Shown here: positions 1-64,000 of the stretch, piece by piece | Layout: each line of letters opens with the position of its first letter | Position numbering within the stretch: the first letter of the stretch is position 1 | UHGV virus genome: UHGV-0128973 | Direction: 5' to 3' (one strand) | DNA length: 64,000 nucleotides | DNA from: a virus | Made by a program: the position numbers and the translations under genes | The notes under the pieces: generated by a model | Databases searched by the model: none | Seen by the model: only the letters and a program-made list of their open reading frames with translations | Told to the model about the DNA's origin: nothing

Positions 1-14
1 GCATATAGTCAATA

Positions 15-899
15 TTATGGATTGCGCTTATGGATCTGGAAGCCGATTTTTCTGCCGTTTTTTATCTCTGAAAATTTAAGATATTCAATAGCTTCCAAAT
101 CTTTCATGGCTTTTCTGATAACGCTATTTTGCACGCTAACGGATGATTTGAGATTAAGCCTTGCTCTAAGGCGCTCAATGCTGACAGGTGCCGGGTTGGC
201 GGGTAGAGCCTCAAAGAATGTATACAGCACCTTGGCCGTCTCTTTGCGCCCGAGCTTATCCAGCATCTTCAGCTTCAGGATTCGCTTATAGTCAACATAG
301 TAAAGTTCAGATAGCTGTTTTTGCGGCTGGATCTCGATAACATCAAGCTCGGTATTCAGGCTGCTATATGCCAACAAGTTGACGTTAATGTTATTGAGAT
401 GACCTTTTGCCGCCGGGAAGCGGAATTTGACAACTGTCTGCTGAATGCGTGTCAGAGAGTCATCAATACTTTTACGGAACGCCTTTGAAAGGCGCTTACG
501 TGGATAGCCGCATCGATCGGCAAACTCGGAGAATGGCAGGGTGATTATGCCGTCATCATCAGGAGCATAGTCAAACAACGCGGAGGTTATGCCCACCCAC
601 ACCTTAAAATCAGTATCCATATCCAGGCGTGGACCATGAATTTCAATTCCCTCATAGCCTTCCTGCTCAACAATTTTGAGGCTTGATAGTTCTTCGGTTG
701 CGTTCGTTGTGTTTGTTGTAACTGACGATCCGCGACGTAGCGCCACATTGGTAGATTTTAAGGTTGGCACAAACACACCTAAGCGCAACAAAGCTATGGG
801 TTGTATAGTGCTGTTGTTATTGGGCTTCAGGCTGTGGATTTCTCCTGTATTTCCTGCAACTTCTTCAACGCTAAGGAAGCCTTTACTTTCTTCCGGCAT
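15..899 (-). CDS. repA: Plasmid replication initiator RepA (P1/RepFIB-type iteron-binding protein)
   Basis: 294-aa ORF with strong resemblance to remembered P1 RepA (e.g. NNSTIQPIALLRLGVFVP); immediately downstream of a 5-iteron array and GATC/DnaA-box origin. Confidence 0.85.
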   Translation of the reverse strand: MPEESKGFLSVEEVAGNTGEIHSLKPNNNSTIQPIALLRLGVFVPTLKSTNVALRRGSSVTTNTTNATEELSSLKIVEQEGYEGIEIHGPRLDMDTDFKVWVGITSALFDYAPDDDGIITLPFSEFADRCGYPRKRLSKAFRKSIDDSLTRIQQTVVKFRFPAAKGHLNNINVNLLAYSSLNTELDVIEIQPQKQLSELYYVDYKRILKLKMLDKLGRKETAKVLYTFFEALPANPAPVSIERLRARLNLKSSVSVQNSVIRKAMKDLEAIEYLKFSEIKNGRKIGFQIHKRNP

Positions 900-976
900 C
901 GTGGTTTCTCCATGTGTGGCGCGGCCTGGCGTTAATTTAGATGACTGTTATCAACAGCTGTGAATATTCAGGCTCT

Positions 977-1080
977 AAAATCGCGTACAGTCAACGTTTC
1001 TGTCGCGTATAGTCAACAATAAATCGCGTGCAGTCAACATAAAATCGCACACAGTCAACATAAAATCGCGTATAGTCAAT
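977..1080. repeat. Five direct 19-bp iterons (AAAATCGCGTRYAGTCAAC-like) at ~21-bp spacing; origin iterons upstream of repA
   Basis: Read directly: copies at 977, 999, 1021, 1041 and 1062, all ending AGTCAAC/T. Confidence 0.85.
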
Positions 1081-1195
1081 GTTGATCCCGTTTCAGGCCA
1101 TGAACGGCGCGGCTTACAGCGATCCGGGATCTTCTTTGGATCTTCCTAGGTTCTCTTTGGGATCTGTTTATTGGATCTATGCTGTGGATAAGTTG
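1081..1195. promoter_or_regulatory. Plasmid origin core: cluster of six GATC (Dam) sites plus DnaA box TGTGGATAA (1184-1192)
   Basis: GATC at 1084, 1121, 1128, 1139, 1161 and 1174; consensus DnaA box adjacent; position next to iterons and repA. Confidence 0.7.
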
Positions 1196-1233
1196 AATAA
1201 ACCGGCCAACATAGCCGGTTGGAAGGAAGGGTA

Positions 1234-1626
1234 TTATTCTACGCTTTCGATAAGAAGACCATGTTCATAACATTTAAGCTCATCGCCTTCGTACAGGAAT
1301 TGGTATCCAATACCACCATATTCAGGCACATTAGGGAATAACTCATCACTTACCGAAGAACAAATCACACCAATGCAGCGATCAACGCCTTCTCGTTCTT
1401 CAGTGCTGAAAAAATCCTCTTCGGTAAGAACATGAGTACATTGCTCATCAGCATAGGTCGGAAATACATGCTCGATGCAATCCGGGTGTTTTAAACCAAG
1501 CTGATCGGCAAGCTCGAAAGCATGACGGTATTGTTCAGATCCTGGCTTGCCAACAGTGATGTGCTCAATTTTGTAGATTGAAGTCGCTTTGTTGATAGTT
1601 TGCTTTACTGTTACTTTATCAGACAT
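1234..1626 (-). CDS. Hypothetical protein (130 aa)
   Basis: Compact ORF in a co-directional minus-strand gene block next to the replicon; no recognisable motif. Confidence 0.5.
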   Translation of the reverse strand: MSDKVTVKQTINKATSIYKIEHITVGKPGSEQYRHAFELADQLGLKHPDCIEHVFPTYADEQCTHVLTEEDFFSTEEREGVDRCIGVICSSVSDELFPNVPEYGGIGYQFLYEGDELKCYEHGLLIESVE

Positions 1627-1637
1627 AAAAATCCCTT

Positions 1638-1889
1638 TTAGTTACCGCTGATAGCGCGGTTGTAATCATTAACGTTGCGATTCTTCCTGTTAATCCCCTT
1701 CAGCATCGTTTCTGTATCGAGGATATACGCTGGCAGATCATCAAAATATTCACTGCTAAACTCTGGCATCCTGCACATAAATGCACTTTTGGGGGCAGGG
1801 TGGTTAACCTTTGTCGGCGTCGGCGTTAAATTCGCTGATCGACTCCCGGAGCAACCGCTGAGTGTCAGCAGGAATGCGCTGGCGAACAT
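1638..1889 (-). CDS. Putative o-spanin-like lipoprotein (lipobox LSGC, Pro/Thr-rich), overlapping the i-spanin-like gene in another frame
   Basis: MFASAFLLTLSGCSG signal/lipobox then LTPTPTKVNHPAPK; start chosen at internal Met of ORF 1638..1970. Confidence 0.35.
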   Translation of the reverse strand: MFASAFLLTLSGCSGSRSANLTPTPTKVNHPAPKSAFMCRMPEFSSEYFDDLPAYILDTETMLKGINRKNRNVNDYNRAISGN

Positions 1890-2253
1890 TACCCGCCGCA
1901 ACCAGTTGTTTCTGAACTTCAGCTTTTCGTTCCATTTGCCTGTCAGCATATTTGGCTTGTTCTGATTCATTTTTCACTTCCTGGCTGTGAAAATGTTGCT
2001 CTGCTTTGTTCATCGTCTCAATGGTCTGGTTAAGATCCATTATTGACTTATCACGTTCCTTAATAGCCTGATCAAGACTGCCAATTTTCTCCATGGCTTG
2101 CTTTAGCTGATGACGTTCCCATGCAAACCCAGCACCAACAAGTGCGCAAATCAGAACAAGAACACCAGTAGCAGCAAGTTTCTCCTTCAAAGACAAAGCT
2201 GTTTTTAACGTAGAAAAGAATGACATGTCTTCCTCCTGAAGAAAAATTATCAA
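1804..2253 (-). CDS. Putative i-spanin-like protein (N-terminal TM helix plus coiled coil)
   Basis: Hydrophobic segment TGVLVLICALVGAGFAW followed by a long charged helical region; o-spanin-like ORF embedded at its 3' end. Confidence 0.4.
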   Translation of the reverse strand: MIIFLQEEDMSFFSTLKTALSLKEKLAATGVLVLICALVGAGFAWERHQLKQAMEKIGSLDQAIKERDKSIMDLNQTIETMNKAEQHFHSQEVKNESEQAKYADRQMERKAEVQKQLVAAGNVRQRIPADTQRLLRESISEFNADADKG

Positions 2254-2265
2254 TGAAGTCCTTTG

Positions 2266-3111
2266 TTACTGTGCCGCTTTGTTTAATTCATCAAGAACAG
2301 AATCAGGAACCAAAGCGGCAACTGCGCTGGCTGTGCTGACCTTATTTGCTGATGCTTCCGCAAGCGCGGTACCGATAGCATGGTTATAAGCAGTTATGGC
2401 TACGTTGGCGCTTTCATACGCTCGTTCATACTGCTGTTGTAACGCAGTTGTGGGCGCTGTTGTCTGGTTGAAAACAACCCTAAACTGTTCCGTTGCTACT
2501 TTCAGAGATTCAATTTGCTCTTCTGTTAGTGCTGGTGGGGGAGTGGCAGTGCCGCCGCCTGAACCAGAGCCTGACGAGCTTCCTGAGCCAGTGTTAAGGG
2601 TCTGGTTAATCTCCCCCATAGCAGCGACTAAACTTGATGTATTAAGCGCGTTAACAGCGTCCTCAAGCGATTTAGTAATATTCACATCACCAATGGCAAT
2701 AGAGATCGGCAGTTCTGAAACTTCTCGCTCATTAGCACGGCAGTAAACATCCCAACCAATATCGAGTTGAAGCAGCATTGACAGATCTGCATAACCAGCC
2801 AACAGGTCCGCGTGCTTAGTTGCCAGTTCTCCAATGTTCGTTAAGCCGGTTGTGGTTGTTCTGATCGTTGAAACATAGCTGGTAATAGTGTCGGGATAGA
2901 CAATTGTATCCAGAATTAATCCGGTCAATTCTTCTGCAAGCAGTTTTGCTGTGTTAGCACTGTTTCGTGCCGATGTTATGGCACCAGGTGTTTTCATCCC
3001 ACCGGCGGCGGCCAATTTTTTATATGCGGATAACTGGTAGTCTTTTTCCAGCATGATATCTCCTAACTTACCTGAACCAGGCCGTCTCCGGACGCTACGG
3101 TAGATCCGCAT
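2266..3111 (-). CDS. Hypothetical protein with Gly/Ser-rich linker (possible virion protein)
   Basis: 281-aa ORF containing GSGSSSGSGSGGG low-complexity tract; true start may be internal Met near 3054. Confidence 0.5.
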   Translation of the reverse strand: MRIYRSVRRRPGSGKLGDIMLEKDYQLSAYKKLAAAGGMKTPGAITSARNSANTAKLLAEELTGLILDTIVYPDTITSYVSTIRTTTTGLTNIGELATKHADLLAGYADLSMLLQLDIGWDVYCRANEREVSELPISIAIGDVNITKSLEDAVNALNTSSLVAAMGEINQTLNTGSGSSSGSGSGGGTATPPPALTEEQIESLKVATEQFRVVFNQTTAPTTALQQQYERAYESANVAITAYNHAIGTALAEASANKVSTASAVAALVPDSVLDELNKAAQ

Positions 3112-3347
3112 GAAACAGGGTCACCAACGCATACGATCCCTTTACCATTGACGGTAAACCATGCCCTGGTTGATATAGCTTGCCCACCGTGCGTACTGTT
3201 TCCATCGGTATGCTGTGCATATTGCTTACCATCAACTAACACTTCGACTCCGTTGACTTTAAGTAGTGGTTCACTCTCTACAGGAGGCCTGGATGGGAAT
3301 CCTCCGTGCCCCGAACAAATGCTGTCTTTTGTTGCAATACTTGCCAC
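3063..3347 (-). CDS. Small PAAR-like protein (candidate spike-tip protein)
   Basis: 94 aa with repeated HGG motifs and VCVGDPVSCGS, reminiscent of PAAR repeats. Confidence 0.35.
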   Translation of the reverse strand: MASIATKDSICSGHGGFPSRPPVESEPLLKVNGVEVLVDGKQYAQHTDGNSTHGGQAISTRAWFTVNGKGIVCVGDPVSCGSTVASGDGLVQVS

Positions 3348-3427
3348 GTCATCACCAATTATTTGCTCTGGTTTTCGTTATTTTAACTTAGGTTACTTGT
3401 GGTCTACATGGTGTTAACTATTGTATG

Positions 3428-3444
3428 ATTGCTCTAATAAATAT
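3428..3444 (+). promoter_or_regulatory. C1-repressor operator-like site (ATTGCTCTAATAAATAT)
   Basis: 16/17 match to the asymmetric P1 C1 operator consensus ATTGCTCTAATAAATTT in a divergent intergenic region. Confidence 0.6.
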
Positions 3445-3515
3445 TGTTTTTTATGTCGTGTTTTCGGTACCATTCAGCCATCGCCCTTCAATGGGTATTT
3501 GTTTGGAGTCGTCAG

Positions 3516-3800
3516 ATGCAGATGGAGCTAATAAGCCGCAAAGAGTTCGATAGCCGTGTAACCAGCGGTGAACTCGACAACTTGCAGGCTATCAAGGTGA
3601 AAGAAGGCTTTTGCCTCATTGGGAATCAGAGCGGAACAAATCGCGTTTTTATGCTTCGCCGTACGGATTTGAAGCCATTTGTCTGGAAGAACGAAATTGG
3701 TCCCAGCTCATACGCTCAAACTAGGGGGTGCCTCAACCTGGCCTTTTTCTACAAAAACGAGCTTTCTGTGGTTGATATTCAAGGGTTACAACATGTTTAA
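3516..3800 (+). CDS. Hypothetical small protein
   Basis: ORF 3444..3800, probable internal start ([11 protein letters not shown]); upstream of the rdgC homologue. Confidence 0.3.
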
Positions 3801-4698
3801 GCACTGGAAAAACATTACTATTTATAAACTTTCTCGTGAAGCGGATCTGACCGACTTAGAAGATAAAAAGAAAATGATCCTTTTCACGCCATGCGGTAGT
3901 CAGGATATGGCCAAGTTCGGTTTTGTATCTCCATTTGGTGATAATTCCGAAGTTATCGCTATGCATGGAAATGGTTTTATCCTTGTTGAAGCAAAGCGCG
4001 AAACAAAAATCCTTCCCCCGCCGGTTATCCAGCGAGCTATTCAAGAAAAAATTGAAAAACTCGAGCAAGAACAAGCGCGTAAACTGAAGAAAACAGAGAA
4101 GGACTCCCTGAAAGACGAAGTTCTGCATTCTCTTCTGCCACGGGCGTTTTCAAAGTTTTCTGTTATCCAGGCGATCTACGACGGTTCAACTAAACGTATC
4201 TATATCAATGCCAGCGCGCGGCAGGCAGAGGATATGCTCGCGCTTATGCGTAAATCTCTGGGTTCTCTTCCTGTTGTTCCCCTAAGTGTTGAAAATCCCA
4301 TTGAATTAACGCTGACCGACTGGGTACGTGATGGTAGTGCTCCACAGGGATTTCAAATGGGGGATGCGGCAGAACTTAAGGCAGTGCTTGAGGATGGCGG
4401 TATTGCCCGAGTGAAAAAGCAGGATTTGGGAAGCGATGAAATTTCCACACACCTGGAAGCTGGCAAGCTCGTTACTAAGTTGGCACTCGACTGGCAGAAC
4501 CGCATTAAATTTACACTGGACCATAACTTCAGCCTTACCAGCGTCAAATTTGCGGATGAATTGCTTGAGCAGAACTCTGATATTGATAGTGAAGATGTTG
4601 CGCAGCGACTGGACGCAGATTTCTTCCTGTTGACCAGTGAAATTTCGTGCCTGGTTGATGCTCTGGTAAATGCCCTTGGTGGAGAGGCTAAGCAGTGA
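3793..4698 (+). CDS. hrdC: RdgC-like recombination-associated protein
   Basis: [16 protein letters not shown]...[15 protein letters not shown] closely parallels E. coli RdgC N-terminus; ~301 aa from internal Met of ORF 3679..4698. Confidence 0.8.
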
Positions 4699-6959
4699 AA
4701 GAGCTGTGCTATGGATCTGTTTGCAGTGGAATTGAAGCCGCGAGTATTGCCTGGGAACCGTTGGGTATGCGTCCGGCGTGGTTTGCTGAAATCGAGCCTT
4801 TTCCATCTGCCGTTCTTGCGCACCGCTGGCCCCATGTCGCCAACCTTGGCGACATGACAAAACTTGCCAAAAAAGTCCTGGCTGGGGAAATCGAATCCCC
4901 TGATGTGCTCGTCGGGGGTACGCCTTGTCAGGCATTCAGTATCGCGGGCTTACGTGGTGGGCTTGATGATGAACGCGGCGCGCTAACTTTGAAGTATGTG
5001 GAGCTTGCAAATGCAATTGACGACAAACGGTCTGAGTCCTTCCTCAAACCGACAGTTATCGTCTGGGAAAATGTCCCAGGAGTCCTGTCATCGGCAGATA
5101 ACGCCTTCGGATGTTTCCTTGCCGGATTGGCTGGAGAAGATGCGCCATTTGAACCAGGTGATCGACCTGAATCAGGAAAAAGTAACGCGTTCTGGCGGTG
5201 GGATGGCAAAACCGGTTGCCATGCTCCAAAGTGGCCGCAGTGTGGTTGTATTTATGGACCGCAGCGAAAGGTGGCCTGGAGAATCCTTGATGCCCAATAC
5301 TTCGGAGTGGCACAACGACGCCGACGCGTGTTTGTTGTCGCAAGTGCTCGAACAGACCTCGATCCCGCAACGGTACTTTTTGAGTTCGAAGGCGTGCGCC
5401 GGAATATTGCGCCGAGCCGAAAAAAGAAGGAAATCGCTTCCGCCATTATTGCAAATGGCGCTGCAATCAGTGGCGAAAGCCTAAATCCATGCCTACACGC
5501 TGACATGCCACCCGGTATGAAATCGACGAAAGCCGTAAACGCTTTCAGGATGGCGGCATTTGGGGAATATATTGACGATGAAACCGCATCGACAGTAAAG
5601 GCAAGAGATTTTAAAGATGCCACTGACCTTGCCGTTTTTAGCAGCACAGGAGCAGGTTTTTGGTCAGAAGGGCATGGTACATTGCGGGCACGTGAGCAAG
5701 AAAGCCATGAGCATCTTGTTACATTGGCTTTTCCTGAGCGTATGAGCGGTACACAACATGCTGCAACTAAGAATACTTCACCATCTCTAATGGCTAAAAA
5801 TCCAACAGCTGTATGCTATGAAGTAAGAAACGCAGAAGTAGCTGTCCGCCGTCTTACCCCTGTCGAATGTGAAAGGCTGCAAGGTTTTCCTGATGGGCAT
5901 ACGTTGATCCCGACGGAAAAGCGTAAAAAAGTTAATTCAGATGAACTGGCATATCTTCGCAATCACTATCCAGATTTAAGCGAAGAAGAGGCCGCGATGC
6001 TTGCAGCTGACGGACCGCGTTACAAAGCGATCGGCAATAGTATGGCAATACCAGTAATGTGCTGGATTGGCGATCGGATTACTAAGGCCGTATGTCGGCA
6101 GAAAGAAGGAAGTGAAACAAAAGAGCGAAAAGTTAAACCAGCGGCAGAATTCGAACGGTCCATATTCAAATGGGCTGGTGGAAAATTTGGTGTTCTGGAA
6201 CAAATCTTTCGCTATTTGCCAGAAGGGAAGCGCCTGATTGAACCTTTCGTTGGTGGCGGAGCTGTCTTCATGAATGCCGGATACCAGGAAAATCTGCTAA
6301 ATGATGTGAATGCTGACCTGATTAACTTTTACAAGACTCTGCAACGCGAGGCGCATTCACTTATCACTCTGGCACATCGTTTCTTCCAGGACTACAACAC
6401 GCAGGAAGGATACCTGGCAGTACGGAATGCGTTTAACAAACAAGTCTATGATGATTTACATCGCGCAGCGGCGTTTTTGTTCCTGAACCGACATTGTTTT
6501 AACGGATTGACGCGTTACAACCAAGCCGGTGAGTTCAATGTCGGTTATGGGAAGTATAAAACTCCGTATTTCCCATTGCAGGAGATGGAAGCCTTCCTTG
6601 GTGCGGAAGGGCGTTCTGAGTTTGTATGTGGTGATTTTGCTGCGGTGATTGAAGCTGCCGGAGAAGGAGATGTCATCTTTTGCGATCCGCCGTATGAACC
6701 GCTCCCAAATACAGAGGGATTCACGAACTATTCCGGTCATGACTTTAAGTTTGAAGAGCAAAAACGCCTGGTGTCTCTGTTGACGGATGCTCATCGCCGA
6801 GGTGCAAAGGTTCTCATTACTAACAGTGGCGCGCCAAACATCAGAGAACTTTATCAGGACAGTGGCTTCAGAGTGGAACCTCTTTTTGCCAGACGTTCTG
6901 TGTCTTGTAAGGGGGACACTCGAGGTGTTGCTCATGACGTTATAGCAATATTGCTCTAA
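4695..6959 (+). CDS. dmt: Bifunctional DNA methyltransferase Dmt (N-terminal C5-cytosine MTase-like, C-terminal Dam-like N6-adenine MTase)
   Basis: 754 aa; [11 protein letters not shown] and ENV motifs (C5-MTase) then FKWAGGK and DPPY motifs (Dam-type); GTG start with RBS GGAGAGG. Confidence 0.9.
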
Positions 6960-6967
6960 TAAATTTA
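6951..6967 (+). promoter_or_regulatory. C1 operator (perfect ATTGCTCTAATAAATTT) overlapping the dmt stop codon
   Basis: Exact 17-bp consensus read in sequence. Confidence 0.65.
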
Positions 6968-7143
6968 TTAGTGTAATATCGCCTCAATGAATCGTGATTT
7001 ATAGAGCGATTTAGCTGTTAGCCGCGACAGGCGCGGCGGCAAGTATGGCGGGGTAGTGACTCCTTCCCCCTCATGACGCCGAGTTGCCAGGTTGACCATA
7101 CGCCTAAGTGGCAACACCGAAGTGCGTTACGAGCTTCCAGTTT

Positions 7144-7169
7144 GCCCATCTTCGGGTGGGCGTTTTTTT
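7144..7169 (+). terminator. Rho-independent terminator downstream of dmt
   Basis: GCCCA-loop-TGGGC hairpin followed by GTTTTTTT. Confidence 0.6.
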
Positions 7170-7634
7170 CAGGGTTTTCGTCATGGTTAGCGACTTTGCG
7201 GCGGTTTAGAAACTGACCATTAAAGTAAATGCAAACGATGATCTGATGATGGTAGCGGCCTAAGAAGCCAGACGCCACGGGGTATGAGTCGTCCCCCGTC
7301 AAAAAATCGACCGCAGAGTGTCCCCGTCTGTGTATTAGGGAACGGGGAGGCACAACAGGTAAGGGCGCTGGTGTGATTAACCAGATGAACGAGAAGGGGC
7401 CATCTGTTGGTCAGCGTCCTTTCCTGTTGCGTCTTCTTTTCAGCGTAACAGCGGTGCTTAACAGCACTTTGGGTACAGTTCCACGAATTTACGGGTATAT
7501 CCCGTCATGCTGAAAGCGCTAATCACGCTGGAAGCCAGGGTTATGCATCCCCTGTTACCGAATTGCAGCCAGGGCGCGGTGCGCCGAAAAGCATACGGAG
7601 GTGGAAGCCCTCGCCGGAGACGTACCCGGCAAGT

Positions 7635-7709
7635 GATGGTGTAGCTCAGCGGTAGAGCAGTTGGCTGTTAACCAACTGGTCGGTGGTTCGAATCCACCCA
7701 CCATCGCCA
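7635..7709 (+). tRNA. tRNA-Asn (anticodon GUU)
   Basis: Cloverleaf folded by eye: acceptor GATGGTG/CACCATC, anticodon loop CTGTTAA, T-arm GGTGG-TTCGAAT-CCACC, encoded CCA. Confidence 0.85.
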
Positions 7710-7714
7710 ATTTA

Positions 7715-7801
7715 GGGGAGTTAGTCCGTAGGGGTAGCGGGGTAGACTGTAAATCTACTGTCATTGCGACTCGGGTGGTTCGACTCCATCACTCCCCACC
7801 A
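7715..7801 (+). tRNA. tRNA-Tyr-like (anticodon GUA, long variable arm); possibly degenerate
   Basis: Acceptor GGGGAGT/ACTCCCC, anticodon arm GTAGA-CTGTAAA-TCTAC and variable arm resemble E. coli tRNA-Tyr; D-arm irregular. Confidence 0.45.
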
Positions 7802-7805
7802 AATT

Positions 7806-7881
7806 GCCGGTTTAGCTCAGTTGGTAGAGCAGTCGCTTTGTAAGCGAATGGTCAGCGGTTCGATCCCGTTAACCGGCACCA
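7806..7881 (+). tRNA. tRNA-Thr (anticodon UGU)
   Basis: Acceptor GCCGGTT/AACCGGC, anticodon loop TTTGTAA, T-loop TTCGATC, encoded CCA. Confidence 0.8.
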
Positions 7882-8476
7882 ACACAACAGGTAAGAGCAT
7901 TTGTAGAGTTCGACTCTCTACCGTGGGCTTTTTCCCGCGATGCGAGCCATAAATGCTCTTACCGTTGTGATGAAGTGCAGCTCTTAGAAGCAACCAGAAG
8001 ATAAGCATCTGGCTTCACAACATAAACCGCAGGAACGACCAATAAACGGTAGTCCGTATGGAGAACACCCCGTTGAGGAAGAGGCCTGGCCGGAACCGTA
8101 ACCGGCACTACAACGTTGAGAACACTGGCGTAACGGGGTCATATCCCAATCTACGAATAAATGTTGCGTTGCAGCGTGACAACCAGTGTTCTCAACATTG
8201 TGGTGAATGCACAGGCTGATGTGCCGCAACTACAGTAGTGCGCGCTTTGCGGGGCTTGCTACAACCCTGTGTCGGAGTTCAGCACCGACCATCACAGTTT
8301 GATTCTCTGGCATGAGCATAACGCTGAAATAAGTCCAGCCTGGTGCGGCCCGATCACCCGCCGTTAGCTCCACGAAACGGAGCACGTAACAGGTAAGAGC
8401 ATTCTCCTGTAACGGGTTCATATCCCAATCTACAGGTCCACCAGGAATGCTCTTTCCGTTGCGGTGAATGCGGCTA
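7882..8476 (+). repeat. Three imperfect copies of a ~95-105 nt hairpin element (7882-7975, 8105-8215, 8385-8476) carrying tRNA-like fragments
   Basis: Shared AACAGGTAAGAGCAT starts, cores AACGGGKTCATATCCCAATCTAC, ends GTGRTGAATGC; long inverted repeats; T-arm-like GTAGAG-TTCGACT-CTCTAC in copy 1. Confidence 0.55.
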
Positions 8477-8613
8477 AGCGCACGCGGGGAAATGGTTATA
8501 TCAGTCCATTCATTTCTCCTTGTTTCCCCGTCCACGGTGGATAACCAGCCAAAGGACACCGGGAGGCACCCGGCACCGCAACCTTATTTCCCAACCAGTA
8601 ATGAGGTTAATAA

Positions 8614-9039
8614 ATGCTCGGCATTCTCAAAAAGAAATTCCGCAAAGCGGCTGGCGGAGTCAAGAAGATGGAAAACCGTGATGCGGTGGAAGCGACTGTC
8701 TGGGGCGCATATTCCATTGCATACTCTGACGGCACCTGCGATGCGAAAGAAATTGCAGTATTGGAAAAAACCATTGCAGCACTTCCTGCCTTTGCGCCGT
8801 TCTCCGGTGAAATTGCCCAGATGAGCGCCAATATTCGCGCTCAATATGAAGCCTCGCCGCGCCGAGCGAATGCCCAGGCTTTACGTGAACTGGCTGACGT
8901 GTCTGGAACTAATGATGCGGTAGATGTTCTGTGCCTATGCATTGATATTGCTGACCAGGATGGCATTGGGGCAGAAGAGCAGGAGCAATTGAAGAAAATT
9001 GCCCAGGCTCTTCAATTGCCACTGGAACAGTATATCTGA
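8614..9039 (+). CDS. TerB-like (tellurite-resistance domain) protein
   Basis: 141-aa ORF with TerB-type helical signature; true start may be internal (MENRDAVEA). Confidence 0.5.
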   Translation: MLGILKKKFRKAAGGVKKMENRDAVEATVWGAYSIAYSDGTCDAKEIAVLEKTIAALPAFAPFSGEIAQMSANIRAQYEASPRRANAQALRELADVSGTNDAVDVLCLCIDIADQDGIGAEEQEQLKKIAQALQLPLEQYI

Positions 9040-9202
9040 TGGTTATAAAAGCACGTCTAATTCTGGCTTTGGTTTTTCTCGTGCTATCTGTGCTGGTGGA
9101 TTTCACCAGCACAATCCTGTCGGTTTTATCCGACGGGGCGTTGGTAGCAGTAGCTGTAACATTGGTATGGCCGATATTAAAAACAGCTTCTAAGGAACAG
9201 TG

Positions 9203-9310
9203 ATGGGCTTCTGGGATTTTGCTGACAAGCATCCAATTGTTCTCGTTGTCATTGCTGGCATAGTTGTAGGCGGTATTGCTGGCGTCATAGAAGCACTCAG
9301 GAAACAGTAA
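9203..9310 (+). CDS. Small hydrophobic peptide (35 aa, single TM)
   Basis: ATG preceded by RBS AAGGAA; MGFWDFADKHPIVLVVIAGIVVGGIAGVIEALRKQ; below ORF-track length cutoff. Confidence 0.35.
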   Translation: MGFWDFADKHPIVLVVIAGIVVGGIAGVIEALRKQ

Positions 9311-9313
9311 TCC

Positions 9314-9389
9314 GGCCCTTTAGCTCAGTGGTTAGAGCTGGCGACTCATAATCGCACGGTCACCAGTTCAAGTCCGGTAGGGGCCACCA
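9314..9389 (+). tRNA. tRNA-Ile (anticodon CAU, lysidine-type) / tRNA-Met-like
   Basis: Near-identical in arrangement to E. coli tRNA-Ile2 as remembered: GGCCCTTTAGCTCAGTGGTTAGAGC..CTCATAA..TTCAAGT..AGGGGCCACCA. Confidence 0.8.
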
Positions 9390-9675
9390 TATTTGGTTGT
9401 AACACGGCGTCTGGCACATGCGTCGTTAGCGGTCTGGTGACGTTAAAAGGGGGGAACCTTGCCCCTAGCTCAGGCAACGAACCAGGTAGCCGGAATGTGC
9501 AAGCCACCGTTTGTTGTTTCTCGGGTAAAGGGATTCACCATCCTGGCGATTCGGTGTGACAGCCGGGAAGAGTCCGGCGCATTAATCCTGATTTTCTGGT
9601 GATGACTCATATCGTTAGGAGTGATTTGAGTATGCCGATTATATCTGACATTCAGCACGCCTGGGTGGAGTGCTA

Positions 9676-22868: not shown

Positions 22869-23597
22869 ATGAAAGGCGAAGTGAAAGAGCGCGGCATGAT
22901 TTTCAACGATGAGATGGTCCGGGCCATCCTCGAAGGAAGGAAAACGCAGACGCGGCGGATAATGAAAAATCAGCCTGCGGAAGTTGGTCCAGAAGCACCA
23001 GTGATGGTTAGAAAAATTGGTGCAGGTTTTCAGTGGTACGGGGCTGATGGTGTAAGCAGTGTTTTCAATTGCCCATTTGGTATCGTCGGCGATCGAATTT
23101 GGGTTCGTGAAACATGGGCGATATTAGGCAATGAGGATGGTTGCAGTGTGGACTGGAACGACAACCTTTGTCGTGGCGATGAGAAGAACGCAGCAAGGAT
23201 TTATCGGGCCAGTTGCGAGCAAAAACCTGGTGATTACGGCTTATGGTCGATACCCGATGATGCCGACTGGAAACCTCACACTGTGAATGAAAAGTTTGAT
23301 GGTGGGTGGCGTCCATCAATTCACATGCCGCGATGGGCATCACGCATTCTGTTGGAAATTACCAACGTGCGCGTTGAACGGTTGAACGATATCAGCGAAT
23401 GCGATGCAAGGGCTGAGGGCGTTCCGCCTGCTGGAAGTTTGCTTCCTGATCACCCGGGAACATTCCTTACTCCCAAGGGGGATTTCGCAATGGCCAAGGT
23501 TGCGTTCCAGCGCCTGTGGGAATCCATCTATGGTGAAGAAAGCTGGAACGCTAATCCCTGGGTGTGGGTAATCGAGTTTAAGCGCATTCAGGAATAA
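22869..23597 (+). CDS. ASCH-like (PUA-fold) domain protein
   Basis: MIFNDEMVRAILEGRKTQTRR N-terminal signature common to prophage ASCH-type proteins. Confidence 0.4.
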   Translation: MKGEVKERGMIFNDEMVRAILEGRKTQTRRIMKNQPAEVGPEAPVMVRKIGAGFQWYGADGVSSVFNCPFGIVGDRIWVRETWAILGNEDGCSVDWNDNLCRGDEKNAARIYRASCEQKPGDYGLWSIPDDADWKPHTVNEKFDGGWRPSIHMPRWASRILLEITNVRVERLNDISECDARAEGVPPAGSLLPDHPGTFLTPKGDFAMAKVAFQRLWESIYGEESWNANPWVWVIEFKRIQE

Positions 23598-23600
23598 ACC

Positions 23601-24479
23601 GTGAGTATGCATCAAGTCGTCAGCTTTTCAGGTGGACGAACATCGGCTTATCTCGTTCATCTGATGGAAGCACAGCGAAAAGCTGGCGCTAGCGTCCATT
23701 TCATTTTTATGGATACCGGCTGTGAACATCCTCTGACGTATCGCTTTATTCGTGAGGTTGTGAAGTTCTGGAACGTACCGCTAACGGTGTTGCAGGTCGA
23801 TATAAATCCAGAACTTGGGCAGCCAAATGGTTATACGGAATGGGAACCAAAGGATATTCAGACGCGAATGCCGGTGCTTAAACCGTTTATGGACATGGTT
23901 AAAAAGTACGGTACGCCATACATCGGCGGCGCGTTCTGTACCGACAGGCTAAAACTCACCCCTTTCACGAAATATTGCGATGACCATTTTGGGCGAGGGA
24001 ATTACATCACATGGCTCGGTATTCGTGCGGACGAACCCCGTAGGCTGAAACCGAAACCGGGCGTCCGGTATCTTGCCGAACTGTCAGATTTTGATAAGTC
24101 GGATGTTATCCGGTGGTGGCGAAAACAACCTTTTGATTTGCAAATCCCGGAGCACCTCGGGAACTGTGTTTTTTGCATCAAAAAGTCAACGCAAAAGCTG
24201 GGGCTTGCATGTAAAGACGAACCAGGTCTGATGCGGGTTTTTAATGAACTGGTTACAGGCAAACACGTCAGGGATGGTCATCGCAGAACAGGTAAAGACG
24301 TTATGTACCGTGGCCACCTGACGCTTGACGGGATTGCCAGAATGTATGCCGACAGTGACTACAGAAATTTGTATCAGGCGATGGTGCTGGCCAAGCGGTT
24401 TGATACTGGTTCGTGTTCCGAATCATGTGAAATCTGGGGTGACCAATTGGAGTTGAAATTCGAAGAGGTAGTGGAATGA
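23601..24479 (+). CDS. PAPS-reductase-like PP-loop ATPase family protein
   Basis: VVSFSGGRTSAYL PP-loop motif; 292 aa. Confidence 0.65.
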   Translation: MSMHQVVSFSGGRTSAYLVHLMEAQRKAGASVHFIFMDTGCEHPLTYRFIREVVKFWNVPLTVLQVDINPELGQPNGYTEWEPKDIQTRMPVLKPFMDMVKKYGTPYIGGAFCTDRLKLTPFTKYCDDHFGRGNYITWLGIRADEPRRLKPKPGVRYLAELSDFDKSDVIRWWRKQPFDLQIPEHLGNCVFCIKKSTQKLGLACKDEPGLMRVFNELVTGKHVRDGHRRTGKDVMYRGHLTLDGIARMYADSDYRNLYQAMVLAKRFDTGSCSESCEIWGDQLELKFEEVVE

Positions 24480-24679
24480 CAATCGTAAAAACCCATACCG
24501 GTACCGTGATCACCAAAGATGGCCCGAAGGTAAAAAAACTGCACCAAACAGAGCGGATGTGGGTCGTTGGCAAAAACGAGTTTTACCACAAAGAAACTGG
24601 ACGCCGCCATTTTGCAGAAAATACGCGCCGCCGACTGCTGTTAGACACCATCAAGCCTATCGAGGTGAAGCATGTTTAA
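24476..24679 (+). CDS. Hypothetical small protein (67 aa)
   Basis: ORF with start overlapping upstream stop. Confidence 0.3.
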   Translation: MTIVKTHTGTVITKDGPKVKKLHQTERMWVVGKNEFYHKETGRRHFAENTRRRLLLDTIKPIEVKHV

Positions 24680-24911
24680 ACAGAACGAAAAAGCTATCGC
24701 TCAAATTGCTGATTATATCCCGCGTGCGTGCCGGGGTATGCAGTTGCAGGAAGCCAAAGCGCGCCTGGAGAAAAAAATTGCGCTCTATATTGATGACGGC
24801 TGTGATTCCGCCGTTCTTAACGCGGCGTTCGCACCAGCTCTTAACTGTCACACTCGGGAGTCTTTTTTTTCGTGCATCGCAGCGCAACTCCGCCAAGGAG
24901 GCAACCAGTGA
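24672..24911 (+). CDS. Hypothetical small protein (79 aa)
   Basis: ORF geometry, translationally coupled. Confidence 0.3.
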   Translation: MFKQNEKAIAQIADYIPRACRGMQLQEAKARLEKKIALYIDDGCDSAVLNAAFAPALNCHTRESFFSCIAAQLRQGGNQ

Positions 24912-25594
24912 GCGAAATTAATTACCAGGCACTGCGTGAGGCGGCACAGAACGCGAAAAATTTAGGTGGGATTAAGAATTACAAGCGAGGCGAGCAAGCT
25001 GTTGCCGAATTTAAGTCCTTGATAACGCCACATATTGTGCTGGCGCTTCTGGAAGAACGGGAAAGAAACCAGCAATACATCAAACGCCGCGACCAGGAGA
25101 ACGAGGATATTGCGCTTACGGTAGGGAAGCCGCTAATCGAAAACGGCCGGCTTGTTGCCGATACGCTACGCCACTTAGCTGATAACGAAATCGACTCTGA
25201 TTATTTTGCTATCACCTCAACGAATGAGAACGGTACTGAAATTGATCATGAGATGGCTATTACCGATTACGCACTGCAAGCTGCCGGAACTGTAGACGAA
25301 TTGGTTGCGGCGTTGGAATCCGCAGAGAAGCGCATTGCAGAACTGGAAAGCAACGAAGTCCGTGAAGTCGGAAATCAGTTTCTTGTTGTTCGCCATCCTG
25401 GGAAAACTCCTGTCATCAAGCACTGCACTGGTGACCTGGAAGAGTTTCTGCGGAAGTTAATCGAACAAGACCCGTTAGTAACTATCGACATCATTACGCA
25501 TCGCTATTACGGGATTGGCGGTCAATGGGTTCAGGATGCAGTTGAGTATCTGCATATGATGTCTGACGCTGGCATTCGCATCAAAGGAGAGTGA
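24908..25594 (+). CDS. Ead/Ea22-like protein
   Basis: GTG start after AAGGAGG; N-terminus SEINYQALREAAQNAKN typical of Ead/Ea22 family. Confidence 0.45.
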   Translation: MSEINYQALREAAQNAKNLGGIKNYKRGEQAVAEFKSLITPHIVLALLEERERNQQYIKRRDQENEDIALTVGKPLIENGRLVADTLRHLADNEIDSDYFAITSTNENGTEIDHEMAITDYALQAAGTVDELVAALESAEKRIAELESNEVREVGNQFLVVRHPGKTPVIKHCTGDLEEFLRKLIEQDPLVTIDIITHRYYGIGGQWVQDAVEYLHMMSDAGIRIKGE

Positions 25595-25595
25595 T

Positions 25596-25745
25596 ATGGC
25601 TAAGTACATCGTGACTATCGAAGGATTTAATGATTGCAAGGTTGTTGAGTTTGAAGCAGACACGCCAGAGGATGCCGAAGAAATAGGCAGAGACATATTC
25701 TATGAAGAATGCAACTACGGCGTATCACCTGCTACAGAGGACTAA
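25596..25745 (+). CDS. Hypothetical small protein (49 aa)
   Basis: ATG after GGAGAG RBS; below ORF-track cutoff. Confidence 0.3.
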   Translation: MAKYIVTIEGFNDCKVVEFEADTPEDAEEIGRDIFYEECNYGVSPATED

Positions 25746-25748
25746 CAC

Positions 25749-27023
25749 ATGACCACTATTACCAAAGAGCGACTGCTGACAATCAAACAGTGGCGCGAAA
25801 CATACGGACCTGGTAGCAACGTTGTACTGCCAGCAGAAGAAGCGGAAGAACTGGCACGAATTGCTCTGGCATCGCTGGAAGCAAAACCAATAGGTGCATT
25901 CCACATTGCAGAACAGCAAGTTGACGGCACAAGTGACTACCTCAAGGATGGAGAATGGCCTATTGATAATGGAATTATTGAGGTCTACGCCGCTCCACCC
26001 GTTCCAGTAGTACCGGAAGAAAAACCAATGCCTAACGCTCTAAGCATGCTTGAAAGAGAGATCACACAACTGATTGGTGATGCGCAGGAAGCCACTGTTA
26101 CTGGCTATGAGTTAATCGCTGAAGCTTGGCGTTTGATGGATGGACAAGACCCTAAAACCAGCGATTGGCATAGCAAGGCTTCGAAGTATTTAAATTCCAA
26201 TATTGTAGAAAAAGTTGATGATGACCGTATTGAGGCTGTTAAGGCTGTTTTGCGTAGACTGGCTGGCAACTCTCCGGTAATTCCAGGTGAGGTGCTGTCA
26301 GCAATTATGAAGGTTGCCAGGGTTCGTGCCGATTTCGATGATTTTGACGGTGACAGGCGAGGTATCGGTGATTGTCTGGATGAGGCTGAGCAAGAGCTTA
26401 TCGTTACCATTAACAAATATGCCAGTCAGTTGGCAGCAGAACCGATAGCGACTAATAACGTTCGAGAGCAGCAGACAGCCGTTCCGCCAGTTCCGGAAAT
26501 ACAGGATGATGTCGCGCAAGCAATTGAAAATCTCAAGCAGAAGTTAGTGGAATGCAATCGCTATAACTACTGCGCAGATGCAGTTAAAGGCGTAGAGGAT
26601 GCCTGCCACGCTGCCATGCTTCAGGGTAGCCAACCTGTAAGCCAAACTTACAAGTTGCCAGTTAATACACCTTGCCAAGATGCGCCAGCCCATATCTGGC
26701 TGCAAACGGCTGGAGTATGGCCAGAAGATGGCGAGTTAAGCGAATTAACGTGGTGCAGCCACAATCAGCACCATGATGACACGCTATATGTTCGAGCTGA
26801 CCTTGTGAATGGCAACTCTCCGGTAACTCCGGATGGTTGGATAAGCTGTAGTGAGCGAATGCCCGCTCAAGATGATTGGATTTTAATTTATTCAAAGCAC
26901 GGCGAGTATATGGCAGGACAGGTACAAGAGGAATACGTGGAGTTGAGCGACGGCACTTTATCGTGGTTAGGGAACGCCTTGTTCTGGATGCCTCTACCAG
27001 AACCGCCTCAGGAGGCAAAATGA
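25749..27023 (+). CDS. DUF551-type C-terminal domain protein
   Basis: C-terminus DGWISCSERMPAQDDWIL...WLGNALFWMPLPEPP is the DUF551 signature. Confidence 0.5.
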   Translation: MTTITKERLLTIKQWRETYGPGSNVVLPAEEAEELARIALASLEAKPIGAFHIAEQQVDGTSDYLKDGEWPIDNGIIEVYAAPPVPVVPEEKPMPNALSMLEREITQLIGDAQEATVTGYELIAEAWRLMDGQDPKTSDWHSKASKYLNSNIVEKVDDDRIEAVKAVLRRLAGNSPVIPGEVLSAIMKVARVRADFDDFDGDRRGIGDCLDEAEQELIVTINKYASQLAAEPIATNNVREQQTAVPPVPEIQDDVAQAIENLKQKLVECNRYNYCADAVKGVEDACHAAMLQGSQPVSQTYKLPVNTPCQDAPAHIWLQTAGVWPEDGELSELTWCSHNQHHDDTLYVRADLVNGNSPVTPDGWISCSERMPAQDDWILIYSKHGEYMAGQVQEEYVELSDGTLSWLGNALFWMPLPEPPQEAK

Positions 27024-27280
27024 TGGATGTCAAAGAGAAGATTTTGCAGGTGATGCGTTCCCGGGCTGCCCTGCAAGATAAAGCTCTCGGCGGGGAATAT
27101 CCATTCAGGATGGCAACCTGGAATCTGCGGTTGGCAATGGAGAAGGAATTTCCTGATGAAGAATGGCGTTCGGCAGATTTGCGCAAAATTCTTATGGAGA
27201 TGGCTAAAGACGGAACAGTATCCAAAGATACCCATGCCAGCCGGATTGGTCAGGCGGTATGGAGACTGGAGGTGAGATAA
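27021..27280 (+). CDS. Hypothetical small protein (~86 aa)
   Basis: Internal Met start (MMDVKEK) of ORF 26876..27280, overlapping upstream stop. Confidence 0.4.
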
Positions 27281-27347
27281 GGAGCTGGCCTGAAGCATTC
27301 GCAACGGTAGGAATTGTGATGGCGGCAGCACTGGGTTTGTATTCAAT

Positions 27348-27599
27348 TTGTCGCTGGTGGTAACGATGGGAAAAATAACTTTTGTAGTCGAATTTGAGGA
27401 TGGCAAAGAGCCACCTGTTAGCGCCAATCTTGATGTTGCTGGTGGCAGGCTTGTTTCGGTTCTATTTGGTGACTACCGAGATGACTTCTTCCAACCAGAA
27501 GAAGTTGATGTAGTGCGAGAGGCATTAAACGAGTTAAGTGTTGATAACGATGATGCTCATGCGGAAATCATCCAAAAAATGGAACTGCTAACTCACTAA
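27348..27599 (+). CDS. Hypothetical small acidic protein
   Basis: ORF; likely start at 27366. Confidence 0.35.
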   Translation: MSLVVTMGKITFVVEFEDGKEPPVSANLDVAGGRLVSVLFGDYRDDFFQPEEVDVVREALNELSVDNDDAHAEIIQKMELLTH

Positions 27600-27647
27600 A
27601 TTATCAATTATGGTGCTATCACCTACGACACCGAGAGAAAATTTATA

Positions 27648-27770
27648 ATGTCAAAAGTAAATGTTTTGATTTTTTCAGCAATTGTTGGCTTTGGTTTTAC
27701 TGCCGGAGTGCAGATTTATATTACGTGGGAAAAAATCATCAACTACGCATGGAGTTGTTTTATTAAGTGA
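27648..27770 (+). CDS. Small hydrophobic peptide (40 aa)
   Basis: MSKVNVLIFSAIVGFGFTAGVQIYITWEKIINYAWSCFIK; AT-rich; below ORF cutoff. Confidence 0.3.
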   Translation: MSKVNVLIFSAIVGFGFTAGVQIYITWEKIINYAWSCFIK

Positions 27771-27777
27771 GGTAAGT

Positions 27778-28071
27778 ATGTGGAGAGGTAATAGTCATGG
27801 CAAAAGCCAGATGATACTTACCGAATATCAGTTTGACCATAAAACCAATAAATCACGTTCAGTATATTTGCTTCGGCACAATAGCCGCGTAAGGAATACC
27901 GTGCTGGAGCAAAATCTGACTGTTGAAATGGATAATTACGGGGGCTTCAAGCCAACAATTTCGCTTGATGATTTTCCTCGTGGTTTAAGCGAAAGAGAAG
28001 CAATGCTGAAATTAGCAGAATGGCTACAAAGATTAAGCATTGCTATTGAAGATAACTGGTCTGAACCTTAA
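27778..28071 (+). CDS. Hypothetical protein (~97 aa)
   Basis: Internal Met of ORF 27682..28071 preceded by GGTAAG; AT-rich. Confidence 0.35.
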   Translation: MWRGNSHGKSQMILTEYQFDHKTNKSRSVYLLRHNSRVRNTVLEQNLTVEMDNYGGFKPTISLDDFPRGLSEREAMLKLAEWLQRLSIAIEDNWSEP

Positions 28072-28077
28072 ATTTAT

Positions 28078-28452
28078 ATGATGACACTAAAACATTTTCT
28101 TGACCGCCCATTATGGGCGGCAGCCGCAGGCTATGACTTTAATTATATGGATTGCATGTCTTATACCGCCAATGCATACGACCATTCCTTCAGTCTGCTG
28201 TTTAATTCTTTAAGAATATTGCCGCAAACAGAAGTTGGAGAGCTTCATTTATGGCTATTGGGCTTTATCGCGGCTGTCGTTGGTATTGCTATATGGCCTT
28301 TTATTTTCTGGCTGGTGGCTGTTGTAGTGTGGTTTAAGTGCAAGACATACCGGAAAAAGTATTTCTTAGGTGATGGAATGACTGATATTGCCAAAATGAA
28401 CATTGAAAAATGGACTAAGGAATGTGAAAAGAAATGGCGCAAAAAGAAATGA
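28078..28452 (+). CDS. Membrane protein (two TM helices), 124 aa
   Basis: LWLLGFIAAVVGIAIWPFIFWLVAVVVWF hydrophobic hairpin. Confidence 0.45.
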   Translation: MMTLKHFLDRPLWAAAAGYDFNYMDCMSYTANAYDHSFSLLFNSLRILPQTEVGELHLWLLGFIAAVVGIAIWPFIFWLVAVVVWFKCKTYRKKYFLGDGMTDIAKMNIEKWTKECEKKWRKKK

Positions 28453-29366
28453 CCCGAATCACTGAAGAGCGTATATCAGAGATTATTTCCCGTATCGAAA
28501 TGTATGGTCACGGTGCTGGATATACGGCAGATGAAGTATTGGCACTTGCCCAAATGGCTTTGGCGGCTTGCAAAGATGATAAAAAAATGAAGTTTATCGA
28601 CTTGTTAGTGGAGGAACTGCCTAAGTGCGGCGGGTGGCCTGATGGAATGAGTTATTGTTACCTACCCAGTGTCAATTTAATGGCACCATGCGCGACTTTT
28701 GCTTTTGGCTCAGACCACAAAAAAGACACTTTCTTTGGGCGCAATTTTTGTTGTGAGATTGAGCTTCCAATTGGTGACCTTGATAGCGATGAATACCAGT
28801 CAGTTGTCACTCGCGAACAATACGAATCAGCTCTCATAGCGTCGCAGAAAGTCGAGTTCAATGGTGATGAACTTGAAAGTAAGACTTACAGGTTGGATTT
28901 TGGGCAATGGCTGGAACAGCAACGCGGGAAAATCGATGTGGACTGTGGTTGTGTGTCCACTGAAACATTCATGCACTGGCTGCGGGTAGCTTACGAGGCT
29001 GGCAACTATCCGGATATTCCGGATAGTTCGGTGCCAGCACCAGGAAAGGGCGTCACCGGTGAACGTATCCGAATTAAGCCGCATGTTTATCGCGAACTGG
29101 TTAACCGTCTCCACGATACAGCGATCAAGTGTGCTGGCACCCAGCAATTACGAGAAAGAATTAGCCGTGTTTTGGGCGACGTTATTACACCAGATCATCA
29201 TAAACAAGCCGAGAAAAGTGGCCTGGAAAGGTGTCACCTTGAGGCGGCATTAAACATTAAGCCGGGGCATACGCTTGGCATTATTGATGCACTATTGGTT
29301 CATAAGATGGCCAGGGCTTTATTGCCGCTGGTGGATGCTGGCGATACAAGCGAGGGTGAAGTATGA
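28434..29366 (+). CDS. Hypothetical protein (310 aa)
   Basis: ORF geometry; Cys-rich central region. Confidence 0.45.
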   Translation: MAQKEMTRITEERISEIISRIEMYGHGAGYTADEVLALAQMALAACKDDKKMKFIDLLVEELPKCGGWPDGMSYCYLPSVNLMAPCATFAFGSDHKKDTFFGRNFCCEIELPIGDLDSDEYQSVVTREQYESALIASQKVEFNGDELESKTYRLDFGQWLEQQRGKIDVDCGCVSTETFMHWLRVAYEAGNYPDIPDSSVPAPGKGVTGERIRIKPHVYRELVNRLHDTAIKCAGTQQLRERISRVLGDVITPDHHKQAEKSGLERCHLEAALNIKPGHTLGIIDALLVHKMARALLPLVDAGDTSEGEV

Positions 29367-29725
29367 GAGTTGCAGATCACATCAAACACCTTGAAAGAAT
29401 TATCGAAAACGGTGAACTCTTAAGAGATCAGATGAGACGCACGGCAGAAGTCAGAGAGGCGATAATCCGCAGTCAGGCTGGTAAATTAAAGCAATTATCA
29501 GAGATTAACGCGCTATACAAGAACAGACGTAACCGGGCGGCGCTGCGGCTTCAGAAAGCACGTAATGAAATTAAATTGGTGGAGGCAAAACTGAAAAAAC
29601 AGATTCAGCGTTACGATCAGCAAGATGCTTTTTATGCCGCCATCAAGGCGGCTGCTAATGAAATAGGCATCTGGAAGTTGCTGGTGGAGAAAGCAAAGAC
29701 GAAGTTAAATGCCAACGAAAGCTGA
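29363..29725 (+). CDS. Hypothetical coiled-coil protein (120 aa)
   Basis: ORF overlapping upstream stop; charged helical sequence. Confidence 0.45.
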   Translation: MRVADHIKHLERIIENGELLRDQMRRTAEVREAIIRSQAGKLKQLSEINALYKNRRNRAALRLQKARNEIKLVEAKLKKQIQRYDQQDAFYAAIKAAANEIGIWKLLVEKAKTKLNANES

Positions 29726-29799
29726 ACTACAGATACCCACCAGCACATACAGAAAATGATTGTTTCCACATCAAGGAGGTTTTAATGTTTCACTGAACA

Positions 29800-29937
29800 T
29801 TAAGTAAGCCAGTGCATAATTCCATTTTTTACTGACCTTAAAAGCAAAATCAAAACGATGATGAGGATGATCGCCAGAATCTGGCTAATAACAGGCGCAT
29901 CTAAAAATGCACTCAGGAACTGAAAAAAAGCAGTCAT
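29800..29937 (-). CDS. Candidate small hydrophobic peptide (45 aa) in AT-rich intergenic region
   Basis: MTAFFQFLSAFLDAPVISQILAIILIIVLILLLRSVKNGIMHWLT; weak SD; speculative. Confidence 0.2.
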   Translation of the reverse strand: MTAFFQFLSAFLDAPVISQILAIILIIVLILLLRSVKNGIMHWLT

Positions 29938-30385
29938 TAAGGTGGTTCCTTGTCAAATGTAAAGGAGCACTTGCTCACGTTGACGTAGAAACCCAACCCC
30001 TATATAGTTGGATTCGGTGAAAGAAAGTCGTTAACGTGAGCTTACGGCACATGTTTTCGGAACAACATCAGGGAACGGCTAATTCCTTGATGCGGATGGG
30101 GTCTGTAATGCAGACCCTATCTATTAACGTCATGATTGCATCTCAAATTTTCTCCTTATCTTCATTAATCAAAATTCATTTCATTTGTGAAACATCACAA
30201 TATTTAGAAAATGGCCCTCTTGCAAGTGCATAACTTTGTGGATAAATCAGGAAGAAAAAAGTTGATTCTGCGCACGGCAAGGCAGATAAGCTGTGCACAA
30301 AAATCAATGGGAAAAGAAAAAAATTAAAAGTTACTTTGCTGGTTAAATAATAGTCGTTACGCAATTGTTCTGGATGGGATTTGAT

Positions 30386-30637
30386 ATGCACGATTGGAAT
30401 ATTGCAGCTAAAAGTCAGGAAGAACGGGATAAGGTTAACGTTGATCTGGCTGCCAGCGGTGTGGCGTACAAAGAGCGATTGAACATACCTGTCATAGCTG
30501 AACAGGTAGCCCGCGAGCAACCAGAGAATCTGCGCACCTATTTCATGGAACGGTTACGGCACTATCGGCAGTTAAGCCTCCAGTTGCCAAAAGGGAGCGA
30601 TCCGGTGTATCAGAACGAGGATGCACCAAAAAAATAA
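30386..30637 (+). CDS. hot: DNA polymerase III theta-subunit (HolE) homologue
   Basis: [43 protein letters not shown] parallels E. coli HolE. Confidence 0.8.
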
Positions 30638-30722
30638 CGGCAAGATGGGGGAGAAATGTGATTAGCCCCCAGCGTGGCGCGCCTACAAACCCCGCTTTCA
30701 CAAACTATGCCTTTTCAATGTA

Positions 30723-30742
30723 TACTGTATGAATAAACAGTA
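30723..30742. promoter_or_regulatory. LexA (SOS) box TACTGTATGAATAAACAGTA upstream of humD
   Basis: CTGT-N8-ACAG palindrome matching LexA consensus, 19 bp before the humD start. Confidence 0.7.
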
Positions 30743-30760
30743 TCATTGAGGTAAAACGCT

Positions 30761-31150
30761 ATGGGCTTCCCTTCTCCTGCGGCAGATTATGTTGAAAGCC
30801 GAATTTCTCTTGATCAGCAGATAATTAGACATCCTTCAGCGACCTACTTCATGCGGGCAGCTGATAGCCATCACCGTGAGGGAATATTGCAGGGTGCTTT
30901 GCTGGTGGTTGATTCCTCGCTTACTCCGGTTGATGGTTCTCTGCTTGTGTGCGCTATGGAGGGTGAATATCGCATAAAGAGATACAGGAAGTATCCGCGC
31001 CAGCACCTGGAGGACTTAAGCACCGGGAAGAAAGAGGCGTTACCAGTAGACGACGATGGATACACGGGCAGTAATGCTGTTTTTGGTGTGATCACTCATG
31101 TCATCAATGATGCCCGAAGTGGGGAATTTGATGATTGTCCGGTTATTTAA
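30761..31150 (+). CDS. humD: UmuD-like (LexA/S24 peptidase family) protein HumD
   Basis: 129 aa UmuD-like fold indicators; preceded by LexA box. Confidence 0.75.
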   Translation: MGFPSPAADYVESRISLDQQIIRHPSATYFMRAADSHHREGILQGALLVVDSSLTPVDGSLLVCAMEGEYRIKRYRKYPRQHLEDLSTGKKEALPVDDDGYTGSNAVFGVITHVINDARSGEFDDCPVI

Positions 31151-31222
31151 GCTGCAAAGTGCTGGTGCTTTATGCCTGTGAAGTTTATAATTGTGTACAC
31201 ATAACGAGTACACGAGGTGTTT

Positions 31223-31444
31223 ATGCAATCCATTAACTTCCGTACCGCGCGTGGCAACCTTTCTGAAGTGCTCAACAATGTTGAAGCCGGGGAAGAGGTT
31301 GAAATCACCCGCAGAGGCCGTGAGCCAGCAGTAATTGTCAGCAAGGCTACTTTCGAAGCCTACAAAAAAGCGGCGCTGGATGCTGAATTTGCATCCCTGT
31401 TTGACACCCTGGACTCCACCAACAAGGAACTGGTTAACCGATAA
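31223..31444 (+). CDS. phd: Phd antitoxin
   Basis: [39 protein letters not shown]... recognised as P1 Phd (73 aa). Confidence 0.95.
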
Positions 31445-31824
31445 TGAGGCATATATCACCGGAAGAACTTATTGCGCTTCATGATGCGAATATAAGCCGC
31501 TACGGCGGCCTGCCGGGAATGTCAGATCCGGGTAGGGCAGAGGCCATTATCGGGAGAGTTCAGGCCAGAGTTGCCTACGAAGAGATCACCGACCTTTTCG
31601 AAGTCTCCGCCACCTACCTGGTGGCTACGGCGAGAGGGCATATATTCAATGATGCCAATAAGCGTACCGCGCTAAACAGTGCGCTGCTATTTCTACGCCG
31701 TAACGGGGTGCAGGTATTTGATTCACCTGAACTGGCAGACCTTACCGTAGGCGCTGCGACTGGCGAGATATCTGTATCTTCTGTCGCCGACACGTTACGT
31801 AGATTGTATGGTTCTGCGGAGTAG
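31444..31824 (+). CDS. doc: Doc toxin (Fic-fold kinase)
   Basis: 126 aa, start overlaps phd stop (ATAATG); sequence recognised as P1 Doc. Confidence 0.95.
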
Positions 31825-32008
31825 ATTAATGGCACGCAAATACAACAAATTGTCCCGTGAAGCGTTAAAGATGCTTCTTGATGGCGTGAGTCGCCGCAAG
31901 GTAAAGCAATACCTGGTTGGTAAGCAAATTGGAGTCAGGACCGCTATTGCTGTGTTATGCCGTCAGGAAATGGTTGTGCTTAAACAGAGAATGCCGGGCA
32001 GCAGATAA
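31808..32008 (+). CDS. Hypothetical small basic protein (66 aa)
   Basis: ORF downstream of doc. Confidence 0.35.
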
Positions 32009-32035
32009 AGCCCAATCAGTGATTAAAGGTGTGAT

Positions 32036-33079
32036 GTGAAAGCCATAATTACTCCCTTTGTACAGAAAGAGCTTGGCCTCGCCACGTTCAAAGTGGATCA
32101 GGAGGTCAGAAAGCTGGTGGAGGCTGGCCGTAAATTTATTATGGAGCCGGTGCCGCGTGAGTTAATCGAGCACATGGAAGACGGCCTCGTTGTTACCGAG
32201 CAAACCATGGCAACAAATGAGGCGTTGCAGCCGTTTTTTAACAGCGATGAACTGTTTCGCCGTATTGGTGGAATTGACGCGCTGGTGGCGTGGTTGCGTA
32301 GGAAAGAGGGTCAATGCCAGGCCGCAGATCGTAGTTGGTGTGACAACCATATTGTCCACGCTGAACGAGACAATAGCGCTGTGTTGTTGTGCTGGCATCA
32401 CGATAACCATTACCGGATGCGTGGTTTTAATGAGCTGAAAGAAACGCTGCACAATAATCGCGTTAACTGGATACTGGATGTCGCCCGTCAGGAAATGGGC
32501 CTTTCAAATAGCCATGATTTAAGTATTCAGGAGCTGTGCTGGTGGGCTTTCATGCGCAACATGATGCACCTGATGCCGGAAGAAGTCTGCCGCATATCAA
32601 TAAATAAGATGAAGGCTACTCCGCAGGATAGCGGACCTCTGAAAGAGGCGGATATTCGCCCGTATGACGATCGCGCTACAGCATATGTTCAGATGATGGA
32701 AGAACGCGCCGCGCCGATGCGTGCAAAAGTATGCCCTGTGGATGTTGACTCCGACCCAGGTATGGCGCATTTCAAAATACCAAAACTTCAATCGCTAAAA
32801 TTGCCCGAGTACATGGATTTTGTGGCTTCCCGTCCATGCTGTGGCTGTGGAGCTGCGGGAGCTGGCGCTCACATTACGCCTTATATCGTTCGTCATAGTC
32901 GATTATGCGCGCATGACATTTATGCTATTCCTCTGTGCCAGTCATGCCAGCGTGATATTGAGCGTGACCGCGATAATTGGGAGAAGACGCACGGTAGGTT
33001 GGCGATGCATCAACGATTGTTCTTTGATTACGCGCTTGGAGTGGGCGTTATCACAAGTCATTCGTCGAGTGTTAGATAA
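32036..33079 (+). CDS. Hypothetical protein (347 aa) with Cys-rich C-terminal region
   Basis: ORF; C-terminal CCGCG...CAHD...CQSCQ cluster suggests metal binding. Confidence 0.5.
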
Positions 33080-33080
33080 A

Positions 33081-33097
33081 ATTGCTCTAATGTATTG
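33081..33097 (+). promoter_or_regulatory. C1 operator-like site (ATTGCTCTAATGTATTG) upstream of lpa
   Basis: Match to operator core ATTGCTCTAAT. Confidence 0.55.
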
Positions 33098-33167
33098 CTA
33101 TTTCTTTAATCGAGGGTATTATATTCCACGTTGATTAGTTGACATGGGCTAATCAGTAGGTGACAGG

Positions 33168-33620
33168 ATGTTACTTAACTGGCAGGGACGCCACTTCATG
33201 GAAATAAATCACTCACGAATAACATCGTACGAGATTGCGGATTACATGATCCGCACTAAATCTCTTCTATCAGCGAAAGAACTCGCAGCAATTCTTGAAA
33301 AGGAATACCCGCATCTGGATGTCGATAAGCGCGATGTTTATCTGCGCTTAAAGGCTATCGCTGTGTCTAAGTATTCGTCTGTTTTGATTGATGACAGTAC
33401 ACGCCCACGTAGATTTCAGATCCACTCTCTGAATCCTGAATTCTTTCGCCGCAGCCGCGCGCCGCGCCGGTTTGATGAAAAACTCCAGAACGAACTCTAT
33501 ATGACGCAGGACGAAAAGGAACGCCGGGAACACCAGCCTTGGGTAATGGCGCGTCAACTTTTCAATAAGGTAGCCCGTCAGCACCGTCATTACGGTAATG
33601 CCACATCCGCACGTATCTGA
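33168..33620 (+). CDS. lpa: Late promoter activator Lpa-like protein
   Basis: ~150-aa ORF between a C1 operator and pacA, as in P1; assignment partly positional. Confidence 0.6.
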   Translation: MLLNWQGRHFMEINHSRITSYEIADYMIRTKSLLSAKELAAILEKEYPHLDVDKRDVYLRLKAIAVSKYSSVLIDDSTRPRRFQIHSLNPEFFRRSRAPRRFDEKLQNELYMTQDEKERREHQPWVMARQLFNKVARQHRHYGNATSARI

Positions 33621-33705
33621 TTGATTGCTTGCCCGTTCCGGGCCTTTTGACATGTGACTTTCGTTACCCTCGCGTCAAAAAGAGTTTTTACGAAAGGAAG
33701 CATAA

Positions 33706-34899
33706 GTGACCTGGGACGATCACAAGAAGAATTTTGCTCGCCTGGCGCGAGATGGTGGTTACACCATCGCACAGTATGCCGCCGAGTTTAATCTTAACCC
33801 TAATACCGCACGTCGTTATCTCCGTGCCTTCAAAGAAGACACCAGGACAGCGGACAGCCGCAAGCCAAATAAGCCAGTCAGGAAGCCTCTAAAAAGCATG
33901 ATCATTGATCACTCTAATGATCAACATGCAGGTGATCATATTGCGGCTGAAACAGCGGAAAAACAAAGAGTTAATGCCGTTGTCAGTGCCGCAGTCGAGA
34001 ATGCGAAGCGCCAAAATAAGCGCATAAATGATCGTTCAGATGATCATGACGTGATCACCCGCGCCCACCGGACCTTACGTGATCGCCTGGAACGCGACAC
34101 CCTGGATGATGATGGTGAACGCTTTGAATTCGAAGCTGGCGATTACCTGATAGATAACGTTGAAGCGCGGAAGGCCGCGCGCGCTATGTTGCGTCGGTCC
34201 GGGGCCGATGTTCTGGAAACCACTCTTCTGGAAAAGTCTCTTTCTCATCTCCTTATGCTGGAGAACGCCAGGGATACGTGTATTCGCCTGGTGCAGGAAA
34301 TGCGCGATCAGCAAAAAGACGATGATGAAGGTACTCCGCCTGAATACCGTATCGCGAGCATGCTAAACAGCTGTTCCGCGCAGATAAGCAGCCTGATCAA
34401 CACCATTTACAGCATCCGGAATAACTATCGAAAAGAAAGCCGGGAGGCGGAAAAGCACGCTTTATCTATGGGGCAAGCTGGCATTGTTAAGCTGGCATAC
34501 GAACGAAAGCGTGAAAATAACTGGTCAGTGCTGGAAGCGGCTGAATTCATCGAGGCGCATGGAGGAAAAGTGCCGCCCCTGATGCTGGAGCAAATCAAAG
34601 CCGATCTGCGTGCTCCTAAGACCAATACCGATGATGAGGAAAACCAAACAGCATCTGGCGCTCCATCACTTGAAGATCTGGATAAAATCGCGCGAGAACG
34701 GGCCGCCAGCCGCCGCGCTGATGCCGCATTGTGGATTGAGCATCGTAGAGAAGAAATTGCCGATATCGTCGATACGGGTGGTTATGGTGATGTCGATGCG
34801 GAAGGCATATCAAACGAAGCATGGCTTGAACAGGATCTGGACGAAGACGAGGAGGAAGACGAAGAAGTTACCCGCAAACTGTACGGGGATGATGATTAA
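33706..34899 (+). CDS. pacA: Terminase small/pac-recognition subunit PacA
   Basis: 397 aa, GTG start; contains the pac site within its coding sequence; acidic C-terminus. Confidence 0.85.
33899..34057. other. pac packaging site: 4 + 3 TGATCA/G hexamers flanking a ~100-bp cleavage region
   Basis: TGATCA at 33899, 33906, 33918, 33933; TGATCG at 34029; TGATCA at 34041, 34052. Confidence 0.8.
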
Positions 34900-36383
34900 T
34901 GGCCAGAAGTTGCGTAACGGACCCACGTTGGCGCGAGCTGGTGGCGCTATATCGTTATGACTGGATTGCGGCCGCTGATGTGTTGTTTGGGAAGACACCA
35001 ACCTGGCAGCAGGATGAGATCATTGAGTCCACGCAGCAGGACGGCAGTTGGACAAGTGTGACCTCCGGCCATGGTACTGGTAAATCGGATATGACGAGTA
35101 TCATTGCAATACTCTTCATCATGTTTTTCCCCGGCGCTCGCGTCATTCTGGTCGCTAACAAAAGACAGCAAGTCCTTGATGGTATTTTCAAATACATAAA
35201 GAGCAATTGGGCTACTGCTGTTAGCAGATTCCCGTGGTTGTCGAAGTATTTCATTCTTACAGAAACGTCTTTTTTTGAGGTGACTGGCAAGGGTGTTTGG
35301 ACAATATTGATAAAGTCCTGTCGCCCCGGGAATGAGGAGGCGTTGGCTGGTGAACACGCCGATCATCTCTTGTATATCATCGACGAAGCGTCGGGTGTGA
35401 GTGATAAAGCATTCAGTGTGATAACAGGTGCGCTGACCGGTAAGGATAACCGTATTCTGCTTCTTTCCCAGCCTACGCGACCTTCAGGCTATTTCTACGA
35501 TTCACACCACAGACTAGCTATTCGCCCGGGAAATCCTGATGGATTGTTTACTGCGATAATACTGAATAGTGAAGAATCTCCGCTTGTAGATGCAAAATTT
35601 ATACGAGCAAAACTTGCGGAGTATGGCGGTCGTGATAACCCCATGTACATGATCAAAGTACGTGGTGAATTTCCCAAATCTCAAGATGGCTTTCTTCTTG
35701 GTCGTGATGAGGTTGAGCGGGCGACGCGGCGAAAGGTCAAGATTGCCAAAGGATGGGGCTGGGTTGCATGTGTTGACGTTGCTGGTGGCACAGGACGAGA
35801 TAAATCCGTTATTAATATCATGATGGTGTCCGGCCAGCGAAATAAACGCCGTGTAATCAACTATCGTATGCTGGAATACACAGACGTTACAGAAACGCAG
35901 TTAGCCGCCAAGATTTTCGCAGAATGTAACCCAGAACGGTTCCCGAACATAACCATAGCTATTGATGGCGATGGCTTGGGGAAATCGACGGCTGATCTAA
36001 TGTACGAACGCTATGGCATTACCGTCCAGCGTATCCGCTGGGGTAAAAAGATGCACAGCCGTGAAGATAAAAGCCTTTATTTCGATATGCGCGCTTTCGC
36101 GAATATTCAGGCGGCAGAAGCTGTAAAATCAGGGCGTATGAGGCTTGATAAGGGGGCTGCGACTATAGAGGAAGCATCAAAGATACCGGTAGGGATAAAT
36201 TCCGCAGGTCAATGGAAGGTGATGTCAAAGGAAGATATGAAGAAAAAACTCAACCTGCACTCACCGGACCATTGGGATACATATTGTTTCGCTATGTTGG
36301 CGAACTATGTTCCCCAGGATGAAGTGCTTAGCGTCGAAGACGAAGCGCAGGTTGATGAAGCTCTGGCATGGCTTAATGAATAA
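34899..36383 (+). CDS. pacB: Terminase large subunit PacB
   Basis: 494 aa; start overlaps pacA stop; Walker A-like GHGTGKSD and nuclease region. Confidence 0.85.
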
Positions 36384-36407
36384 CTCATTAACCATGCCGG
36401 ATAGAAA

Positions 36408-37259
36408 CTATTGCGCGCTTTCGGGGTTGTCGTTTACTGGCTGCCCCTTCTTAGTTTTACGGCTGCGCGTAACTGATGCGGCTGATTTGACCTTTTTCTC
36501 TTCGCGAGTGATGGCAATTTGTTTTTTTACATTTTCAATATCTGCCAGGCGATATATTTTTGCCTGCGGCCAGCGGTCGCAGATGATCGGTTCTATAGAG
36601 TCATAAAGGCTAAATTTTGCTTTCTCGAATTCACCGTTGATGATGATTCCATCACGGAGAGTTTCATCGCAGATAAACACACCACACAGCGGCACATGGT
36701 AACTAACTGATTTACCATCATTGTAGTTAGGGCTACTGGAAATGTAATGGACGCGCAGCATTGTTTCGCTAAAGCCGTGTACACGCATACGGAATTTTTC
36801 ATCCTCCGGGTACTGCTTCATTAGCTCTTTTGTTGCTTCCAGGTTCTCTATGTATTTCGCACTGTGCTCATTGATCCCCGCGCTTTTCTGGATGCGAATG
36901 TCCTTATCAATCAGATGAATAATGCGGCCAGCGGTCATGTTGACGCTGTTCACAGCTTCTGTCTGATAAGTTGTAACCTTACGCACACCGCGAAGGATGT
37001 TAGGCACTGGATATAAAATAGTCTTTGGGATATTGAGGTCTGGGTACTGTTCCAGTTCTCGCGCCATTAAAGTCCATTTATCAATTTCAGCCTGAATGCT
37101 GTCCGTTTCTTTGAACGGCAGAACGACAACCGGGCGTACAGGACGACCGTCGCTGGCGGCATCAACGTGTTGGGCGCGTGCAACAGCTTTTTTTAGAAAG
37201 AGATCCCTGAAGCTGACGAACTCCTGGTACAGTTGTTCGCCGTAGACATAATTTATCAT
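36408..37259 (-). CDS. c1: C1 repressor of lytic functions
   Basis: 283 aa, sequence recognised as P1 C1; adjacent coi and operator cluster. Confidence 0.93.
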   Translation of the reverse strand: MINYVYGEQLYQEFVSFRDLFLKKAVARAQHVDAASDGRPVRPVVVLPFKETDSIQAEIDKWTLMARELEQYPDLNIPKTILYPVPNILRGVRKVTTYQTEAVNSVNMTAGRIIHLIDKDIRIQKSAGINEHSAKYIENLEATKELMKQYPEDEKFRMRVHGFSETMLRVHYISSSPNYNDGKSVSYHVPLCGVFICDETLRDGIIINGEFEKAKFSLYDSIEPIICDRWPQAKIYRLADIENVKKQIAITREEKKVKSAASVTRSRKTKKGQPVNDNPESAQ

Positions 37260-37369
37260 TGATCCTCCTCCAGAATTGACATGGCCAACAACTCACAGCG
37301 GATTACACTGGGAGTTGTTGGCCACCATTATAGAAGGATCCAACGAAAATAATAGATTTATTAGTGCAT

Positions 37370-37579
37370 TTATTGTGAGTCTGGCTGGTTAGTGGCCATG
37401 AGATATTCGATTGTGTCAGTGAGATCATCCAGGTCGTCTTGGGTGATGCGGTACTCCTGATTGGATATCTTTGAGTAGTGTTCAGCAATGGCGCGGGCAG
37501 CGTCGGTTTCGGCAGGGTCTACAGATAAAGCGTTAGAGCAATGTCTAACGTCGTCGATGGTTGGTGGAATGAAAGCCAT
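37370..37579 (-). CDS. coi: Coi (C1 inactivator)
   Basis: 69 aa ORF immediately upstream of c1 on the same strand. Confidence 0.85.
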   Translation of the reverse strand: MAFIPPTIDDVRHCSNALSVDPAETDAARAIAEHYSKISNQEYRITQDDLDDLTDTIEYLMATNQPDSQ

Positions 37580-37817
37580 AATTATGCCTCACTGTATTGA
37601 CAACACAGAGCCTGAAGCTCTGACCTACTGTTTCACCCATGATCCATGCTGGGGTAATCTAACAACATTGCGCTGTGTGTAAGATGAGCAATGCATAGCT
37701 GTAATGCCGTTGTATAAGGTTTCCCTGTTTGCTCATTTCCTTCTGAGCCGCTCTACAACGCTGAAGACACATTAAATAGTGAATCCAAAGTCGTATTACG
37801 AAACGGCGGCAAAACTA

Positions 37818-37917
37818 TAATTTATTAGAGCAATTGTCAAACAACAATGAAAAACAATCCAGTTTTTGGCTGGTGGAGTGGGATTTTTTTCTCAAAATTT
37901 ATTGCTCTAATAATTCT
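37818..37917. promoter_or_regulatory. C1 operator cluster upstream of coi-c1
   Basis: Reverse-orientation operator ending 37834 and ATTGCTCTAATAATTCT at 37901-37917. Confidence 0.7.
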
Positions 37918-37960
37918 TGATTTTTATGCGCAGCTGGACGTAAACTCCTCTTCGGACCTA

Positions 37961-37994
37961 ATAACTTCGTATAGCATACATTATACGAAGTTAT
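37961..37994 (+). other. loxP site (ATAACTTCGTATA-GCATACAT-TATACGAAGTTAT)
   Basis: Exact 34-bp loxP read in sequence. Confidence 0.98.
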
Positions 37995-38183
37995 CTTAAG
38001 GGTTATTGAACATGATCAATTTACCTGTAAATCCATACAGTTCAATACCTTATCAGGTCAAATAGTGATCACTTGATCATTTGATCAAGGTTGCGCTACG
38101 TAAAATCTGTGAAATGTTGGCAGTGTTAGTGCTCCAGATTTCGCGTAGCGCACTTAGCACCACCAATCAATCAGAGGTGAAAA

Positions 38184-38405
38184 ATGGGATATTCAGCTGC
38201 TAAAGTGTCCACTCATATTGAGCTTGAGAAAAACCGTGGTTACTGGCGGGCAAAAGGGTTTGATCGTGATAGTTGTCAACTGTCATTATCGCGCGGTGAA
38301 GAGAAAATAGAACGCACGCGCGGTCGCTGGCGTTTCTATGACGAGAACCATAAACAGGTAAAGGCAGAGCCGATCCTGTACACTTTACTTAAAACCATTA
38401 TCTGA
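38184..38405 (+). CDS. cra: Small protein upstream of cre (Cra-like)
   Basis: 73-aa ORF with RBS GAGGTGA between loxP and cre. Confidence 0.6.
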   Translation: MGYSAAKVSTHIELEKNRGYWRAKGFDRDSCQLSLSRGEEKIERTRGRWRFYDENHKQVKAEPILYTLLKTII

Positions 38406-38412
38406 GTGTTAA

Positions 38413-39444
38413 ATGTCCAATTTACTGACCGTACACCAAAATTTGCCTGCATTACCGGTCGATGCAACGAGTGATGAGGTTCGCAAGAACCTGATGGACA
38501 TGTTCAGGGATCGCCAGGCGTTTTCTGAGCATACCTGGAAAATGCTTCTGTCCGTTTGCCGATCGTGGGCGGCATGGTGCAAGTTGAATAACCGGAAATG
38601 GTTTCCCGCAGAACCTGAAGATGTTCGCGATTATCTTCTATATCTTCAGGCGCGCGGTCTGGCAGTGAAAACTATCCAGCAACATTTGGGCCAGCTAAAT
38701 ATGCTTCATCGTCGGTCCGGGCTGCCACGACCAAGTGACAGCAATGCTGTTTCACTGGTCATGCGACGGATCCGAAAAGAAAACGTTGATGCCGGTGAGC
38801 GTGCAAAACAGGCGCTGGCGTTCGAACGCACTGATTTCGACCAGGTTCGTTCACTCATGGAAAATAGCGATCGCTGCCAGGATATACGTAATCTGGCATT
38901 TCTGGGGATTGCTTATAACACCCTGTTACGTATAGCCGAAATTTCTAGGATCAGAGTTAAAGATATCTCACGTACTGACGGTGGGAGAATGTTAATCCAT
39001 ATTGGCAGAACGAAAACGCTGGTTAGCACCGCTGGTGTAGAGAAGGCACTTAGTCTGGGGGTAACTAAACTGGTTGAGCGATGGACTTCTGTCTCTGGTG
39101 TGGCTGATGATCCGAATAACTACTTGTTTTGCCGTGTCAGAAAAAATGGTGTTGCCGCGCCATCTGCCACCAGCCAGCTATCAACTCGCGCCCTGGAAGG
39201 GATTTTTGAAGCAACTCACCGATTGATTTACGGGGCTAAGGATGACTCTGGCCAGAGGTACCTGGCCTGGTCTGGACACAGTGCCCGTGTCGGAGCCGCG
39301 CGAGATATGGCCCGCGCCGGAGTTTCAATACCGGAGATCATGCAAGCTGGTGGCTGGACCAACGTAAATATTGTCATGAACTACATTCGTAACCTGGATA
39401 GTGAAACGGGGGCAATGGTGCGCCTGCTGGAAGATGGCGATTAG
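38413..39444 (+). CDS. cre: Cre tyrosine site-specific recombinase
   Basis: 343 aa, essentially the canonical Cre sequence (MSNLLTVHQNLPALPVD...), one visible difference near residue 264. Confidence 0.98.
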   Translation: MSNLLTVHQNLPALPVDATSDEVRKNLMDMFRDRQAFSEHTWKMLLSVCRSWAAWCKLNNRKWFPAEPEDVRDYLLYLQARGLAVKTIQQHLGQLNMLHRRSGLPRPSDSNAVSLVMRRIRKENVDAGERAKQALAFERTDFDQVRSLMENSDRCQDIRNLAFLGIAYNTLLRIAEISRIRVKDISRTDGGRMLIHIGRTKTLVSTAGVEKALSLGVTKLVERWTSVSGVADDPNNYLFCRVRKNGVAAPSATSQLSTRALEGIFEATHRLIYGAKDDSGQRYLAWSGHSARVGAARDMARAGVSIPEIMQAGGWTNVNIVMNYIRNLDSETGAMVRLLEDGD

Positions 39445-39461
39445 CCGTTCATTTGCGCCAG

Positions 39462-39478
39462 ATTGCTCTAATTATTTG
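39462..39478 (+). promoter_or_regulatory. C1 operator-like site (ATTGCTCTAATTATTTG)
   Basis: Operator core match in intergenic region downstream of cre. Confidence 0.6.
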
Positions 39479-39494
39479 ATATTTATGGTGACAC

Positions 39495-39806
39495 ATGCGG
39501 AAGGATTTCAAAATAGACGGAAAATATGTGGTGCTGTCTGTAAGCTCTCAAATTCAGTCACCATCTGTCATTGTCACCGTAAAGTTGAGCGATAGGATGC
39601 CTGATATCGACTCGATATCTGTTGCGTTCCCCGTTAAAAGCATGCGGAGTGCTGAACATTTTGTGATGAATGCAACGGAGGAGGAAGCGCGGCGCGGGCT
39701 TACTAGAGTGATGGCGGAATTTGGCGAACTCCTGGGTAAGGTAAACAATGCCCTTTCAATCAGTTCAGCAAGATCCAAAGCGTTAACAGCTTCCATGATG
39801 AAATAA
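39495..39806 (+). CDS. c8: Hypothetical protein (103 aa), c8-like position
   Basis: ORF between cre and ref as in P1; symbol from position only. Confidence 0.45.
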   Translation: MRKDFKIDGKYVVLSVSSQIQSPSVIVTVKLSDRMPDIDSISVAFPVKSMRSAEHFVMNATEEEARRGLTRVMAEFGELLGKVNNALSISSARSKALTASMMK

Positions 39807-39936
39807 AAAAGCCTGGCAAGGAGCCAGGCTGCACAAAAGAGCGGGTTTGTATTCCGCATCCAATCAATCAAGAAGGAGTATAGCACACAGGTACTGAAGT
39901 GAAAAAATGTGATTCGCGATAAATAAAATATCTACC

Positions 39937-39953
39937 ATTGCTCTAATTGATTG
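39937..39953 (+). promoter_or_regulatory. C1 operator-like site (ATTGCTCTAATTGATTG) upstream of ref
   Basis: Operator core match; P1 ref is C1-controlled. Confidence 0.6.
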
Positions 39954-40020
39954 CTATAATTGAGCCGCAGTTTTTGTCAACTACGAAGACGTTGCCATTA
40001 CTTCACTCCTTGACATCATT

Positions 40021-40046
40021 GGCGGCCATTAGGCCGCCTTTTTTTT
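40021..40046 (+). terminator. Rho-independent terminator-like hairpin
   Basis: GGCGGCC-ATT-AGGCCGCC followed by TTTTTTTT, 5 bp before ref ATG. Confidence 0.6.
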
Positions 40047-40051
40047 GCCAT

Positions 40052-40612
40052 ATGAAAACAATCGAACAAAAACTTGAACAGCGCCGCGAGTGGCAGAAGG
40101 CAGCCAGAGAACGAGCGATCGCTCGGCAACGGGAAAAGTTGGCTGACCCCGCCTGGCGAGAATCGCAATATCAGAAAATGCGGGATTCTATCGACCGCCG
40201 TATCGCTAAACAGAAAGAGCGCCCACCAGCCAGCAAAACGCGGAAAAGTGCGGTAAAAATAAAATCTCGTGGCTTGAAGGGACGAACACCGACGGCGGAG
40301 GAACGGCGCATAGCCAATGCTCTTGGCGCTCTCCCCTGCATTGCCTGCTATATGCATGGAGTAATATCTGAAGAGGTGTCTCTGCACCATATCTCCGGTC
40401 GTACCGCGCCGGGTTGTCACAAAAAGCAGTTGCCACTTTGTAGATGGCACCACCAGCATGCAGCACCGGCTGAAGTAAGAGAAAAATACCCCTGGCTGGT
40501 CCCTGTTCATGCCGATGGTGTGGTTGGAGGCAAGAAAGAATTCACCTTGCTGAACAAGTCAGAGATGGAGTTGCTGGCTGACGCCTATGAGATGGCAAAC
40601 ATCATGCACTAA
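40052..40612 (+). CDS. ref: Ref (recombination enhancement function) HNH endonuclease
   Basis: 186 aa from MKTIEQKLEQ; Cys/His-rich HNH region (CIACYMHG...HH...CRWHHQH). Confidence 0.9.
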   Translation: MKTIEQKLEQRREWQKAARERAIARQREKLADPAWRESQYQKMRDSIDRRIAKQKERPPASKTRKSAVKIKSRGLKGRTPTAEERRIANALGALPCIACYMHGVISEEVSLHHISGRTAPGCHKKQLPLCRWHHQHAAPAEVREKYPWLVPVHADGVVGGKKEFTLLNKSEMELLADAYEMANIMH

Positions 40613-40800
40613 TAAATATATTATTTTTAATCTGAAATAATTGACAACTGACAAGTGACTTCAGTCAGAATCATCACATGCCCGGTACGGATGGATCCCT
40701 TTTCAAATATTCCATGGACGGCACAGTCTGAGTACCGGGCGCTACCTTAAGTTGTATTGCTAAGCCGCCGCTGGTGGCTTTTCTTTTTTGTAGGGGCGCT

Positions 40801-41442
40801 ATGGATAAGAAAATATGCGTTGTTTCGATGAGCGTCGGCAAACCGGCGTCAATGACTGCTGCATGGATCAACAACGAGCTGATAATGGCTGAGCGGACCA
40901 GCTACCCTGAACGCCGCCGCGATATGGAACTCCAGCTGCTGCGCGAATTGCGAGAAAAAGAGGAAAAGGGTTTTATCGTGCTGGTGGAAGAGGAAAACAG
41001 CTTTATTACTGGTCGAGTTGGCCAGCGTGTAAGGTTGCGCGATCCCTTCATGAACGGCAGGCCGGTACTAATTGAGGCCATGCAGATTTATAAGGAGCTG
41101 GAACGCCAGAAAGCAATCAAGTTACCGCGCAAGGAATCCGGCAAATACATCCTCCACCAAAGCATCTTCGATTCCGAACACGACAAAAAAGGCGATGAAT
41201 TTTTCAACATCAACTGGAGCGAAATAACGACAGAGCATGTTCTGACGTTACTATGTTGCTTTGCGACGGAATACAACAACGTTGCCAGCGCAGACTACAT
41301 CAGGGCAATGGCTGGAGAAGTTGAGGCACGCCAGGAACCATCGTTACTAAGCCCTCTGATTAACATAATTCGCGGAACCCAAACGCTGGCACAAAAACGG
41401 GTGCCGAAAGGGGAATTAACAGGAAAAGGAAATTATCTATAA
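40801..41442 (+). CDS. mat: Mat-like protein
   Basis: 213-aa ORF (start MDKKICVV) directly after ref as in P1. Confidence 0.6.
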   Translation: MDKKICVVSMSVGKPASMTAAWINNELIMAERTSYPERRRDMELQLLRELREKEEKGFIVLVEEENSFITGRVGQRVRLRDPFMNGRPVLIEAMQIYKELERQKAIKLPRKESGKYILHQSIFDSEHDKKGDEFFNINWSEITTEHVLTLLCCFATEYNNVASADYIRAMAGEVEARQEPSLLSPLINIIRGTQTLAQKRVPKGELTGKGNYL

Positions 41443-41498
41443 ACGTCAATGCATTAGGGTATACTTCTCCATAGAACTATAAGTAAATGGAGTAAGTA

Positions 41499-42806
41499 AT
41501 GAGCGAATATGTTGAGTTAGCATACGCTGCCGCTACAAGCAGGCTTTGTCTATTTACCGGGACTGGCTTTTCAAAGGCAGTCTCGAACGGCGAAGCTCCA
41601 ACGTGGAAAGAACTATTAAAAAAAGTTTGCAGCAAAGTTCACAACGCCAAACAGTTGGAAGACACGTTATTCCCTGATGATAAACCACCAGCATTGAGCC
41701 TTGAAGAAGCCGCACAAATACTATCTTTGAAGCTCAATATTGAGGGTAAGTCGATTTATGATGAAATTGTTGAGATCATATCTCCAATTCAACTTGGAGA
41801 AGATATATCAAATATAAAAGATTTTTTTCAAAAAAATTCATTCCGTGTCATTACAACAAATTATGACAAGTTAGCTGAATGCTTAACTGGAGATGAGGAA
41901 GTACAGTCTATTACCCCGGGCTTACCTATTCCTAAATACTCATCTAAAGTTAAAATATATCATGTCCATGGTTCTATTGATTCACCAAAAAACATGGTTG
42001 TTACTTCAGAAGACTACTTCAGGTTTATAAACTCTGACACCTATTTTTCACAAAAACTTAGTACGATACTACATGAAAATACAGTTGTGATATTAGGATA
42101 TTCTTTAAGTGATACAAACCTTAAGGCAATTATAAATAGTTATAAGACATTTTCTAAAGATAATGCACTGTGCTCTAATATATTCTTCATATCTCATGGC
42201 GAAGTAAGTCAAGACATGAAGGACTATTACTTTTATTGTTTTGGAATAAGGGTAATTGACAATACGGAAATAGATGATTTCTTTCATCGACTGAGCAGTA
42301 AGATACTGCTCATAGAAGATATAATAGAGAGAGCTCGTGAAAACATTAGAAAAGTTATTGTAGGTTCTCATACATATAAGAATGAATATATTAGATTAGA
42401 AGACTCATTTTATCAGATAATTTCTTCAATTATATCTGAAGGTTTGGATTGGAGTGACAGCAGAGTTGTTGAATTTTTTAAGAGGATAATAGAACAAAAA
42501 AGAAATTTAACAAGAGAGAGCGGCGCTTGGGAGCAATATGAACAACTTGCAAAATGGCTTATATATTTTGGAAGTATCATAGAAATTGCTGGCACTAAAT
42601 ATGAAAAAGCATATTTAGAAGCAGTCGAATACTCAATGTCCAATATGAGCAAAGAAAGACGGTTAGGTTATTCGTGGCATGCTTATAGAGCTTGGGAAAC
42701 GCGATGGTCTACAATCATTGCTTCAAATCGATTAATTATAAAAAAACACATCGAGGAACTTGGCGTACTGGATGACGCCAATTCTATAGTGAAAAATATA
42801 GTGTAA
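41499..42806 (+). CDS. SIR2-family (SIR2_2-like) protein with uncharacterised helical C-terminal domain; candidate NAD+-dependent defence effector
   Basis: FTGTGFS (res 19-25), VITTNYD (117-123), YHVHGS (154-159), GYSLSD (200-205) in canonical SIR2 order; AT-rich; sits between mat and lxc. Confidence 0.7.
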   Translation: MSEYVELAYAAATSRLCLFTGTGFSKAVSNGEAPTWKELLKKVCSKVHNAKQLEDTLFPDDKPPALSLEEAAQILSLKLNIEGKSIYDEIVEIISPIQLGEDISNIKDFFQKNSFRVITTNYDKLAECLTGDEEVQSITPGLPIPKYSSKVKIYHVHGSIDSPKNMVVTSEDYFRFINSDTYFSQKLSTILHENTVVILGYSLSDTNLKAIINSYKTFSKDNALCSNIFFISHGEVSQDMKDYYFYCFGIRVIDNTEIDDFFHRLSSKILLIEDIIERARENIRKVIVGSHTYKNEYIRLEDSFYQIISSIISEGLDWSDSRVVEFFKRIIEQKRNLTRESGAWEQYEQLAKWLIYFGSIIEIAGTKYEKAYLEAVEYSMSNMSKERRLGYSWHAYRAWETRWSTIIASNRLIIKKHIEELGVLDDANSIVKNIV

Positions 42807-42857
42807 TTGAAACGCTGCAAACATTTAACGGGCAGCTACAACTGCCCGATATATAAA

Positions 42858-43106
42858 TCAATCCGCATTCAGGAGCAATGCATTATCTATGATGATTTGC
42901 TCCCATTCTTCGAATGCCCGGTCGCGGACGCCCTGGGGAACGCTGTTAGTTTTGAAATCGACGACCGTCCGCCATTTTCCGTCCGGACGGTACATGCGCA
43001 GAGCTTTACTTCCCCCTTCCCTGCGCACCTCAACGTTATGCTTATCAGCAAACTCTTGTAATGCTCGTAGCGTCCCATGCTTTACTGTGTAGTATCGCTT
43101 TTTCAA
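42858..43106 (-). CDS. lxc: Lxc/Bof-like protein
   Basis: 82-aa ORF at the P1 lxc position. Confidence 0.6.
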   Translation of the reverse strand: MKKRYYTVKHGTLRALQEFADKHNVEVRREGGSKALRMYRPDGKWRTVVDFKTNSVPQGVRDRAFEEWEQIIIDNALLLNAD

Positions 43107-43543
43107 GTTTTCTCTCCAGCCTGTGCTAAGGCTTCAACTTCCAAATCGTAAGACTCAAACTCATAGTCCTGGTCGTCAACCTCTTCAGGCACTGGCAGTA
43201 AATGCCAGGCTGAGTATATCTGACCATTATCAAAACGCTCCTGGCTGTAGAGCGTCGCAGCTATGAGCGTCAGCGCCGGGCGGTCATAACGGTAAATTTT
43301 GCGAACGTCACGGTCAACGAGACGACCGAAATTACCATAACCGCGCTCCAGTAATAATTTTTTAATTTCCGGCCAGTATGGACCATAGCTGCGGTACAGG
43401 CGGGGATTTTTCAGTAATCGCCCGCGTAGCCCTGACAGGAAGAAATCAACGTATTCGTCTTCTGTCTTTCCTAACAACGCCGTACGCAGTACCGCCTCAA
43501 GATATGTTTTATTCGGTTTTATTGTATCAGATAGTGTGGCCAT
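43103..43543 (-). CDS. ulx: Ulx-like protein
   Basis: 146-aa ORF between lxc and darB, overlapping lxc start. Confidence 0.6.
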   Translation of the reverse strand: MATLSDTIKPNKTYLEAVLRTALLGKTEDEYVDFFLSGLRGRLLKNPRLYRSYGPYWPEIKKLLLERGYGNFGRLVDRDVRKIYRYDRPALTLIAATLYSQERFDNGQIYSAWHLLPVPEEVDDQDYEFESYDLEVEALAQAGEKT

Positions 43544-43576
43544 ATTATGCGACGCCCGGCGAACCGGGCGCTCCTG

Positions 43577-46500
43577 TTATGCGTATTGTTGGATGACGGC
43601 CAGAACGTCCGCCACGTTGTGTTTTGTCTCGATAATCCACCAGTTACCCGGGAAATCGCTGTTCTTCGCCTTCGCTGGCAGCCAGCGAGCGCCGAATTTC
43701 GCCTTGATTGCGTCTTTCGCACGGAAAAGAACGCCTTTCATGCCTGAGGCTTCCTGAAGCCCAAATACCTCGCCAGCGGCGAATTTTGGTGCGTACATCA
43801 TCTTCAGGTCGGCGGTGGATACGCGATAATTCAGACCAAGAGACTGAGCTATGCTGGTGGCATCACCCTGTATTGATGATAACTCTTCTTGTTTCTCGTT
43901 TCTGGCGGCAATCTCTTCCTCCGTGATGTTGCCAAGGGCCAGGTTTATCCGATCAGCGTCGGCCTGTTTCTCTTCATCGGTGCGCCCGGCAAGAACCGTG
44001 TTAATTCTCTGCAATATCTCCACATGATTCTTGCGCATGCTGAGCAATTCCGGCGTAACCTCGTTAAGATCCACCAGCCCAAGGATGGCAAGGTCGGAAA
44101 ACATTGATACCAGGTTGTAGGTCATGCGATAGCTGAGTTGACCATAGGCTGATGGCAACTTCACCGCATCCATTTGATAGGCATCCATAAATTTAGAGCC
44201 GTCGTTTACGACATCCGCTATTGCAGGTGTGATTTTCCCTGTGGTGGCGGCCTCCCTGATTGCTGTTACCCACGATTGAGTCAGCGCGGCGACTGCATGA
44301 TTCAGATTGGCTTCCCGTTCTGCTGCGATGCGCGCGCTTGCTGCGTCCATTGCCTGCTTGATCTCGGCTTTATTGCTGTAAATGCCAATGGTGCCAAACT
44401 GTGCTGTGGTGATCTCATAATCTGACGCCCGGAACTCATGGGTACCGAAAATAGCATTGGTGACCTCAAGTTCAGAATCCCCGTTACGAGTAGCCCCCAG
44501 GCTTGTTTTCTCCGGCATTTTGGCGATCGAATCCGCTATTTTCTCCTGAAGTGCTTCAGGGGATAGCGTATCTCCGTATGACGCGATTACATCGCCATAA
44601 TTGGAGCCAAACAGTTCAGTCAGGAATACTTCTGCCAAACGGACCTGGCGGTTATTCCCTTCAGACATCATACCATGCACCCATTTTGCAATTGACGACT
44701 TCAGCGCGCCGTCACGGCGATCCGGGTAAACCGCATGCTTCAGTGGGTCCGTATAGGTACCAACAAAATCAATGCTATACCCTGACTCTGTAGTCTGAAC
44801 GCCGTATGAGTCAGTGATTTTGATCATGCCGCGCTGCTGGAAACGGTAGAAATCGTCACAGGAAATGATGTCGTTAATCCCGGCGATGGAGACGCCACCA
44901 CTGATTTTCTGCATAACAGCATCTTCATCGGGAGTTACATCAACCTGTTTATCCAGCGTCTTCACATCCCAGTTACCCGATTTGGTACCTTTGAAGGTAA
45001 AGATAATCTCCACGTCTGCGCGCTGGCTGTCGAAGTCCAGCGACTTAATGCGAACGATATCACCGGCACAATCGTAGTATTGGCCTACACGCCATGAGCG
45101 ATCGCCGATAACAAGGAACTCACTCGCATGGTTAACCAGGTCAGGATCAACATCCAGAATGCCTTTATTTATTGCATCCTCCACCAGCGGGCGCAGGCGT
45201 TTGATATCCGTCGCGGCCTTCTGGGTACGGTTCAATAATTTCTCATAGCGGGAGATGGCTTGAGAGATATTAGCCTTCTGTTGAATAGCATTTTTTAACG
45301 AAGCGCGATATCGAGCTAACAACATACGGTCAGCGTTATGGACACTCCCCCAACGTGCCTTCCAGTCTGCGTTATCAGCTGCTTTGGCCATTGCTGCTTG
45401 TTTGAATTTGTCGACGTCGGCGGTGATCTTTTCAAGTTCCGCTTTGCTTCGCTCCAATTCAGCGGTAAGAGCTTCTACATCTTCACCAGATGCGTGCTGC
45501 GCCTTGATGTAGTTCTGAAGGTCGATAGTAGCCTGTTCTTTCTGGCGAGCGCGTTGCGCGGCTTTCGCCTTATCCATTTGAACCTGCATCATTGCCAGAC
45601 GTTCGCCATCATCCTTAGCGGTATACATCTGCATTTCGATCATATCGTTGGCGTCGGCGTTCTCCATTTCTGACTTATCTGAACGGAGGATATCGGAGAT
45701 CCAGCCTGCTTTACGCTTCAGCGTCTTCAGTCGGTATTCATCGAAAGAACCCTTGCCGCAGTAGTAGTGAACGCGAACGCTTGCACGGTTGGAACCAACT
45801 CGGGCACCGCGACCGTTACGCTGTGCGATACTGGCTGGTGTCCATGGCAACGTCAGATGATGGATGTCAGTCGTTCCTCGATGCAGGTTGATACCCACCT
45901 CTGCCTTTTTGTTGCAGATGATGATCGGAGTCCGGCCCTCCTGGAAGTCGGCAGCAATCTTTTCCAGCCCGCCCAGCGACATTTCATTTTGCTGCGCGAT
46001 ATAGGCGTCATACAGAGCCATTTGCTCGTTGTATTTCGCTATCTGTGCATCTGTTGGTTCATCCGGTAGCTCTTTCGGCGGTTTAACCGCTTTCAGTTTC
46101 TTACCGGTTTTACCTGCCTCGGCAACCGTCTGAGCATTCAGGATCCCCACCTTTGAAGGTTCAAGGTTAAGAGCATTGCAGATAATGCGCTTGAGCTTCT
46201 GGTGCTGCGTTTTTTCATCGGTGAAGATGATTTGCTTACCTTCCGGGAAAAACTCCTTCAGCGTGGCGATCAGCTTCGCGTATTTTGGTGTAACGGGGTG
46301 AGTTACGGTCTGTTCGTCAATGCCAAACCTGGCCAGGCGCTTATTCACTTCCTGCTCGAACGCTTCCGGAACCTGCAACTGAATAAACTCGCCCTTATCT
46401 ATCAGGGAGTATTGCGATTGCTGCGTGATTGAATCATCACTGTCGTCGTCTTCGCTGGTGGCTTGTTTAGGCAAACTGTCCGCCAGCTGCTGCACCGCAT

Positions 46501-49500
46501 CGGCGTACTCCGGCAGGAAACGATAGGTGATCCGGCGATAGTACAGGTCCATGTCAGTACATACGCGGTCCATATCCCTGATTATTGAGAAGATCGGACG
46601 GGCTTTCTCGTGCTCAATCACGCCGTCTTCATTGACCGAGGTCGTTACGCCATTGTTGGCTTTGGCTGCCGCTTCCGCCTGCTGACGCAATTCTTCATAC
46701 GCCGCCAGTTGTTCTTCAGTAAGTGGCGCATCCTGCTGGTGTTCGTCCAGCTCCGGGATCTCCACGGTATCCTTAACGTCTTCCGCTGTTTTAAGCGTTG
46801 TCCAGCGATGGAATATGCCGCGCAGCGCATCAAGGTTTTCAAAGCCCACCAGCGCCATTTTTTCTTCAACTTCACCGCTGATTTTCTGTACCGTTTCCAG
46901 CCTGGTCTTGCCGAAGAATTTAACGAAGTCATCAGGACCGTAGATCCCCATCTTCTGCCAGTATTCCTTCGGCAGAACATGAGAAAGCATGTTGTATGCA
47001 TCGATCGGGGTGTTAACGACTGGCGTTGCAGTCAGGAGAACCGGTCCGCGCCCGCCATTCTTTTTCATCAGGTACGCGTTTTTGATTGCCATATCCCGCG
47101 CCGATTGCGCCACCGCGCTGGTGGGCAGATAGGCCAGTTGTGACGCTTCGCGACCATTTTTATAGCTATTGCGGTAGTTGTGGCCTTCGTCGGCGATCAC
47201 GCTGTCGAAGCCCATATCCTCAAAGTACGGATACTTCTCTGCTTTTTCGGTACCGGTATCTGAATACTCCGACAATACCCGGCGACGCGCCGCCTCTTTG
47301 CGATGGGAATCGGAGTCCATTGCGCTGGCCACACGCCCGGCAGCAACGAAGTCATAAAGCATGTCTTGTGCATGCTCATCTACGGTGTCATCACGTAGCG
47401 GAATGCGGGCGTATTGTTCTTTGGTAAACACGACTGCACGGTAGTTTGAGTGCGGGATCGCGTTCATCCGCGCCGTGATAGTGGCTTCATCTGCCAGCTT
47501 AAGAGCATCGCGCATAACTGGAGTGCCATCAGCACCAAGAACAGGTTTACCGTTCTCATCGAGCACCGGCACCTGGCGAATCTGATCGCCATCCATCAGC
47601 ACATCAAGACCGACGAACAGGTAGTTACTGAATGCCTCTTCACTCAGGAATTCTTTTGCTTCGTAATACCAGTTTTCCAGCACTGATTTAGGCACTACAT
47701 ACGCAGTACGGGTGGAGCGACCGTTCTCATAGTTGAACGCCTCAAGTGCCAGCGCGGTCGTGGTTTTACCCAGCCCGGTGCCGAAGCCCAGGATGCCGCG
47801 CCCATCTTCGGACAGTCGGCGCACCTCGCTATTCTGGTAATCAAATGGCTGACGCTTACCGCTTAATCCCTTCAACCCAAGCGGATCACCAGAGTGTTCA
47901 TACGGAATATTGCTATTGAAAACATCGTTGTATTTGGCAACCAGCTCATCGTAGCGATCGTGCGTCTTGATCCACTTATTGAACTGGTCCTCAAGCAGTG
48001 CCATCTGCTCGCGGTAGCCGTTCGCCGTCGCGCTATCTTTGCCACCGATACGCGCACCATTGAGATACTTTTCCAGCTGTGCCGGGAACCCGGTCGCGTT
48101 TTCACCTGATTTACGGTCCCACTCGTAGCGGATCTCGCCTGTTTCTTTATCCTTGCGCTGGACGACACCGTATCGGTGCCCGACGAACAGGCCATCACCA
48201 CCGTGATAGGTGTCAGAAACCATTTCGTCGCCTTCCAGCTGCACTGACTGCACATAGCGCAGATCCGGATAGCCGTTTTCCTGCAAAAACTCCAGAATGA
48301 CGGAACGGTCGAACCAACGGCTATTGAGCTTAAAGCGGATATTCTCTGCTGGCGTCTTGATGCGCTTCTCTTCGATCGCTGCCAGCTGATTAAGGACGTT
48401 GTTCTTTACTGGACCGTCGGGGAGCGTGGCGAGGAATTCCTGTTTTGGAGCCACTATCTCGTTAATGTCGCCGCTGGTGGCGCGGGCGAACGGAACAATC
48501 CCGCCATACGGTGAAACCGCAATACCAGGGGTGCTGGCCAATAAATTAAGCAACTCTTCATCACTGGCTGGCAGTTCGCCGGTAAACGCAAGGCGGAAAT
48601 CATCGAGCTGGATTGGATCGCGGGTAAGATCGCTATAGAGATAACGCAGGGTGTCCTGATAGCTGGTGGAGTCATAACTGGCGCTGGAATCATGCGTAAC
48701 CAGCTTTCCTGCCAGCTCGTCAGAAATAGTGCCATCCAGCTTAATTGCACCACGGAAAGCAAACCAGGAGCGCGCACCGCTTCCCGATAATTTAGCTATC
48801 GGACCGCGACCGGGGTTACCAAAACGGTCAATCTCTGCCTGCAAACGGGACACCAGAGAAAGGCGCTGTTGTTCGATTTGTTCAGCACTATGCCCGGCGG
48901 CCTTCATGTCCTGATATTCAATTAACATCCGGCCAATCATCGCCCCGCGATACAAGCGTTCACGGTATTTTTCAGGCTGGCTGTTAATCCAGTCCACCAG
49001 CTGCACCATATCGTCGCTGATTGATGTGGTGTACTTATCGCGGACATTTGCCATCTGGGTAAATGTCATGCCGAGACGGCCTTCTGTTGTAGTCAGGTTA
49101 CGCTGAAGAGCCTCCCAGCTATCCGCGCCATAACTGGCAGCATCGATCTTAAGTTCCTTCCCGGCATCAGCTTCAATCCAGCGACCACCAGCATATTTTT
49201 GCCATACGCCATTAATCAGGCGCATTTCCCCTTCACCAACAACGTCTGCGGTCGGTGACGGTTCAGCCATATCGAGCAAAGACCAGTCGATACGGCTTTC
49301 GAAACGATGAATCAGCTTCGCTTTAAGAGCCTGGTTATCAATCTGACCGTCGGCACGAACCTCAATACGCCCCTGGAAGCCCTTTTCCTGGGTGCCATGA
49401 ACAAACCGGCGGCCATCCTTTTCAAACCACTTGCCAGAAATAAACGTTGGCCAAAGCACATTTGCCGATTCAAGAGTGCTTTCATCCACCAGGGGGATTT

Positions 49501-50344
49501 TCTCAGCCATCTCTGCCGGATGTTTGCGCATCAGCACCACATCTACGACCGTACTGGTCCCGTTTGCGTCAAAAGTACCGGTAGGCAGGCGGTGGGCACC
49601 AAGAAATTCAGCTTTCCGTGATAGGCGCAGGCGTAACCGCTTCATGTTTGAACCTGAAACAATGGACGGCGGCACAATCACGCACATGAATCCGCCTGGC
49701 TTTATTTTGTCCAGCATGCGGAGCATGAAGTAAGAACCCATGTCCGTTTCTTCTGCGTAAGGCTTATCGATGTTGCGTGTGTTATCACGACCGCCGAACG
49801 GAACGTTACCCACAACATGGTCGAATGAATCGTTAGGCGTGCTTACAGCCAGCTGTTCGAACGGGGAAATCTGTACGCTGTCTTCCGGGTGTAACAACTG
49901 GTTTATACGACCGGAAACACTGCTGATCTCAGTCGCGGTCATCACCGTACCAACCGGTTTTGTCTCATTAAAAACGCCGGTTCCCGCCGATGGTTCCAGA
50001 GTGTTACCTACGTCCGCGCCGTAGAGCTTCATGATCTCCCAGACACCTTCAGCGATCGGCTTTGGTGTGTAATATTCGGAGACGGACCCGCCAATGCCGC
50101 CTTCACCGGTGTACCCAGCCAGGATCTGGCGCTGTTCATCTGTCAGTGTCGCGCCGTCCACCAGCGAATTAAGCAAATCTATCGCCTTCTGATTCGCCTC
50201 CCGGCGCAGTCGGTCATAGCTTTTGCCTTCCACCTTTTCCACGCCATATTTAATCGGCGCTCGGTGAGATATTATTGCCCTAATGTATTTCAATATTTCG
50301 CTGACACTTGAACAGCGAAACACCCCCATAGATAGCTTGTTCAT
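43577..50344 (-). CDS. darB: DarB antirestriction protein (giant methyltransferase/helicase)
   Basis: 2255-aa ORF; N-terminal N6-MTase-like region (NVPFGG), central SF2 helicase motifs (GTGLGKT, DEGH). Confidence 0.9.
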   Translation of the reverse strand: MNKLSMGVFRCSSVSEILKYIRAIISHRAPIKYGVEKVEGKSYDRLRREANQKAIDLLNSLVDGATLTDEQRQILAGYTGEGGIGGSVSEYYTPKPIAEGVWEIMKLYGADVGNTLEPSAGTGVFNETKPVGTVMTATEISSVSGRINQLLHPEDSVQISPFEQLAVSTPNDSFDHVVGNVPFGGRDNTRNIDKPYAEETDMGSYFMLRMLDKIKPGGFMCVIVPPSIVSGSNMKRLRLRLSRKAEFLGAHRLPTGTFDANGTSTVVDVVLMRKHPAEMAEKIPLVDESTLESANVLWPTFISGKWFEKDGRRFVHGTQEKGFQGRIEVRADGQIDNQALKAKLIHRFESRIDWSLLDMAEPSPTADVVGEGEMRLINGVWQKYAGGRWIEADAGKELKIDAASYGADSWEALQRNLTTTEGRLGMTFTQMANVRDKYTTSISDDMVQLVDWINSQPEKYRERLYRGAMIGRMLIEYQDMKAAGHSAEQIEQQRLSLVSRLQAEIDRFGNPGRGPIAKLSGSGARSWFAFRGAIKLDGTISDELAGKLVTHDSSASYDSTSYQDTLRYLYSDLTRDPIQLDDFRLAFTGELPASDEELLNLLASTPGIAVSPYGGIVPFARATSGDINEIVAPKQEFLATLPDGPVKNNVLNQLAAIEEKRIKTPAENIRFKLNSRWFDRSVILEFLQENGYPDLRYVQSVQLEGDEMVSDTYHGGDGLFVGHRYGVVQRKDKETGEIRYEWDRKSGENATGFPAQLEKYLNGARIGGKDSATANGYREQMALLEDQFNKWIKTHDRYDELVAKYNDVFNSNIPYEHSGDPLGLKGLSGKRQPFDYQNSEVRRLSEDGRGILGFGTGLGKTTTALALEAFNYENGRSTRTAYVVPKSVLENWYYEAKEFLSEEAFSNYLFVGLDVLMDGDQIRQVPVLDENGKPVLGADGTPVMRDALKLADEATITARMNAIPHSNYRAVVFTKEQYARIPLRDDTVDEHAQDMLYDFVAAGRVASAMDSDSHRKEAARRRVLSEYSDTGTEKAEKYPYFEDMGFDSVIADEGHNYRNSYKNGREASQLAYLPTSAVAQSARDMAIKNAYLMKKNGGRGPVLLTATPVVNTPIDAYNMLSHVLPKEYWQKMGIYGPDDFVKFFGKTRLETVQKISGEVEEKMALVGFENLDALRGIFHRWTTLKTAEDVKDTVEIPELDEHQQDAPLTEEQLAAYEELRQQAEAAAKANNGVTTSVNEDGVIEHEKARPIFSIIRDMDRVCTDMDLYYRRITYRFLPEYADAVQQLADSLPKQATSEDDDSDDSITQQSQYSLIDKGEFIQLQVPEAFEQEVNKRLARFGIDEQTVTHPVTPKYAKLIATLKEFFPEGKQIIFTDEKTQHQKLKRIICNALNLEPSKVGILNAQTVAEAGKTGKKLKAVKPPKELPDEPTDAQIAKYNEQMALYDAYIAQQNEMSLGGLEKIAADFQEGRTPIIICNKKAEVGINLHRGTTDIHHLTLPWTPASIAQRNGRGARVGSNRASVRVHYYCGKGSFDEYRLKTLKRKAGWISDILRSDKSEMENADANDMIEMQMYTAKDDGERLAMMQVQMDKAKAAQRARQKEQATIDLQNYIKAQHASGEDVEALTAELERSKAELEKITADVDKFKQAAMAKAADNADWKARWGSVHNADRMLLARYRASLKNAIQQKANISQAISRYEKLLNRTQKAATDIKRLRPLVEDAINKGILDVDPDLVNHASEFLVIGDRSWRVGQYYDCAGDIVRIKSLDFDSQRADVEIIFTFKGTKSGNWDVKTLDKQVDVTPDEDAVMQKISGGVSIAGINDIISCDDFYRFQQRGMIKITDSYGVQTTESGYSIDFVGTYTDPLKHAVYPDRRDGALKSSIAKWVHGMMSEGNNRQVRLAEVFLTELFGSNYGDVIASYGDTLSPEALQEKIADSIAKMPEKTSLGATRNGDSELEVTNAIFGTHEFRASDYEITTAQFGTIGIYSNKAEIKQAMDAASARIAAEREANLNHAVAALTQSWVTAIREAATTGKITPAIADVVNDGSKFMDAYQMDAVKLPSAYGQLSYRMTYNLVSMFSDLAILGLVDLNEVTPELLSMRKNHVEILQRINTVLAGRTDEEKQADADRINLALGNITEEEIAARNEKQEELSSIQGDATSIAQSLGLNYRVSTADLKMMYAPKFAAGEVFGLQEASGMKGVLFRAKDAIKAKFGARWLPAKAKNSDFPGNWWIIETKHNVADVLAVIQQYA

Positions 50345-50410
50345 TGGTAATCCTTAACAAGTGACTAGTGTTAAATTCCGTTCAAACACGATGTGAATTA
50401 TTCTAATTAA

Positions 50411-53141
<2,731 letters not shown>

Positions 53142-53185
53142 CCACCAAAAATAACCCCGGCGGATGCCGGGGTTCTCGTTAACTA

Positions 53186-53440
53186 TTATCGCCTTCGCCT
53201 GCGTGCCATATATTTGCGCACCGCGCGGCGTGGACAATCTGAAGCGGTTTCTTTCTGCTGCATCAATCTTGCAGCCATGCTCAAAAATGTCAGGCACAGC
53301 CGAAGCCCGGCATACAATAGCGGTTCCAGTGGCCACGTCTCATTGAGCACATATACCGCCATGAAAATCGAGTCGAAAACTATCGCCGCCAGCGATAACT
53401 TCATTGTCGAAAGTCGGCGGAGCTGCCGGAGTTTATTCAT
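53186..53440 (-). CDS. Small membrane protein downstream of lyz (lysis-associated)
   Basis: 84 aa with hydrophobic helix and Arg-rich C-terminus; overlaps lyz stop. Confidence 0.45.
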   Translation of the reverse strand: MNKLRQLRRLSTMKLSLAAIVFDSIFMAVYVLNETWPLEPLLYAGLRLCLTFLSMAARLMQQKETASDCPRRAVRKYMARRRRR

Positions 53441-53990
53441 TGACCAGTCCCGTCAGGCAAAGCTGGCGTTCTTTTTCACGGCGAATCTTTAAACCTCGCA
53501 GGGGCACGCCGTTACTGTTCACGAAATCAGGGAGATGGTTACACATATTCACCCATTCCCCTTTCTGCGCCCACTTGTGGATGGACGTTTCTACTCGCAT
53601 GCCTCGCGCTTTGCTGTAGTAGGTCCGTAAGCTATTGCATCCCATATTGAATGCCGCGCTTGTCATTGCACTGAAGGCATTATCGGGCATGTCTTTGCCC
53701 CGGAAGTGCTGATTAATACAGCGTTCAGCGATCAGGATATTCTTTTCCCAATCAGTGGCGATTTGCTGGTCTGTTTTTCGCACACCCGGCGTTACCCCGT
53801 GTGTATTACCGATCCCGTCAGTCCATACCCCTGCCGGGCACATGTATGGATCACGTCGGCAACCTTCAGCGTTACCAATCAGCTCAAGCCCCGCCTGGTT
53901 GGTTCGCACATTGCCATTACCCATCACGATGGTAATCATCACCGCGATAGCGCAAATTGCACCGCCTCCTGCGGCTGTTTTTCCCTTCAT
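53433..53990 (-). CDS. lyz: SAR endolysin (T4-lysozyme family)
   Basis: 185 aa from MKGKTAAGGGAICAIAVMITIVMG (SAR domain) then ELIGNAEGCRRDPY catalytic region. Confidence 0.9.
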   Translation of the reverse strand: MKGKTAAGGGAICAIAVMITIVMGNGNVRTNQAGLELIGNAEGCRRDPYMCPAGVWTDGIGNTHGVTPGVRKTDQQIATDWEKNILIAERCINQHFRGKDMPDNAFSAMTSAAFNMGCNSLRTYYSKARGMRVETSIHKWAQKGEWVNMCNHLPDFVNSNGVPLRGLKIRREKERQLCLTGLVNE

Positions 53991-54123
53991 AAAGACCTCA
54001 TAAGCGAATTTTTTACGCTCCAGGACAAACACCCATTCACAGCCAATACCGACTGACTCGATCCCTTTAGAAGACACAGGATAATGCAAATCACTTGTTA
54101 GCTACGTTTCAAAGATATACATT

Positions 54124-54140
54124 ATTGCTCTAATTAATTT
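54124..54140 (+). promoter_or_regulatory. C1 operator-like site (ATTGCTCTAATTAATTT) upstream of ssb
   Basis: Operator core match 20 bp before ssb start. Confidence 0.6.
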
Positions 54141-54159
54141 ATTTTATTAGGTAAGATAA

Positions 54160-54648
54160 GTGGCACAACGCGGTGTAAACAAAGTCATCCTGATTGGTAC
54201 CCTGGGGCAAGACCCGGAGATCAGGTATATACCAAATGGCGGCGCGGTCGGAAGACTCAGCATCGCAACGAATGAATCATGGCGCGACAAGCAAACGGGC
54301 CAACAGAAAGAGCAAACAGAATGGCATAAAGTCGTTTTGTTCGGAAAACTTGCTGAAATTGCGAGTGAATATTTACGAAAAGGTTCTCAGGTCTACATCG
54401 AAGGGAAACTTAAAACCCGTAAGTGGACAGATGACGCCGGTGTAGAACGTTACACGACGGAAATTATCGTCAGCCAGGGCGGCACCATGCAAATGATCGG
54501 CGCTCGCCGTGACGATTCACAGTCCTCAAATGGCTGGGGGCAATCAAACCAACCTCAAAACCACCAGCAATACAGTGGTGGCGGTAAACCTCAGAGCAAC
54601 GCCAATAACGAACCTCCAATGGACTTTGACGACGATATTCCGTTTTGA
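54160..54648 (+). CDS. ssb: Single-stranded DNA-binding protein
   Basis: OB-fold SSB signature; Gly/Gln-rich tail ending DFDDDIPF. Confidence 0.95.
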
Positions 54649-54845
54649 ATGTGTAAAAAACGACTGAAAGAAAAGCGGTGGTCCAGACGCCGACAAAAGC
54701 ACGAACTCGCTCAAAAACGCCAAAGTTGGCAATGGCACGCGCTTTTAACGAATAGAACACCCCGAGATATTGCTTTCGCTGGTGGGAAAACATTCCTAAC
54801 CAACCTGAAGGCGCAATACATCAGTTTTTAAGCAGAGAAAAGACT

Positions 54846-55640
54846 ATGACAGCACAAAATACTAAAACCATTCAATACCGCCTACGTAATGGCCAGAGTG
54901 TCGAAGTGACCATCAATAATGATGGAGTGCCAGGCGAAAAGGTTTCTATCTCTGATCTGGCTATCGAAAAAACCATCATGTGCCACCTTGGCTTTACTGA
55001 AGAAGTGAGCAAAAAGCATGGTGTAGCTATCTGGCGAACAATGGATACTGGCATGCGCAGATTCATTACCGCTCGTACCCCAGGTATGACCATGATGGAC
55101 CTCATGCAGATTGCACCGCTGTTTGAGTGTGAACCTTTGGATGTATTCAGCAATCCAGCTATCTGCCAGCAGTTATATGGTGAGATGAAACTCGCTGTTA
55201 CCCCCATTGTGCTGCATGAAGGATCGCTTGCTGGCGTATGGAAAGTAGAGCGAATTTCAAGCTACATGCCCTTCCACATCCATGTCAACGGCGTAATCGC
55301 AGGTGAAAATCAACCTGTTTCAGTTACAAAGTCAGACCTCAAGCGCGCAATTCTTGAAGCAAGTTGTCGAGTTATCGGCCTGGGCAAACAGTCTTATGTT
55401 TCCTTCCCGGCTGGCCCTGAAGGCCCGGCAGAAATTCTGATTATGGATGCCGATCTGCTCTGGCAAATACAGTTTCTGATTGGCAAAAGCATCATCCGCG
55501 CTGAAGAACTCGATCAGTACATTACCTGCACGATGACGGATGAAGTCAAAAGTGTGGCTATAGCCAATGCCCGGAACCTATGTCGTGCTGCATTAACAGA
55601 ACTGCAAGAAAACACCACGGAAGAAGTGGAAAGCGATTAA
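54846..55640 (+). CDS. Hypothetical protein (264 aa)
   Basis: ORF with RBS; occupies the interval where P1 carries IS1-flanking genes. Confidence 0.5.
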   Translation: MTAQNTKTIQYRLRNGQSVEVTINNDGVPGEKVSISDLAIEKTIMCHLGFTEEVSKKHGVAIWRTMDTGMRRFITARTPGMTMMDLMQIAPLFECEPLDVFSNPAICQQLYGEMKLAVTPIVLHEGSLAGVWKVERISSYMPFHIHVNGVIAGENQPVSVTKSDLKRAILEASCRVIGLGKQSYVSFPAGPEGPAEILIMDADLLWQIQFLIGKSIIRAEELDQYITCTMTDEVKSVAIANARNLCRAALTELQENTTEEVESD

Positions 55641-55669
55641 AAAAAATCCCGCCGATTGGCGGGATTTCT

Positions 55670-55987
55670 TCAATATACGATCTGGTCTACATGATCCCCA
55701 AAATCATCGTCGTCATCGTCGTCGTCCTCATCGCCACCATCTACTGCTGGCCAATCAACAAACCAGCCAGCGTAAAGATGCAGCGTTCGGAGAACATCAC
55801 TTGCGGGGGCATCAAGGGTGTTAACGAATCCCATATAGCTATTGGGATTTGCTCCAGCTACGGCTTCAGCGATCATGTCCTCGGTAATGTCACCGGAGAT
55901 AATGCTTAAACGCCCGGAAACTTCTTCATTATCATCAAATTCGATAATGGCATCTCCGCCTAATGGCGCTGCGATTTTAATCTGCAT
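55670..55987 (-). CDS. Hypothetical acidic protein (105 aa), last gene of darA operon
   Basis: ORF with DEDDDDDDDD tract, co-directional with ddrB. Confidence 0.5.
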   Translation of the reverse strand: MQIKIAAPLGGDAIIEFDDNEEVSGRLSIISGDITEDMIAEAVAGANPNSYMGFVNTLDAPASDVLRTLHLYAGWFVDWPAVDGGDEDDDDDDDDFGDHVDQIVY

Positions 55988-58964
55988 TATTTAGCTCCTT
56001 TGCCACACCTAATAACAGTTCCAGCAATCCGTCACCATTCATCAGTGATGCGGCAGCGGCCTCTTTGTCATGATACAACTGAAGAGCCATAGAGAATACT
56101 TCCGTTGCTGACGTTTTGGAAATAGTCGGGGATTTCTGCCGAATTTTCCCGGTGTTACTTACTGAGGCTGGCGGGTATACCTTCGCCATATAAATATTAC
56201 TCAATCGAGATCTGAAGCACCATTCAGGCTTGCCACGCCCACCGATATTAACGAAAGATGGCTTATCCCCTTCAACATTGGCCTTCAGGAATGACCGGGC
56301 TTTCTCTAACAAACCAGGGTTACTGTACTCAAGATGATGACCCAGCTCGTGCCACAGTGCACTTGCATTTTCATCGTTCAAATTGACAGCAACAACACCA
56401 TTAAGATTTGCATATGCCCTTCCCTGGTGGTGAACCACCTTTGATAAGGTCGATATTTTCCCGCCGGTCAGGCGATAAATATCAGCAAGTTCCTTGCGCA
56501 GGTCTATCCCACCACTCTGTCCAGCGCGGGCTTCTTCCACTTCTTCCGTGATAAAAGAGTCGGCCCACTCAAGAGCTTTTTCTTCAGATACGGATGAGTT
56601 GGCTATCGCACTATTCATGGCAGATAACACTTTCTCGTGGACCGAACCCATACTTCGCTGATTCATTTGCCAGCGTGTCTGCGGGTTATATGAGAATCGC
56701 TTAAGTAGTTGGTCAAGATGCTCAAGTTCTTCTTCGCTGACATACTTTTTAGCCTCACCAATAATGCCGGGGAGAATATTGCCGTTAGGATTAAACGCTC
56801 GCGAAAGGAAGAGTTTCAGCGCCCCCATGCCCTCCGATGCTTCAATATCACCAATAACACGGTTAACAATGGCCGCACTCTTCGGATTAGCATCCGCCAA
56901 CGCTCTGGCTACGATTTGCAGGGACGATACGACCTCACGCTGCATATCAGTCCTGATCTCATCAATAAACTCTGGCGTTATGCCGTGCTCTTTAAGGATA
57001 TCCCTGCCTTCCGCCGTTACCCCATCGATATCACCGACATGTTTATTAACCTGACTTTGCAATGCCTTAAATGCCTTCAGAATTCCACGGGCATCATCAG
57101 CTTTACTAACGGCCTTCCTGAATGCTGGCAAGAAGTCAGAGTTAACCTCATTTTGTTGATCGGCCCACTGAATGGAGGCTTCTTTCATCTCGTCCAGAGT
57201 CAGATCACCCAACGCGGTATGGTCTGTGAATATGAGCGACAACCTCTGAACCATTTCTGCCAATGGTGATGCCGAATGCGCCGCGCTAAGGAATGCTTTC
57301 ACCCTGGTTGGGCGAATGGAAAACCAGTCAATAGCTGGTGGCATATCTCCGTTTTTTATCGCCTGCGCTATCTCGTCAAAGCCATCGCGCCCAAGGGAGG
57401 ATGCGTGATTTAACAAGCCGCGAAGTAACGAATTGCTGATACCGAATAATCGGCACCATTTTTTCACGTCGGCAACAGGCATTCGAACAAAATGCGCAAG
57501 CACTTGTACAAGCTGTTCATCCTGGGGATCTGTGCGGGAAAGCAGCCTGATCAGATGAATAATGTCTTTGATGCCGGATGCCCGATGTAATAGCAAGCTG
57601 GTATATGGAGCAACACCGTTGTAACTACCGTCGGAAGTTGACTCGAAAAGACCGCCGGATATCCCTTGCATACCTTCGTTTTCCAGTTCCTGAGACACCT
57701 GGCGAAGGATATCCTGTAACGACACATCGCCGCCGCCAAACATATCCCCGAGCGCCTGGCCCTGGTGCTGTAACTCATCATTGATACGTTGCGCCATCAA
57801 CTTAAAAGCGGTGGCCATACGCTTCGCACTACGGTTATTCGCGACGATGAACAACGCGAGTGCTTTCACTTCCGGGGCCGTTTCGCTGAACATATCCCCC
57901 TGAGCAATAACATCGGTAATATGCTGGCCTGACTCCTTCGATTGCCTTACCAGGTCTACCGCATCTTTCAATGCCGCCAGCGCCTTTTTATCGAGGCTAT
58001 CCGCTGTCTCAATGCCATCAACAATAGTTGTCACAGCCTGCTTGTGCGCTTCTCCTGATAAAGCCTGCATCTGGACAAAATCATTGGCTGCCGCATTAAG
58101 CGCCGTCAGAACATTACGCATATCCGGATCAGGTTCTTCTGCAACCATCCTTACCAGGCGCGCATCCTTATATGCCTTGGCAAAGATCGCGTTTTGTATA
58201 CGGTCTACAAGTTGCCGTGTTGGTCGCCCATCTTCCGTTACAAGGCCAGCAGCCTGTGTGGCACCAACTTGCGTCATGAATCCGCGAATAAACGCGTCAT
58301 TACTGCGGCTAAGCAGATCTCCACTTTCTGACGGGTTAAACAACGCCATCATCGCCGGTGTTATGCTGTCGGCATCAACAAAAGCCTTTTCACTGGCTGC
58401 CATTTCCTGGAGATCAGAAATATTTGAGTCCTTGGCAAACTGAACACGGTCAACCTTCGTTAACCGGCGGCGCACCAGTACCGGAGCCGTCATTGATTCA
58501 ACCTTTTCAGGCCGTATGCCGAATTCGGTCGCATGTTCAATCAGGTACTCCCGATACCGATCCGCATTACCGTCCTGATAGGCTTTAATGATCCCCATGG
58601 TCCGCCCATTACCTGACTCAACGGCATTGTCCTCACCAATTATTGGCGCGCCATGGCTGGATAAACCGGAATCGGTAAGCTGGGCAGGACGCAAATCCTT
58701 GGATATCTGGTTGACCTGAAGAAGGCTGGATGCGCGGGTCCGGTCGCGCGGCTGAAGTTCCTGGGGATAGTCCGGATTAATTTTCCCGTCCAGAGTATTG
58801 GATACCAAAAGAGCTGAGGCATCGACGATATCAAACGCTGTTTTTACCTCGTCTCCCTTCGCTGTCACCACATACGAAACCCGCCCGTAATCGGGCAGGT
58901 TTTTTAGCAGCTCGATCAGCGTTTCTATGCTGGTGGCCATCACCACCTGATCGCTTAAGCTCAT
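55977..58964 (-). CDS. ddrB: DdrB-like antirestriction-associated virion protein
   Basis: 995-aa ORF downstream of ddrA/darA in P1 order. Confidence 0.65.
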   Translation of the reverse strand: MSLSDQVVMATSIETLIELLKNLPDYGRVSYVVTAKGDEVKTAFDIVDASALLVSNTLDGKINPDYPQELQPRDRTRASSLLQVNQISKDLRPAQLTDSGLSSHGAPIIGEDNAVESGNGRTMGIIKAYQDGNADRYREYLIEHATEFGIRPEKVESMTAPVLVRRRLTKVDRVQFAKDSNISDLQEMAASEKAFVDADSITPAMMALFNPSESGDLLSRSNDAFIRGFMTQVGATQAAGLVTEDGRPTRQLVDRIQNAIFAKAYKDARLVRMVAEEPDPDMRNVLTALNAAANDFVQMQALSGEAHKQAVTTIVDGIETADSLDKKALAALKDAVDLVRQSKESGQHITDVIAQGDMFSETAPEVKALALFIVANNRSAKRMATAFKLMAQRINDELQHQGQALGDMFGGGDVSLQDILRQVSQELENEGMQGISGGLFESTSDGSYNGVAPYTSLLLHRASGIKDIIHLIRLLSRTDPQDEQLVQVLAHFVRMPVADVKKWCRLFGISNSLLRGLLNHASSLGRDGFDEIAQAIKNGDMPPAIDWFSIRPTRVKAFLSAAHSASPLAEMVQRLSLIFTDHTALGDLTLDEMKEASIQWADQQNEVNSDFLPAFRKAVSKADDARGILKAFKALQSQVNKHVGDIDGVTAEGRDILKEHGITPEFIDEIRTDMQREVVSSLQIVARALADANPKSAAIVNRVIGDIEASEGMGALKLFLSRAFNPNGNILPGIIGEAKKYVSEEELEHLDQLLKRFSYNPQTRWQMNQRSMGSVHEKVLSAMNSAIANSSVSEEKALEWADSFITEEVEEARAGQSGGIDLRKELADIYRLTGGKISTLSKVVHHQGRAYANLNGVVAVNLNDENASALWHELGHHLEYSNPGLLEKARSFLKANVEGDKPSFVNIGGRGKPEWCFRSRLSNIYMAKVYPPASVSNTGKIRQKSPTISKTSATEVFSMALQLYHDKEAAAASLMNGDGLLELLLGVAKELNNAD

Positions 58965-58976
58965 CCCTGTTACGCC

Positions 58977-59342
58977 TTATGCTGCCTCTTTAATGTTGGC
59001 GGCTATCCATGCCGCCGTGTGCTGTTTAACCTGGTCCAGGTCGATGTATGTGCCAACATATTGACTCAAATCCTGCAAGGTACCGATAAATGCATCGGTG
59101 CTCTGATCGACGAATTTATCAGCCAGGAAATCAGCAACCAGTTTTGGCACACCATCATGTACCGCAGGTTGTTTTTCCTCGCCACTACTGCCGCCGGACA
59201 CACCGTACCCCATCTGTTGCATGATCTGGTCAATTTCATCGCTGATATCCAGCAACTCCATGCCACTCGCGGTAGCCGCTTTGGACATCAGAGCATCCAA
59301 CTTATCGCTGAGATCCATTAACTCAATAGCTGATAGTGTCAT
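58977..59342 (-). CDS. ddrA: DdrA-like protein
   Basis: 121-aa ORF between darA and ddrB. Confidence 0.6.
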   Translation of the reverse strand: MTLSAIELMDLSDKLDALMSKAATASGMELLDISDEIDQIMQQMGYGVSGGSSGEEKQPAVHDGVPKLVADFLADKFVDQSTDAFIGTLQDLSQYVGTYIDLDQVKQHTAAWIAANIKEAA

Positions 59343-61258
59343 GCCGCTACCCCCGCTTTCTGGATTGCTACCAGCAGATCAGCCAGGTGGCGAGCAGCGC
59401 CATTAACCAGCTCTTCGTTTTCCTCAAAACGCCCGGCAGCCTGAAGGGCTGCAATCGCTTCCCGGACATTACCCCGGGCGTTACGGATCTCCGCCATGTC
59501 AGTGCTTTGCATATCCATCACGTTATTGAGATATTCAATGGCTTTATTAGCCTCTGCATCTGCTTCGCTAACCGTTTCATCAGGCTGTGCCGGGGCAGGT
59601 TCTGGCTGAGTAATCTCACCGACTTCGGCCTGCAATGCATTGATCATGCTCTGCACCATTTTCTCGGTGCCAGCGCCCCCCGGAAACGCAATATTGGGGA
59701 AAGTTTTTTGAAACTGAGTTTTCAGCATTACGCGGAACTCGTCTGGTGAGCTGGTGGCCAGATCCAGAGCTTTTTGTGCATATTTGCCAAACGGACCATT
59801 AGTAAGTGTCTTCGCCAGGAAGTCGAAAGAATCCTCGCGAGGCAATAACTTCAGGTCGTACTCACTCATTTGCTGATCAGAAAGCGGGGTATCGTAAGTA
59901 GCAATGCCGTAGCGTGCATATTCATAATACGGGTCACCTTCATCAGGGCGCGGCAGAATTGCTTTGTTACCTTCAGGTATTGCGCCAGGGGCCGCCGGAC
60001 GCATTTGCAAGGCATATCGATATGCACCTACAGAGACTTCTGGTTCAGGCGAAGAGCTACCGGTATCCTCCGCTGGTTCAGGTTCGACGTTTTCCGGTTT
60101 ATGTTCTTCTGGTTGGACCAGATATTCCGATACATTACCCGCTTTGTAGGCTTTAAACAGCTTGCCGATCGCATCTGCCATGTCCACACCCTGTATGGAT
60201 TTAGCCTTGATCATGTACACGCTGCCATCCGAATCGGTTAACTGGATATACCCTTCGCCGTCCTCAATGAATTGCTTCATTGATGCTCCATTACTGAGCG
60301 TCACTTCCCCGTCCATATGCATACGATTTTTGATACTGGCAAGGCGATCCGTCAGCGCGCGAGAGTGCCCACCAGTCATCCCCGCTGGAGCAATGGTATC
60401 GCGCCCACCAGTGCGATTGAGCTGATCAATCTCCGTCTGCAAACGCTCATTCTCTTCATAAAGAGAATCCGCTTCCGATGCAACAGCGTTAATTTTCTGC
60501 TCCAGATCTGCCTTCTGCCCTTCTACCGCTGCCACCTGATCCGCGAGGTCGCTCATGGCATCCTCTTTCTGGTCACTGTCAGCCTGTAGTTGGGTTATTT
60601 CATCAACAAGGGCTTTTTTCTTCTTCTGCGCACGCTGGAATTTTGCCGAGTTTTTCTCTGCAAGGTTGGCAAGTTTCATGGTGACCTGCGCCAGCGTCAT
60701 ATCACGTCCACTCATCGGAGCAACGGTGTGAGTAACGTCTTTTTTATTCAGTAAGAACTGGAAAGCAACCAGCGTATCGCTATTGGTGATCCGGTTTTCC
60801 GCTGTCGGGCTATGAAACAGAATGCTGATAGTCTGACCATCACTGAGCGGAATAATGGCTGGCAAGACCGGCAGCCCGTTAACGTTACGTGCCCGGCCAA
60901 TTTCAGCGCCGCCGATCGCGCGCGCGCCGCTCTGGGCCACATCCCCCGTTTTATCACTCCCCGCAGAGATTCCGGTACCATTCAGCTTCTGGTTCAATGC
61001 CCGGACAAATGCCTGCATGGTCCGGTGTAACTGCAAACGAGTAGAACTAATCGCCTCCAGTAAATCCGTAGCACACCAGTGGATCGGCGTGTCATAGAAG
61101 AACGTAGCCTCGATTTCCTCCAGGGTGTTGGATTCCGTCATCAGATAGCGGTCCTCACCGGCCATTAATGCGCGATATTCATCATCAGTCACTGGCGGGG
61201 GAAGCACGTCAAGCCCAGGCTTGATCGTCACCCCTTTATTGATATTGAACTGTTCCAT
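59339..61258 (-). CDS. darA: DarA antirestriction protein
   Basis: 639-aa ORF at P1 darA position and size. Confidence 0.7.
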   Translation of the reverse strand: MEQFNINKGVTIKPGLDVLPPPVTDDEYRALMAGEDRYLMTESNTLEEIEATFFYDTPIHWCATDLLEAISSTRLQLHRTMQAFVRALNQKLNGTGISAGSDKTGDVAQSGARAIGGAEIGRARNVNGLPVLPAIIPLSDGQTISILFHSPTAENRITNSDTLVAFQFLLNKKDVTHTVAPMSGRDMTLAQVTMKLANLAEKNSAKFQRAQKKKKALVDEITQLQADSDQKEDAMSDLADQVAAVEGQKADLEQKINAVASEADSLYEENERLQTEIDQLNRTGGRDTIAPAGMTGGHSRALTDRLASIKNRMHMDGEVTLSNGASMKQFIEDGEGYIQLTDSDGSVYMIKAKSIQGVDMADAIGKLFKAYKAGNVSEYLVQPEEHKPENVEPEPAEDTGSSSPEPEVSVGAYRYALQMRPAAPGAIPEGNKAILPRPDEGDPYYEYARYGIATYDTPLSDQQMSEYDLKLLPREDSFDFLAKTLTNGPFGKYAQKALDLATSSPDEFRVMLKTQFQKTFPNIAFPGGAGTEKMVQSMINALQAEVGEITQPEPAPAQPDETVSEADAEANKAIEYLNNVMDMQSTDMAEIRNARGNVREAIAALQAAGRFEENEELVNGAARHLADLLVAIQKAGVAA

Positions 61259-61259
61259 G

Positions 61260-61871
61260 TTAATTTCCTGCTTTCAGTTGCTTAAGACGGCGTTTGAGTT
61301 CGCCATTTCGGGCCTTTTCGTTATTGAGTCGGCCTGTCTCCTTATCCAGCTTCGCCCGCAAATCAGTGATCTGCTGTTGATTGAAAGACACCGAGTTCTG
61401 CGCTGATTTATAAGCGGCAACCACCTGAGCATTCCGCTGTTTTGCCTCTTGCAGGCGCTGAAAGTTGGATTTTACTGCCGGTTTCTTGTCTACCGGATTG
61501 GCAACACGTTTCGCTTTGGCGATCAGTGATTTCTGGAATTTTGCGGAGTTTTTGCGGGCCGCTTGCCCCATGACGGTACCAAGCGTCTTGATATCCGGCG
61601 ATTGAGCGTTAGGAATAGCTTTTCCATTCAGCCTCACAGACGATATATCGCCAGTATCGTTTACCTGTATGGCAAGAATTTGTCCGTCGTTAAGAACCAG
61701 CTTTGCGGTTTTAACTTTAACGCCATCTTTCGTTGTTGCGCGGTTGCTGGAGTCAACCTCAATTACCGTAACACCGGTTTTATTGATCGCCGCGATAAGG
61801 GATTTCAGCCCCTTTTCATTAACCTGGTCAAAATCGACCGTTGCATACTTATTTTTCGTCATCTGACACAT
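61260..61871 (-). CDS. hdf: Hdf-like protein
   Basis: 203-aa ORF immediately upstream of darA. Confidence 0.55.
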   Translation of the reverse strand: MCQMTKNKYATVDFDQVNEKGLKSLIAAINKTGVTVIEVDSSNRATTKDGVKVKTAKLVLNDGQILAIQVNDTGDISSVRLNGKAIPNAQSPDIKTLGTVMGQAARKNSAKFQKSLIAKAKRVANPVDKKPAVKSNFQRLQEAKQRNAQVVAAYKSAQNSVSFNQQQITDLRAKLDKETGRLNNEKARNGELKRRLKQLKAGN

Positions 61872-62292
61872 CCTGTGCGAGATTTATTACGTAACTTCTG
61901 CGGATTTGCTGAGTAACAGGGAAAATCCGATACAACGGGTTAATGAACGAGTCGCCATGCGTAACCATGACGTTGAAATGCCACAGTCGCTCTCCTTTAC
62001 CCATATATTCAGTGGGTATGTACAACCATTCACTGTTTTCGCCCTGTTCAGCCGACGTCAGACAACGTTGTTCACCTTCAATCACTGTCGTCGGCTTCTG
62101 AACATCGCGGATCCAATATCTGACCGTTGCGCCGCGCAAAAACGGGAATTTAGACCGGTACTTGAACGGCACCCGGATGAAACCCGGTTTAATTTCCACA
62201 TCACCAAGTTCTAAATGCGTGATGTCCTTGCGTTTTAGCAAATAGCGATCGGCTAAGGCTAACGCAAGAACGCATACACCCCAGCCAATCAT
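61849..62292 (-). CDS. lydB: LydB-like antiholin
   Basis: 147-aa ORF downstream of holin gene, overlapping stop/start. Confidence 0.6.
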   Translation of the reverse strand: MIGWGVCVLALALADRYLLKRKDITHLELGDVEIKPGFIRVPFKYRSKFPFLRGATVRYWIRDVQKPTTVIEGEQRCLTSAEQGENSEWLYIPTEYMGKGERLWHFNVMVTHGDSFINPLYRIFPVTQQIRRSYVINLAQDVSDDEK

Positions 62293-62618
62293 TTCCCGCC
62301 TCCCTTTTTCACCAAACTTGTAAGAACATTCAGAATGCTATCGATATTCACTCGTTTCATCCCTGAAATCACCTCATGACCGTTATTGCTGGCTATCGTT
62401 ACCATTAAGTACGTAATTGATAACTCCCAGCCCTCGTGTTGCCCCAATAGGTACGCCACCGCGCCAGCTGTCACTGCAACAAAGATCTCCGTAACCAATC
62501 CCAACAAATTGCCAGACTGGCGACCGTCTCGGACATCCATCAGGAACGTGCCTATCCCACCAATTACTGAAAGCAGGAGCGCAATAGCAACTGGAGCTAA
62601 TTCCTGTGTGTCAAGCAC
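62289..62618 (-). CDS. lydA: LydA-like holin
   Basis: 109 aa with three hydrophobic segments. Confidence 0.65.
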   Translation of the reverse strand: MLDTQELAPVAIALLLSVIGGIGTFLMDVRDGRQSGNLLGLVTEIFVAVTAGAVAYLLGQHEGWELSITYLMVTIASNNGHEVISGMKRVNIDSILNVLTSLVKKGGGK

Positions 62619-62685
62619 AAGTTCCCTCCTACGTTGTCAGGAGGTAATGGTATGCAAAGTAACTTCTCAACCGGTCATTTGTTGC

Positions 62686-62967
62686 TTAAGAGGCATTTCT
62701 ATTGAGGTACGAATCGATAATCCTTTGTAACTTTTCAAGAATGAGCCTGTTATTGATGCTGCAAATAATAGTCACGCAATTCTGAAGACTTTCATCCATA
62801 CCCTTATATTCCGCGAAATACATGCCTATAAAGCCTGCAAGTACGGCAGCAATACACTCGGCCATCAATTGCCTGCATGACGCTTCGTAACGTTTTTCAC
62901 GAACCCCATTCAGAAACGAATGCACCCCGCCAAGGATGGAGAGGAGCATTATTGTGAAATCACACAT
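62686..62967 (-). CDS. Small two-TM membrane protein (holin-like)
   Basis: 93 aa; hydrophobic helices LLSILGGVHSFL and IAAVLAGFIGMYF. Confidence 0.4.
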   Translation of the reverse strand: MCDFTIMLLSILGGVHSFLNGVREKRYEASCRQLMAECIAAVLAGFIGMYFAEYKGMDESLQNCVTIICSINNRLILEKLQRIIDSYLNRNAS

Positions 62968-63094
62968 AACTATTTCCTTAATAGTGAATTAAATATCATT
63001 GGGAAACGGTATGTACTTTGTGATTTCCACACATACTGGTTTTTGTTAATTAAAATCCGCAGCTTGCTATAAATAACGATAGTGAGCAGAAAAT

Positions 63095-63362
63095 ATGCTA
63101 ATAGGCTATGTACGCGTATCAACAAATGAACAAAACACTGCTTAGCAACGAAATGCCCTTGAAAGCGCAGGATGTGAGCTAATTTTTGAGGATAAGGCGA
63201 GCGGCAAAAAGCTGAACGACCAGAGTTAAAAAATGCTTTTGAGAGGTGACACTCTGGTCGAATGAAAGTTAGATTGGCTTGGATGCAGTATGCGCTCGCT
63301 CTTGAAGCATGAACAGTAATCATCTTATCTGGATGCACTGGAACCAGTCGTTACTTCCAGCG
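63095..63362 (+). pseudogene. cin: Degenerate serine invertase gene (cin/hin/gin family) with four in-frame stops, truncated after ~90 codons
   Basis: MLIGYVRVSTNEQNTA*QRNALESAGCELIFEDKASGKK...GDTLVE*KLDWLGCSM reads as invertase N-terminus interrupted by TAG/TAA/TGA/TAA. Confidence 0.75.
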
Positions 63363-63384
63363 CTCCAGATATTTTTTTAATGGG

Positions 63385-63795
63385 CTACGCCTCCGGGAAC
63401 GCTGGCCAATTGACATCTGGTGCAGTGCTGGTATCCGTTGCGGTCACCGCATCGATATAATCCAACACAGCGTTAAGACGGGTGGTTTCAGCCTGCGTAA
63501 GATTCCGTCCGGCCTGTAATTTCAGTTGAATAAGACTAATGGAAGCCATTGCGGTATCAATCAGCGACTGTTTTTTCTGTTCAGCGTCAGCTACCAGTTC
63601 ATCATGAGAACGTTCCGGAGTGGGTGGTGCAGTAAATCCCCCGTCTGAATACACCCAGCCGATTCCGGGCTGCTCACTGATATCAGAAATATTAATGAGC
63701 TGCTGATTATCCGGCACTGTGAATTCAGCCTCGCCATCCCAGACAATGACATTCACAACCATTCCATTTTCAATAACTGCATATGACGTATTCAT
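63385..63795 (-). CDS. Tail fibre assembly (chaperone) protein, U-like
   Basis: MNTSYAVIENGMVVNVIVWDG... typical Tfa N-terminus; start overlaps upstream stop. Confidence 0.7.
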   Translation of the reverse strand: MNTSYAVIENGMVVNVIVWDGEAEFTVPDNQQLINISDISEQPGIGWVYSDGGFTAPPTPERSHDELVADAEQKKQSLIDTAMASISLIQLKLQAGRNLTQAETTRLNAVLDYIDAVTATDTSTAPDVNWPAFPEA

Positions 63796-64000
63796 TATGC
63801 AAACTCCTCGATAATACAAATCCCTGAAGCGCCTTTCCCGCCCGTCATACTGGTTCCGCTATAACCGGCATCGTATGCGCCACCTCCGCCTGAACCATAT
63901 GCTTTACCGATAACACCACCGCCAGCGCCTGCACGTCCACCGCCGCCCCAGTACGATGTTCCGCCTTCACCGCTGACGCCGATATTTCCGGACTGACCGT
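63795..64000 (-). CDS. Tail fibre protein, C-terminal variable part (partial, continues past window end)
   Basis: Minus-strand frame ends ...GGGRAGAGGGVIGKAYGSGGGGAYDAGYSGTSMTGGKGASGICIIEEFA*; Gly-rich distal fibre region. Confidence 0.6.
   Translation of the reverse strand, partial: GQSGNIGVSGEGGTSYWGGGGRAGAGGGVIGKAYGSGGGGAYDAGYSGTSMTGGKGASGICIIEEFA

Follow-up and report, generated by a model that had tools for sequence, protein, structure and literature searches.

Organization of the ppfA-mlp locus

The genes considered here form an overlapping pair on the minus strand of a 64,000-nucleotide stretch of viral DNA (henceforth the window, meaning the whole stretch that was analysed), which belongs to a P1-like phage-plasmid. 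Across all of bases 1200-3400 the window aligns with P1-like phage-plasmids, with identities of 98.9% to vB_EcoM-Ro157c2YLVW, 95.8% to P1 (NC_005856, 62915-65116) and 95.3% to P7. By sequence, the pair is that of the P1 genes ppfA and mlp: the products are 98.6% (PpfA) and 97.3% (Mlp) identical to their P1 counterparts and have the same neighbors, namely repA-oriR-upfA and upfB-upfC-dmt (Table 1). The P1 record places repA, oriR, upfA, mlp, ppfA, upfB and upfC on one strand, with the dmt operon diverging on the other side. The differences from the P1 and P7 pair are confined to a few substitutions, such as those giving M45 and I55 in PpfA and N7, A32 and K91 in Mlp, and structural differences are absent. 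The original prediction for this DNA had placed a spanin-like gene pair beside a plasmid replicon, and oriR and repA do lie directly downstream, at positions 15 to about 1200.

Table 1. Coordinates of the ppfA-mlp pair, its sequence elements, the adjoining genes and the distant lysis genes of the window
Feature	Coordinates	Strand	Basis
Terminator-like hairpin and T-run just after upfA, before oriR	1206..1222	minus	consensus scan
upfA, co-oriented downstream gene	1234..1626	minus	ORF, P1 record
mlp, predicted o-spanin read in +1 relative to ppfA; precursor of 110 aa, mature lipoprotein of 71 aa	1638..1970	minus	ORF, P1 annotation, PHROGs, BLASTP
ppfA, predicted i-spanin, 140 aa	1804..2226	minus	ORF, translation, identity to P1 PpfA, AF2, heptad test, PHROG 89
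Dual-coding overlap, 167 nt; PpfA residues 86-140 and stop, Mlp residues 1-55	1804..1970	minus	substitution pattern
Lipobox of mlp, codons L37-S38-G39-C40, with Cys40 predicted to be lipidated and Ser at +2	1851..1862	minus	sequence; kept in relatives
TTG, Mlp codon 24, possible alternative start; canonical 16-residue signal MRRVMFASAFLLTLSG followed by C	1899..1901	minus	alignment with relatives and P2 LysC
Shine-Dalgarno-like AGGAAG upstream of ATG 1970 of mlp; distant relatives have caGGAGGtg	1977..1982	minus	sequence; motif also in SpaninDB
Single transmembrane segment, ppfA codons 17-35, LAATGVLVLICALVGAGFA	2122..2178	minus	Kyte-Doolittle maximum 2.35 over 19 residues
Shine-Dalgarno AGGAGG of ppfA, 5 nt before ATG 2226	2232..2237	minus	sequence
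upfB, co-oriented upstream gene; true start probably ATG 3054	2266..3111	minus	ORF, P1 record
upfC, PAAR-like protein, first gene of the co-oriented block	3063..3347	minus	ORF, P1 record, NCBIfam
lyz, SAR endolysin; then lydD (53186-53440)	53433..53990	minus	
Holin/antiholin genes lydB (61849-62292), lydA holin (62289-62618) and lydC (62686-62967)	61849..62967	minus	

Leftward transcription probably stops after upfA and before oriR, at a terminator-like hairpin in a region where such sites are not above shuffle expectation in the consensus scan. One Klebsiella relative lacks upfA. The only promoters that the P1 record gives for the pair are predicted sigma-70 promoters inside upfB, and no Lpa-dependent late promoter is annotated for it. 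We searched with a query for Lpa-type late promoters derived from LPlyz and LPdar (AAGTnACTT-N4-TAnnnT), and this gave one match with 1 mismatch, upstream of upfC at 3398-3380. This candidate was given little weight as a late promoter, since P1 itself has the motif in degenerate form and distant relatives lack it.

The known lysis genes of the window are remote from this block. The pair had been described as far from lyz (53.4 kb) and the holin genes (62 kb), and the coordinates of lyz and lydA/B/C agree with this, the nearest lysis gene in the window being ~51 kb from ppfA and mlp; a place in a lysis cassette is usual for spanin genes and not required of them. Scattered lysis genes are a known peculiarity of P1 (Bednarek et al. 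2022). Because spanins stay inactive as long as the murein is in place, we infer that an unlinked location of their genes should not matter, and this inertness may explain the tolerance of the odd location.

PpfA as a predicted type II membrane protein with a helical periplasmic domain

The original prediction had taken ORF 1804-2253 as the first gene of the pair, with a transmembrane helix followed by a coiled coil. Both structural features were borne out, and what did not stand is the 149-residue ORF opening at TTG, which is merely mechanical. The true start of ppfA is almost certainly ATG 2226, and we take it as such because the upstream tcAGGAGG and the ATG are kept in all relatives, including the divergent ones, while the nine-codon extension reaching up to TTG 2253 is not.

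In rule-based tests, PpfA has one hydrophobic segment, preceded by an N-terminal flank with a net charge of +2, which is consistent with an N-in/C-out topology. A single N-terminal transmembrane segment in this predicted orientation is what is looked for in the i-spanin of an overlapped pair, and so is an α-helical periplasmic domain with a linker, which was recovered both in the structure prediction and in the heptad test. The AlphaFold2 model, built from a 16-sequence alignment and having a mean pLDDT of 72, has two helices, at residues 13-110 and 120-137, which are separated by a break at 111-119 (AAGNVRQRIP). A continuous heptad register runs through residues 37-82, with 69% of its 'a' and 'd' positions occupied by L, I, V, M or F, a level equalled by 4 of 5000 shuffles, which agrees with the coiled-coil character claimed for the protein. 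It should be noted that a coiled-coil prediction is not universal among i-spanins (Kongari et al. 2018). PpfA has no cysteine outside its transmembrane segment, and hence its count of periplasmic cysteines is 0.

Mlp as a predicted outer-membrane lipoprotein

The second gene of the pair encodes a protein beginning with MNQNKPNMLTGKWNEKLKFRNNWLRRVMFASAFLLTLSG, which is followed by CSGSRSANLTPTPTKVNHPAPKS... on the mature side, with a consensus lipobox, a serine at +2 and one more cysteine at position 66. Its signal contains the hydrophobic run VMFASAFLLTL, which follows an RR pair and leads into L-S-G-C. The LSGC lipobox that had been read in the second frame was recovered in a rule-based scan, ending at Cys40. 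The predicted Mlp signal agrees with the o-spanin pattern [LVI][ASTVI][GAS]C and with the exclusion of Asp from +2, a position that is Ser here. A periplasmic cysteine for intermolecular disulfides, which is common and not universal in spanin complexes, is also found, in that Cys66 is invariant in all relatives and aligns with a cysteine of P2 LysC. A scan for lipoprotein signals that took in all potential start codons of the 64-kb window, in six reading frames, returned mlp and four short out-of-frame ORFs without further support, and mlp is the sole convincing lipoprotein signal in the window.

The mature region had further been called Pro/Thr-rich. This is true of its first ~20 residues (TPTPTKVNHPAP), to which the enrichment is limited, and not of the whole, with just 6 prolines and 5 threonines among all 71 residues. 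The AlphaFold2 model of Mlp is of low confidence (pLDDT 49) and does no more than hint at disorder in the N-proximal part and at a helical last third.

Three positions were considered for the start of Mlp. With ATG 1970, which has a conserved Shine-Dalgarno sequence, the signal peptide is 39 residues long. The TTG at 1901, which lacks a Shine-Dalgarno sequence, lines up with Met1 of P2 LysC and with an ATG in four of the six distant relatives. The ATG at codon 28 is unlikely as a start because some close relatives have a Val codon there. It is conceivable that translation of Mlp begins at both ATG 1970 and TTG 1901, which would lead to the same mature lipoprotein, through a 39- or a 16-residue signal peptide.

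Dual coding in the region of overlap

The two genes had been proposed to have the overlapped i-spanin/o-spanin architecture, with the second frame embedded at the 3' end of the first. The overlapped architecture holds; the embedding does not, since mlp reaches 166 nt beyond the ppfA stop, with 167 nt common to both genes. In other words, mlp begins inside ppfA in the +1 frame and ends beyond it, as an o-spanin gene of the overlapped class does relative to its i-spanin gene.

We counted substitutions per site between the window and six relatives with PpfA proteins 59-64% identical to the one studied here. In the DNA belonging to mlp only, codon positions 1, 2 and 3 have 0.18, 0.11 and 0.47 substitutions per site, and from this pattern we conclude that mlp is a translated gene under purifying selection. 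The corresponding values for the DNA belonging to ppfA only are 0.32, 0.28 and 0.55, and taken over both genes the substitution pattern shows purifying selection on both frames. The divergence per site is 0.22 in the overlap versus 0.38 in the ppfA-only DNA, as expected if the shared stretch is under double constraint. Changes in the overlap sit at position 3 of ppfA codons, which is position 2 of mlp codons; the C-terminus of PpfA encoded there is 65-76% identical between the window and these relatives, and the n-region of the Mlp signal peptide is 38-46% identical. The burden of the overlap is borne by the n-region of the Mlp signal peptide.

Conservation and phyletic distribution

All 82 of the close relatives that could be parsed, which represent 54 distinct DNA sequences, have intact copies of both ORFs and a lipobox. 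The six relatives with 59-64% identical PpfA comprise Cronobacter phage JK004 and contigs of ~90 kb from Salmonella, Klebsiella and metagenomes. They retain the synteny upfC(PAAR)-upfB-ppfA-mlp-(upfA)-repA-parAB, and each has a +1 ORF with caGGAGGtg and an ATG in the same place, a lipobox of the form L[SN][AG]C and the motif FMCRMPE. When 1.84 billion representatives were searched exhaustively with an HMM, 38 matches were obtained, of which the full-length ones came from P1-like contexts or from a contig too short to reveal its gene neighborhood, and the others were fragments or coiled-coil noise. This search reached two full-length PpfA relatives, at 32% and 28% identity, and in these the overlapped lipoprotein ORF is again present, with the motifs FLL[TS]LS[AS]C and MC[TR][ML]P.

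Searches of 50,697 phage records with PpfA and Mlp by tblastn returned only P1-like phages and Cronobacter phage JK004. None of the relatives found in these records lies inside a classical lysis cassette, so that an argument from guilt by association is not possible. A scan of genome contigs recovered three close relatives and no others. The placement of the pair on the side of the replicon is conserved in all relatives, and in a survey of 77 P1-like phage-plasmids ppfA and mlp were among the 21 most conserved genes.

Relationship to known spanin families

Among the PHROG families, the best match of PpfA is phrog_89, annotated as 'Rz-like spanin' (7e-26), a profile that may itself include P1-like sequences. 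Other matches of PpfA or its remote relatives were to a tail tape-measure family (PHROG 167, weak, E=1.6e-4) and to a few families of unknown function. The best match of Mlp is phrog_30284 (3e-76), followed by phrog_456 (1.3e-5), both also annotated as 'Rz-like spanin'. These families link the pair to phage P2, with LysB being a member of PHROG 89 and LysC of PHROG 456, and LysC also matching phrog_30284 at 5.4e-4. In a direct BLASTP comparison Mlp and P2 LysC align with E=4e-8 and 37% identity over 68 aa, and the alignment takes in the signal peptide and lipobox region as well as the PTP stretch and the C-x-M-P motif. In NCBIfam, the model NF038368 (P2_Rz1) scores 14.9 bits against Mlp (E=0.023), below its cut-off of 27, and TIGR03495 (phage_LysB) scores 19.7 bits against PpfA, below its cut-off of 92.75. 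These sub-threshold matches are weak and are concordant with each other, both pointing to the P2 pair. On this sequence evidence Mlp is a distant homologue of LysC, and not a member of the family by the curated NCBIfam threshold.

Between PpfA and LysB the similarity is at best marginal. BLASTP of PpfA against P2 LysB gave no significant match, and hhalign of the alignments of the two families gave a probability of 33% and E=4.5e-4 over only 43 columns, which cover the transmembrane helix and the proximal helix. PpfA may accordingly be described as an analogue of LysB, and possibly as a very remote homologue. As for lambda, homology of PpfA to Rz was considered and rejected: hhalign found no significant similarity (probability 1.7%), and Pfam gave neither PpfA nor Mlp a match at E<=1 to the Rz (Phage_lysis) or Rz1 families, with weak coiled-coil noise only. 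In a single BLASTP comparison of Mlp with Rz1, only the signal peptide and the Pro-rich region align (E=0.006).

Published assignment of the P1 pair

The assignment of ppfA and mlp as spanin genes is already known from the literature, and the present finding, while correct, is not novel. SpaninDB (Kongari et al. 2018) groups P1 (NC_005856, 'ovl', OIS gp064 / OOS) and P7 (Upf62.7/Upf62.4) as its family 'P1', in which ppfA figures as gp064 or Upf62.7 and mlp as gp063 or Upf62.4. The starts and Shine-Dalgarno sequences listed there are identical to ours, and periplasmic cysteines are counted as 0 and 1 (Kongari et al. 2018). Its curators also remarked on the great length of the signal sequence of the 110-aa o-spanin, which LipoP does not call (Kongari et al. 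2018). An alternative P7 pair that they mention, Upf50.0/50.5, lies outside the window, was dropped by the curators themselves and was not found by name in the P7 record. Bednarek et al. (2022) likewise give ppfA and mlp as the spanin genes of P1, partially overlapping and 'in yet another unlinked operon', identified from predicted features, with their function lacking experimental verification; according to these authors, the identification is to be credited to Summer et al. 2007. The earlier proposal had been open to refutation by P1 spanins mapping to other genes, and both published sources name this very pair. Judged by the sequences, one sentence of Bednarek et al. 2022 has the labels reversed, with ppfA given as the o-spanin and mlp as the i-spanin.

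In a genome-wide CRISPRi screen both genes were non-essential for plaque formation, with efficiencies of plating of 0.24/0.19 for mlp (a mild effect) and 1.3/1.2 for ppfA. Spanins are dispensable under standard laboratory conditions (Bednarek et al. 2022). In the literature on P1 ppfA and mlp we found no experimental functional study, and none later than Bednarek et al. 2022. The result is of very little discovery value; it has practical value for annotation, as many deposited records of P1-like elements and automatic calls annotate a stump of mlp of 45-52 codons without the lipobox, or give ppfA as 'hypothetical', and P1 is an easy test system.

Functional interpretation

Based on these observations we propose, with a probability of roughly 0.8, that ppfA and mlp encode the two subunits of the P1 spanin, which would act in the last step of lysis. 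The spanin-pair interpretation offered in the original prediction is supported by the features described above: every feature that is required of the overlapped two-component class, as defined by Summer et al. 2007 and Kongari et al. 2018, and that can be tested at the sequence level was found, and the published lists agree. The formation of a PpfA-Mlp complex, the outer-membrane localisation of Mlp, membrane fusion and the timing of expression we infer by analogy, the mechanism being modelled on lambda Rz/Rz1 as summarised in Kongari et al. 2018. The N-terminal helix of PpfA would insert in the inner membrane, with the helical domain extending into the periplasm, and a lipid anchor would hold Mlp in the outer membrane. 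The conserved C-terminal parts, residues 115-137 of PpfA and 75-107 of Mlp, would bind each other, so that the two proteins span the periplasm through the murein meshwork. Murein would restrain these complexes until it is degraded by the SAR endolysin Lyz, after triggering of the LydA and LydD holins, upon which the freed complexes would collapse and fuse the inner and outer membranes, allowing release of the virions.

With respect to expression, it is conceivable, albeit unlikely, that the P1-family spanin is transcribed outside the Lpa-dependent late regulon, from the sigma-70 promoters beside the replicon. In that case inert pre-assembled complexes might be present in lysogens, or the pair might have an extra envelope role in the prophage state.

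A rival reading, which we consider quite improbable, is that the pair is not a lysis device and constitutes a sigma-70-expressed envelope module of the plasmid-prophage state, acting in superinfection exclusion, in receptor masking like T5 Llp or Cor, or in some other surface modification. Its setting between oriR/repA/parAB and dmt, away from the lysis genes and kept there in all relatives, would suit such a role, as would the prediction of sigma-70 promoters alone in the P1 record and the failure of the Lpa-type motif search to find a conserved late promoter. The fact that both genes are non-essential for lytic growth could be read the same way; however, non-essentiality is equally expected of spanins. 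A lone lipoprotein of this kind would moreover not need a conserved, overlapped type II coiled-coil partner, and the PHROG matches of PpfA are mostly to 'Rz-like spanin' families. The Mlp homologue LysC sits in the lysis cluster of P2, beside lysA/lysB, and upfC, at the head of the block, encodes a PAAR-like protein, which suggests a virion component more than a lysogeny function.

The homology with LysC also bears on an older view, namely that the products regulate the timing of lysis instead of disrupting the outer membrane, which was the original reading of P2 lysB/lysC. This is echoed in the P1 record, where the note for mlp says 'possibly involved in regulation of lysis, by homology', and in the notes of the P2 record. 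However, the P2 genes are now 'Rz-like spanin' in RefSeq and PHROGs and 'Rz-like/Rz1-like lysis system protein' in NCBIfam, and a spanin defect resembles a delay of lysis in turbidity curves. The signals for an inner-membrane anchor and an outer-membrane lipoprotein also fit a periplasm-spanning complex, and we regard a role restricted to timing as very improbable. Finally, the notion that mlp is a chance ORF inside and after ppfA, the latter being the sole gene, might seem to be favored by most automatic gene calls, which drop the overlapped part of mlp and call only its tail, but is already refuted by conservation and the substitution pattern, given that the frame is intact in all the close relatives, that frame, Shine-Dalgarno sequence and ATG, lipobox and Cys66 are retained even where PpfA identity drops to 28%, that third-position substitutions are in excess in this frame downstream of the ppfA stop, and that Mlp is homologous to P2 LysC.

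Comparison with the spanins of P2 and lambda

The reading of ppfA and mlp as a two-subunit spanin may be set against two well-known systems. The closest parallel is P2 LysB/LysC, the type example of the overlapped spanin architecture. The overlap there amounts to 146 nt (lysB 423-848 and lysC 703-993 in locus L093), as against 167 nt here, and the products are of similar size, with 141 and 96 aa for LysB and LysC versus 140 and 110 aa for PpfA and Mlp. The two pairs differ in that lysB and lysC belong to the P2 lysis cluster, directly after lysA in a late operon, whereas ppfA and mlp are tens of kb from the lysis genes. LysB also has conserved C-terminal cysteines, in contrast to PpfA, with its lack of any periplasmic cysteine.

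With lambda Rz/Rz1 the pair shares, in its predicted topology, the combination of a type II helical inner-membrane protein with a hinge and a small outer-membrane lipoprotein encoded in the +1 frame. Yet Rz1 is wholly embedded in Rz, whereas mlp runs past the ppfA stop, and Rz/Rz1 stand at the end of the S-R-Rz lysis cassette, unlike the unlinked pair of P1. In periplasmic cysteine, too, PpfA differs from Rz, having none. The lipoproteins themselves are also rather different, Rz1 being a protein of 40 aa with a penta-proline stretch, and mature Mlp having 71 aa and being partly helical in a prediction of low confidence.

Distribution and annotation of the spanin genes

The PpfA (i-spanin) family is extremely narrow, with an HMM search across 1.84 billion representative proteins recovering 38 matches at E<=1e-3. 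The full-length matches come either from P1-like contexts or from L100, a contig too short to provide a context; fragments or coiled-coil noise account for the rest. Of the two partners, the o-spanin is the better conserved, with Mlp sharing 66% identity with its counterpart in Cronobacter phage JK004 as against 59% for PpfA. The Introduction of PMC9025707 (Bednarek 2022) describes ppfA as the o-spanin and mlp as the i-spanin gene; the sequences show the reverse, with the TM helix lying in PpfA and the lipobox in Mlp.

In several deposited P1-like records, as well as in automatic gene calls of relatives, mlp is cut down to its last 45–52 codons, with the product sometimes labelled 'Rz1'. This shortened product begins within the mature protein and is devoid of both the signal peptide and the lipobox. 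Such truncated calls reflect a bias of gene callers against overlapped genes.

The TTG at codon 24 of mlp is a candidate alternative start. In the alignment it is matched by an ATG in four of the six distant relatives (PpfA 59–64% identical), and it lines up with Met1 of LysC, the o-spanin of P2. Counted from this codon the lipoprotein signal would have the canonical length of 16 residues, as opposed to 39 from the ATG at 1970. The TTG lacks a Shine-Dalgarno sequence.

Features of the spanin-carrying block and its upstream region (window positions unless a relative is named)
Feature	Position	Strand	Remark
upfA	1234-1626		immediately 3' of mlp
mlp, 3' 141 nt	1638-1778		part annotated in shortened form
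mlp codon 24, TTG	1899-1901		candidate alternative start
upfB 5' end	3054-3111		as annotated in P1
upfC	3063-3347		
Late-promoter-like motif	3380-3398	minus	AAGTAACCT-AAGT-TAAAAT
C1 operator sequence	~3421-3437		between upfC and uhr
Shortened mlp calls	L002 940-1080; L087 4449-4589; L089 4431-4589		relatives

Neighboring genes and the upstream region

The gene upfA is dispensable and variable. It is absent from one Klebsiella relative (L088), and in phage JL22 a blaCTX-M-55 segment is inserted at this gene (PMC9603915). The upfB start of the P1 record corresponds to the ATG at 3111, entailing a 49-nt overlap with upfC. The alignment of UpfB to PHROG 1559 begins only at residue 20, the protein has 258 residues in the distant relatives, where its start lies beyond the upfC stop, and one record annotates a 262-residue form consistent with the ATG at 3054; hence the true start is probably downstream of the P1-annotated ATG. 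UpfC itself aligns along its whole length with the PAAR domain model of type VI secretion (E=4.5e-9, under the curated cut-off), and a note in the P1 record links it to T4 gp5.4; the block with the spanin genes thus opens with a probable tail-spike tip protein.

The most conserved element of the divergent upfC-uhr intergenic region in all relatives is a C1 operator (aatatttattagagcaat, as in Odmt/Op68 of P1), and its conservation extends to those with about 60% protein identity. A late-promoter-like motif lies 33 nt upstream of the upfC start, and the 64-kb window holds only 7 matches of this type. The motif is similar to two late promoters of P1, LPlyz (AAGTGATTT-N4-TATCCT) and LPdar (AAGTTACTT-N4-TACCAT). 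Its box is absent from the distant relatives, and P1 itself has a degenerate form of it.

What the first reader, a model, noticed from the sequence alone, without database searches (positions are those of the whole stretch)
7355..8480. Family of imperfect hairpin repeats with tRNA-like fragments around the tRNA cluster
Three ~100-nt units (7882-7975, 8105-8215, 8385-8476) begin with AACAGGTAAGAGCAT-like sequence, contain the core AACGGGKTCATATCCCAATCTAC, and end GTGRTGAATGC. Each has 10-16 bp inverted repeats, for example GTTGAGAACACTGG and CCAGTGTTCTCAAC. Copy 1 holds a canonical T-arm (GTAGAG-TTCGACT-CTCTAC); 8090-8107 resembles the tRNA-Thr 3' end; a further AACAGGTAAGGGCG start occurs at 7361 upstream of tRNA-Asn. 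The 730-bp stretch has no convincing protein-coding capacity.
Basis: seen in the sequence. Interest (0 to 1): 0.5.

Follow-up and report, generated by a model that had tools for sequence, protein, structure and literature searches.

The report
Long RNA hairpins punctuating phage tRNA cluster
The non-coding stretch around the tRNA genes of this P1-like phage holds four members of a conserved family of long hairpins. In many related phages such hairpins sit directly after tRNA genes, so they are most likely structured RNA modules of the tRNA/ban transcript rather than the small proteins (Plp, Upl) annotated here in phage P1.

Summary
The window is the C1-controlled ban operon of a P1-like phage. 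It carries four long hairpins, not three: 7344-7438, 7880-7972, 8106-8205 and 8385-8463. Stems are 18-29 bp over variable apical parts. The base is conserved: CA-CAAC-(A)-GNTRAG...CTYANC-GTTG-TG-RTGAA.

The same family interleaves with tRNA genes in P1-, D6- and SSU5-like phage-plasmids and in N4-like phages. In 204 sequences, 145 hairpins start within 12 nt of a tRNA 3' end and only one starts at 13-100 nt.

Stems covary between units (17 of 20 pairs). Within orthologues, substitutions mostly keep pairing through G·U on the tRNA-sense strand only. That points to a structure in a single strand of tRNA sense, most simply the transcript.

The minus-strand ORFs annotated in P1 (plp, upl) show no coding signature. 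No Rfam family matches the hairpins. The tRNA likeness is limited to a T-arm in unit 1 and a 13-nt tRNA-Thr 3'-end remnant before unit 2.

Best reading, inferred rather than shown: processing or insulation hairpins of the polycistronic tRNA-mRNA transcript, RNase III-type substrates that may yield stable by-product RNAs like T4 RNAC/RNAD. I rate it a new variant of a known kind, of moderate interest.

The parts
7344..7438 (+). Hairpin unit 0. Family core is 7353-7429 (CAACAGGTAAGG...CCTTTCCTGTTG). The stem is extended to 29 bp by a G·U-rich helix (GGGGAGGCA / CGUCUUCUU). It lies about 200 nt upstream of tRNA-Asn.
   Evidence: I2; -48.4 kcal/mol, z -5.9; minus strand only -33.6; G·U to G-C changes, two pairs with compensatory changes.
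7635..7881 (+). tRNA cluster: tRNA-Asn(GUU) 7635-7709, tRNA-Tyr(GUA) 7715-7801, tRNA-Thr(UGU) 7806-7881.
   Evidence: 75.5, 41.9 and 67.2 bits to Rfam tRNA.
7880..7972 (+). Hairpin unit 1. It starts at the CA of the tRNA-Thr CCA end. Family core is 7885-7967 (CAACAGGTAAGAGCATTT...AAATGCTCTTACCGTTG). The apical part has a T-arm-like hairpin at 7903-7921 and a second hairpin at 7922-7939.
   Evidence: I5; -44 kcal/mol, z -6.5. P1 itself has a 65%-identical variant at the same place.
8096..8108 (+). 13-nt remnant of a tRNA-Thr 3' end (CCGTAACCGGCAC) that abuts unit 2.
   Evidence: p about 0.04. In SSU5-like relatives the orthologous hairpin directly follows a real tRNA-Thr ...CCGGCACCA.
8106..8205 (+). 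Hairpin unit 2. It has a 23-bp stem (CACTACAACGTTGAGAACACTGG / CCAGTGTTCTCAACATTGTGGTG). The apical part has two hairpins, including GGG-GTCATAT-CCC.
   Evidence: I1; -49.2 kcal/mol, z -5.6; 34 pairs; 51 cells changed on one side but still paired, 5 broken.
8385..8463 (+). Hairpin unit 3 (CGTAACAGGTAAGAGCATTC...GAATGCTCTTTCCGTTGCG). Its apical hairpin carries GGG-TTCATAT-CCC.
   Evidence: I10; -37.2 kcal/mol, z -4.1; minus strand z -1.6; in P7 and plasmid L010 a tRNA-Ser plus its own hairpin takes this place, and the sequences rejoin inside the 3' arm.
8460..8580 (+). STnc100-like structured leader of tciA. It shares UGCGGUG with the 3' end of unit 3 and closes with CACCGCA after a GC hairpin.
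   Evidence: RF02076, 37.8 bits against gathering 47, E 6e-6, model positions 31-147 of 206. (43 bits in P7).
6950..6977 (.). C1 operator pair Oban, with promoter Pban. Transcription of the whole array and of tciA-ban starts here.
   Evidence: 0 and 2 mismatches to the C1 operator consensus. (P1 annotation of Pban/Oban at the homologous place).

Best explanation
The four hairpins belong to a conserved family of structured RNA modules. They are transcribed on the + strand as part of the long untranslated leader of the C1-repressed ban operon: Pban, hairpin 0, tRNA-Asn/Tyr/Thr, hairpins 1-3, STnc100-like leader, tciA, tRNA-Ile2, ban.

Each module is an 18-29 bp near-perfect duplex with a conserved base (CAAC/GTTG plus GNTRAG/CTYANC). 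It is typically placed 0-12 nt after a tRNA, or tRNA remnant, 3' end, so the CCA-proximal bases are drawn into the helix.

The most likely role is punctuation of the polycistronic precursor. The duplexes are of the size cut by a double-strand-specific endonuclease (host RNase III). A cut would free the tRNA 3' trailers for exonucleolytic trimming and separate the tRNA part from the downstream mRNA. The excised hairpins may persist as small stable by-product RNAs, as T4 RNAC and RNAD do. The compact folds would also keep neighbouring tRNAs from misfolding.

- **Shown:** the family, its placement, its conservation, covariation, and selection on the tRNA-sense strand.
- **Inferred:** that it is transcribed, from the P1 operon annotation and the same-strand tRNAs.
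- **Inferred:** which nuclease acts, and whether stable products form.
For: 1. **Structure.** All four units fold far better than shuffles on the + strand, and better than on the minus strand by 2-15 kcal/mol.
2. **Family.** Dozens of sequence variants occur in P1-, D6- and SSU5-like phage-plasmids and in N4-like phages. They share the stem base and differ in stem interior and apex.
3. **Placement.** 145 hairpins start 12 nt or less after a tRNA 3' end (Ser 74, Thr 52, Asn 19), against 1 at 13-100 nt.
4. **Covariation.** 17 of 20 stem pairs change on both sides among 23 unit types, 95.4% of cells are paired, and 0 of 500 shuffles reach this.
5. **Strand-specific constraint.** Within orthologues of units 0 and 2, transitions in stems mostly give G·U or G-C on the + strand. 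By my tally there are about 21 such sites against 4 A·C sites. Across 191 distinct hairpins, 129 fold better on the tRNA strand, with a mean difference of -2.9 kcal/mol.
6. **Context.** The units lie inside an operon whose promoter and operator are at 6950-6977, with all tRNAs and genes on the + strand.
7. **Not coding.** Minus-strand ORFs show no third-position excess (6/4/4 and 8/7/5). The 109-codon frame is broken in 17 of 27 orthologues. There is no Pfam match.
8. **Precedent.** T4 encodes RNAD and RNAC directly after tRNA-Arg in its tRNA cluster. They are transcribed from the tRNA region and their role is unknown (PMC3014915; PMC9697503).
Against: - No expression or cleavage data were available. 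No paper found describes these elements.
- RNase III specificity could not be scored.
- Conserved sequence inside the helix (G5, T7, A9, G10 of the stem) is not explained by a simple 'any duplex' signal and hints at a sequence-specific partner.
- Hairpin 0, and the two upstream hairpins of SSU5-like elements, are not next to a tRNA 3' end.
- Variable sites are not rarer in the stems (4 of 88 nt) than in the rest of the non-coding stretch (30 of 488 nt). Conservation alone therefore does not single the stems out.
- The G·U asymmetry could partly reflect strand-biased mutation.
- The covariation alignment was built from arms chosen as inverted repeats, with 1-3 bulge bases removed for register.
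Confidence: 0.45

Rival explanations
1. The hairpins are passive structural shields or insulators. They fill about 1.6 kb of untranslated leader with stable structure, so that Rho cannot load and terminate before tciA and ban, and so that each tRNA folds independently. No specific cleavage is involved.
For: - The leader from Pban to tciA (6980-8613) is untranslated yet must be read through to express ban.
- D6-like relatives carry three further long hairpins upstream in the same leader.
- SSU5-like elements have the same arrangement between two same-strand genes.
- No boxA-type antitermination site is present to do the job otherwise.
Against: - This does not explain the conserved base sequence.
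- It does not explain the tight abutment to tRNA 3' ends.
- tRNA operons of similar length in bacteria do without such hairpins (general knowledge).
Confidence: 0.15
2. The hairpins are genes for trans-acting or decoy RNAs. They would be excised from the tRNA precursor to act on host or defence factors. Examples are double-stranded RNA decoys, tRNA-like decoys, or base-pairing small RNAs such as the neighbouring STnc100-like element.
For: - Apical parts are variable and unit-specific while stems are kept.
- Unit-1 variants carry canonical T-arms.
- The locus also holds a dicF-like element (by the P1 annotation only; Rfam DicF did not match) and an STnc100-like element.
- STnc100 and PasD are prophage small RNAs with targets (bioRxiv 10.64898/2026.05.13.724894).
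- Phage tRNAs are known counter-defence tools (PMC11464382, listed).
Against: - No target complementarity was tested.
- The apical regions, where a seed would sit, are the least conserved part.
- No Rfam family matches.
Confidence: 0.12
3. The hairpins are neutral leftovers of repeated duplication, decay and recombination of 'tRNA + trailer' modules, with no present function. Pairing would be maintained only because palindromes homogenise themselves.
For: - The tRNA content of the locus varies: Tyr is present or absent, Ser is present or absent, and Arg replaces Asn in L011.
- A tRNA-Thr 3' remnant precedes unit 2.
- Unit 3 and 'tRNA-Ser + hairpin' replace each other, with a breakpoint in the shared 3' arm.
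- Module number varies (JL22 has an extra one).
- Stems are not more conserved than spacers.
Against: - Pairing is kept across very different stem sequences and across phage groups as distant as P1 and N4.
- Substitutions are asymmetric and G·U-preserving on one strand, which DNA palindrome homogenisation does not predict.
- The hairpins stay intact where the adjoining tRNA has decayed.
Confidence: 0.13
4. The hairpins are DNA-level recombination sites that make tRNA genes exchangeable cassettes. They would be folded single-stranded sites analogous to integron attC, with CACAAC/GTTGTG as core.
For: - Each tRNA (Thr, Ser, Asn) tends to carry its own trailing hairpin.
- Size (65-122 nt), a variable centre and conserved inverse cores resemble attC.
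- ACACAAC and GTTGTGA each match RYYYAAC/GTTRRRY at 5-6 of 7 positions (sequence inspection).
- One replacement breakpoint lies in a hairpin arm.
Against: - Stems are near-perfect duplexes, without the extrahelical bases and unpaired spacer that define attC.
- The tRNA-Tyr insertion is not bounded by hairpins.
- The left breakpoint of the Ser/unit-3 swap is not in a hairpin.
- No integron integrase was found in the annotation of the flanking regions of the P1-type loci fetched.
- Ordinary homologous recombination between similar arms explains the mosaics.
Confidence: 0.08
5. The stretch encodes small proteins on the minus strand, as annotated in P1 (Plp lipoprotein, Upl).
For: - The P1 record annotates plp and upl here.
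- The window has minus-strand ORFs at 7984-8229 (81 aa) and 8230-8559 (109 aa).
Against: - There is no codon-position bias in substitutions.
- A 1-nt indel truncates the frame in 17 of 27 orthologues.
- ORF lengths and frames differ between P1, JL22 and the window, because unit 1 is replaced by variants of other length.
- P1 plp overlaps tRNA-Thr.
- No Pfam family matches.
Confidence: 0.02

Closest known systems
Bacteriophage T4 small stable RNAs RNAC (species 1) and RNAD (species 2)
   Same: - They are encoded inside a phage tRNA cluster, on the tRNA strand, starting 1-6 nt after the preceding tRNA or RNA.
- They are about 120-140 nt and structured. RNAC carries a T-arm.
- They are transcribed from the tRNA region and their function is unknown (PMC3014915; PMC9697503).
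   Different: - No sequence or model similarity was found (model R1 gave nothing at rnaC/rnaD).
- T4 RNAC folds as a branched tRNA-like molecule and RNAD folds weakly (z -0.8). Neither is a single 20-bp-plus hairpin with the CAAC/GTTG base.
- Expression of the P1-type elements is not shown.
RNase III processing hairpins (rRNA operon stems, T7 early mRNA sites, T4 tRNA precursor)
   Same: - They are about two helical turns of near-perfect duplex in an untranslated polycistronic transcript, between functional RNAs.
- The comparison with known RNase III sites rests on general knowledge.
   Different: - No cleavage data exist for the P1-type elements.
- The P1-type stems have a conserved sequence at the base and large variable apices, which is not typical of known sites.
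E. coli tyrT distal repeats / rtT RNA (Rfam RF00391)
   Same: - A tRNA gene is followed by repeated units that begin with a copy of the tRNA 3' end and give a processed RNA (general knowledge).
- Here unit 2 is preceded by a 13-nt copy of the tRNA-Thr 3' end.
   Different: - There is no Rfam rtT match in the region even at E up to 5.
- The tyrT units are 178-bp direct repeats, not hairpins.
- Only one of the four units here has the tRNA-end copy.
STnc100 / PasD prophage small RNAs (Rfam RF02076)
   Same: - The segment 8460-8580, right after unit 3, matches the STnc100 model (E 6e-6).
- It shares the GGUGAAUGC motif that ends the hairpin units.
- The family is prophage-borne.
   Different: - The match is below the gathering score (37.8 against 47) and partial (model positions 31-147 of 206).
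- The hairpins themselves do not match it.
Integron attC sites
   Same: - Imperfect palindromes of 60-120 nt.
- Conserved inverse cores and a variable centre.
- Each follows one 'cassette'.
   Different: - No extrahelical bases or unpaired central spacer.
- Cores match only 5-6 of 7 positions.
- No integrase was seen in the flanking annotation of the P1-type loci fetched.
- Strand asymmetry fits the transcript strand.

Membership tests
tRNA (Rfam RF00005 / ARAGORN) | Cloverleaf match to the tRNA covariance model or ARAGORN call | tested here: not met
   Only 7635-7709, 7715-7801, 7806-7881 and 9314-9389 are called. None of the hairpin units or spacers matches, even at E up to 5.
tRNA-like element | Canonical T-arm (stem of 4 bp or more, TTCRANY loop) in the unit | tested here: inconclusive
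   Present in unit 1 (7903-7921) and in P1's unit-1 variant. It occurs in only 6 of 165 distinct family hairpins (shuffles 0.11). Units 2 and 3 have a non-canonical GGG-KTCATAT-CCC.
STnc100 sRNA (RF02076) | Score at or above the Rfam gathering threshold (47 bits) | tested here: not met
   8460-8580 scores 37.8 bits (E 6e-6) over model positions 31-147 of 206. P7 scores 43 bits. The segment is related but sub-threshold, and it is not part of the hairpins.
T4-type tRNA-cluster stable RNAs (RNAC/RNAD) | Encoded on the tRNA strand directly downstream of a tRNA within a phage tRNA cluster | tested here: met
   Unit 1 starts at the CCA of tRNA-Thr. Across the family, 145 hairpins start within 12 nt of a tRNA end. 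T4 rnaD starts 1 nt after tRNA-Arg.
T4-type tRNA-cluster stable RNAs (RNAC/RNAD) | Accumulates as a discrete stable RNA processed from the tRNA precursor | not testable with these tools
   No expression data for P1-type elements were found.
T4-type tRNA-cluster stable RNAs (RNAC/RNAD) | Sequence or structure homology to rnaC/rnaD | tested here: not met
   Model R1 gives no hit at rnaC/rnaD, though that model was weak. The predicted folds differ.
RNase III substrate | Duplex of about 20 bp or more in a transcript | tested here: met
   Stems are 18-29 bp. Transcription is inferred from the operon context.
RNase III substrate | Staggered double-strand cleavage dependent on rnc | not testable with these tools
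   This needs end-mapping in wild-type and rnc strains.
Integron attC | R''/R' cores RYYYAAC / GTTRRRY | tested here: inconclusive
   ACACAAC and GTTGTGA match 6 of 7 and 5 of 7 positions. Some members have CACAGC/GCTGTG.
Integron attC | Extrahelical bases and unpaired central spacer in the folded strand | tested here: not met
   Stems are 95% paired over 20 positions, with at most one bulged A.
Dispersed repeat (REP / MITE-like) | Copies dispersed over the genome | tested here: not met
   All family copies in the 64-kb window lie in 7344-8463. In related genomes, 528 of 643 long hairpins are within 1.5 kb of a tRNA (the loci were selected by motif).
Nus antitermination boxA / C1 operator | Match to TGCTCTTTAACAA or ATTGCTCTAATAAATTT with 3 or fewer mismatches in the arms | tested here: not met
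   Neither pattern matches inside 7340-8480.

The most novel reading that the evidence does not exclude
'tRNA gene + trailing long hairpin' is a conserved, exchangeable module shared by unrelated enterobacterial phages (P1-, D6-, SSU5- and N4-like). In it the hairpin is an active partner rather than a passive spacer. It could be a folded recombination site that makes tRNA genes mobile cassettes. It could instead be an excised structured RNA with its own sequence-specific protein partner, for example an anti-defence decoy that accompanies the counter-defence tRNAs.
Probability: 0.12. Interest if true: 0.8.

Novelty: new variant of a known kind. Interest (0 to 1): 0.5.

Why it matters
- **Annotation.** P1 is a textbook phage, and this stretch has been annotated since 2004 as two hypothetical proteins on the wrong strand. 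The evidence here says it is an array of conserved RNA hairpins tied to tRNA genes.
- **Biology.** If the hairpins direct processing, they explain how a repressor-controlled promoter can deliver tRNAs, small RNAs and the ban helicase mRNA from one transcript. They also give a handle on the unexplained small RNAs of phage tRNA clusters, such as T4 RNAC and RNAD.
- **Evolution.** The modules mark how tRNA genes are shuffled among phage-plasmids. That is relevant now that phage tRNAs are recognised as counter-defence tools.

Tried and rejected
- **Rfam scans.** I scanned the region and five related loci. Only tRNAs and a sub-threshold STnc100 hit appeared. The miRNA-precursor hits merely reflect hairpin shape. 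DicF did not match the 'dicF-like region' annotated in P1.
- **boxA (Nus antitermination).** The arm sequence TGCTCTT(T/A)CC resembles it, but no match with 3 or fewer mismatches lies in the region.
- **C1 operator similarity of the 3' arms.** Rejected. Operators are found only at 6950-6977 and elsewhere in the window.
- **Covariance model.** Model R1 was built from arms-only constructs. The real units score only 13-14 bits (E about 0.2) because of the long apical inserts and bulges, so it could not be used to define membership.
- **Decayed tRNA-Ser upstream of unit 3.** The alignment looked suggestive, but the score is not above shuffles (949 of 2000). I dropped it.
- **Generality of T-arms in the apices.** Rejected (6 of 165).
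- **Genome-contig scan with the generic base motif.** There were six hits. Two are P1-like Escherichia contigs. The other four (an archaeal MAG, a Cellvibrionaceae MAG, Ewingella, Citrobacter) show no hairpin at the match and look like chance.
- **Whole-region folding of both strands.** This does not discriminate (-510 against -515 kcal/mol).
- **Literature.** Searches for P1 ban operon tRNA, phage-plasmid tRNA hairpins, and RNase III in phage tRNA clusters found nothing on these elements. The P1 genome paper (PMC523184) is not held.
Full report
**Context**

The window is a P1-like phage (Punavirus). The finding lies between dmt (4695-6959) and tciA (8614-9039). This is the ban operon, which in the P1 record starts at the C1-controlled promoter and operator Pban/Oban.

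Perfect and 2-mismatch C1 operators lie at 6950-6977. ARAGORN and Rfam call tRNA-Asn 7635-7709, tRNA-Tyr 7715-7801, tRNA-Thr 7806-7881 and a CAU-anticodon tRNA at 9314-9389. P1 annotates the last as tRNA-Ile2. All are on the + strand, as are tciA and ban.

The P1 record annotates two ORFs on the opposite strand across the finding, plp and upl.

**Checking the observation**

- Unit 2 arms are 23 nt at 91% complementarity.
- Unit 1 arms are 13/13 and extend to a helix of about 20 bp from 7880 to 7972.
- Unit 3 spans 8385-8463.
- The 'further start' upstream of tRNA-Asn is a complete fourth hairpin at 7344-7438 with a 29-bp stem.

As + strand RNA they fold at -48.4, -44.0, -49.2 and -37.2 kcal/mol, with z-scores of -5.9, -6.5, -5.6 and -4.1. 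None of 200 shuffles does as well. The minus strand folds 2-15 kcal/mol worse.

- AACAGGTAAGAGCATT is exact in units 1 and 3.
- The 'core' is in units 2 and 3.
- Unit 2 starts CAACGTTGAGAAC.
- The upstream start is at 7354, not 7361.

The T-arm in unit 1 (7903-7921) and the tRNA-Thr-like 13-mer at 8096-8108 are present. In the whole 64-kb window the family occurs only here.

**What it is**

I fetched the homologous stretch from P1, P7, D6, SJ46, JL22 and Ro157c2, from six P1/D6-like plasmids, and from four SSU5-like phage-plasmids. I then scanned them for tRNAs and long hairpins. The result is a much larger family.

Members are hairpins of 65-122 nt. Stems are 18-25 bp or longer, over a variable apex. 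They share a base:

5'-(CA)CAAC-(A)-G-N-T-R-A-G ... C-T-Y-A-N-C-GTTG(TG)-RTGAA-3'

Stem interiors differ between units but stay complementary:
- GGTAAGAGCA / TGCTCTTACC
- GTTGAGAACA / TGTTCTCAAC
- GTTGAGGCCA / TGGCCTCAAC
- GTTGAGCGGT / ACCGCTCAAC
- GATAAGATCA / TGATCTTACC

In the 204 sequences scanned, 528 of 643 long hairpins lie within 1.5 kb of a tRNA. Their placement is sharply bimodal. 145 start 12 nt or less after a tRNA 3' end (tRNA-Ser 74, Thr 52, Asn 19), and one starts at 13-100 nt. The rest follow another hairpin or precede the cluster. These loci were selected by the hairpin motif, so the counts describe the family and are not an unbiased survey.

An N4-like phage, whose Asn and Thr tRNA genes in the matched cluster are 78% identical overall to those here, has the same arrangement.
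- A 94-nt hairpin starts 2 nt after tRNA-Thr.
- A 113-nt hairpin starts after a tRNA-like 3' end. Its base CAAUUCGUAAGAAC / GUUCUUUCGAAUUG resembles CAACAGGUAAGAGC / GCUCUUACCGUUG.
- A third hairpin follows tRNA-Pro.

A T4-like phage (RB18) has a 19-bp-stem hairpin between tRNA-Asn and tRNA-His. One representative genome per bacterial species yielded only P1-like Escherichia contigs.

**Evidence that the structure is selected, and on which strand**

I put 23 unit types in register and counted pairs. 95.4% of cells pair, 17 of 20 pairs change on both sides, and no shuffle of 500 reaches any measure. Sliding the partner drops pairing to 34-52%.

This alignment was made from arms chosen as inverted repeats, with 1-3 bulge bases removed. 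It therefore shows unit-specific complementarity among homologous units rather than an independent discovery of structure.

Orthologues give a more independent test.
- In unit 2 (37 distinct sequences, 34 pairs), 51 cells differ on one side but still pair and 5 are broken.
- In unit 0 (22 sequences, 30 pairs), most changes are G·U to G-C, two pairs show full compensation (C-G to U-A, G-C to A-U), and few are broken.

Counting sites by hand from those tables, about 21 transition sites keep + strand pairing and about 4 give A·C. Half of each would be expected without strand-specific constraint.

Across 191 distinct hairpins, 129 fold better on the tRNA strand. This favours a structure in a single strand of tRNA sense, most simply the transcript. 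A double-stranded DNA site, or the minus-strand mRNA, fits less well. Strand-biased mutation remains a caveat.

**Not coding**

- For the minus-strand ORFs 7984-8229 and 8230-8559, variable sites fall 6/4/4 and 8/7/5 on codon positions 1/2/3.
- A 1-nt indel truncates the second frame after 19-20 codons in 17 of 27 distinct orthologues.
- ORF sizes differ among P1, JL22 and the window, because unit 1 is replaced by variants of different length.
- Nothing matches Pfam.

**Evolutionary picture**

The locus behaves as an array of 'tRNA (or remnant) + trailing hairpin' modules.
- Unit 2 directly follows a real tRNA-Thr in SSU5-like elements. In P1-like genomes it keeps only the last 13 nt of that tRNA.
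- Unit 3 in the window and in P1 is replaced in P7, D6 and plasmid L010 by tRNA-Ser plus its own hairpin. The sequences rejoin inside the 3' arm.
- JL22 has one extra module. L011 has tRNA-Arg in place of tRNA-Asn. tRNA-Tyr is present here but not in P1.
- The shared arms are thus crossover points. The tRNA-Tyr insertion is not hairpin-bounded, and one breakpoint of the Ser swap is outside a hairpin.

**Mechanism**

I commit to RNA-level punctuation of the polycistronic precursor.
- The helices have the length of RNase III substrates.
- They begin at or next to the CCA end, so the 3' trailer is locked in a duplex until it is cut.
- They separate tRNAs from each other and from the downstream mRNA.
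- Excised hairpins may persist as stable RNAs.

T4 gives a precedent. RNAD and RNAC follow tRNA-Arg by 1 and 6 nt, are transcribed from the tRNA region, and have unknown roles (PMC3014915; PMC9697503). Which nuclease acts, and whether products are stable, is inference.

The rivals are listed with their tests: a Rho shield or folding insulator, trans-acting or decoy RNAs, neutral scars, attC-like cassette sites, and minus-strand proteins.

**Comparison with known families**

No Rfam family covers the hairpins. The segment after unit 3 (8460-8580) is a sub-threshold, partial match to STnc100, a prophage small RNA family related to PasD. It shares the GGUGAAUGC motif that ends the units.

I did not file the hairpins under tRNA, STnc100, rtT, attC or REP/MITE, because defining features were tested and not met (see the membership table). 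They work most like the small RNAs of phage tRNA clusters and like RNase III processing stems.

**Verdict**

This is a real, conserved and previously unannotated RNA-structure family tied to phage tRNA genes. The kind is known; the variant, and its breadth across phage-plasmids and N4-like phages, appears to be undescribed. No paper on it was found. Interest is moderate, because function and expression remain untested.

Noticed in passing
window 7715-7801: An 87-nt tRNA-Tyr(GUA) sits between tRNA-Asn and tRNA-Thr. P1, P7, D6, SJ46 and JL22 lack it. It is present in Ro157c2, some P1-like plasmids and SSU5-like elements. The indel is tRNA-sized and not bounded by hairpins. T4-like phages hold an 82%-identical Tyr/Asn stretch.
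   Followed up: partly
window 7075-7170: The region homologous to the one P1 annotates as 'dicF-like' ends in a strong intrinsic-terminator-like hairpin (7143-7162 plus a T7 run), only about 200 nt downstream of Pban. Transcription must read through it to reach the tRNAs and ban. Rfam DicF did not match the region even at E up to 5.
   Followed up: partly
window 8460-8580: A sub-threshold, partial match to the prophage sRNA family STnc100 (37.8 bits, gathering 47) forms the leader of tciA. The model's fold has a 7-bp closing stem with an adjacent GC hairpin, which is tRNA-like in outline. The 5' strand of that stem overlaps the 3' arm of hairpin unit 3, so the two structures may compete.
   Followed up: partly
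L005 2475-2562, L014 2571-2658, L016 2222-2309 (relatives, not in the window): The 87-nt tRNA-Ser(UGA) of P7-, D6- and SSU5-like elements scores best against the Rfam selenocysteine-tRNA model (44-47 bits, gathering 47) rather than the general tRNA model. The D6 record notes that tRNAscan-SE did not call its amino acid.
   Followed up: no
L210 about 1900-1985 (N4-like phage vB_EcoP_3HA13): An unannotated tRNA-like 3' end (…CTGGTTCGAGTCCAGACGCCGGAACCA) lies directly before the second long hairpin. Neither the record nor Rfam (at E 0.01 or less) calls it as a tRNA. It may be a decayed or unusual tRNA.
   Followed up: no
window, 16 sites (e.g. 3428, 6950, 6961, 16909, 22674, 37818, 54124): There are sixteen matches to the C1 repressor operator consensus with 3 or fewer mismatches, against 0.3 expected. 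This is the dispersed operator set expected of a P1-type immunity system.
   Followed up: no
window 8008-8027: CTGGCTTCACAACA matches the sequence that precedes and begins a further family hairpin in SSU5-like element L014 (2381-2483). In the window the hairpin itself is absent, which suggests a deleted module.
   Followed up: no
window 14369-14455: A stretch begins CAACTTGTGAG and ends CTTACCAGTTG, so it fits the loose base-motif regex on both strands. It was not detected as a long hairpin and lies far from any tRNA. It is probably a chance match.
   Followed up: no

Follow-up and report, generated by a model that had tools for sequence, protein, structure and literature searches.

A probably intact phage-type tRNA-Tyr gene between tRNA-Asn and tRNA-Thr in a P1-like phage-plasmid

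The stretch of DNA analyzed here (64,000 nt of the virus genome UHGV-0128973, hereafter the window) is a P1-like (Punavirus) phage-plasmid. ARAGORN calls four tRNA genes in it, Asn(gtt), Tyr(gta), Thr(tgt) and Met/Ile2(cat), all of which score above the gathering score of the Rfam tRNA family RF00005. The 760 nt upstream of the tRNA block are 96% identical to P1 and include the C1 operator and the Pban promoters (Table 1). Because this upstream sequence matches the operator/promoter region of P1, the tRNA genes are placed in the C1-controlled leader of the ban operon. Between Pban, which is C1-controlled, and the tRNA genes, the counterpart of the P1 dicF-like region closes with a strong terminator-like hairpin (7143-7162) and a run of seven Ts (to 7169). 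On the other side of the leader, the helicase ORF matches the place of the gene annotated as ‘DNA primase/helicase’ in phage Ro157c2YLVW and of the ban operon in the P1 annotation. A consensus promoter scan of positions 6800-9600 returned no sigma-70-like site; since it also missed the annotated Pban, it says nothing on transcription.

Table 1. Positions of the tRNA genes, the parts of tRNA-Tyr and the neighboring ban-leader features in the window
Feature	Position	Strand	Evidence or detail
Inverted repeat I2	6945-6982		
Bivalent C1 operator Obanab (Op72ab), overlapping the P1ban/P2ban promoters	6950..6977	.	Identical to annotated P1 features
Counterpart of the P1 ‘dicF-like region’	7074..7175	+	Alignment to P1 annotation, terminator scan
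tRNA-Asn(GUU), 75 nt, first of module	7635..7709	+	ARAGORN; Rfam 75.5 bits
Spacer, Asn to Tyr	7710-7714		AUUUA, 5 nt
tRNA-Tyr(GUA), 87 nt with encoded CCA	7715..7801	+	ARAGORN, Rfam, MFE fold, family covariation, annotated identical sequence
Acceptor stem	7715-7721 / 7791-7797		GGGGAGU/ACUCCCC, perfect 7 bp
Connector	7722-7725		UAGU
D stem	7726-7729 / 7737-7740		CCGU/GCGG
D loop	7730-7736		AGGGGUA
N26	7741		
Anticodon stem	7742-7746 / 7754-7758		GUAGA/UCUAC, perfect 5 bp
Anticodon	7749-7751		GTA; loop CUGUAAA, 7 nt
Variable arm	7759-7773		Stem GUC 7760-7762 / GAC 7768-7770
T arm	7774-7790		GGUGG-UUCGACU-CCAUC
Discriminator	7798		A
Encoded CCA	7799-7801		
Spacer, Tyr to Thr	7802-7805		AAUU, 4 nt
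tRNA-Thr(UGU), third of module	7806..7881	+	ARAGORN; Rfam 67.2 bits
tRNA with anticodon CAU, counterpart of P1 trnI (tRNA-Ile2)	9314..9389	+	ARAGORN; Rfam 59.1 bits; 98.7% identical to P1 trnI
ban-like replicative helicase ORF, 456 aa	9670..11040	+	ORF list; position

A sequence-only reading of this DNA had proposed a class-II tRNA gene with anticodon GUA between tRNA-Asn and tRNA-Thr, and both tRNA finders agree with it. ARAGORN calls tRNA-Tyr(gta) on the plus strand at 7715-7801, and the RF00005 match at 7715-7798 is full-length (model positions 1-71) and above the gathering threshold (41.9 bits against 29, E = 1.7e-5 in the 64-kb window); the poor score or pseudogene call that the reading had named as grounds for doubting the gene did not materialize. 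The Rfam score is nevertheless the lowest among the four tRNAs of the window (41.9 versus 59-75 bits) and lies below the 53.4 bits of E. coli tyrU. The ARAGORN call by itself is only suggestive, because the program also made two calls when run on 30 dinucleotide-shuffled versions of the window, or ∼0.07 per shuffled window. Taken together, the Rfam E-value, the place between two tRNA genes and the more than 1500 homologous phage records put the gene well beyond chance.

The anatomy of the gene is that of a tRNA-Tyr. Every element listed in the earlier reading (the 7-bp acceptor stem, the anticodon stem with its CTGTAAA loop, the T arm and the encoded CCA) is found in the sequence. All 24 base pairs are unbroken, and the MFE fold of 7715-7801 is a cloverleaf, with an MFE z-score of -0.67 that carries no information either way. 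As in bacterial-type tRNA-Tyr, GUA is presented by a 7-nt anticodon loop (C-U-G-U-A-A-A) in which position 33 is U and position 37 a purine. The long variable arm had been likened to that of E. coli tRNA-Tyr, and rightly so: it reads GUC-AUUGC-GAC, a 3-bp stem with a 5-nt loop, compared with GUC-ACA-GAC in tyrU. The identity set of TyrRS comprises the discriminator A73, the G1-C72 pair and a long variable arm, all of which are present in the window gene. We consider it very likely that 7715-7801 is a real, intact tRNA-Tyr gene.

Comparison with the host genes highlights both the conserved core and one distinctive region. The window gene is 71% identical to E. coli tyrU, and shares with tyrT, tyrV and tyrU the CUGUAAA loop, G1-C72, A73, the GGUUCGA T loop and a long variable arm whose stem is GUC/GAC. 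The variable loops differ (AUUGC in the window, ACA in tyrU); that of E. coli tyrT is AUC. The main departure is in the D-arm. In E. coli tRNA-Tyr the connector spans 2 nt, the D stem 3 bp and the D loop 11 nt; the corresponding lengths in the window gene are 4 nt, 4 bp and 7 nt. Over positions 8-26 as a whole, the window gene and tyrU are of equal length. The canonical two-nucleotide connector (positions 8-9) is thus replaced by the four nucleotides UAGU ahead of the D stem, and in place of the E. coli-type class-II D-arm, with its 3-bp stem and long loop, the gene has a 4-bp stem, a 7-nt loop and two extra connector nucleotides.

To assess this D-arm we used the structure proposed by Rfam and the MFE fold, together with an alignment of 25 distinct tRNA-Tyr sequences from several phage families (T4-like, T5-like, rV5-like and FelixO1-like phages were sampled). 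Standard pairing is seen in 99.2% of the cells of this alignment, and 15 of the 24 pairs show changes on both sides. None of 500 shuffles reaches the observed values, and slid controls are 46-58% paired. The family therefore has the full cloverleaf, with a 7-bp acceptor stem, a 5-bp anticodon stem, a 7-nt loop and a 5-bp T stem, complete with compensatory changes. The lineage D-arm consists of a 4-nt connector (U8 A9 N N), the 4-bp stem CCGU/GCGG, a 7-8-nt loop of the form A-R-N-(N)-GGUA and then N26. Its stem is paired in all 25 sequences (100%), and its one CG↔UA covariation comes from four T5-like members. Without exception, the 25 sequences have U8, A14, G18 G19, A73, a UUCGA T loop and one and the same anticodon loop; G1-C72, A73, GUA and the GUC/GAC variable stem vary little or not at all. 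The nucleotides expected to make tertiary contacts in a tRNA (U8, A14, G18 G19 and T54 Psi55 C56 with A58) are in place as well, in the form of U8, the first D-loop A, the D-loop GG and the UUCGA T loop. The D stem that ARAGORN itself draws (2-nt connector and two pairs, G10-C and U11.G) reaches only 33% pairing in the family alignment and was rejected in favor of the shifted 4-bp stem. By eye, a fifth D-stem pair, joining N26 to the final nucleotide of the connector, is available to some members (U.G, U-A) and not to others (C/U, A/G, U/U).

The odd D-arm, which the sequence-only reading had called irregular, is indeed unusual, but it is a conserved architectural trait of the phage tRNA-Tyr lineage and not a sign of decay, since the same architecture pairs and covaries across the family. 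The 4-nt connector is probably the cause of the low RF00005 scores in this lineage: RB18 scores 30.2 bits, and T6, IrisVonRoten and heid fall below the gathering threshold. General tRNA models thus under-score the lineage, such that copies can be overlooked or labelled as pseudogenes. Some of the relatives in phage records are unannotated and others are labelled tRNA-Val or tRNA-OTHER.

Judged by its sequence, the window gene is a member of a widespread lineage of phage tRNA-Tyr genes, with relatives at ≥77% identity in more than 1500 phage records. Members occur in T4-like (RB18, T6), rV5-like (LL12, CR3), T5-like (IrisVonRoten, 8sent1748) and FelixO1-like (heid) phages, as well as in Klebsiella, Pectobacterium and Enterococcus phages. 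The 87-nt genes of T6 and RB18 are 90% and 92% identical to the window copy, respectively, and share with it the acceptor stem, the D-arm core UA NN CCGU AGRGGUA GCGG, the anticodon loop and the T loop. They also have the same variable arm, GUCAUUGCGAC, which is the T6 type that Septu cleaves. The few substitutions lie in the connector, N26 and the anticodon stem. The genetic settings are different: T6 and RB18 are lytic T-even phages (Tequatrovirus) that carry the gene in a tRNA-rich region next to segB and a Met tRNA gene, whereas the window element is a temperate P1-like phage-plasmid in which the neighbors are Asn and Thr, and it lacks a segB homing endonuclease that would amplify tRNA-Tyr. 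The T5-like members IrisVonRoten and 8sent1748 have the 4-nt connector and the variable arm of the window gene, and a compensatory D-stem pair of their own. The exact D-arm-plus-anticodon pattern, which is a narrow one, matched four times in 185,579 species-representative genomes (three of the matches on metagenome-assembled contigs), a weak indication that cells seldom carry the lineage. In one Lachnospiraceae MAG contig from the gut (2612-2793 of the stretch compared), a canonical-type and a phage-type tRNA-Tyr are adjacent, 5 nt apart.

Several relatives have been studied experimentally, in the context of anti-phage defence. The phages concerned are T6, T5, SP15 and KpP_HS106 (PMC13096335, PMC11555353). 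The T6 tRNA-Tyr is seen on Northern blots and is cut by Septu EcB88 at C48, in the variable arm; its overexpression or amplification rescues T6 from Septu, and T4, without a tRNA-Tyr gene, cannot escape (PMC13096335). The T5 tRNA-Tyr is reported to resist cleavage by virtue of a distinctive variable loop (PMC13096335), unlike the cleavable, T6-type arm of the window gene. When phage tRNA-Tyr is overexpressed, host tRNA-Tyr is also partly protected from degradation, and a decoy role is raised in the same paper (PMC13096335). Likewise, the tRNA-Tyr of T5 and SP15 rescues these phages from retron-Eco7, a system in which the effector PtuAB depletes the tRNA-Tyr of the host; changes to the anticodon or stem of SP15 tRNA-Tyr abolish this rescue, and the SP15 and T5 tRNAs are under a very strong dedicated promoter (PMC11555353). 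Direct cleavage of tRNA-Tyr by PtuAB is disputed (PMC12819146). The T5-like members of the lineage, for which T5 and SP15 offer the example of a phage-borne tRNA-Tyr that restores infection under host tRNA-Tyr depletion, are 80-83% identical to the window gene.

Among P1-like elements the gene is an addition to the reference. The P1 genome NC_005856 has trnA (Asn), trnT (Thr) and trnI, in keeping with the three tRNAs with which the sequence-only reading had credited P1 and with a recent survey table (PMC13015707). At the position of the window gene, where a comparison with P1 had been proposed, trnA and trnT are 2 nt apart and tRNA-Tyr is absent. The suggestion of an ‘extra or degenerate gene’ therefore stands in its first part only; the intact helices, the covarying D-arm and an active T6 relative speak against degeneracy. 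The novelty that the reading implied is also lost. The Punavirus vB_EcoM-Ro157c2YLVW (MH160767) carries an identical 87-nt sequence annotated as tRNA-Tyr(gta) in the same Asn-Tyr-Thr layout, and PGAP labels nearly all E. coli plasmid copies tRNA-Tyr, on hundreds of RefSeq plasmids. The gene is thus real but ordinary, of a type common among phages and already publicly annotated. In the literature, we found no publication on Ro157c2YLVW, a search on P1 tRNAs returned only unrelated mitochondrial papers, and a survey of P1-like plasmids leaves tRNAs unmentioned.

Copies at 95-100% identity are present on plasmids of 269 of the 5426 complete E. coli genomes, and none of these 5426 genomes has a chromosomal copy of the phage-type tRNA-Tyr. 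The P1-type Asn/Thr junction occurs in 480 of the same genomes, so that the Tyr gene is found in roughly one third of E. coli plasmids with the cluster and is missing from about two thirds (269 versus 480 genomes). In PLSDB, the full three-gene version is covered in 237 of the 995 plasmids matching the cluster. The exact 87-nt sequence recurs in no fewer than 80 records of complete E. coli plasmids, and the differences among plasmid alleles fall mostly at unpaired positions. A mismatch is present in 5 of 49 IMG/VR copies. One allele, on the ETEC plasmid NZ_LR882992.1 (301-387 of the stretch compared), is decayed: two of its pairs are disrupted, by G3>A and by a G>U change in the D stem, and it has no PGAP annotation. 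Evidently, some plasmids lack the gene outright and others can lose it through mutation. Because about two thirds of the clusters do without it and at least one allele has decayed, tRNA-Tyr is dispensable. From its sequence and distribution, it appears to be functional in form yet dispensable, an accessory polymorphism. P1-like phage-plasmids thus differ in their tRNA cargo, and a fourth tRNA beyond the P1 reference matters for annotation.

The neighbors of the gene suggest how it came to be there. The P1 and window loci occupy the same place between dmt/Pban and ban, with 96% identity upstream and 98.7% in the CAU tRNA, whereas Asn and Thr are different alleles (tRNA-Asn and tRNA-Thr of the window are each 89.5% identical to their P1 counterparts, trnT in the latter case) and the first ∼100 nt downstream diverge. 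An unrelated 112-kb E. coli plasmid, pSCU-306-2 (3921-4300 of the stretch compared), carries the Asn-Tyr-Thr block at 97.6% identity to window positions 7635-7985, including a tRNA-Asn that is 100% identical. Its upstream flanks are unrelated to the window, with a DNA ligase, a glutaredoxin and an extra tRNA-Ser nearby, but it also keeps the outer stem of the adjacent hairpin and the sequence 3′ of that hairpin. N4-like phages (Enquatrovirus), whose tRNA-Asn is 96% identical to that of the window, have a cluster of the same layout: an Asn gene of 75 nt and a Thr gene of 76 nt enclose a class-II tRNA gene, from which they are set off by spacers of 5 nt and 4 nt, respectively. There, however, the middle gene is a 90-nt tRNA-Ser(UGA) with a canonical class-II D-arm rather than Tyr.

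The junctions themselves (CCAATTTA... on one side and ...CCAAATT, followed by G, on the other) are compatible with insertion and with deletion. Exchange of a module is favored over a simple local event, because the layout is common to N4-like phages and pSCU-306-2. Asn-Tyr-Thr thus looks like a mobile tRNA module that would have been exchanged by recombination. Overall, it is probable that the window carries an intact, functional tRNA-Tyr of the phage lineage in the middle of a mobile module that replaces the Asn-Thr pair of P1 in some phage-plasmids. In the N4-like phage vB_EcoP_3HA13 (801-1050 of the stretch compared), the cluster gives the impression that its central position can accept different class-II tRNAs. 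Some P1-like plasmids (e.g., pPSS-10_3, NZ_AP027688.1, 250-326 of the stretch compared) have a tRNA-Arg(UCU) in place of tRNA-Asn. This gene is chimeric, with the acceptor stem and T arm of the Asn gene and another D loop and anticodon arm, an apparent swap of the anticodon arm.

How the gene might work can be outlined from the P1 annotation and the sequence features above. It would be co-transcribed with its neighbors in the C1-repressed ban leader, and hence mainly during lytic growth, a route that is drawn only from the P1 annotation. Host RNase E and RNase P would release the tRNA from the polycistronic precursor at the A/U-rich 5-nt and 4-nt spacers, and CCA addition would be unneeded, as CCA is encoded. 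With G1-C72, A73, GUA and a long variable arm, the product is predicted to be charged by the host TyrRS and to decode UAU and UAC. Its presence would raise or buffer the Tyr-tRNA pool during phage growth.

What the phage-plasmid would gain from this is less clear-cut, and two explanations compete. More Tyr-tRNA may simply speed lytic phage translation, as has been proposed for the Asn, Thr and Ile2 tRNAs of P1, with no link to defence. The codons of the module’s partners are indeed enriched in the window ORFs (ACA 12.1 and AUA 11.5 per thousand), which fits the Thr(UGU) and Ile2 tRNAs, and some window ORFs are rich in Tyr (up to 53 per thousand). Tyr codons as a whole, however, amount to 30.1 per thousand, and we found no Tyr codon enrichment in the 40 long ORFs of the window from which this value comes; this is about the level typical of E. 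coli. Both Tyr codons are read by one isoacceptor, which the host encodes three times. There is thus no rare codon to offset, and rare-codon compensation does not explain the Tyr gene. Most P1-like elements, moreover, manage without it. On these grounds plain translational supply, the classical view of phage tRNAs (summarized in PMC13096335 and PMC13015707), is possible but somewhat doubtful for tRNA-Tyr. Because Tyr codons are not enriched and a single isoacceptor reads them, the likeliest selective gain would instead be insurance against defences that deplete tRNA-Tyr (Septu, retron-Eco7 PtuAB), as for T6 and T5/SP15. The gene would then act by dosage and not by cleavage resistance, since its variable arm is the cleavable T6 arm. 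By analogy with these relatives, we tentatively put an anti-depletion role ahead of plain supply, at a likelihood somewhat short of even; the anti-defence role is extrapolated here from lytic phages to a temperate one. If the gene does buffer tRNA-Tyr depletion, the counter-defence known from lytic T5 and T6 would extend to temperate phage-plasmids that spread resistance genes, an incremental advance. We further conjecture that Asn-Tyr-Thr is a counter-defence cassette traded horizontally among temperate P1-like and SSU5-like phage-plasmids, in which Tyr would be kept under C1 control against depletion of the Septu/retron-Eco7 type and the peculiar D-arm, with its 4-nt connector and class-I-like D stem, would be an adaptation that alters recognition by tRNA nucleases or modification enzymes. 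This broader scenario is rather unlikely as a whole; if true, tRNA cargo would be a polymorphic arms-race trait of phage-plasmids too, beyond large lytic phages.

The remaining explanations question the tRNA itself. A degenerate relic of a lytic-phage tRNA, from which usable tRNA is no longer made, would account for the non-canonical D-arm (with a 2-bp D stem in the ARAGORN fold), the lowest Rfam score of the window’s four tRNAs, the MFE z-score of only -0.67 and the existence of decayed alleles (NZ_LR882992.1 and the mismatched IMG/VR copies). We nevertheless judge a pseudogene very unlikely: 24 of 24 base pairs are intact in the window copy, the D-arm is common to T4-like, T5-like, rV5-like and FelixO1-like phages and covaries among them, the exact sequence is kept in the plasmid records counted above, and the 90%-identical T6 tRNA, which scores lower still (below the Rfam threshold), is functional (PMC13096335). 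The locus could alternatively serve without decoding, either as a decoy for a tRNA-Tyr nuclease or, as DNA, as a recombination hot spot. Partial sparing of host tRNA-Tyr upon overexpression of the phage tRNA (PMC13096335) agrees with the former and exchange of the module between unrelated elements with the latter. However, the full set of identity and tertiary-contact nucleotides is conserved, and loss of SP15 rescue upon anticodon or stem change points to decoding (PMC11555353), which leaves a non-decoding role highly improbable. Finally, the D-arm geometry unlike that of E. coli tRNA-Tyr and an overall identity of only 71% might mean that the tRNA is charged by LeuRS or SerRS, or by no synthetase. 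Such altered identity is the least probable of the alternatives, given that A73, G1-C72, G34 U35 A36 and the tyrU-like GUC/GAC stem are present and near-invariant in the family and that relatives work in decoding-dependent rescue (PMC13096335, PMC11555353).

The leader around the tRNA genes contains further structured elements. Four related long hairpins lie at 7345-7436, 7880-7978, 8101-8212 and 8382-8473, with outer stems of ∼20-25 bp that carry the motif ACAAC-A-GGUAAG...CUUACC-GUUGUG and MFE values of -36 to -49 kcal/mol. None matches an Rfam family. The hairpin immediately downstream of tRNA-Thr (z = -7.0) varies in its interior, with at least four unrelated versions across P1, Ro157c2YLVW, the window and pSCU-306-2, and its outer stem is kept by compensatory changes (GAGCA/UGCUC versus GGGUA/UACCC). 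Two of the interiors contain T-arm-like hairpins. The hairpins may be processing sites, for RNase III or another enzyme, or small RNAs. The annotated P1 ORFs plp and upl overlie these hairpins on the opposite strand, and in P1 the plp ORF (‘putative lipoprotein’) overlaps tRNA-Thr. In the window, the plp counterpart (7984-8229, minus strand) begins at the corresponding place but is shortened to 81 aa and has its 3′ part replaced by the variable hairpin interior, raising doubt about plp as a real gene. At 8460-8580, a search of 2.8 kb gave a match to the STnc100 sRNA family below threshold (37.8 bits, where the gathering score is 47; E = 5e-6), and this STnc100-like match is just upstream of the TerB-like tciA ORF (8614-9039).

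What the first reader, a model, noticed from the sequence alone, without database searches (positions are those of the whole stretch)
40612..43106. Type III restriction-modification (res/mod) absent between mat and lxc
From recollection of the P1 map, a ~5-kb EcoP1I mod/res pair lies between mat and lxc. Here only 1.4 kb separates them and no ORF has methyltransferase or helicase-nuclease motifs. The locus appears to be an exchangeable cargo slot.
Basis: partly seen in the sequence, partly recalled or inferred. Interest (0 to 1): 0.45.

Follow-up and report, generated by a model that had tools for sequence, protein, structure and literature searches.

The report
P1 defence slot carrying SIR2 gene
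In this P1-like phage-plasmid the classic EcoP1I restriction genes between mat and lxc are replaced by one SIR2-family gene that probably kills infected cells by destroying NAD+; the swap site is already known as variable, but this occupant has never been tested.

Summary
Reference P1 and P7 carry res/mod between mat and lxc. Here 1,415 bp separate the two stop codons (41443-42857), and no Res or Mod relative occurs anywhere in the 64-kb window or in the closest complete plasmid.

It holds one intact 435-aa ORF (41499-42806, +; about 35% GC against about 48% in the flanks) of the SIR2_2 family, with the NAD-pocket motif and the catalytic Asn and His conserved. A helical-repeat C-terminal domain follows. 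The closest solved relative is the DSR2 anti-phage NADase.

The "exchangeable cargo slot" reading is right but already published: RD-1 (PMC6906374, PMC10865808) and "region 1" (PMC9603915). My survey of 75 loci found about 14 cargo classes, including type III RM, CapRel (SJ46), two SIR2 lineages, DUF2971, PIN and empty sites. Junctions sit exactly at the two stop codons, without att-like repeats, and flank identity decays towards the slot. This fits exchange by homologous recombination.

The SIR2 protein is most likely a single-gene NAD+-depleting abortive-infection defence. That is inferred, not shown. Interest is modest.

The parts
40801..41442 (+). mat (maturation control), the upstream conserved flank of the slot. 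The ORF opens at GTG 40774; ATG 40801 is the start that PGAP uses in the 99.9%-identical plasmid.
   Evidence: 94.5% aa identity to P1 and P7 Mat. The last 100 nt (41343-41442) are only 69-88% identical between cargo classes, against 98-99% further upstream.
41443..42857 (.). The cargo module occupying the RD-1 slot: 1,415 bp, about 35% GC, replacing the 5.1-6.3 kb res/mod of P7 and P1.
   Evidence: Similarity to other cargo classes stops at the first base after the mat stop codon and resumes at the lxc stop codon.
41443..41498 (+). 56-nt leader with a GGAG ribosome-binding site (41489-41492) 6 nt before the ATG. It is 98-100% identical in both SIR2 lineages of P1-like elements.
   Evidence: It was found in 15 loci, all in P1 slots, and not upstream of chromosomal homologues.
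41499..42806 (+). SIR2-family ORF of 435 aa (coordinates include the stop codon): candidate single-gene NAD+-depleting anti-phage protein.
   Evidence: Pfam SIR2_2 at 1e-23. PADLOC PDC-S25 at 2e-28, ThsA at 1e-17 and LmuA at 2e-16, over the SIR2 part only. dN/dS is about 0.12 between slot alleles. More than 680 homologues were found, of nearly constant length around 434 aa.
41499..42269 (+). SIR2 (Rossmann) domain, aa 1-257. It carries the invariant T20-G-T-G-F-S25 motif, N121 in TTNYD and H157 in HVHGS.
   Evidence: Invariant columns in a 56-sequence alignment. N121 and H157 align to the ITTNYD and KVHGD motifs of DSR2 (phmmer 3e-11). Foldseek best hits are DSR2 at 4e-10, then KomC and ThsA.
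42270..42803 (+). C-terminal all-helical (HEAT-like alpha-solenoid) domain, aa 258-435. Its first part (aa 258-302, window 42270-42404) is the most variable segment between alleles.
42829..42848 (.). GC-rich hairpin (CGGGCAG-CTACAA-CTGCCCG) between the convergent SIR2 and lxc stop codons. It is probably a transcription stop shared by both genes.
   Evidence: -16.3 kcal/mol, z = -3.05. Analogous hairpins end most other cargos and make up the 'empty' slot.
42858..43106 (-). lxc (modulator of C1), the downstream conserved flank of the slot.
   Evidence: 100% aa identity to P1 Lxc. Homology to P1, P7, SJ46 and empty-slot elements resumes exactly at its stop codon.
43103..50344 (-). ulx and darB (P1 anti-restriction genes): conserved context beyond lxc.
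   Evidence: They are 97-100% identical in all cargo classes.

Best explanation
The window is a P1-like phage-plasmid. The interval between the convergently transcribed genes mat and lxc is the known RD-1 variable locus. It is a hotspot where short, AT-rich, mostly single-gene modules are swapped by homologous recombination in the conserved flanks. Many of these modules are proven or candidate anti-phage systems.

In this element the EcoP1I/EcoP7 type III restriction-modification pair is replaced by one gene for a 435-aa protein. It has an N-terminal SIR2 NAD+-binding domain and a short HEAT-like helical C-terminal domain.

The most likely function is a stand-alone abortive-infection defence for the lysogen. 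The helical domain, especially the hypervariable segment aa 258-302, would sense a component of a superinfecting phage. This would release the SIR2 domain to hydrolyse NAD+, which stops phage replication, as DSR2 does on a larger scale.

Shown here: absence of res/mod; presence, integrity and conservation of the SIR2 gene; the catalytic motifs; the fold; the multiplicity of cargos; the exact junctions; and the decay of flank identity.

Inferred only: NADase activity, the anti-phage role, the sensing mode, and how the gene is transcribed in a lysogen.
For: Slot:
- P1 and P7 have res/mod exactly here.
- 75 loci fall into about 14 cargo classes: SIR2-b 12, type III RM 11, DUF2971 10, CapRel 8, GNAT 7, empty 7, PIN_12 5, SIR2-a 4, ANT+HTH+JukA 4, EAL+AraC 3, lipoprotein 2, YaaC+NDT-like 2.
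- L058 is phage SJ46, whose cargo is CapRelSJ46, an experimentally proven defence (PMC9712102; PADLOC PDC-S33 at 5e-87).
- Junctions lie at the two stop codons with no shared repeats.
- Identity to the window falls from 98-99% to 69-88% in the last 100 nt of mat, and to 92-97% in the 3' end of lxc.
- All cargos have low GC, 33-43%.

SIR2 protein:
- Pfam SIR2_2.
- Invariant GTGFS, N121 and H157, aligned to the DSR2 catalytic motifs.
- The best structural matches are the anti-phage NADases DSR2, KomC and ThsA.
- The C-terminal domain is an alpha-solenoid, the same fold class as the DSR2 sensor region.
- dN/dS is about 0.12, so the gene is functional.
- Homologues are always a lone gene with changing neighbours, often in defence or mobile contexts. 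Examples: a prophage edge beside an integrase in E. coli; next to type I RM and GmrSD in Marinobacter; between NERD-UvrD and DUF2971 in Stutzerimonas; next to an HD/dGTPase-like gene in Pantoea.
- About 125 PLSDB plasmids carry a full-length copy.
Against: - There is no experimental evidence for this family. PADLOC lists its closest model only as a candidate (PDC-S25), and the match covers only the SIR2 part. A DefenseFinder survey of 846 P1 elements does not report it.
- No sigma-70-like promoter is detectable upstream. The gene lies 56 nt behind mat, which in P1 is under C1-repressed and late promoters. Expression in the prophage state is therefore unproven.
- The C-terminal domain is rather well conserved, with many invariant Trp residues. 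This is less typical of a fast-evolving protein sensor.
- The raised divergence of aa 258-302 comes with raised dS, so it reflects mosaic import rather than demonstrated positive selection.
- One of the seven chromosomal contexts looked at (Rhizobium) shows nothing defence-like, and a second (Pseudoalteromonas) shows only unannotated neighbours.
Confidence: 0.75

Rival explanations
1. The SIR2 protein is not a host-protecting defence. Instead it serves the phage-plasmid itself. It might be a late-expressed NAD-consuming or ADP-ribosylating/deacylating enzyme that remodels the host during P1 lytic growth, or a toxin-like addiction factor that stabilises the plasmid.
For: The gene is co-oriented with mat and 56 nt behind it, with no terminator between them and no recognisable promoter of its own. 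In P1, mat is driven by a C1-repressed promoter and a late promoter. Venturini et al. describe EcoP1I in the same slot as part of the plasmid addiction systems (PMC6906374).
Against: SIR2_2 proteins closest in sequence and structure are all anti-phage NADases. Chromosomal homologues sit in defence islands without any P1 context. The slot's other identified cargos are defences: type III RM and CapRel. CapRel in the same orientation is expressed from 100-200 bp of native upstream DNA. No antitoxin-like partner is present.
Confidence: 0.15
2. The SIR2 gene is one component of a multi-gene system (Thoeris-like, SIR2-HerA, SIR2-pAgo or Lamassu-like). Its partner would be encoded elsewhere on the element or in the host.
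For: PADLOC gives secondary hits to ThsA (1e-17) and to a LmuA model of nearly the same length (2e-16).
Against: Those hits cover only the SIR2 domain, aa 13-226. No SLOG, HerA, APAZ or SMC-type partner is adjacent. The slot holds this ORF alone, between mat and lxc. Neighbours of homologues differ in all seven genomic contexts examined. The C-terminal domain occurs only in this one architecture.
Confidence: 0.07
3. The locus is simply a deletion derivative of P1 that lost res/mod, and the remaining 1.4 kb is a decaying remnant.
For: Truly empty slots of 29-39 bp do exist in other elements.
Against: There is no nucleotide or protein similarity to res/mod. The ORF is intact, under purifying selection (dN/dS about 0.12), has more than 680 full-length homologues, and is present in about 125 plasmids.
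Confidence: 0.02

Closest known systems
P1 'RD-1' / variable 'region 1' (the res-mod locus between mat and lxc)
   Same: Same position, same flanks and low G+C. res-mod is replaced by unrelated ORFs in P1-like plasmids (PMC6906374; PMC10865808 Fig. 5; PMC9603915).
   Different: Those papers list 'transcriptional regulator', 'phosphokinase', relA_P1 and unknowns. None mentions a SIR2 cargo, and no paper in the searchable library combines SIR2 with P1-like or IncY. They also do not describe the exact stop-codon junctions, the empty-site hairpin or the identity decay in the flanks.
DSR2 (defence-associated sirtuin 2, Bacillus subtilis; PDB 8wkt, 8k98 and others)
   Same: It is the best sequence and fold match for the SIR2 domain. 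The TTNYD Asn and HG His are conserved. Both are single polypeptides with an N-terminal SIR2 domain followed by alpha-helical repeats. From the published DSR2 work (own knowledge), it depletes NAD+ after binding a phage tail tube protein.
   Different: DSR2 has about 1,005 aa with a very large C-terminal repeat region, whereas this protein has 435 aa with about four helical hairpins. The NCBIfam Dsr2 score is 25.8 bits against a cut-off of 1,400. Identity is only about 15-20%. The trigger is unknown.
Thoeris ThsA (SIR2-SLOG)
   Same: The SIR2 NADase domain is similar (PADLOC ThsA 1e-17; foldseek hits 8wc0, 7uxt and 8bto), and the overall length is similar.
   Different: There is no SLOG/STALD signal-binding domain; the C-terminal part is a helical solenoid instead. 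There is no neighbouring ThsB/TIR gene.
CapRelSJ46 (fused toxin-antitoxin defence of Salmonella phage SJ46)
   Same: It occupies exactly the same mat-lxc slot, on the same strand, as a single gene of about 1.2 kb with low GC (L058 = SJ46). It is a proven abortive-infection defence triggered directly by a phage structural protein (PMC9712102).
   Different: The protein is unrelated: a RelA/SpoT-type tRNA pyrophosphokinase, not a SIR2 NADase.
[quoted passage not shown] 2022, PMC9122126)
   Same: Both are fixed positions between conserved phage genes holding interchangeable, mostly small anti-phage systems.
   Different: The phage family differs, and this is an extrachromosomal phage-plasmid. The cargo set found here has not been tested systematically.
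PADLOC candidate PDC-S25
   Same: It is the best PADLOC model (2.3e-28), and it is a single-gene candidate.
   Different: The match covers only aa 99-258 of the protein and positions 126-288 of a 517-position profile, so the two may share only the SIR2 domain. The candidate is itself unvalidated, and only one paper in the library mentions it.

Membership tests
Type III restriction-modification (EcoP1I / EcoP7) | A Mod subunit (N6-adenine methyltransferase) encoded in the locus | tested here: not met
   tblastn with P7 Mod against the whole window gives a best E of 1.1. Pfam on the slot ORF finds SIR2_2 only.
Type III restriction-modification (EcoP1I / EcoP7) | A Res subunit (SF2 helicase plus nuclease) encoded in the locus | tested here: not met
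   tblastn with P7 Res gives a best E of 4.3, and blastn with P7 res-mod DNA gives no hit. None is annotated in the closest complete plasmid.
P1 RD-1 variable locus | Lies between the 3' ends of mat and lxc in a P1-type backbone | tested here: met
P1 RD-1 variable locus | Content differs between otherwise near-identical elements, and G+C is low | tested here: met
   About 14 cargo classes in 75 loci, GC 0.33-0.43 against about 0.48 in the flanks. The flanks are 97-100% identical.
SIR2_2 / defence-associated SIR2 NADases | SIR2 Rossmann fold with a glycine-rich NAD-binding loop | tested here: met
   Pfam PF13289 at 84.5 bits against a cut-off of 24.5. T20-G-T-G-F-S25 is invariant. The fold matches DSR2, KomC and ThsA.
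SIR2_2 / defence-associated SIR2 NADases | Catalytic Asn and His (DSR2 N133 and H171 by published numbering; H171 also appears in the PDB entry names 'DSR2 H171A') | tested here: met
   N121 (TTNYD) and H157 (HVHGS) are invariant in 56 sequences and align to DSR2 ITTNYD and KVHGD.
SIR2_2 / defence-associated SIR2 NADases | NAD+ hydrolysis triggered by phage infection, giving protection from phage | not testable with these tools
   This needs cloning, plaque assays and NAD+ measurements.
DSR2 proper | Full-length architecture (about 1,000 aa) reaching the NCBIfam equivalog score | tested here: not met
   NF041819 Dsr2 scores 25.8 bits against a cut-off of 1,400, and NF041818 Dsr1 scores 27.8 against 1,400. 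The protein has 435 aa.
Thoeris (ThsA/ThsB) | A SLOG/STALD ligand-binding domain in ThsA and an adjacent TIR-domain ThsB gene | tested here: not met
   ThsA hits stop at aa 226. The C-terminal domain is an alpha-solenoid. The only neighbours are mat and lxc.
SIR2-HerA / SIR2-pAgo / Lamassu-SIR2 | An adjacent HerA ATPase, pAgo, or LmuB/C partner gene | tested here: not met
   The cargo is a single ORF. Neighbours of homologues are not conserved.
PADLOC PDC-S25 candidate | A full-length match to the candidate's HMM | tested here: inconclusive
   E = 2.3e-28, but only profile positions 126-288 of 517 are matched.

The most novel reading that the evidence does not exclude
The ~434-aa SIR2 plus mini-HEAT family carried here is a previously unvalidated, self-contained anti-phage NADase, a 'mini-DSR2'. 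Its variable helix (aa 258-302) would set which phages are recognised. More broadly, the P1 mat-lxc slot would be a true defence hotspot comparable to those of P2 and P4. Its other unannotated cargos (DUF2971/PDC-S31, PIN_12, the YaaC plus NDT-like pair, GNAT) would then be a ready list of new defence genes carried between E. coli and Salmonella strains by a transducing phage-plasmid.
Probability: 0.55. Interest if true: 0.45.

Novelty: new member of a known kind. Interest (0 to 1): 0.3.

Why it matters
P1-like phage-plasmids are common in clinical and animal E. coli and Salmonella, and they move between strains as viruses. The single gene sitting between mat and lxc probably decides which other phages a lysogen can resist, which matters for phage therapy and for competition between mobile elements.

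The slot already yielded one textbook system, CapRelSJ46. The SIR2 occupant seen here is present in more than a hundred sequenced plasmids and is missed by a DefenseFinder survey. It would be a compact, easily testable example of direct-sensing NAD+ depletion. Its natural allelic series (100%, 87% and 59% identity behind an identical leader) offers a built-in experiment on specificity.

The finding itself, that res/mod is absent and the slot is variable, is not new.

Tried and rejected
1. I looked for res/mod relocated elsewhere. There is none in the window or in the closest complete plasmid.
2. I looked for att-like or other shared repeats at the cargo borders. There are none; the cargos differ from the first base after the mat stop to the lxc stop.
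3. I looked for a promoter for the SIR2 gene. The consensus scan found none on the + strand, and a relaxed scan gave at best 8 of 12 matches. This remains unresolved.
4. I looked for an Rfam RNA in the slot. There is none; the only hits in the window are four tRNAs at 7.6-9.4 kb.
5. I tested whether the C-terminal domain is a shared sensor module fused to other effectors. It is not; all significant hits have the same architecture. Pfam and NCBIfam find nothing in it.
6. I tested for positive selection on the variable helix. dN/dS stays below 0.25 and dS is also inflated, so this is mosaic recombination rather than demonstrable positive selection.
7. I searched for prior experimental work on this protein. 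No paper combines SIR2 with P1-like or IncY. The Sir2 homologue mentioned by Vassallo et al. could not be linked to this family, and PADLOC, which includes the PD-T4, PD-T7 and PD-lambda systems (own knowledge), gave no such hit.
8. I searched deposited phage genomes for the gene. Three of the 50,697 records give only weak partial matches (21-34% identity over 23-52% of the protein) in Gram-positive phages, and none is P1-like.
Full report
What the window is. Megablast of 38500-45500 against phage genomes hits P1, P7, RCS47, SJ46 and other P1-like phages at 95-98% identity. In every record the alignment breaks into two pieces around a central stretch of about 1.4 kb that none of them contains. 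The ORF list gives the P1 order: c1, cra, cre, c8, ref and mat on the + strand, then lxc, ulx and darB on the - strand. The closest complete record is E. coli IncY plasmid NZ_LR890538.1, at 99.9% identity over the slot.

Check of the observation. P1 NC_005856 has mat 2716-3468, res 3544-6456, mod (interrupted by IS5) and lxc 9750-9998. P7 has mat 7672-8424, res 8500-11412, mod 11415-13355 and lxc 13507-13755. In the window, the mat stop codon ends at 41442 and the lxc stop codon begins at 42858, so 1,415 bp lie between them. Searches with P7 Res and Mod proteins and with P7 res-mod DNA find nothing in the whole 64-kb window. The closest complete plasmid has no type III RM gene anywhere; its only methyltransferases are the native darB and dmt/dam-type genes.

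The 1.4 kb is not empty. It holds one intact ORF, 41499-42806 on the + strand, of 435 aa, preceded by a 56-nt leader with a GGAG ribosome-binding site. A GC hairpin at 42829-42848 follows it. GC content falls to 30-35% inside the insert, against about 48% in the flanks. Pfam assigns the protein to SIR2_2 (PF13289, 84.5 bits). PADLOC gives PDC-S25, ThsA, LmuA, Dsr2 and Dsr1 hits, all restricted to the SIR2 part.

The slot across relatives. Using Ulx as bait I fetched 80 IMG/VR loci. With P1, P7, the closest plasmid and the window, 75 loci have both flanks. The interval between the two stop codons ranges from 29 bp to 6.3 kb and falls into about 14 unrelated classes:
- SIR2-b: 12 loci; 434 aa, 59% identical to the window protein.
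- Type III RM: 11 loci.
- DUF2971 protein (PADLOC PDC-S31): 10 loci.
- CapRel, two variants: 6 and 2 loci (PDC-S33 at 5e-87). L058 is phage SJ46 itself.
- GNAT acetyltransferases, two variants: 4 and 3 loci.
- Empty sites: 7 loci, consisting only of a 29-39 bp GC hairpin.
- PIN_12 protein: 5 loci.
- SIR2-a: 4 loci, including the window.
- A 3.5-kb block with a KilAC antirepressor, an HTH protein and JukA: 4 loci.
- EAL plus AraC pair: 3 loci.
- Lipoprotein: 2 loci.
- YaaC-like plus nucleoside-deoxyribosyltransferase-like pair: 2 loci.
CapRelSJ46 is an experimentally established abortive-infection system triggered by a phage capsid protein (PMC9712102), and EcoP1I is the classic restriction system. 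At least two occupants of the slot are therefore proven defences.

How exchange happens. Sequences of different classes differ from the first base after the mat stop codon and become alignable again exactly at the lxc stop codon. No direct or inverted repeats are shared between classes. Identity to the window is 98-100% through ulx, darB and most of mat. It falls to 69-88% in the last 100 nt of mat and to 92-97% in the 3' end of lxc, depending on the cargo class. This gradient is what homologous recombination with breakpoints in the flanking genes should leave, and it argues against a site-specific cassette mechanism. The mechanism is inferred; no recombination event was observed directly.

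Already known. Venturini et al. 2019 named this locus RD-1 (P1 3,469-9,749, res-mod with IS5). They reported res-mod missing from three P1-like plasmids and replaced by unique ORFs, at a boundary of low G+C (PMC6906374). [quoted passage not shown] A survey of 54 P1-like phage-plasmids lists res-mod as variable region 1 of eight (PMC9603915). No paper in the searchable library combines SIR2 with P1-like or IncY elements. A DefenseFinder screen of 846 P1 contigs reports RM III, dGTPase, PrrC and CapRel, but not SIR2 (bioRxiv 10.1101/2025.09.12.675607).

The SIR2 protein. A database search returns 689 homologues. The best 120 are almost all 431-437 aa long and 53-61% identical across Escherichia, Xenorhabdus, Klebsiella, Vibrio, Pantoea, Halomonas, Pseudoalteromonas, Marinobacter, Pseudomonas, Paracidovorax and Rhizobium. 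In a 56-sequence alignment the glycine-rich loop T20-G-T-G-F-S25, N121 (TTNYD) and H157 (HVHGS) are invariant. These align with the ITTNYD and KVHGD motifs of DSR2, the best hit among solved structures (phmmer 3e-11).

Context of homologues. The gene is always alone, with changing neighbours:
- At the integrase end of a prophage beside the ccm operon in E. coli chromosomes.
- Next to type I RM and GmrSD genes in a Marinobacter island.
- Between a NERD-UvrD helicase and a DUF2971 protein in Stutzerimonas. DUF2971 is also an RD-1 cargo family.
- Next to an HD/dGTPase-like gene in Pantoea.
- Near PDDEXK and SMC-like genes in Paracidovorax.
- Nothing informative in Rhizobium or Pseudoalteromonas.
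This supports a self-contained defence gene by association only.

Alleles in the slot. About 125 PLSDB plasmids, mostly 93-105 kb E. coli IncY elements, carry a full-length copy: 5 at 95% identity or more, 53 at 80-90%, and the remainder near 60%. None of the 50,697 deposited phage genomes has it. All slot alleles share a 98-100% identical 56-nt leader, although SIR2-a and SIR2-b drop to about 65% nucleotide identity from the start codon onward. Between SIR2-a alleles, dN/dS is about 0.12, so the gene is under purifying selection. The segment aa 258-302 is the most divergent: 58% identity between alleles that are 93% identical in the SIR2 domain. Its dS is also inflated (1.4-2.2), so it looks like mosaic import from more distant alleles rather than proven positive selection.

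Proposed mechanism and its weak point. The most likely model has four steps:
1. The prophage expresses the SIR2 protein in an inactive state.
2. A component of a superinfecting phage is bound by the helical domain.
3. The SIR2 domain then hydrolyses NAD+.
4. Infection aborts.
Every step after 'the protein has an intact SIR2 active site' is inference from DSR2, ThsA and related systems. The weak point is expression. There is no terminator between mat and the gene, and no recognisable sigma-70 promoter in 41250-41500. In P1, mat is driven by a C1-repressed promoter and a late promoter. CapRelSJ46, in the same position and orientation, is nevertheless active from 100-200 bp of native upstream DNA, so cargo-proximal promoters can exist. 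If the gene proved to be late-only, a role for the phage itself would become the better explanation.

Verdict. What is there instead of EcoP1I is an uncharacterised single-gene SIR2 protein, a new member of the known class of SIR2 NADase defences, sitting in a known hotspot. Interest is modest (0.3). It would rise if the protein were shown to be a compact direct-sensing NADase, or if the slot's other unknown cargos proved to be defences.

Noticed in passing
window 40762-40801: The window has GGGG (40794-40797) where P1 and P7 have GGGGG. P1's annotated mat start (P1 2716) is therefore out of frame here, and the ORF begins at GTG 40774 or ATG 40801. A conserved hairpin plus T-run (40762-40790) lies between the Pmat/LPmat region and that ATG in all three genomes. 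This suggests either an over-extended mat annotation in P1 or an attenuator in the mat leader.
   Followed up: partly
window 41443-41498; L010, L029 and other SIR2-b loci: The 56-nt leader upstream of the SIR2 start codon is 98-100% identical between two SIR2 lineages that share only 59% protein identity. It is absent upstream of chromosomal homologues. Either it is part of the recombining flank or it is a constrained regulatory element.
   Followed up: partly
L016, L041, L048, L049, L067, L078 (39 bp) and L034 (29 bp), between lxc and mat: The 'empty' slots consist only of a GC-rich hairpin (for example AAGATGCCCGGCGATAGACCGGGCAAAAGGGCGGAAAGT). The CapRel-b and GNAT-a cargos end in the same hairpin, so some cargos appear to have been inserted upstream of, or deleted down to, this shared terminator.
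   Followed up: partly
L013 (DUF2971), L004 (PIN_12), L011 (YaaC-like plus NDT-like pair), L007 and L043 (GNAT), L047 (EAL plus AraC), L005 (KilAC antirepressor plus HTH plus JukA), L071 (lipoprotein): These are other occupants of the same slot. Several match only PADLOC candidate models (PDC-S31, PDC-S34) or no defence model at all. They form a short list of untested genes in a position that has already yielded EcoP1I and CapRelSJ46.
   Followed up: partly
L098 and L099 (Stutzerimonas), 6110-10237: A SIR2 homologue sits directly between a NERD-UvrD helicase gene and a DUF2971 gene. Two families that are alternative cargos of the P1 slot are therefore neighbours in a chromosomal island.
   Followed up: no
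collections 'phages' and 'plasmids': The SIR2 cargo is present in about 125 PLSDB plasmids but in none of the P1-like genomes deposited as phages. This may be a sampling bias, or a hint that SIR2-bearing elements are seldom recovered as infectious particles.
   Followed up: no
window 7635-9386: There are four tRNA matches (7635-7706, 7715-7798, 7806-7878, 9314-9386). As far as I recall, P1 is described with three tRNA genes. The extra, weaker hit (41.9 bits) was not examined.
   Followed up: no
L083 (IMGVR_UViG_2773857937_000002): This is a diverged relative with Ulx 88% and Lxc 63% identical and no detectable mat next to it. It may belong to a different subgroup (D6-like?) with another organisation of this region.
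   Followed up: no

What the first reader, a model, noticed from the sequence alone, without database searches (positions are those of the whole stretch)
41499..42806. SIR2-family single-gene candidate defence module in the res-mod slot of a P1-type backbone
The 435-aa protein carries the SIR2 hallmarks in canonical order: Rossmann glycine motif FTGTGFS (19-25), catalytic-region TTNYD (119-123), HxHGS (155-159) and GYSLSD (200-205). The C-terminal ~225 residues are helical with no motif I recognise, so it is not a ThsA-type SLOG sensor. The gene is visibly AT-rich against a ~50% GC backbone, has its own RBS, ends in a GC hairpin (42829-42847), and is flanked by mat and lxc. There are no adjacent partner ORFs such as TIR, HerA or pAgo. 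It sits next to the phage's own antirestriction genes, consistent with a defence/anti-defence hotspot.
Basis: partly seen in the sequence, partly recalled or inferred. Interest (0 to 1): 0.9.

Follow-up and report, generated by a model that had tools for sequence, protein, structure and literature searches.

The report
Untested SIR2 defence-like gene in P1
A P1-type phage-plasmid carries, where phage P1 keeps its restriction enzyme, one gene for a probable NAD-destroying SIR2 enzyme fused to a small helical-repeat domain; it is a good but untested anti-phage defence candidate of a familiar kind.

Summary

The N-terminal ~255 residues are a SIR2_2 domain. Its catalytic Asn121 and His157 align with DSR2 and ThsA. 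Residues 256-435 form an all-helical HEAT/ARM-like solenoid. That domain was found only fused to SIR2 (96 hits among 1.84 billion cluster representatives).

The mat-lxc interval is a cargo slot:
- empty in RCS47
- EcoP1I res/mod in P1
- the validated defence protein CapRelSJ46 in SJ46

About 9% of E. coli genomes carrying this lxc-ulx backbone segment have the SIR2 gene. It occurs as at least four alleles under strong purifying selection. Homologues at 53-61% identity lie singly at a lambdoid-prophage edge and beside Gabija, DUF4297-HerA and NsnA-like genes. No partner gene is conserved.

Most likely it is a self-contained sensor-effector NADase, a DSR2-like design at under half the size. It fails the membership tests for DSR1/2, ThsA, SIR2-HerA, Lamassu, KomC and PDC-S25.

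Function is inferred, not shown. Expression in the lysogen is unresolved. It is a new variant of a known kind, of moderate interest.

The parts
40603..40675 (+). Upstream control region of mat: the C1 operator Omat, Pmat and the late promoter LPmat. It may also drive the SIR2 gene.
   Evidence: The sequence is nearly identical to P1 2628-2696, where these features are annotated.
40801..41442 (+). mat (maturation control), the left backbone flank of the slot.
   Evidence: ORF. Annotated as mat in RCS47, SJ46 and P1. No similarity to genes upstream of SIR2 homologues elsewhere.
41416..41443 (+). Weak sigma-70-like match, TTAACA-16 nt-TATAAA, overlapping the mat stop codon. A candidate own promoter, unproven.
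   Evidence: Custom scan, 10 of 12 matches, but no T at position 6 of the -10 hexamer. Missed by the standard scan.
41443..41498 (+). 56-nt cargo leader with the RBS GGAG at 41489-41492. No hairpin or terminator separates mat from the SIR2 gene.
   Evidence: leader fold z = -0.5. The leader is identical in the 85% allele.
41499..42806 (+). SIR2-solenoid gene, 435 aa plus stop codon.
41499..42263 (+). SIR2_2 (NADase-type) domain, aa 1-255. Key residues: GTGFS 21-25, N121 (41859-41861), D123, H157 (41967-41969), GYSLSD 200-205.
   Evidence: Pfam, E = 1e-23. The PDB profile alignment puts TTNYD and HVHG against the DSR2 and ThsA motifs. Foldseek to DSR2, E = 3e-13. These residues are invariant in 36 homologues.
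42264..42803 (+). C-terminal all-helical alpha-solenoid, aa 256-435. Proposed sensor and autoinhibitory domain. Invariant residues include W344, W353, W393, W399 and W403.
41880..42857 (.). Diverged allelic segment: 70-86% nucleotide identity between alleles, while the first ~380 nt of the gene and the backbone are 96-100% identical.
42829..42848 (.). G+C hairpin between the SIR2 stop and the lxc stop, with 7 bp stem and 6-nt loop. It marks the right end of the cargo.
   Evidence: Conserved in the 85% allele, and other cargoes carry analogous hairpins. No T-run.
42858..43106 (-). lxc, the right backbone flank of the slot.
43103..50344 (-). ulx and darB, the anti-restriction genes next to the slot.

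Best explanation
The gene is single-gene cargo in the mat-lxc slot of a P1-like phage-plasmid. It encodes a self-contained sensor-effector protein.

The N-terminal SIR2_2 domain is an NAD+ glycohydrolase with catalytic N121 and H157. The C-terminal ~180-residue alpha-solenoid is proposed to hold the enzyme inactive and to bind a protein of a superinfecting phage. Binding would release the NADase, NAD+ would collapse, and the infected lysogen would stop supporting phage growth (abortive infection). This would protect sister cells that carry the P1-like element.

Shown here: domain identity, conserved catalytic residues, the solenoid fold, single-gene status, the nature of the slot, purifying selection, and defence-island neighbours of homologues.

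Inferred: NADase activity, a protein trigger, autoinhibition, abortive infection, and expression in the lysogen.
For: Enzyme:
- SIR2_2 scores 84.5 bits.
- The family profile aligns TTNYD and HVHG to the catalytic motifs of the NADases DSR2, ThsA and KomC (the PDB entry names cite DSR2 H171A and KomC H146N).
- Foldseek's best hits are DSR2 (E = 3e-13), ThsA and KomC. TM-score is 0.74 to a DSR2 chain that contains only the SIR2 domain.
- N121, D123, H157 and the GTGFS motif are invariant in 36 homologues.

Sensor:
- A confident all-helical model has HEAT/ARM-type matches. DSR2 likewise joins SIR2 to helical repeats.
- The domain always occurs fused to SIR2.
- Its non-synonymous divergence is 2-3 times that of the SIR2 core.

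Single gene:
- The empty slot in RCS47 delimits the cargo to 41443-42857.
- Seven other contexts show no conserved neighbour.

Defence setting:
- The same slot holds EcoP1I res/mod in P1 and CapRelSJ46 in SJ46.
- Homologues sit beside complete Gabija plus PDC-S21, beside DUF4297-HerA plus a PD-T7-4-like gene, and near an NsnA/PD-T4-2A-like gene about 4.7 kb away.
- One homologue lies at a lambdoid-prophage edge next to the integrase.

Functional gene:
- At least four alleles, all 435 codons, with dN/dS 0.04-0.21 at dS about 0.5-1.4.
- 62 of 63 E. coli copies cover at least 80% of the gene.
Against: - No phenotype, NAD+ measurement or trigger exists for any member of this family.
- No convincing own promoter was found.
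- The gene lies 56 nt downstream of mat, in the same orientation, with no intervening hairpin. In P1, mat is annotated as controlled by the C1 operator Omat and carries a late promoter. If the SIR2 gene is expressed only from there, it would be silent in the lysogen, which fits prophage-encoded immunity poorly.
- HEAT-like matches are generic and do not identify a ligand.
- The relative orientation of the two domains in the full-length model is uncertain (pTM 0.64).
Confidence: 0.6

Rival explanations
1. The protein is an orphan SIR2 effector that needs something encoded elsewhere. That could be a small-molecule signal, as for Thoeris ThsA or Kongming KomC, or a partner such as HerA or LmuB. 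The solenoid would then be a docking or oligomerisation domain rather than a phage sensor.
For: PADLOC gives domain-level matches to ThsA (E = 1e-17) and to a 433-position LmuA model (E = 2e-16). KomC and ThsA are among the structural neighbours. A weak LmuB-like SMC gene lies near the Paracidovorax homologue.
Against: No partner is conserved across eight contexts. The P1 cargo is exactly one gene. The tail is all-helical, with no SLOG-like alpha/beta fold. The Halomonas HerA is paired with its own DUF4297 gene.
Confidence: 0.13
2. The gene serves the phage's own lytic cycle or acts in counter-defence. It would be co-transcribed with mat from the C1-repressed or late promoter and would act on host NAD+ or host proteins during P1 development, alongside the neighbouring Dar anti-restriction genes.
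For: It has the same orientation as mat, a 56-nt gap, no terminator between them, and a conserved Omat/Pmat/LPmat region. darB and ulx are adjacent.
Against: Close homologues sit in non-phage chromosomal defence islands and in a Rhizobium housekeeping neighbourhood. The slot is dispensable: it is empty in RCS47. Other occupants of the slot are host-protective systems. No full-length homologue exists in 50,697 deposited phage genomes.
Confidence: 0.12
3. The protein is a housekeeping-type NAD-dependent protein deacylase, or an ADP-ribosyltransferase acting on a specific target. This is what the current RefSeq product name implies.
For: RefSeq/PGAP names it 'SIR2 family NAD-dependent protein deacylase'. 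The SIR2 superfamily includes such enzymes.
Against: It matches SIR2_2 (PF13289). No canonical sirtuin family appeared among the Pfam hits at E <= 1. The sequence has no CxxC pairs for the sirtuin zinc module. All close structural relatives are defence NADases. It has the distribution of mobile, AT-rich, multi-allelic cargo.
Confidence: 0.1
4. The gene is a decaying or functionless hitchhiker.
For: Nothing specific beyond its foreign base composition.
Against: All four sequenced alleles are intact at 435 codons. dN/dS is 0.04-0.21 with near-saturated synonymous change. The family holds 53-61% identity across several proteobacterial classes, with about 110 invariant columns.
Confidence: 0.02

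Closest known systems
DSR2 (defence-associated sirtuin 2, Bacillus subtilis; PDB 8wkt, 8k98 and others)
   Same: An N-terminal SIR2_2 NADase domain with the same TTNYD and HG catalytic motifs, followed by an all-helical repeat region, in a single polypeptide. It is the best Foldseek and PDB-profile match.
   Different: DSR2 is about 1,000 aa and this protein is 435 aa. Only the SIR2 part shows sequence similarity (25.8 bits against the NCBIfam cut-off of 1400). The solenoid here has no detectable sequence relation to the DSR2 helical domains. Trigger and oligomeric state are unknown.
Thoeris ThsA (SIR2-SLOG)
   Same: Similar size (about 476 aa) and the same SIR2 NADase domain.
   Different: ThsA has a C-terminal SLOG domain that binds gcADPR and needs a TIR partner, ThsB. 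Here the tail is an alpha-solenoid and there is no TIR gene.
PADLOC candidate PDC-S25 (single-gene, untested)
   Same: The best PADLOC hit (97.5 bits), and also a single-gene SIR2-containing candidate.
   Different: The match covers only profile positions 126-288 of 517, which is the SIR2 core. The C-terminal domain matches no PADLOC model.
CapRelSJ46 (fused toxin-antitoxin of Salmonella phage SJ46)
   Same: It occupies the identical mat-lxc slot, on the same strand, in a sister P1-like element. It is a single polypeptide with an N-terminal toxic enzyme and a variable C-terminal sensor. It is experimentally validated (PMC9712102).
   Different: The proteins are unrelated: CapRel is a tRNA-pyrophosphorylating toxSAS, not a SIR2. 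CapRel also has a 112-nt leader with a hairpin after mat, which the SIR2 cargo lacks.
EcoP1I res/mod of phage P1
   Same: The same slot in the reference P1 genome. It is the classical prophage-encoded defence of P1.
   Different: A two-gene type III restriction-modification system on the opposite strand with its own mapped promoters. There is no sequence relation.

Membership tests
Pfam SIR2_2 (PF13289) domain family | Score above the curated gathering threshold | tested here: met
   84.5 bits against 24.5, residues 117-250.
SIR2 NADase-type defence effectors (general) | Catalytic Asn and His aligned with those of characterised NADases | tested here: met
   TTN121YD and HVH157G align with the DSR2 VITTNYD / KVHGD and ThsA TTNYD / KMHGD motifs. 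Both residues are invariant in 36 homologues.
SIR2 NADase-type defence effectors (general) | NAD+ hydrolysis and phage protection | not testable with these tools
   Needs biochemistry and plaque assays.
DSR2 | Full-length equivalog match (NCBIfam NF041819, cut-off 1400 bits); about 1,000 aa with long helical middle and C-terminal domains | tested here: not met
   25.8 bits, SIR2 core only. The protein is 435 aa.
DSR1 | Full-length equivalog match (NCBIfam NF041818, cut-off 1400 bits) | tested here: not met
   27.8 bits, residues 112-211 only.
Thoeris ThsA | C-terminal SLOG (alpha/beta) signal-binding domain | tested here: not met
   The C-terminal model is helical apart from one isolated beta-bridge and matches HEAT/ARM solenoids. 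The ThsA HMM match stops at residue 223-226.
Thoeris ThsA | Adjacent TIR-domain ThsB gene | tested here: not met
   The neighbours are mat and lxc. There is no TIR gene in seven other contexts.
SIR2-HerA (Nezha) | Adjacent HerA ATPase gene | tested here: not met
   None in the window. The only nearby HerA (Halomonas) is paired with DUF4297 and is separated from the SIR2 homologue by two ORFs.
Lamassu (LmuA with SIR2 effector) | Adjacent LmuB SMC-like gene, and a full-length LmuA match | tested here: not met
   The LmuA model matches only positions 14-223 of 433. There is no SMC gene in the window.
Kongming KomC | SIR2-only protein of about 264-278 aa with komA and komB neighbours | tested here: not met
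   The protein has an extra 180-aa domain and no such neighbours.
PADLOC PDC-S25 | Full-length coverage of the 517-528-position profile | tested here: not met
   Only profile positions 126-288 are matched. The C-terminus has no PADLOC hit.
Canonical sirtuin deacylases | Match to a canonical sirtuin Pfam family, and a Cys4 zinc module | tested here: not met
   The only Pfam families at E <= 1 are SIR2_2 and a sub-threshold DUF3892. The sequence has no CxxC pairs.
Cargo of the P1-like mat-lxc (res-mod) variable slot | Lies between the mat stop and the lxc stop, where related elements carry nothing or other cargo | tested here: met
   RCS47 is empty (39 bp), P1 has res/mod, and SJ46 has CapRel. 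The region is listed as variable region 1 in PMC9603915.

The most novel reading that the evidence does not exclude
This roughly 435-aa SIR2-solenoid family may be the smallest autonomous SIR2 immune receptor. A four-to-five-repeat solenoid, not found with any other effector here, would directly recognise a phage protein and switch on NAD+ depletion. The four natural P1-borne alleles, which share a 5' third and differ over the 3' two-thirds of the gene (the rest of the SIR2 domain and all of the solenoid), would then be specificity variants exchanged by recombination within the gene. A further twist is possible: the gene may be wired to P1's C1-repressed/late mat promoter, so that it fires only when immunity breaks down.
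Probability: 0.35. Interest if true: 0.65.

Novelty: new variant of a known kind. Interest (0 to 1): 0.45.

Why it matters
If confirmed, this would add a compact, single-gene SIR2 NADase defence with a private sensor domain. It is carried by roughly 1 in 10 of the E. coli genomes that have this P1-type lxc-ulx backbone.

DefenseFinder gave no SIR2 or Dsr call in a published screen of P1-like elements (the supplement was truncated as stored). PADLOC models match only the SIR2 core.

The gene sits in the same slot as CapRelSJ46 and EcoP1I. The mat-lxc interval is therefore a tractable natural cassette site for finding and comparing prophage-borne immunity.

The four natural alleles offer ready-made material for mapping sensor specificity.

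It also bears on phage-therapy and transduction work, because P1-like plasmids are common in clinical E. coli.

Tried and rejected
- mat as a conserved partner: no similarity to the gene upstream of the Pseudoalteromonas homologue.
- Upstream genes in Pseudoalteromonas and Halomonas as a shared partner: no alignment between them, and no PADLOC hits.
- Antisense ORFs inside the gene: the 88-aa ORF is not conserved across alleles.
- Sequence relatives of the C-terminal domain in PDB or PADLOC: none.
- Effector swapping on the solenoid: none seen. Every full-length hit is SIR2-fused.
- Viral structure library (BFVD): nothing significant.
- Phage genome collection: no nucleotide hit and no full-length protein hit.
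- Canonical intrinsic terminator after the gene: there is a hairpin but no T-run.
- A strong own promoter: not found.
- AlphaFold DB Foldseek search: library unavailable.
- Literature: one search was wasted on a bad term. Accession and PHROG-id searches found nothing. PDC-S25 appears in one paper, only as a PADLOC call. The Sir2-containing system of Vassallo et al. appears to be the HerA-linked PD-T7-2 rather than this family. No PD-T4, PD-T7 or PD-lambda PADLOC model hit this protein.

Full report
**1. Observation**

The ORF 41499-42806 (+) exists as described: ATG start, 435 codons. The four motifs are at the stated residues. GC falls to 0.30-0.34 inside the gene, against 0.45-0.56 on both sides. 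A GGAG lies 6 nt upstream of the ATG.

A 7-bp G+C hairpin at 42829-42848 follows the stop codon (dG -16.3 kcal/mol, z = -3.05). It has no T-run and was not scored as an intrinsic terminator.

The window is a P1-type backbone. It carries cre at 38413-39444, then c8, ref and mat on the + strand, and lxc, ulx and darB on the - strand. It also has 16 matches to the C1 operator consensus, where 0.3 are expected by chance.

**2. What the protein is**

*SIR2 domain.* Pfam SIR2_2 matches residues 117-250 at 84.5 bits, against a cut-off of 24.5. A profile built from 36 homologues hits the solved NADases DSR2, ThsA and KomC. The alignment puts TTN121YD and HVH157G against their catalytic motifs. An AlphaFold2 model of the whole protein (pLDDT 82.7) finds DSR2 first by Foldseek (E = 3e-13). 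The TM-score is 0.74 to a DSR2 chain that contains only the SIR2 domain. ThsA and KomC follow.

No canonical sirtuin family appeared among the Pfam hits at E <= 1. The sequence has no CxxC pairs for a sirtuin zinc module. The RefSeq label 'protein deacylase' is therefore probably a generic name.

A profile of this domain, searched against 1.84 billion cluster representatives, found only 96 hits. Every full-length hit is 346-480 aa, with the domain placed after an N-terminal region that is about 255 residues long in nearly all of them. All ten distant ones that were tested carry SIR2_2.

The architecture is therefore a closed two-domain family: SIR2 plus a private short solenoid.

**3. The locus**

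Comparison with sister elements shows that mat-lxc is a cargo slot.

| Element | Content of the mat-lxc interval |
|---|---|
| RCS47 | Empty: 39 bp containing a hairpin |
| P1 | EcoP1I res/mod, plus IS5 in the reference strain |
| SJ46 | A 373-aa RelA/SpoT protein |
| This window | The SIR2 gene; cargo is 41443-42857 |

The SJ46 protein has R79, R116, Y155, L280 and L307, the residues named for CapRelSJ46 in PMC9712102. It is therefore that experimentally validated defence protein. JL22, Ro157c2YLVW and MH422554 carry yet other genes in the slot.

The res-mod region is already published as 'highly variable region 1', of low GC, in P1-like phage-plasmids (PMC9603915). That paper's text does not mention a SIR2 gene.

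In this window the cargo is exactly one gene with its leader and hairpin.

**4. Distribution and evolution**

- The gene is in 58 PLSDB plasmids.
- It is in 63 of 5,426 complete E. coli genomes, and 65 of the 66 places are on plasmids.
- The lxc-ulx backbone segment is in 699 genomes, so about 9% of them carry the gene.
- It is absent from 50,697 deposited phage genomes at both nucleotide and full-length protein level.

At least four alleles exist, all of 435 codons. The first ~380 nt and the backbone are 96-100% identical between alleles. From about 41880 to the hairpin, identity drops to 70-86%, which points to recombination within the gene.

dN/dS is 0.04-0.21, with dS of about 0.5-1.4 in the diverged part. 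The solenoid accumulates 2-3 times more non-synonymous change than the SIR2 core. This is a functional gene, and its tail evolves faster.

A DefenseFinder v1.3.0 screen of 846 P1-like contigs reports RM III, dGTPase, PrrC and CapRel. It lists no SIR2 or Dsr system in the text or in the held part of the supplement, which was truncated when stored (10.1101/2025.09.12.675607). That tool therefore does not appear to recognise the gene.

**5. Wider family and neighbours**

There are 689 homologues. Full-length relatives of about 434 aa share 53-61% identity across Gamma-, Beta- and Alphaproteobacteria. The alignment has about 110 invariant columns, including five tryptophans in the solenoid.

| Host | Neighbourhood of the homologue |
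|---|---|
| E. coli chromosome | Edge of a lambdoid prophage, next to the integrase |
| Pseudomonas putida | Just downstream of complete Gabija (GajA 493 bits, GajB 375 bits); PDC-S21 nearby |
| Halomonas | Between a PD-T7-4-like gene and a DUF4297-HerA pair |
| Vibrio cholerae | An NsnA/PD-T4-2A-like gene about 4.7 kb downstream |
| Paracidovorax | Near a weak LmuB-like SMC gene |
| Pseudoalteromonas | Among unrelated genes |
| Rhizobium | Among unrelated genes |

No neighbour is shared between contexts. This is the pattern expected of a mobile, single-gene defence module.

**6. Mechanism**

The best-supported model is a sensor-effector fusion, like DSR2 but at less than half the size. The solenoid restrains the SIR2 NADase until it binds a phage protein. 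NAD+ depletion then aborts the infection.

Shown here: the fold, the catalytic residues, single-gene status, the genomic setting and selection on the gene.

Inferred: the enzyme activity, the trigger, autoinhibition and the outcome for the cell.

The main weakness is expression. No good own promoter was found. The best candidate is TTAACA-16 nt-TATAAA at 41416-41443, and it lacks the conserved final T. The gene follows mat by 56 nt with no hairpin in between. By contrast, the CapRel cargo in SJ46 has a 112-nt leader with a hairpin after mat.

The Omat/Pmat/LPmat region of P1 is conserved in the window. Read-through from a C1-repressed or late promoter is therefore possible. That keeps alive a rival in which the gene acts during P1's own lytic cycle.

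**7. Comparison with known systems**

The protein works like DSR2, but it is not a member of DSR1 or DSR2. The equivalog models score 26-28 bits against a cut-off of 1400.

| System | Reason membership fails |
|---|---|
| ThsA | No SLOG domain and no TIR neighbour |
| SIR2-HerA | No adjacent HerA |
| Lamassu | No adjacent LmuB; LmuA model matched only over its first half |
| KomC | Extra 180-aa domain; no komA or komB |
| PDC-S25 | Only the SIR2 core of the profile is matched |

PHROG 7567 covers the protein at full length but is labelled 'unknown function'.

**8. Verdict**

The finding is a credible, apparently untested single-gene SIR2 defence candidate with a family-private sensor-like domain. 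It sits in a slot that also hosts two proven defence systems.

It is a new variant of a known kind, not a new principle. The gene is already annotated as SIR2-family, and the slot is already known to be variable. Interest is 0.45.

Noticed in passing
window 40762-40780 (+), with the T-run to about 40790: A terminator-like hairpin plus T-run lies between the LPmat promoter region and the mat ATG at 40801. It is conserved in P1, where it falls inside the annotated 250-aa Mat ORF. This suggests either that the shorter 213-aa start is the real one, or that mat (and anything downstream) is subject to attenuation.
   Followed up: partly
window 41460-41496: In the predicted fold of the mat-SIR2 leader, a CUCC-containing stretch pairs with the GGAG ribosome-binding site. 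The fold is no better than shuffled sequence (z = -0.5), so it is probably not meaningful.
   Followed up: yes
window-wide, e.g. 6950, 22674, 37818, 39462, 39937, 54124: There are 16 matches (up to 3 mismatches) to the P1 C1 operator consensus ATTGCTCTAATAAATTT, where 0.3 are expected by chance. The P1 immunity network appears intact in this element.
   Followed up: no
window 35498-36381, compared with L002 (pDC71-1): This stretch does not align between the window and pDC71-1. Upstream of the c1 repressor gene, one relative is annotated with a terminase and the other with a KilAC antirepressor. This is a second variable region near the slot.
   Followed up: no
window 45280-45479 (inside darB): A patch of 82-90% identity sits inside an otherwise 96-100% identical darB, seen against both compared plasmids. 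This may reflect mosaicism or diversifying change in the anti-restriction gene.
   Followed up: no
L022 1587-2537 (-); L023 986-1585 (-) and 1838-2560 (+); L024 1642-2682 (-): Other natural occupants of the mat-lxc slot are uncharacterised. JL22 gp7 (316 aa) hits PDC-S34 only weakly and partially. The two Ro157c2YLVW genes have no PADLOC hit. MH422554 has an unannotated 346-aa ORF in the slot, which was not scanned. These are further untested cargo candidates.
   Followed up: partly
L019 8504-9952 (+) and 12556-13566 (+): In Pseudomonas putida, the SIR2 homologue is followed by a 482-aa protein with no Pfam or PADLOC hit. Further on there is a full-length PDC-S21 (DUF4917) gene. All of this lies just downstream of Gabija, so the region is a dense defence island.
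   Followed up: partly
window 42413-42652 (-): A 55-56-aa antisense ORF (counted from its first Met) recurs at about the same position in three alleles, and a 77-aa one nearby in the fourth. It is probably a by-product of sense-strand codon constraints. The peptides were not compared.
   Followed up: partly

Follow-up and report, generated by a model that had tools for sequence, protein, structure and literature searches.

Phage P1 can exchange the tips of its tail fibres, as the serine invertase Cin inverts a ∼4.2-kb segment (the C-segment) between the crossover sites cixL and cixR. Inversion joins the constant part of the fibre gene S (Sc) to either of two distal parts that are each paired with a separate assembly gene (Sv-U or Sv′-U′). 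Inversion of the Cin type requires the recombinase and two inverted cix sites; an enhancer in the 5′ end of cin merely stimulates the reaction. The annotated order in P1 is cin(+), cixL, Sv′(+), U′(+), U(−), Sv(−), cixR, Sc(−) and R(−). A complete segment of this type is also present in the P1-like IncY plasmid pSBF45b (NZ_CP067234.1), in the order 561-nt cin, exact cixL, Sv′, a 178-aa U′, tfa/Sv, exact cixR and Sc, and its intact Cin has both the Resolvase and the HTH_7 domain. In a survey of P1-like phage-plasmids, lydC-cin-Sv′-U′-U-S was listed as highly variable (PMC9603915). Venturini et al. 2019 (PMC6906374) described a partial invertase in plasmid pSvP1 and presumed that host-range switching had been lost. 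More generally, the P1-like plasmids of these authors were without a complete C-segment, with the switch presumably lost and the host range possibly restricted (PMC6906374).

The stretch of DNA analysed here (UHGV virus genome UHGV-0128973; 64,000 nt, hereafter the window) ends in a reduced form of this region. Its final kilobases are 95–98% identical to phage P1 over lydA, lydC, the cin promoter region and the start of cin, and the genes upstream of the scar are the P1 dar/ddr, lydB and holin genes. Because of this identity from lydA to cin and the P1-type genes upstream, the window belongs to a P1-like phage-plasmid. The closest public record was the E. coli plasmid p91 (NZ_CP023381.1, IncY, 91 kb), with 99.9% identity over 62600–64000, and the best match among complete E. 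coli genomes was 99.4% identical over 61000–64000; a 33-mer specific to the window was absent from all 31 loci compared. The features of the region are collected in the table. Among plasmids that carry the same scar, the start of lydC and the adjacent lydC–cin intergenic region (62920–63010) occur as two sharply distinct alleles, with π of ∼0.09 there versus 0 in the neighbouring 62600–62685, which indicates recombination breakpoints adjoining the cin promoters.

Table. Features of the scarred fibre region at the end of the window (positions in the 64,000-nt stretch).
Feature	Position	Strand	Basis
lydC holin gene, left-hand neighbour of the scar	62686–62967	−	93-aa ORF; 98% identity to P1 lydC region
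Predicted P2cin and P1cin sigma-70 promoters	62973–63056	+	Annotation of the P1 record, mapped via a gap-free, 100%-identical blastn stretch
cin pseudogene, equivalent to P1 cin nt 1–212	63095–63294	+	blastn; tblastn; PGAP pseudogene label in p91
Decayed relic of a tfa′ 3′ end, KP12/500465-1 type	63295–63380	+	Alignment to the KP12 and 500465-1 tfa′ 3′ ends
Intact tail-fibre-assembly gene tfa, 136 aa	63385–63795	−	ORF; Caudo_TAP; phrog_188
3′ end of tail-fibre gene S (variable part, glycine-rich tip), leaving the window	63795–64000	−	99.9% identity to p91

The cin gene of the window is a pseudogene, cut after ∼71 codons, and its C-terminal half with the DNA-binding domain is gone. The frame opens with the ATG at 63095 and reads MLIGYVRVSTNEQNTA before it meets a TAG at codon 17 (63143–63145). 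Later in-frame stops follow at codon 45 (TAA, 63227–63229), codon 57 (63263–63265, TGG to TGA) and codon 75 (63317–63319). With P1 Cin as the query, tblastn matched residues 1–74 to window 63095–63304 (75.7% identity, E = 3e-27), and blastn against P1 gave 95% identity over 707 nt, ending at cin nt 212, which is position 63294 of the window. Compared with P1 cin, the stump has a 1-nt deletion, an 11-nt deletion and many substitutions in its distal part. The first 48 nt of cin and the cin promoter region are identical to P1, and the recombinational enhancer sequence is present inside the stump (63113–63184; 68 of 72 nt identical to P1). When translated through its stops, the remnant covered positions 2–84 of the 145 in the Pfam Resolvase profile, with an open frame of only 16 codons, and gave no Pfam match to HTH_7, a domain that scored E = 2.3e-18 in the Cin of pSBF45b. 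It has neither a complete catalytic domain in one ORF nor a C-terminal helix-turn-helix, by which serine invertases are recognised. The catalytic serine of the YVRVS motif is kept (MLIGYVRVSTNEQ), without consequence because of the codon-17 stop and the truncation. At the same locus in p91, PGAP annotates a ‘recombinase family protein’ pseudogene (‘frameshifted; internal stop; missing C-terminus’). The initial annotation of this DNA had called the cin invertase inactivated, and the truncation, the stops, the frameshifts and the PGAP label all bear this out. Its description of the frame, with a stop at codon 17, three further stops and a retained catalytic serine, was also accurate; the similarity that it had extended to ∼90 codons in fact ends at codon ∼67–71, and codons ∼68–96 of the remnant frame are a relic of tfa′, not cin.

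Since the window ends inside S, the presence of cixR and the continuity of S with Sc were read from relatives that are 95–99.9% identical. The S gene of p91 holds a 26/26 match to P1 cixR, and homology to P1 S reaches ∼75 bp past this site into the segment. An exact cixR was present in every fibre gene examined, and an exact cixL only in P1 and pSBF45b. With a degenerate consensus and up to 3 mismatches, no cix-like site was found in the window, nor in the whole of p91 beyond cixR. A search for quasi-cix sites (up to 7 substitutions relative to either P1 site) likewise found none in the window or, beyond cixR, in the p91 fibre region. An invertible segment of the P1 type is bounded by two inverted crossover sites, cixL and cixR, of which the relatives hold cixR only, and contains two opposed fibre/assembly sets, of which there is one intact set (tfa, Sv) and an ∼86-nt relic of tfa′. 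The initial annotation had proposed to look past 64 kb for the constant part of the fibre gene and the cix sites, and in p91 S is continuous, with cixR and without cixL.

A second source of recombinase was also sought. No further Cin homologue was detected by tblastn (E ≤ 10) in the 64-kb window or in bases 1–50000 of p91, and over the remaining bases (50001–91199) the gene table of p91 names a tyrosine recombinase as the sole enzyme of this kind, with no further serine invertase. An intact invertase nearby, which would speak against the loss of switching proposed initially, was not encountered: tblastn found the stump alone, and the remainder of p91 has by its gene table just the tyrosine recombinase.

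The gene next to the scar, tfa, encodes a member of the tail fibre assembly family (Caudo_TAP; lambda Tfa, P1 U), as judged by profile match and by position after a fibre gene. The Pfam Caudo_TAP match had E = 2.8e-22 and 79.7 bits, against a cut-off of 22.1, and covered profile positions 25–131 of 131; phrog_188 matched with E = 8e-31. The tfa ATG overlaps the S stop codon, which places tfa directly after the fibre gene, and the identical Tfa protein was found in 1050 blocks of the assembly collection. We considered whether tfa is a second pseudogene, as PGAP describes it as ‘incomplete; missing N-terminus’, and rejected this, because the ATG of tfa is coupled to the S stop, the match runs to the last profile position and the protein is widespread. 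The PGAP ‘missing N-terminus’ label recurs for tfa in p91, pSBF45b and CP020522 and is probably an artefact of annotating a short member of the family.

Only the last ∼68 codons of S lie within the window, which ends 206 nt into the gene. In p91, S is a single 3072-nt ORF (1023 aa) directly after R, with the domains Phage_fiber_2 and Gly_rich_2. In p91 and all 10 other contigs examined, S was one ORF of 984–1515 codons that directly follows R and precedes Tfa. All ten Tfa contigs shown had the order R, one S ORF, Tfa, a ∼435-nt gap and lydC, and the tfa–S segment did not differ in orientation, as judged against R and lydC, among the 10 retrieved contigs. According to the initial annotation, Tfa and the distal fibre segment both lie on the minus strand and form the expressed set rather than a silent one. 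The ORF, the Caudo_TAP match and the overlap with the S stop agree with the first point, and the single S ORF after R in p91 and the ten contigs supports the second. The variable part of S in p91 (25667–26166 of the retrieved locus) contains 4.2 tandem copies of a 120-nt (40-aa) unit with 97% identity. As S ranges from 984 to 1515 aa among similar plasmids with an identical Tfa, this suggests that fibres differ in length through the number of repeats.

Between the cin stump and tfa, window 63326–63380 (+) aligned to the last codons of the plus-strand tfa′ of the P2-like phages KP12 and 500465-1. The relic reads ...YLDALEPVVTSSAPDIF where KP12 reads ...YLDALELVDTSGAPDIEWP, and the two differ by a 4-nt insertion close to the end; over its ∼86 nt the relic bears stops and indels. 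In subtype B of the scar (CP020522, CP127308), 18 nt more of tfa′ are kept, with a TGG changed to TAG. From these alignments, the assembly gene of the alternative set survives as a remnant, and the relic would mark the right side of the deletion. A related trace is present in pSBF45b, despite its intact switch: between U′ and tfa it has ∼56 nt left from the 3′ end of a KP12-type tfa′ (4913–4968 in the reverse complement of the retrieved locus), a trace of a module exchange that the C-segment underwent earlier. The tfa′ relic was therefore rejected as direct proof of the right-hand breakpoint, as a shorter one sits downstream of an intact U′. Given the pSBF45b relic, only the extra ∼30–50 nt in the window lineage argue for a breakpoint within tfa′, and part of the relic may predate the deletion.

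The same arrangement, over at least 80% of the query, was present in 34 PLSDB plasmids and in 64 of 5426 complete E. coli genomes. For a base-by-base comparison of the junction, the window was aligned with 11 public plasmids and, separately, with pSvP1 (12 in total). The junction (GCATGCG joined to CTC[G/A]CTCTTGA), the 11-nt deletion and the TGG to TGA stop were common to the window and all 12 plasmids. Because all aligned plasmids have these three marks in common, the alignments point to a single origin of the scar. The codon-17 TAG (from TTG) and the 1-nt deletion were present in only some of the plasmids and therefore represent later decay. Two subtypes of the scar differ by 12–13% in the distal stump and the relic, and by at most 1% in lydC, tfa and the end of S. 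This pattern fits an old scar that is decaying without constraint while its flanks are swapped by recombination.

Two further records extend the contexts in which the scar was seen. NZ_CP029365.1 (4297–5205 of the retrieved locus) has a different upstream backbone, holin genes and replicon type, together with the same distal scar, relic, tfa and S end (97.9% identical). The first ∼50 nt of its cin are another allele, joined to the same distal scar, and this mosaic indicates that recombination, with a crossover within the stump, carries the cassette from one backbone to another. On the chromosome of E. coli IH5 (NZ_CP168949.1:2847973-2850974), a full-length match from lydB to S (61000–64000) was 97.7% identical, and represents either an integrated P1-like element or an assembly in which the element was joined to the chromosome.

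We conclude that the scar very probably reflects loss of the P1 C-segment switch, in which cin, one cix site and the spare fibre set have gone and one fibre type is left. The window aligns with pSBF45b on either side of a ∼2.5-kb gap, which corresponds to the remainder of cin, cixL, Sv′ and U′. The initial annotation had stated that the alternate fibre set was lost, and in agreement the cixL–Sv′–U′ part of P1 and pSBF45b is missing and the cin stump nearly abuts tfa(−). In the proposed deletion, ∼2.5 kb would have been removed, comprising cin from nt 213 on, cixL, the entire Sv′ and all of tfa′ except its last ∼90–105 nt. This would have left the 5′ stump of cin fused to the 3′ relic of tfa′, beside tfa and Sv on the minus strand and continuous with Sc. 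As the recombinase is dead and cixR is the only cix site left, inversion would not take place, and the tfa-Sv set would be locked in the orientation fused to Sc. Expression of the locked set would start at the late promoter that lies upstream of R, beyond the window, and all virions would bear a single fibre type with a glycine-rich tip (Gly_rich_2). The scar would have arisen once, then decayed and spread by homologous recombination through P1-like and related backbones.

The tfa′ relic suggests that the lineage once had an alternative set; we infer further that the segment does not invert and that the host range is fixed. Among public plasmids, we found none of the P1-like type that combines an intact KP12-type tfa′ with a neighbouring window-type tfa, and we therefore infer both the direct ancestor and the exact right-hand breakpoint. 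The gene order of pSBF45b shows that a window-type fibre set is able to sit within a working P1-type segment.

A different history would lead to the same locus. A foreign ′tfa′-tfa-Sv fragment, taken from an invertible fibre segment in a P2-like phage, could have been swapped in for the whole P1 C-segment in one step, with no deletion, by homologous recombination at the conserved cix/Sc on the right and an illegitimate join into cin on the left. The lineage would then never have had a working switch with the fibre set of the window, and the end state would again be switch-less. Apart from P1-like plasmids, the sequences most similar to the 3′ end of tfa and to the relic of tfa′ indeed belong to P2-like phages that have their own invertase and a convergent tfa′/tfa pair, and no P1-like plasmid was seen with an intact tfa′ of the KP12 type. 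Moreover, the relic of the window lineage is longer than that of pSBF45b, and so is not derivable from a pSBF45b-like state by simple deletion. However, pSBF45b carries the tfa/Sv set in a complete P1-type C-segment with an intact cin and both cix sites, and the P1 S homology of ∼75 bp beyond cixR is as expected for the arm of a resident C-segment. We consider this one-step replacement unlikely, although it deserves to be kept in mind. Deletion and replacement give the same end state, and the tfa′ relic fits both.

The remaining explanations concern the stump itself. It could be functional, if its promoters and Fis-binding enhancer regulate the fibre genes (e.g. through a tfa/S antisense transcript) or if the host invertase Pin (e14) uses cixR with a cryptic site. 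The P1cin and P2cin sequences match P1 at 100% identity, conservation extends to the first 48 nt of cin and to 68 of 72 nt of the enhancer, and the stump faces tfa and S with no plus-strand terminator-like site seen between them in the scan. Yet the distal stump and relic diverge by 12–13% (flanks ≤ 1%) and gather stops and indels, as unconstrained DNA would, and the CP029365 mosaic shows how recombination with intact relatives explains the conserved 5′ part. A second cix-like site was not found in the window or p91. We regard a functional stump as very improbable. The promoter/terminator scan of 62600–64000 gave results at chance level, and an Rfam search at E ≤ 1 returned no match, leaving an RNA element without support. 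A more specific proposal, that the stump promoters drive a tfa/S antisense transcript which damps or times fibre expression and that the switch-less cassette spreads among P1-like and related backbones because it is favoured rather than just tolerated, is a long shot. Finally, the stops and frameshifts could be sequencing or assembly errors in an intact cin, and the 1-nt loss does fall in an A-run, a typical error site. Here, however, the 3′ 60% of cin, cixL and Sv′/U′ are absent rather than just frameshifted, the junction, the 11-nt deletion and the TGA recur in 12 independently sequenced plasmids, and the arrangement is present in 64 complete genomes. The chance of such an artefact is close to nil.

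In conclusion, the scar is a common and already described pseudogene state in E. coli plasmids, to which we add the tfa′ relic, a junction of single origin with later mutations layered upon it, and a cassette that recombines between backbones. A sizeable share of natural E. coli P1-like phage-plasmids would have given up fibre switching and would make one fibre with a glycine-rich tip. This bears on predicting the host and transduction range of elements that often carry resistance genes. The scar is also usable as a lineage marker, having one junction with later hits on top; beyond annotation, its significance is otherwise small.

The scar occupies the place of the P1 C-segment, with lydC on one side and the S/R fibre operon on the other; the close relatives of the window have the P1 cixR unchanged, and their Sc is ∼96% identical to that of P1. 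In contrast to P1, cin is truncated and has stops, cixL, Sv′ and U′ are missing, and the alleles of Sv and tfa differ from those of P1 (glycine-rich tip in Sv, 136 aa in Tfa). The P2-like phages KP12 (Klebsiella) and 500465-1 (Escherichia) also have a convergent tfa′/tfa pair in an invertible fibre segment, comparable to the convergence of U′ and U in P1, and the 3′ ends of their tfa′ and tfa are 83–84% identical to window 63325–63570. They belong to another phage family, however, and have an intact invertase, encoded on the strand opposite to the fibre genes. Plasmid pSBF45b has the same backbone as the window and a tfa/Sv set that is 91% identical, but retains a full-length cin (Resolvase and HTH_7), an exact cixL, a Mu/P1-type Sv′ and the 178-aa U′. 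The previously described pSvP1 (NZ_MN510446.1) has the same cin–tfa′ junction, 11-nt deletion and tfa as the window, and differs in having neither the codon-17 TAG nor the 1-nt deletion and in its IS-mediated rearrangements elsewhere.
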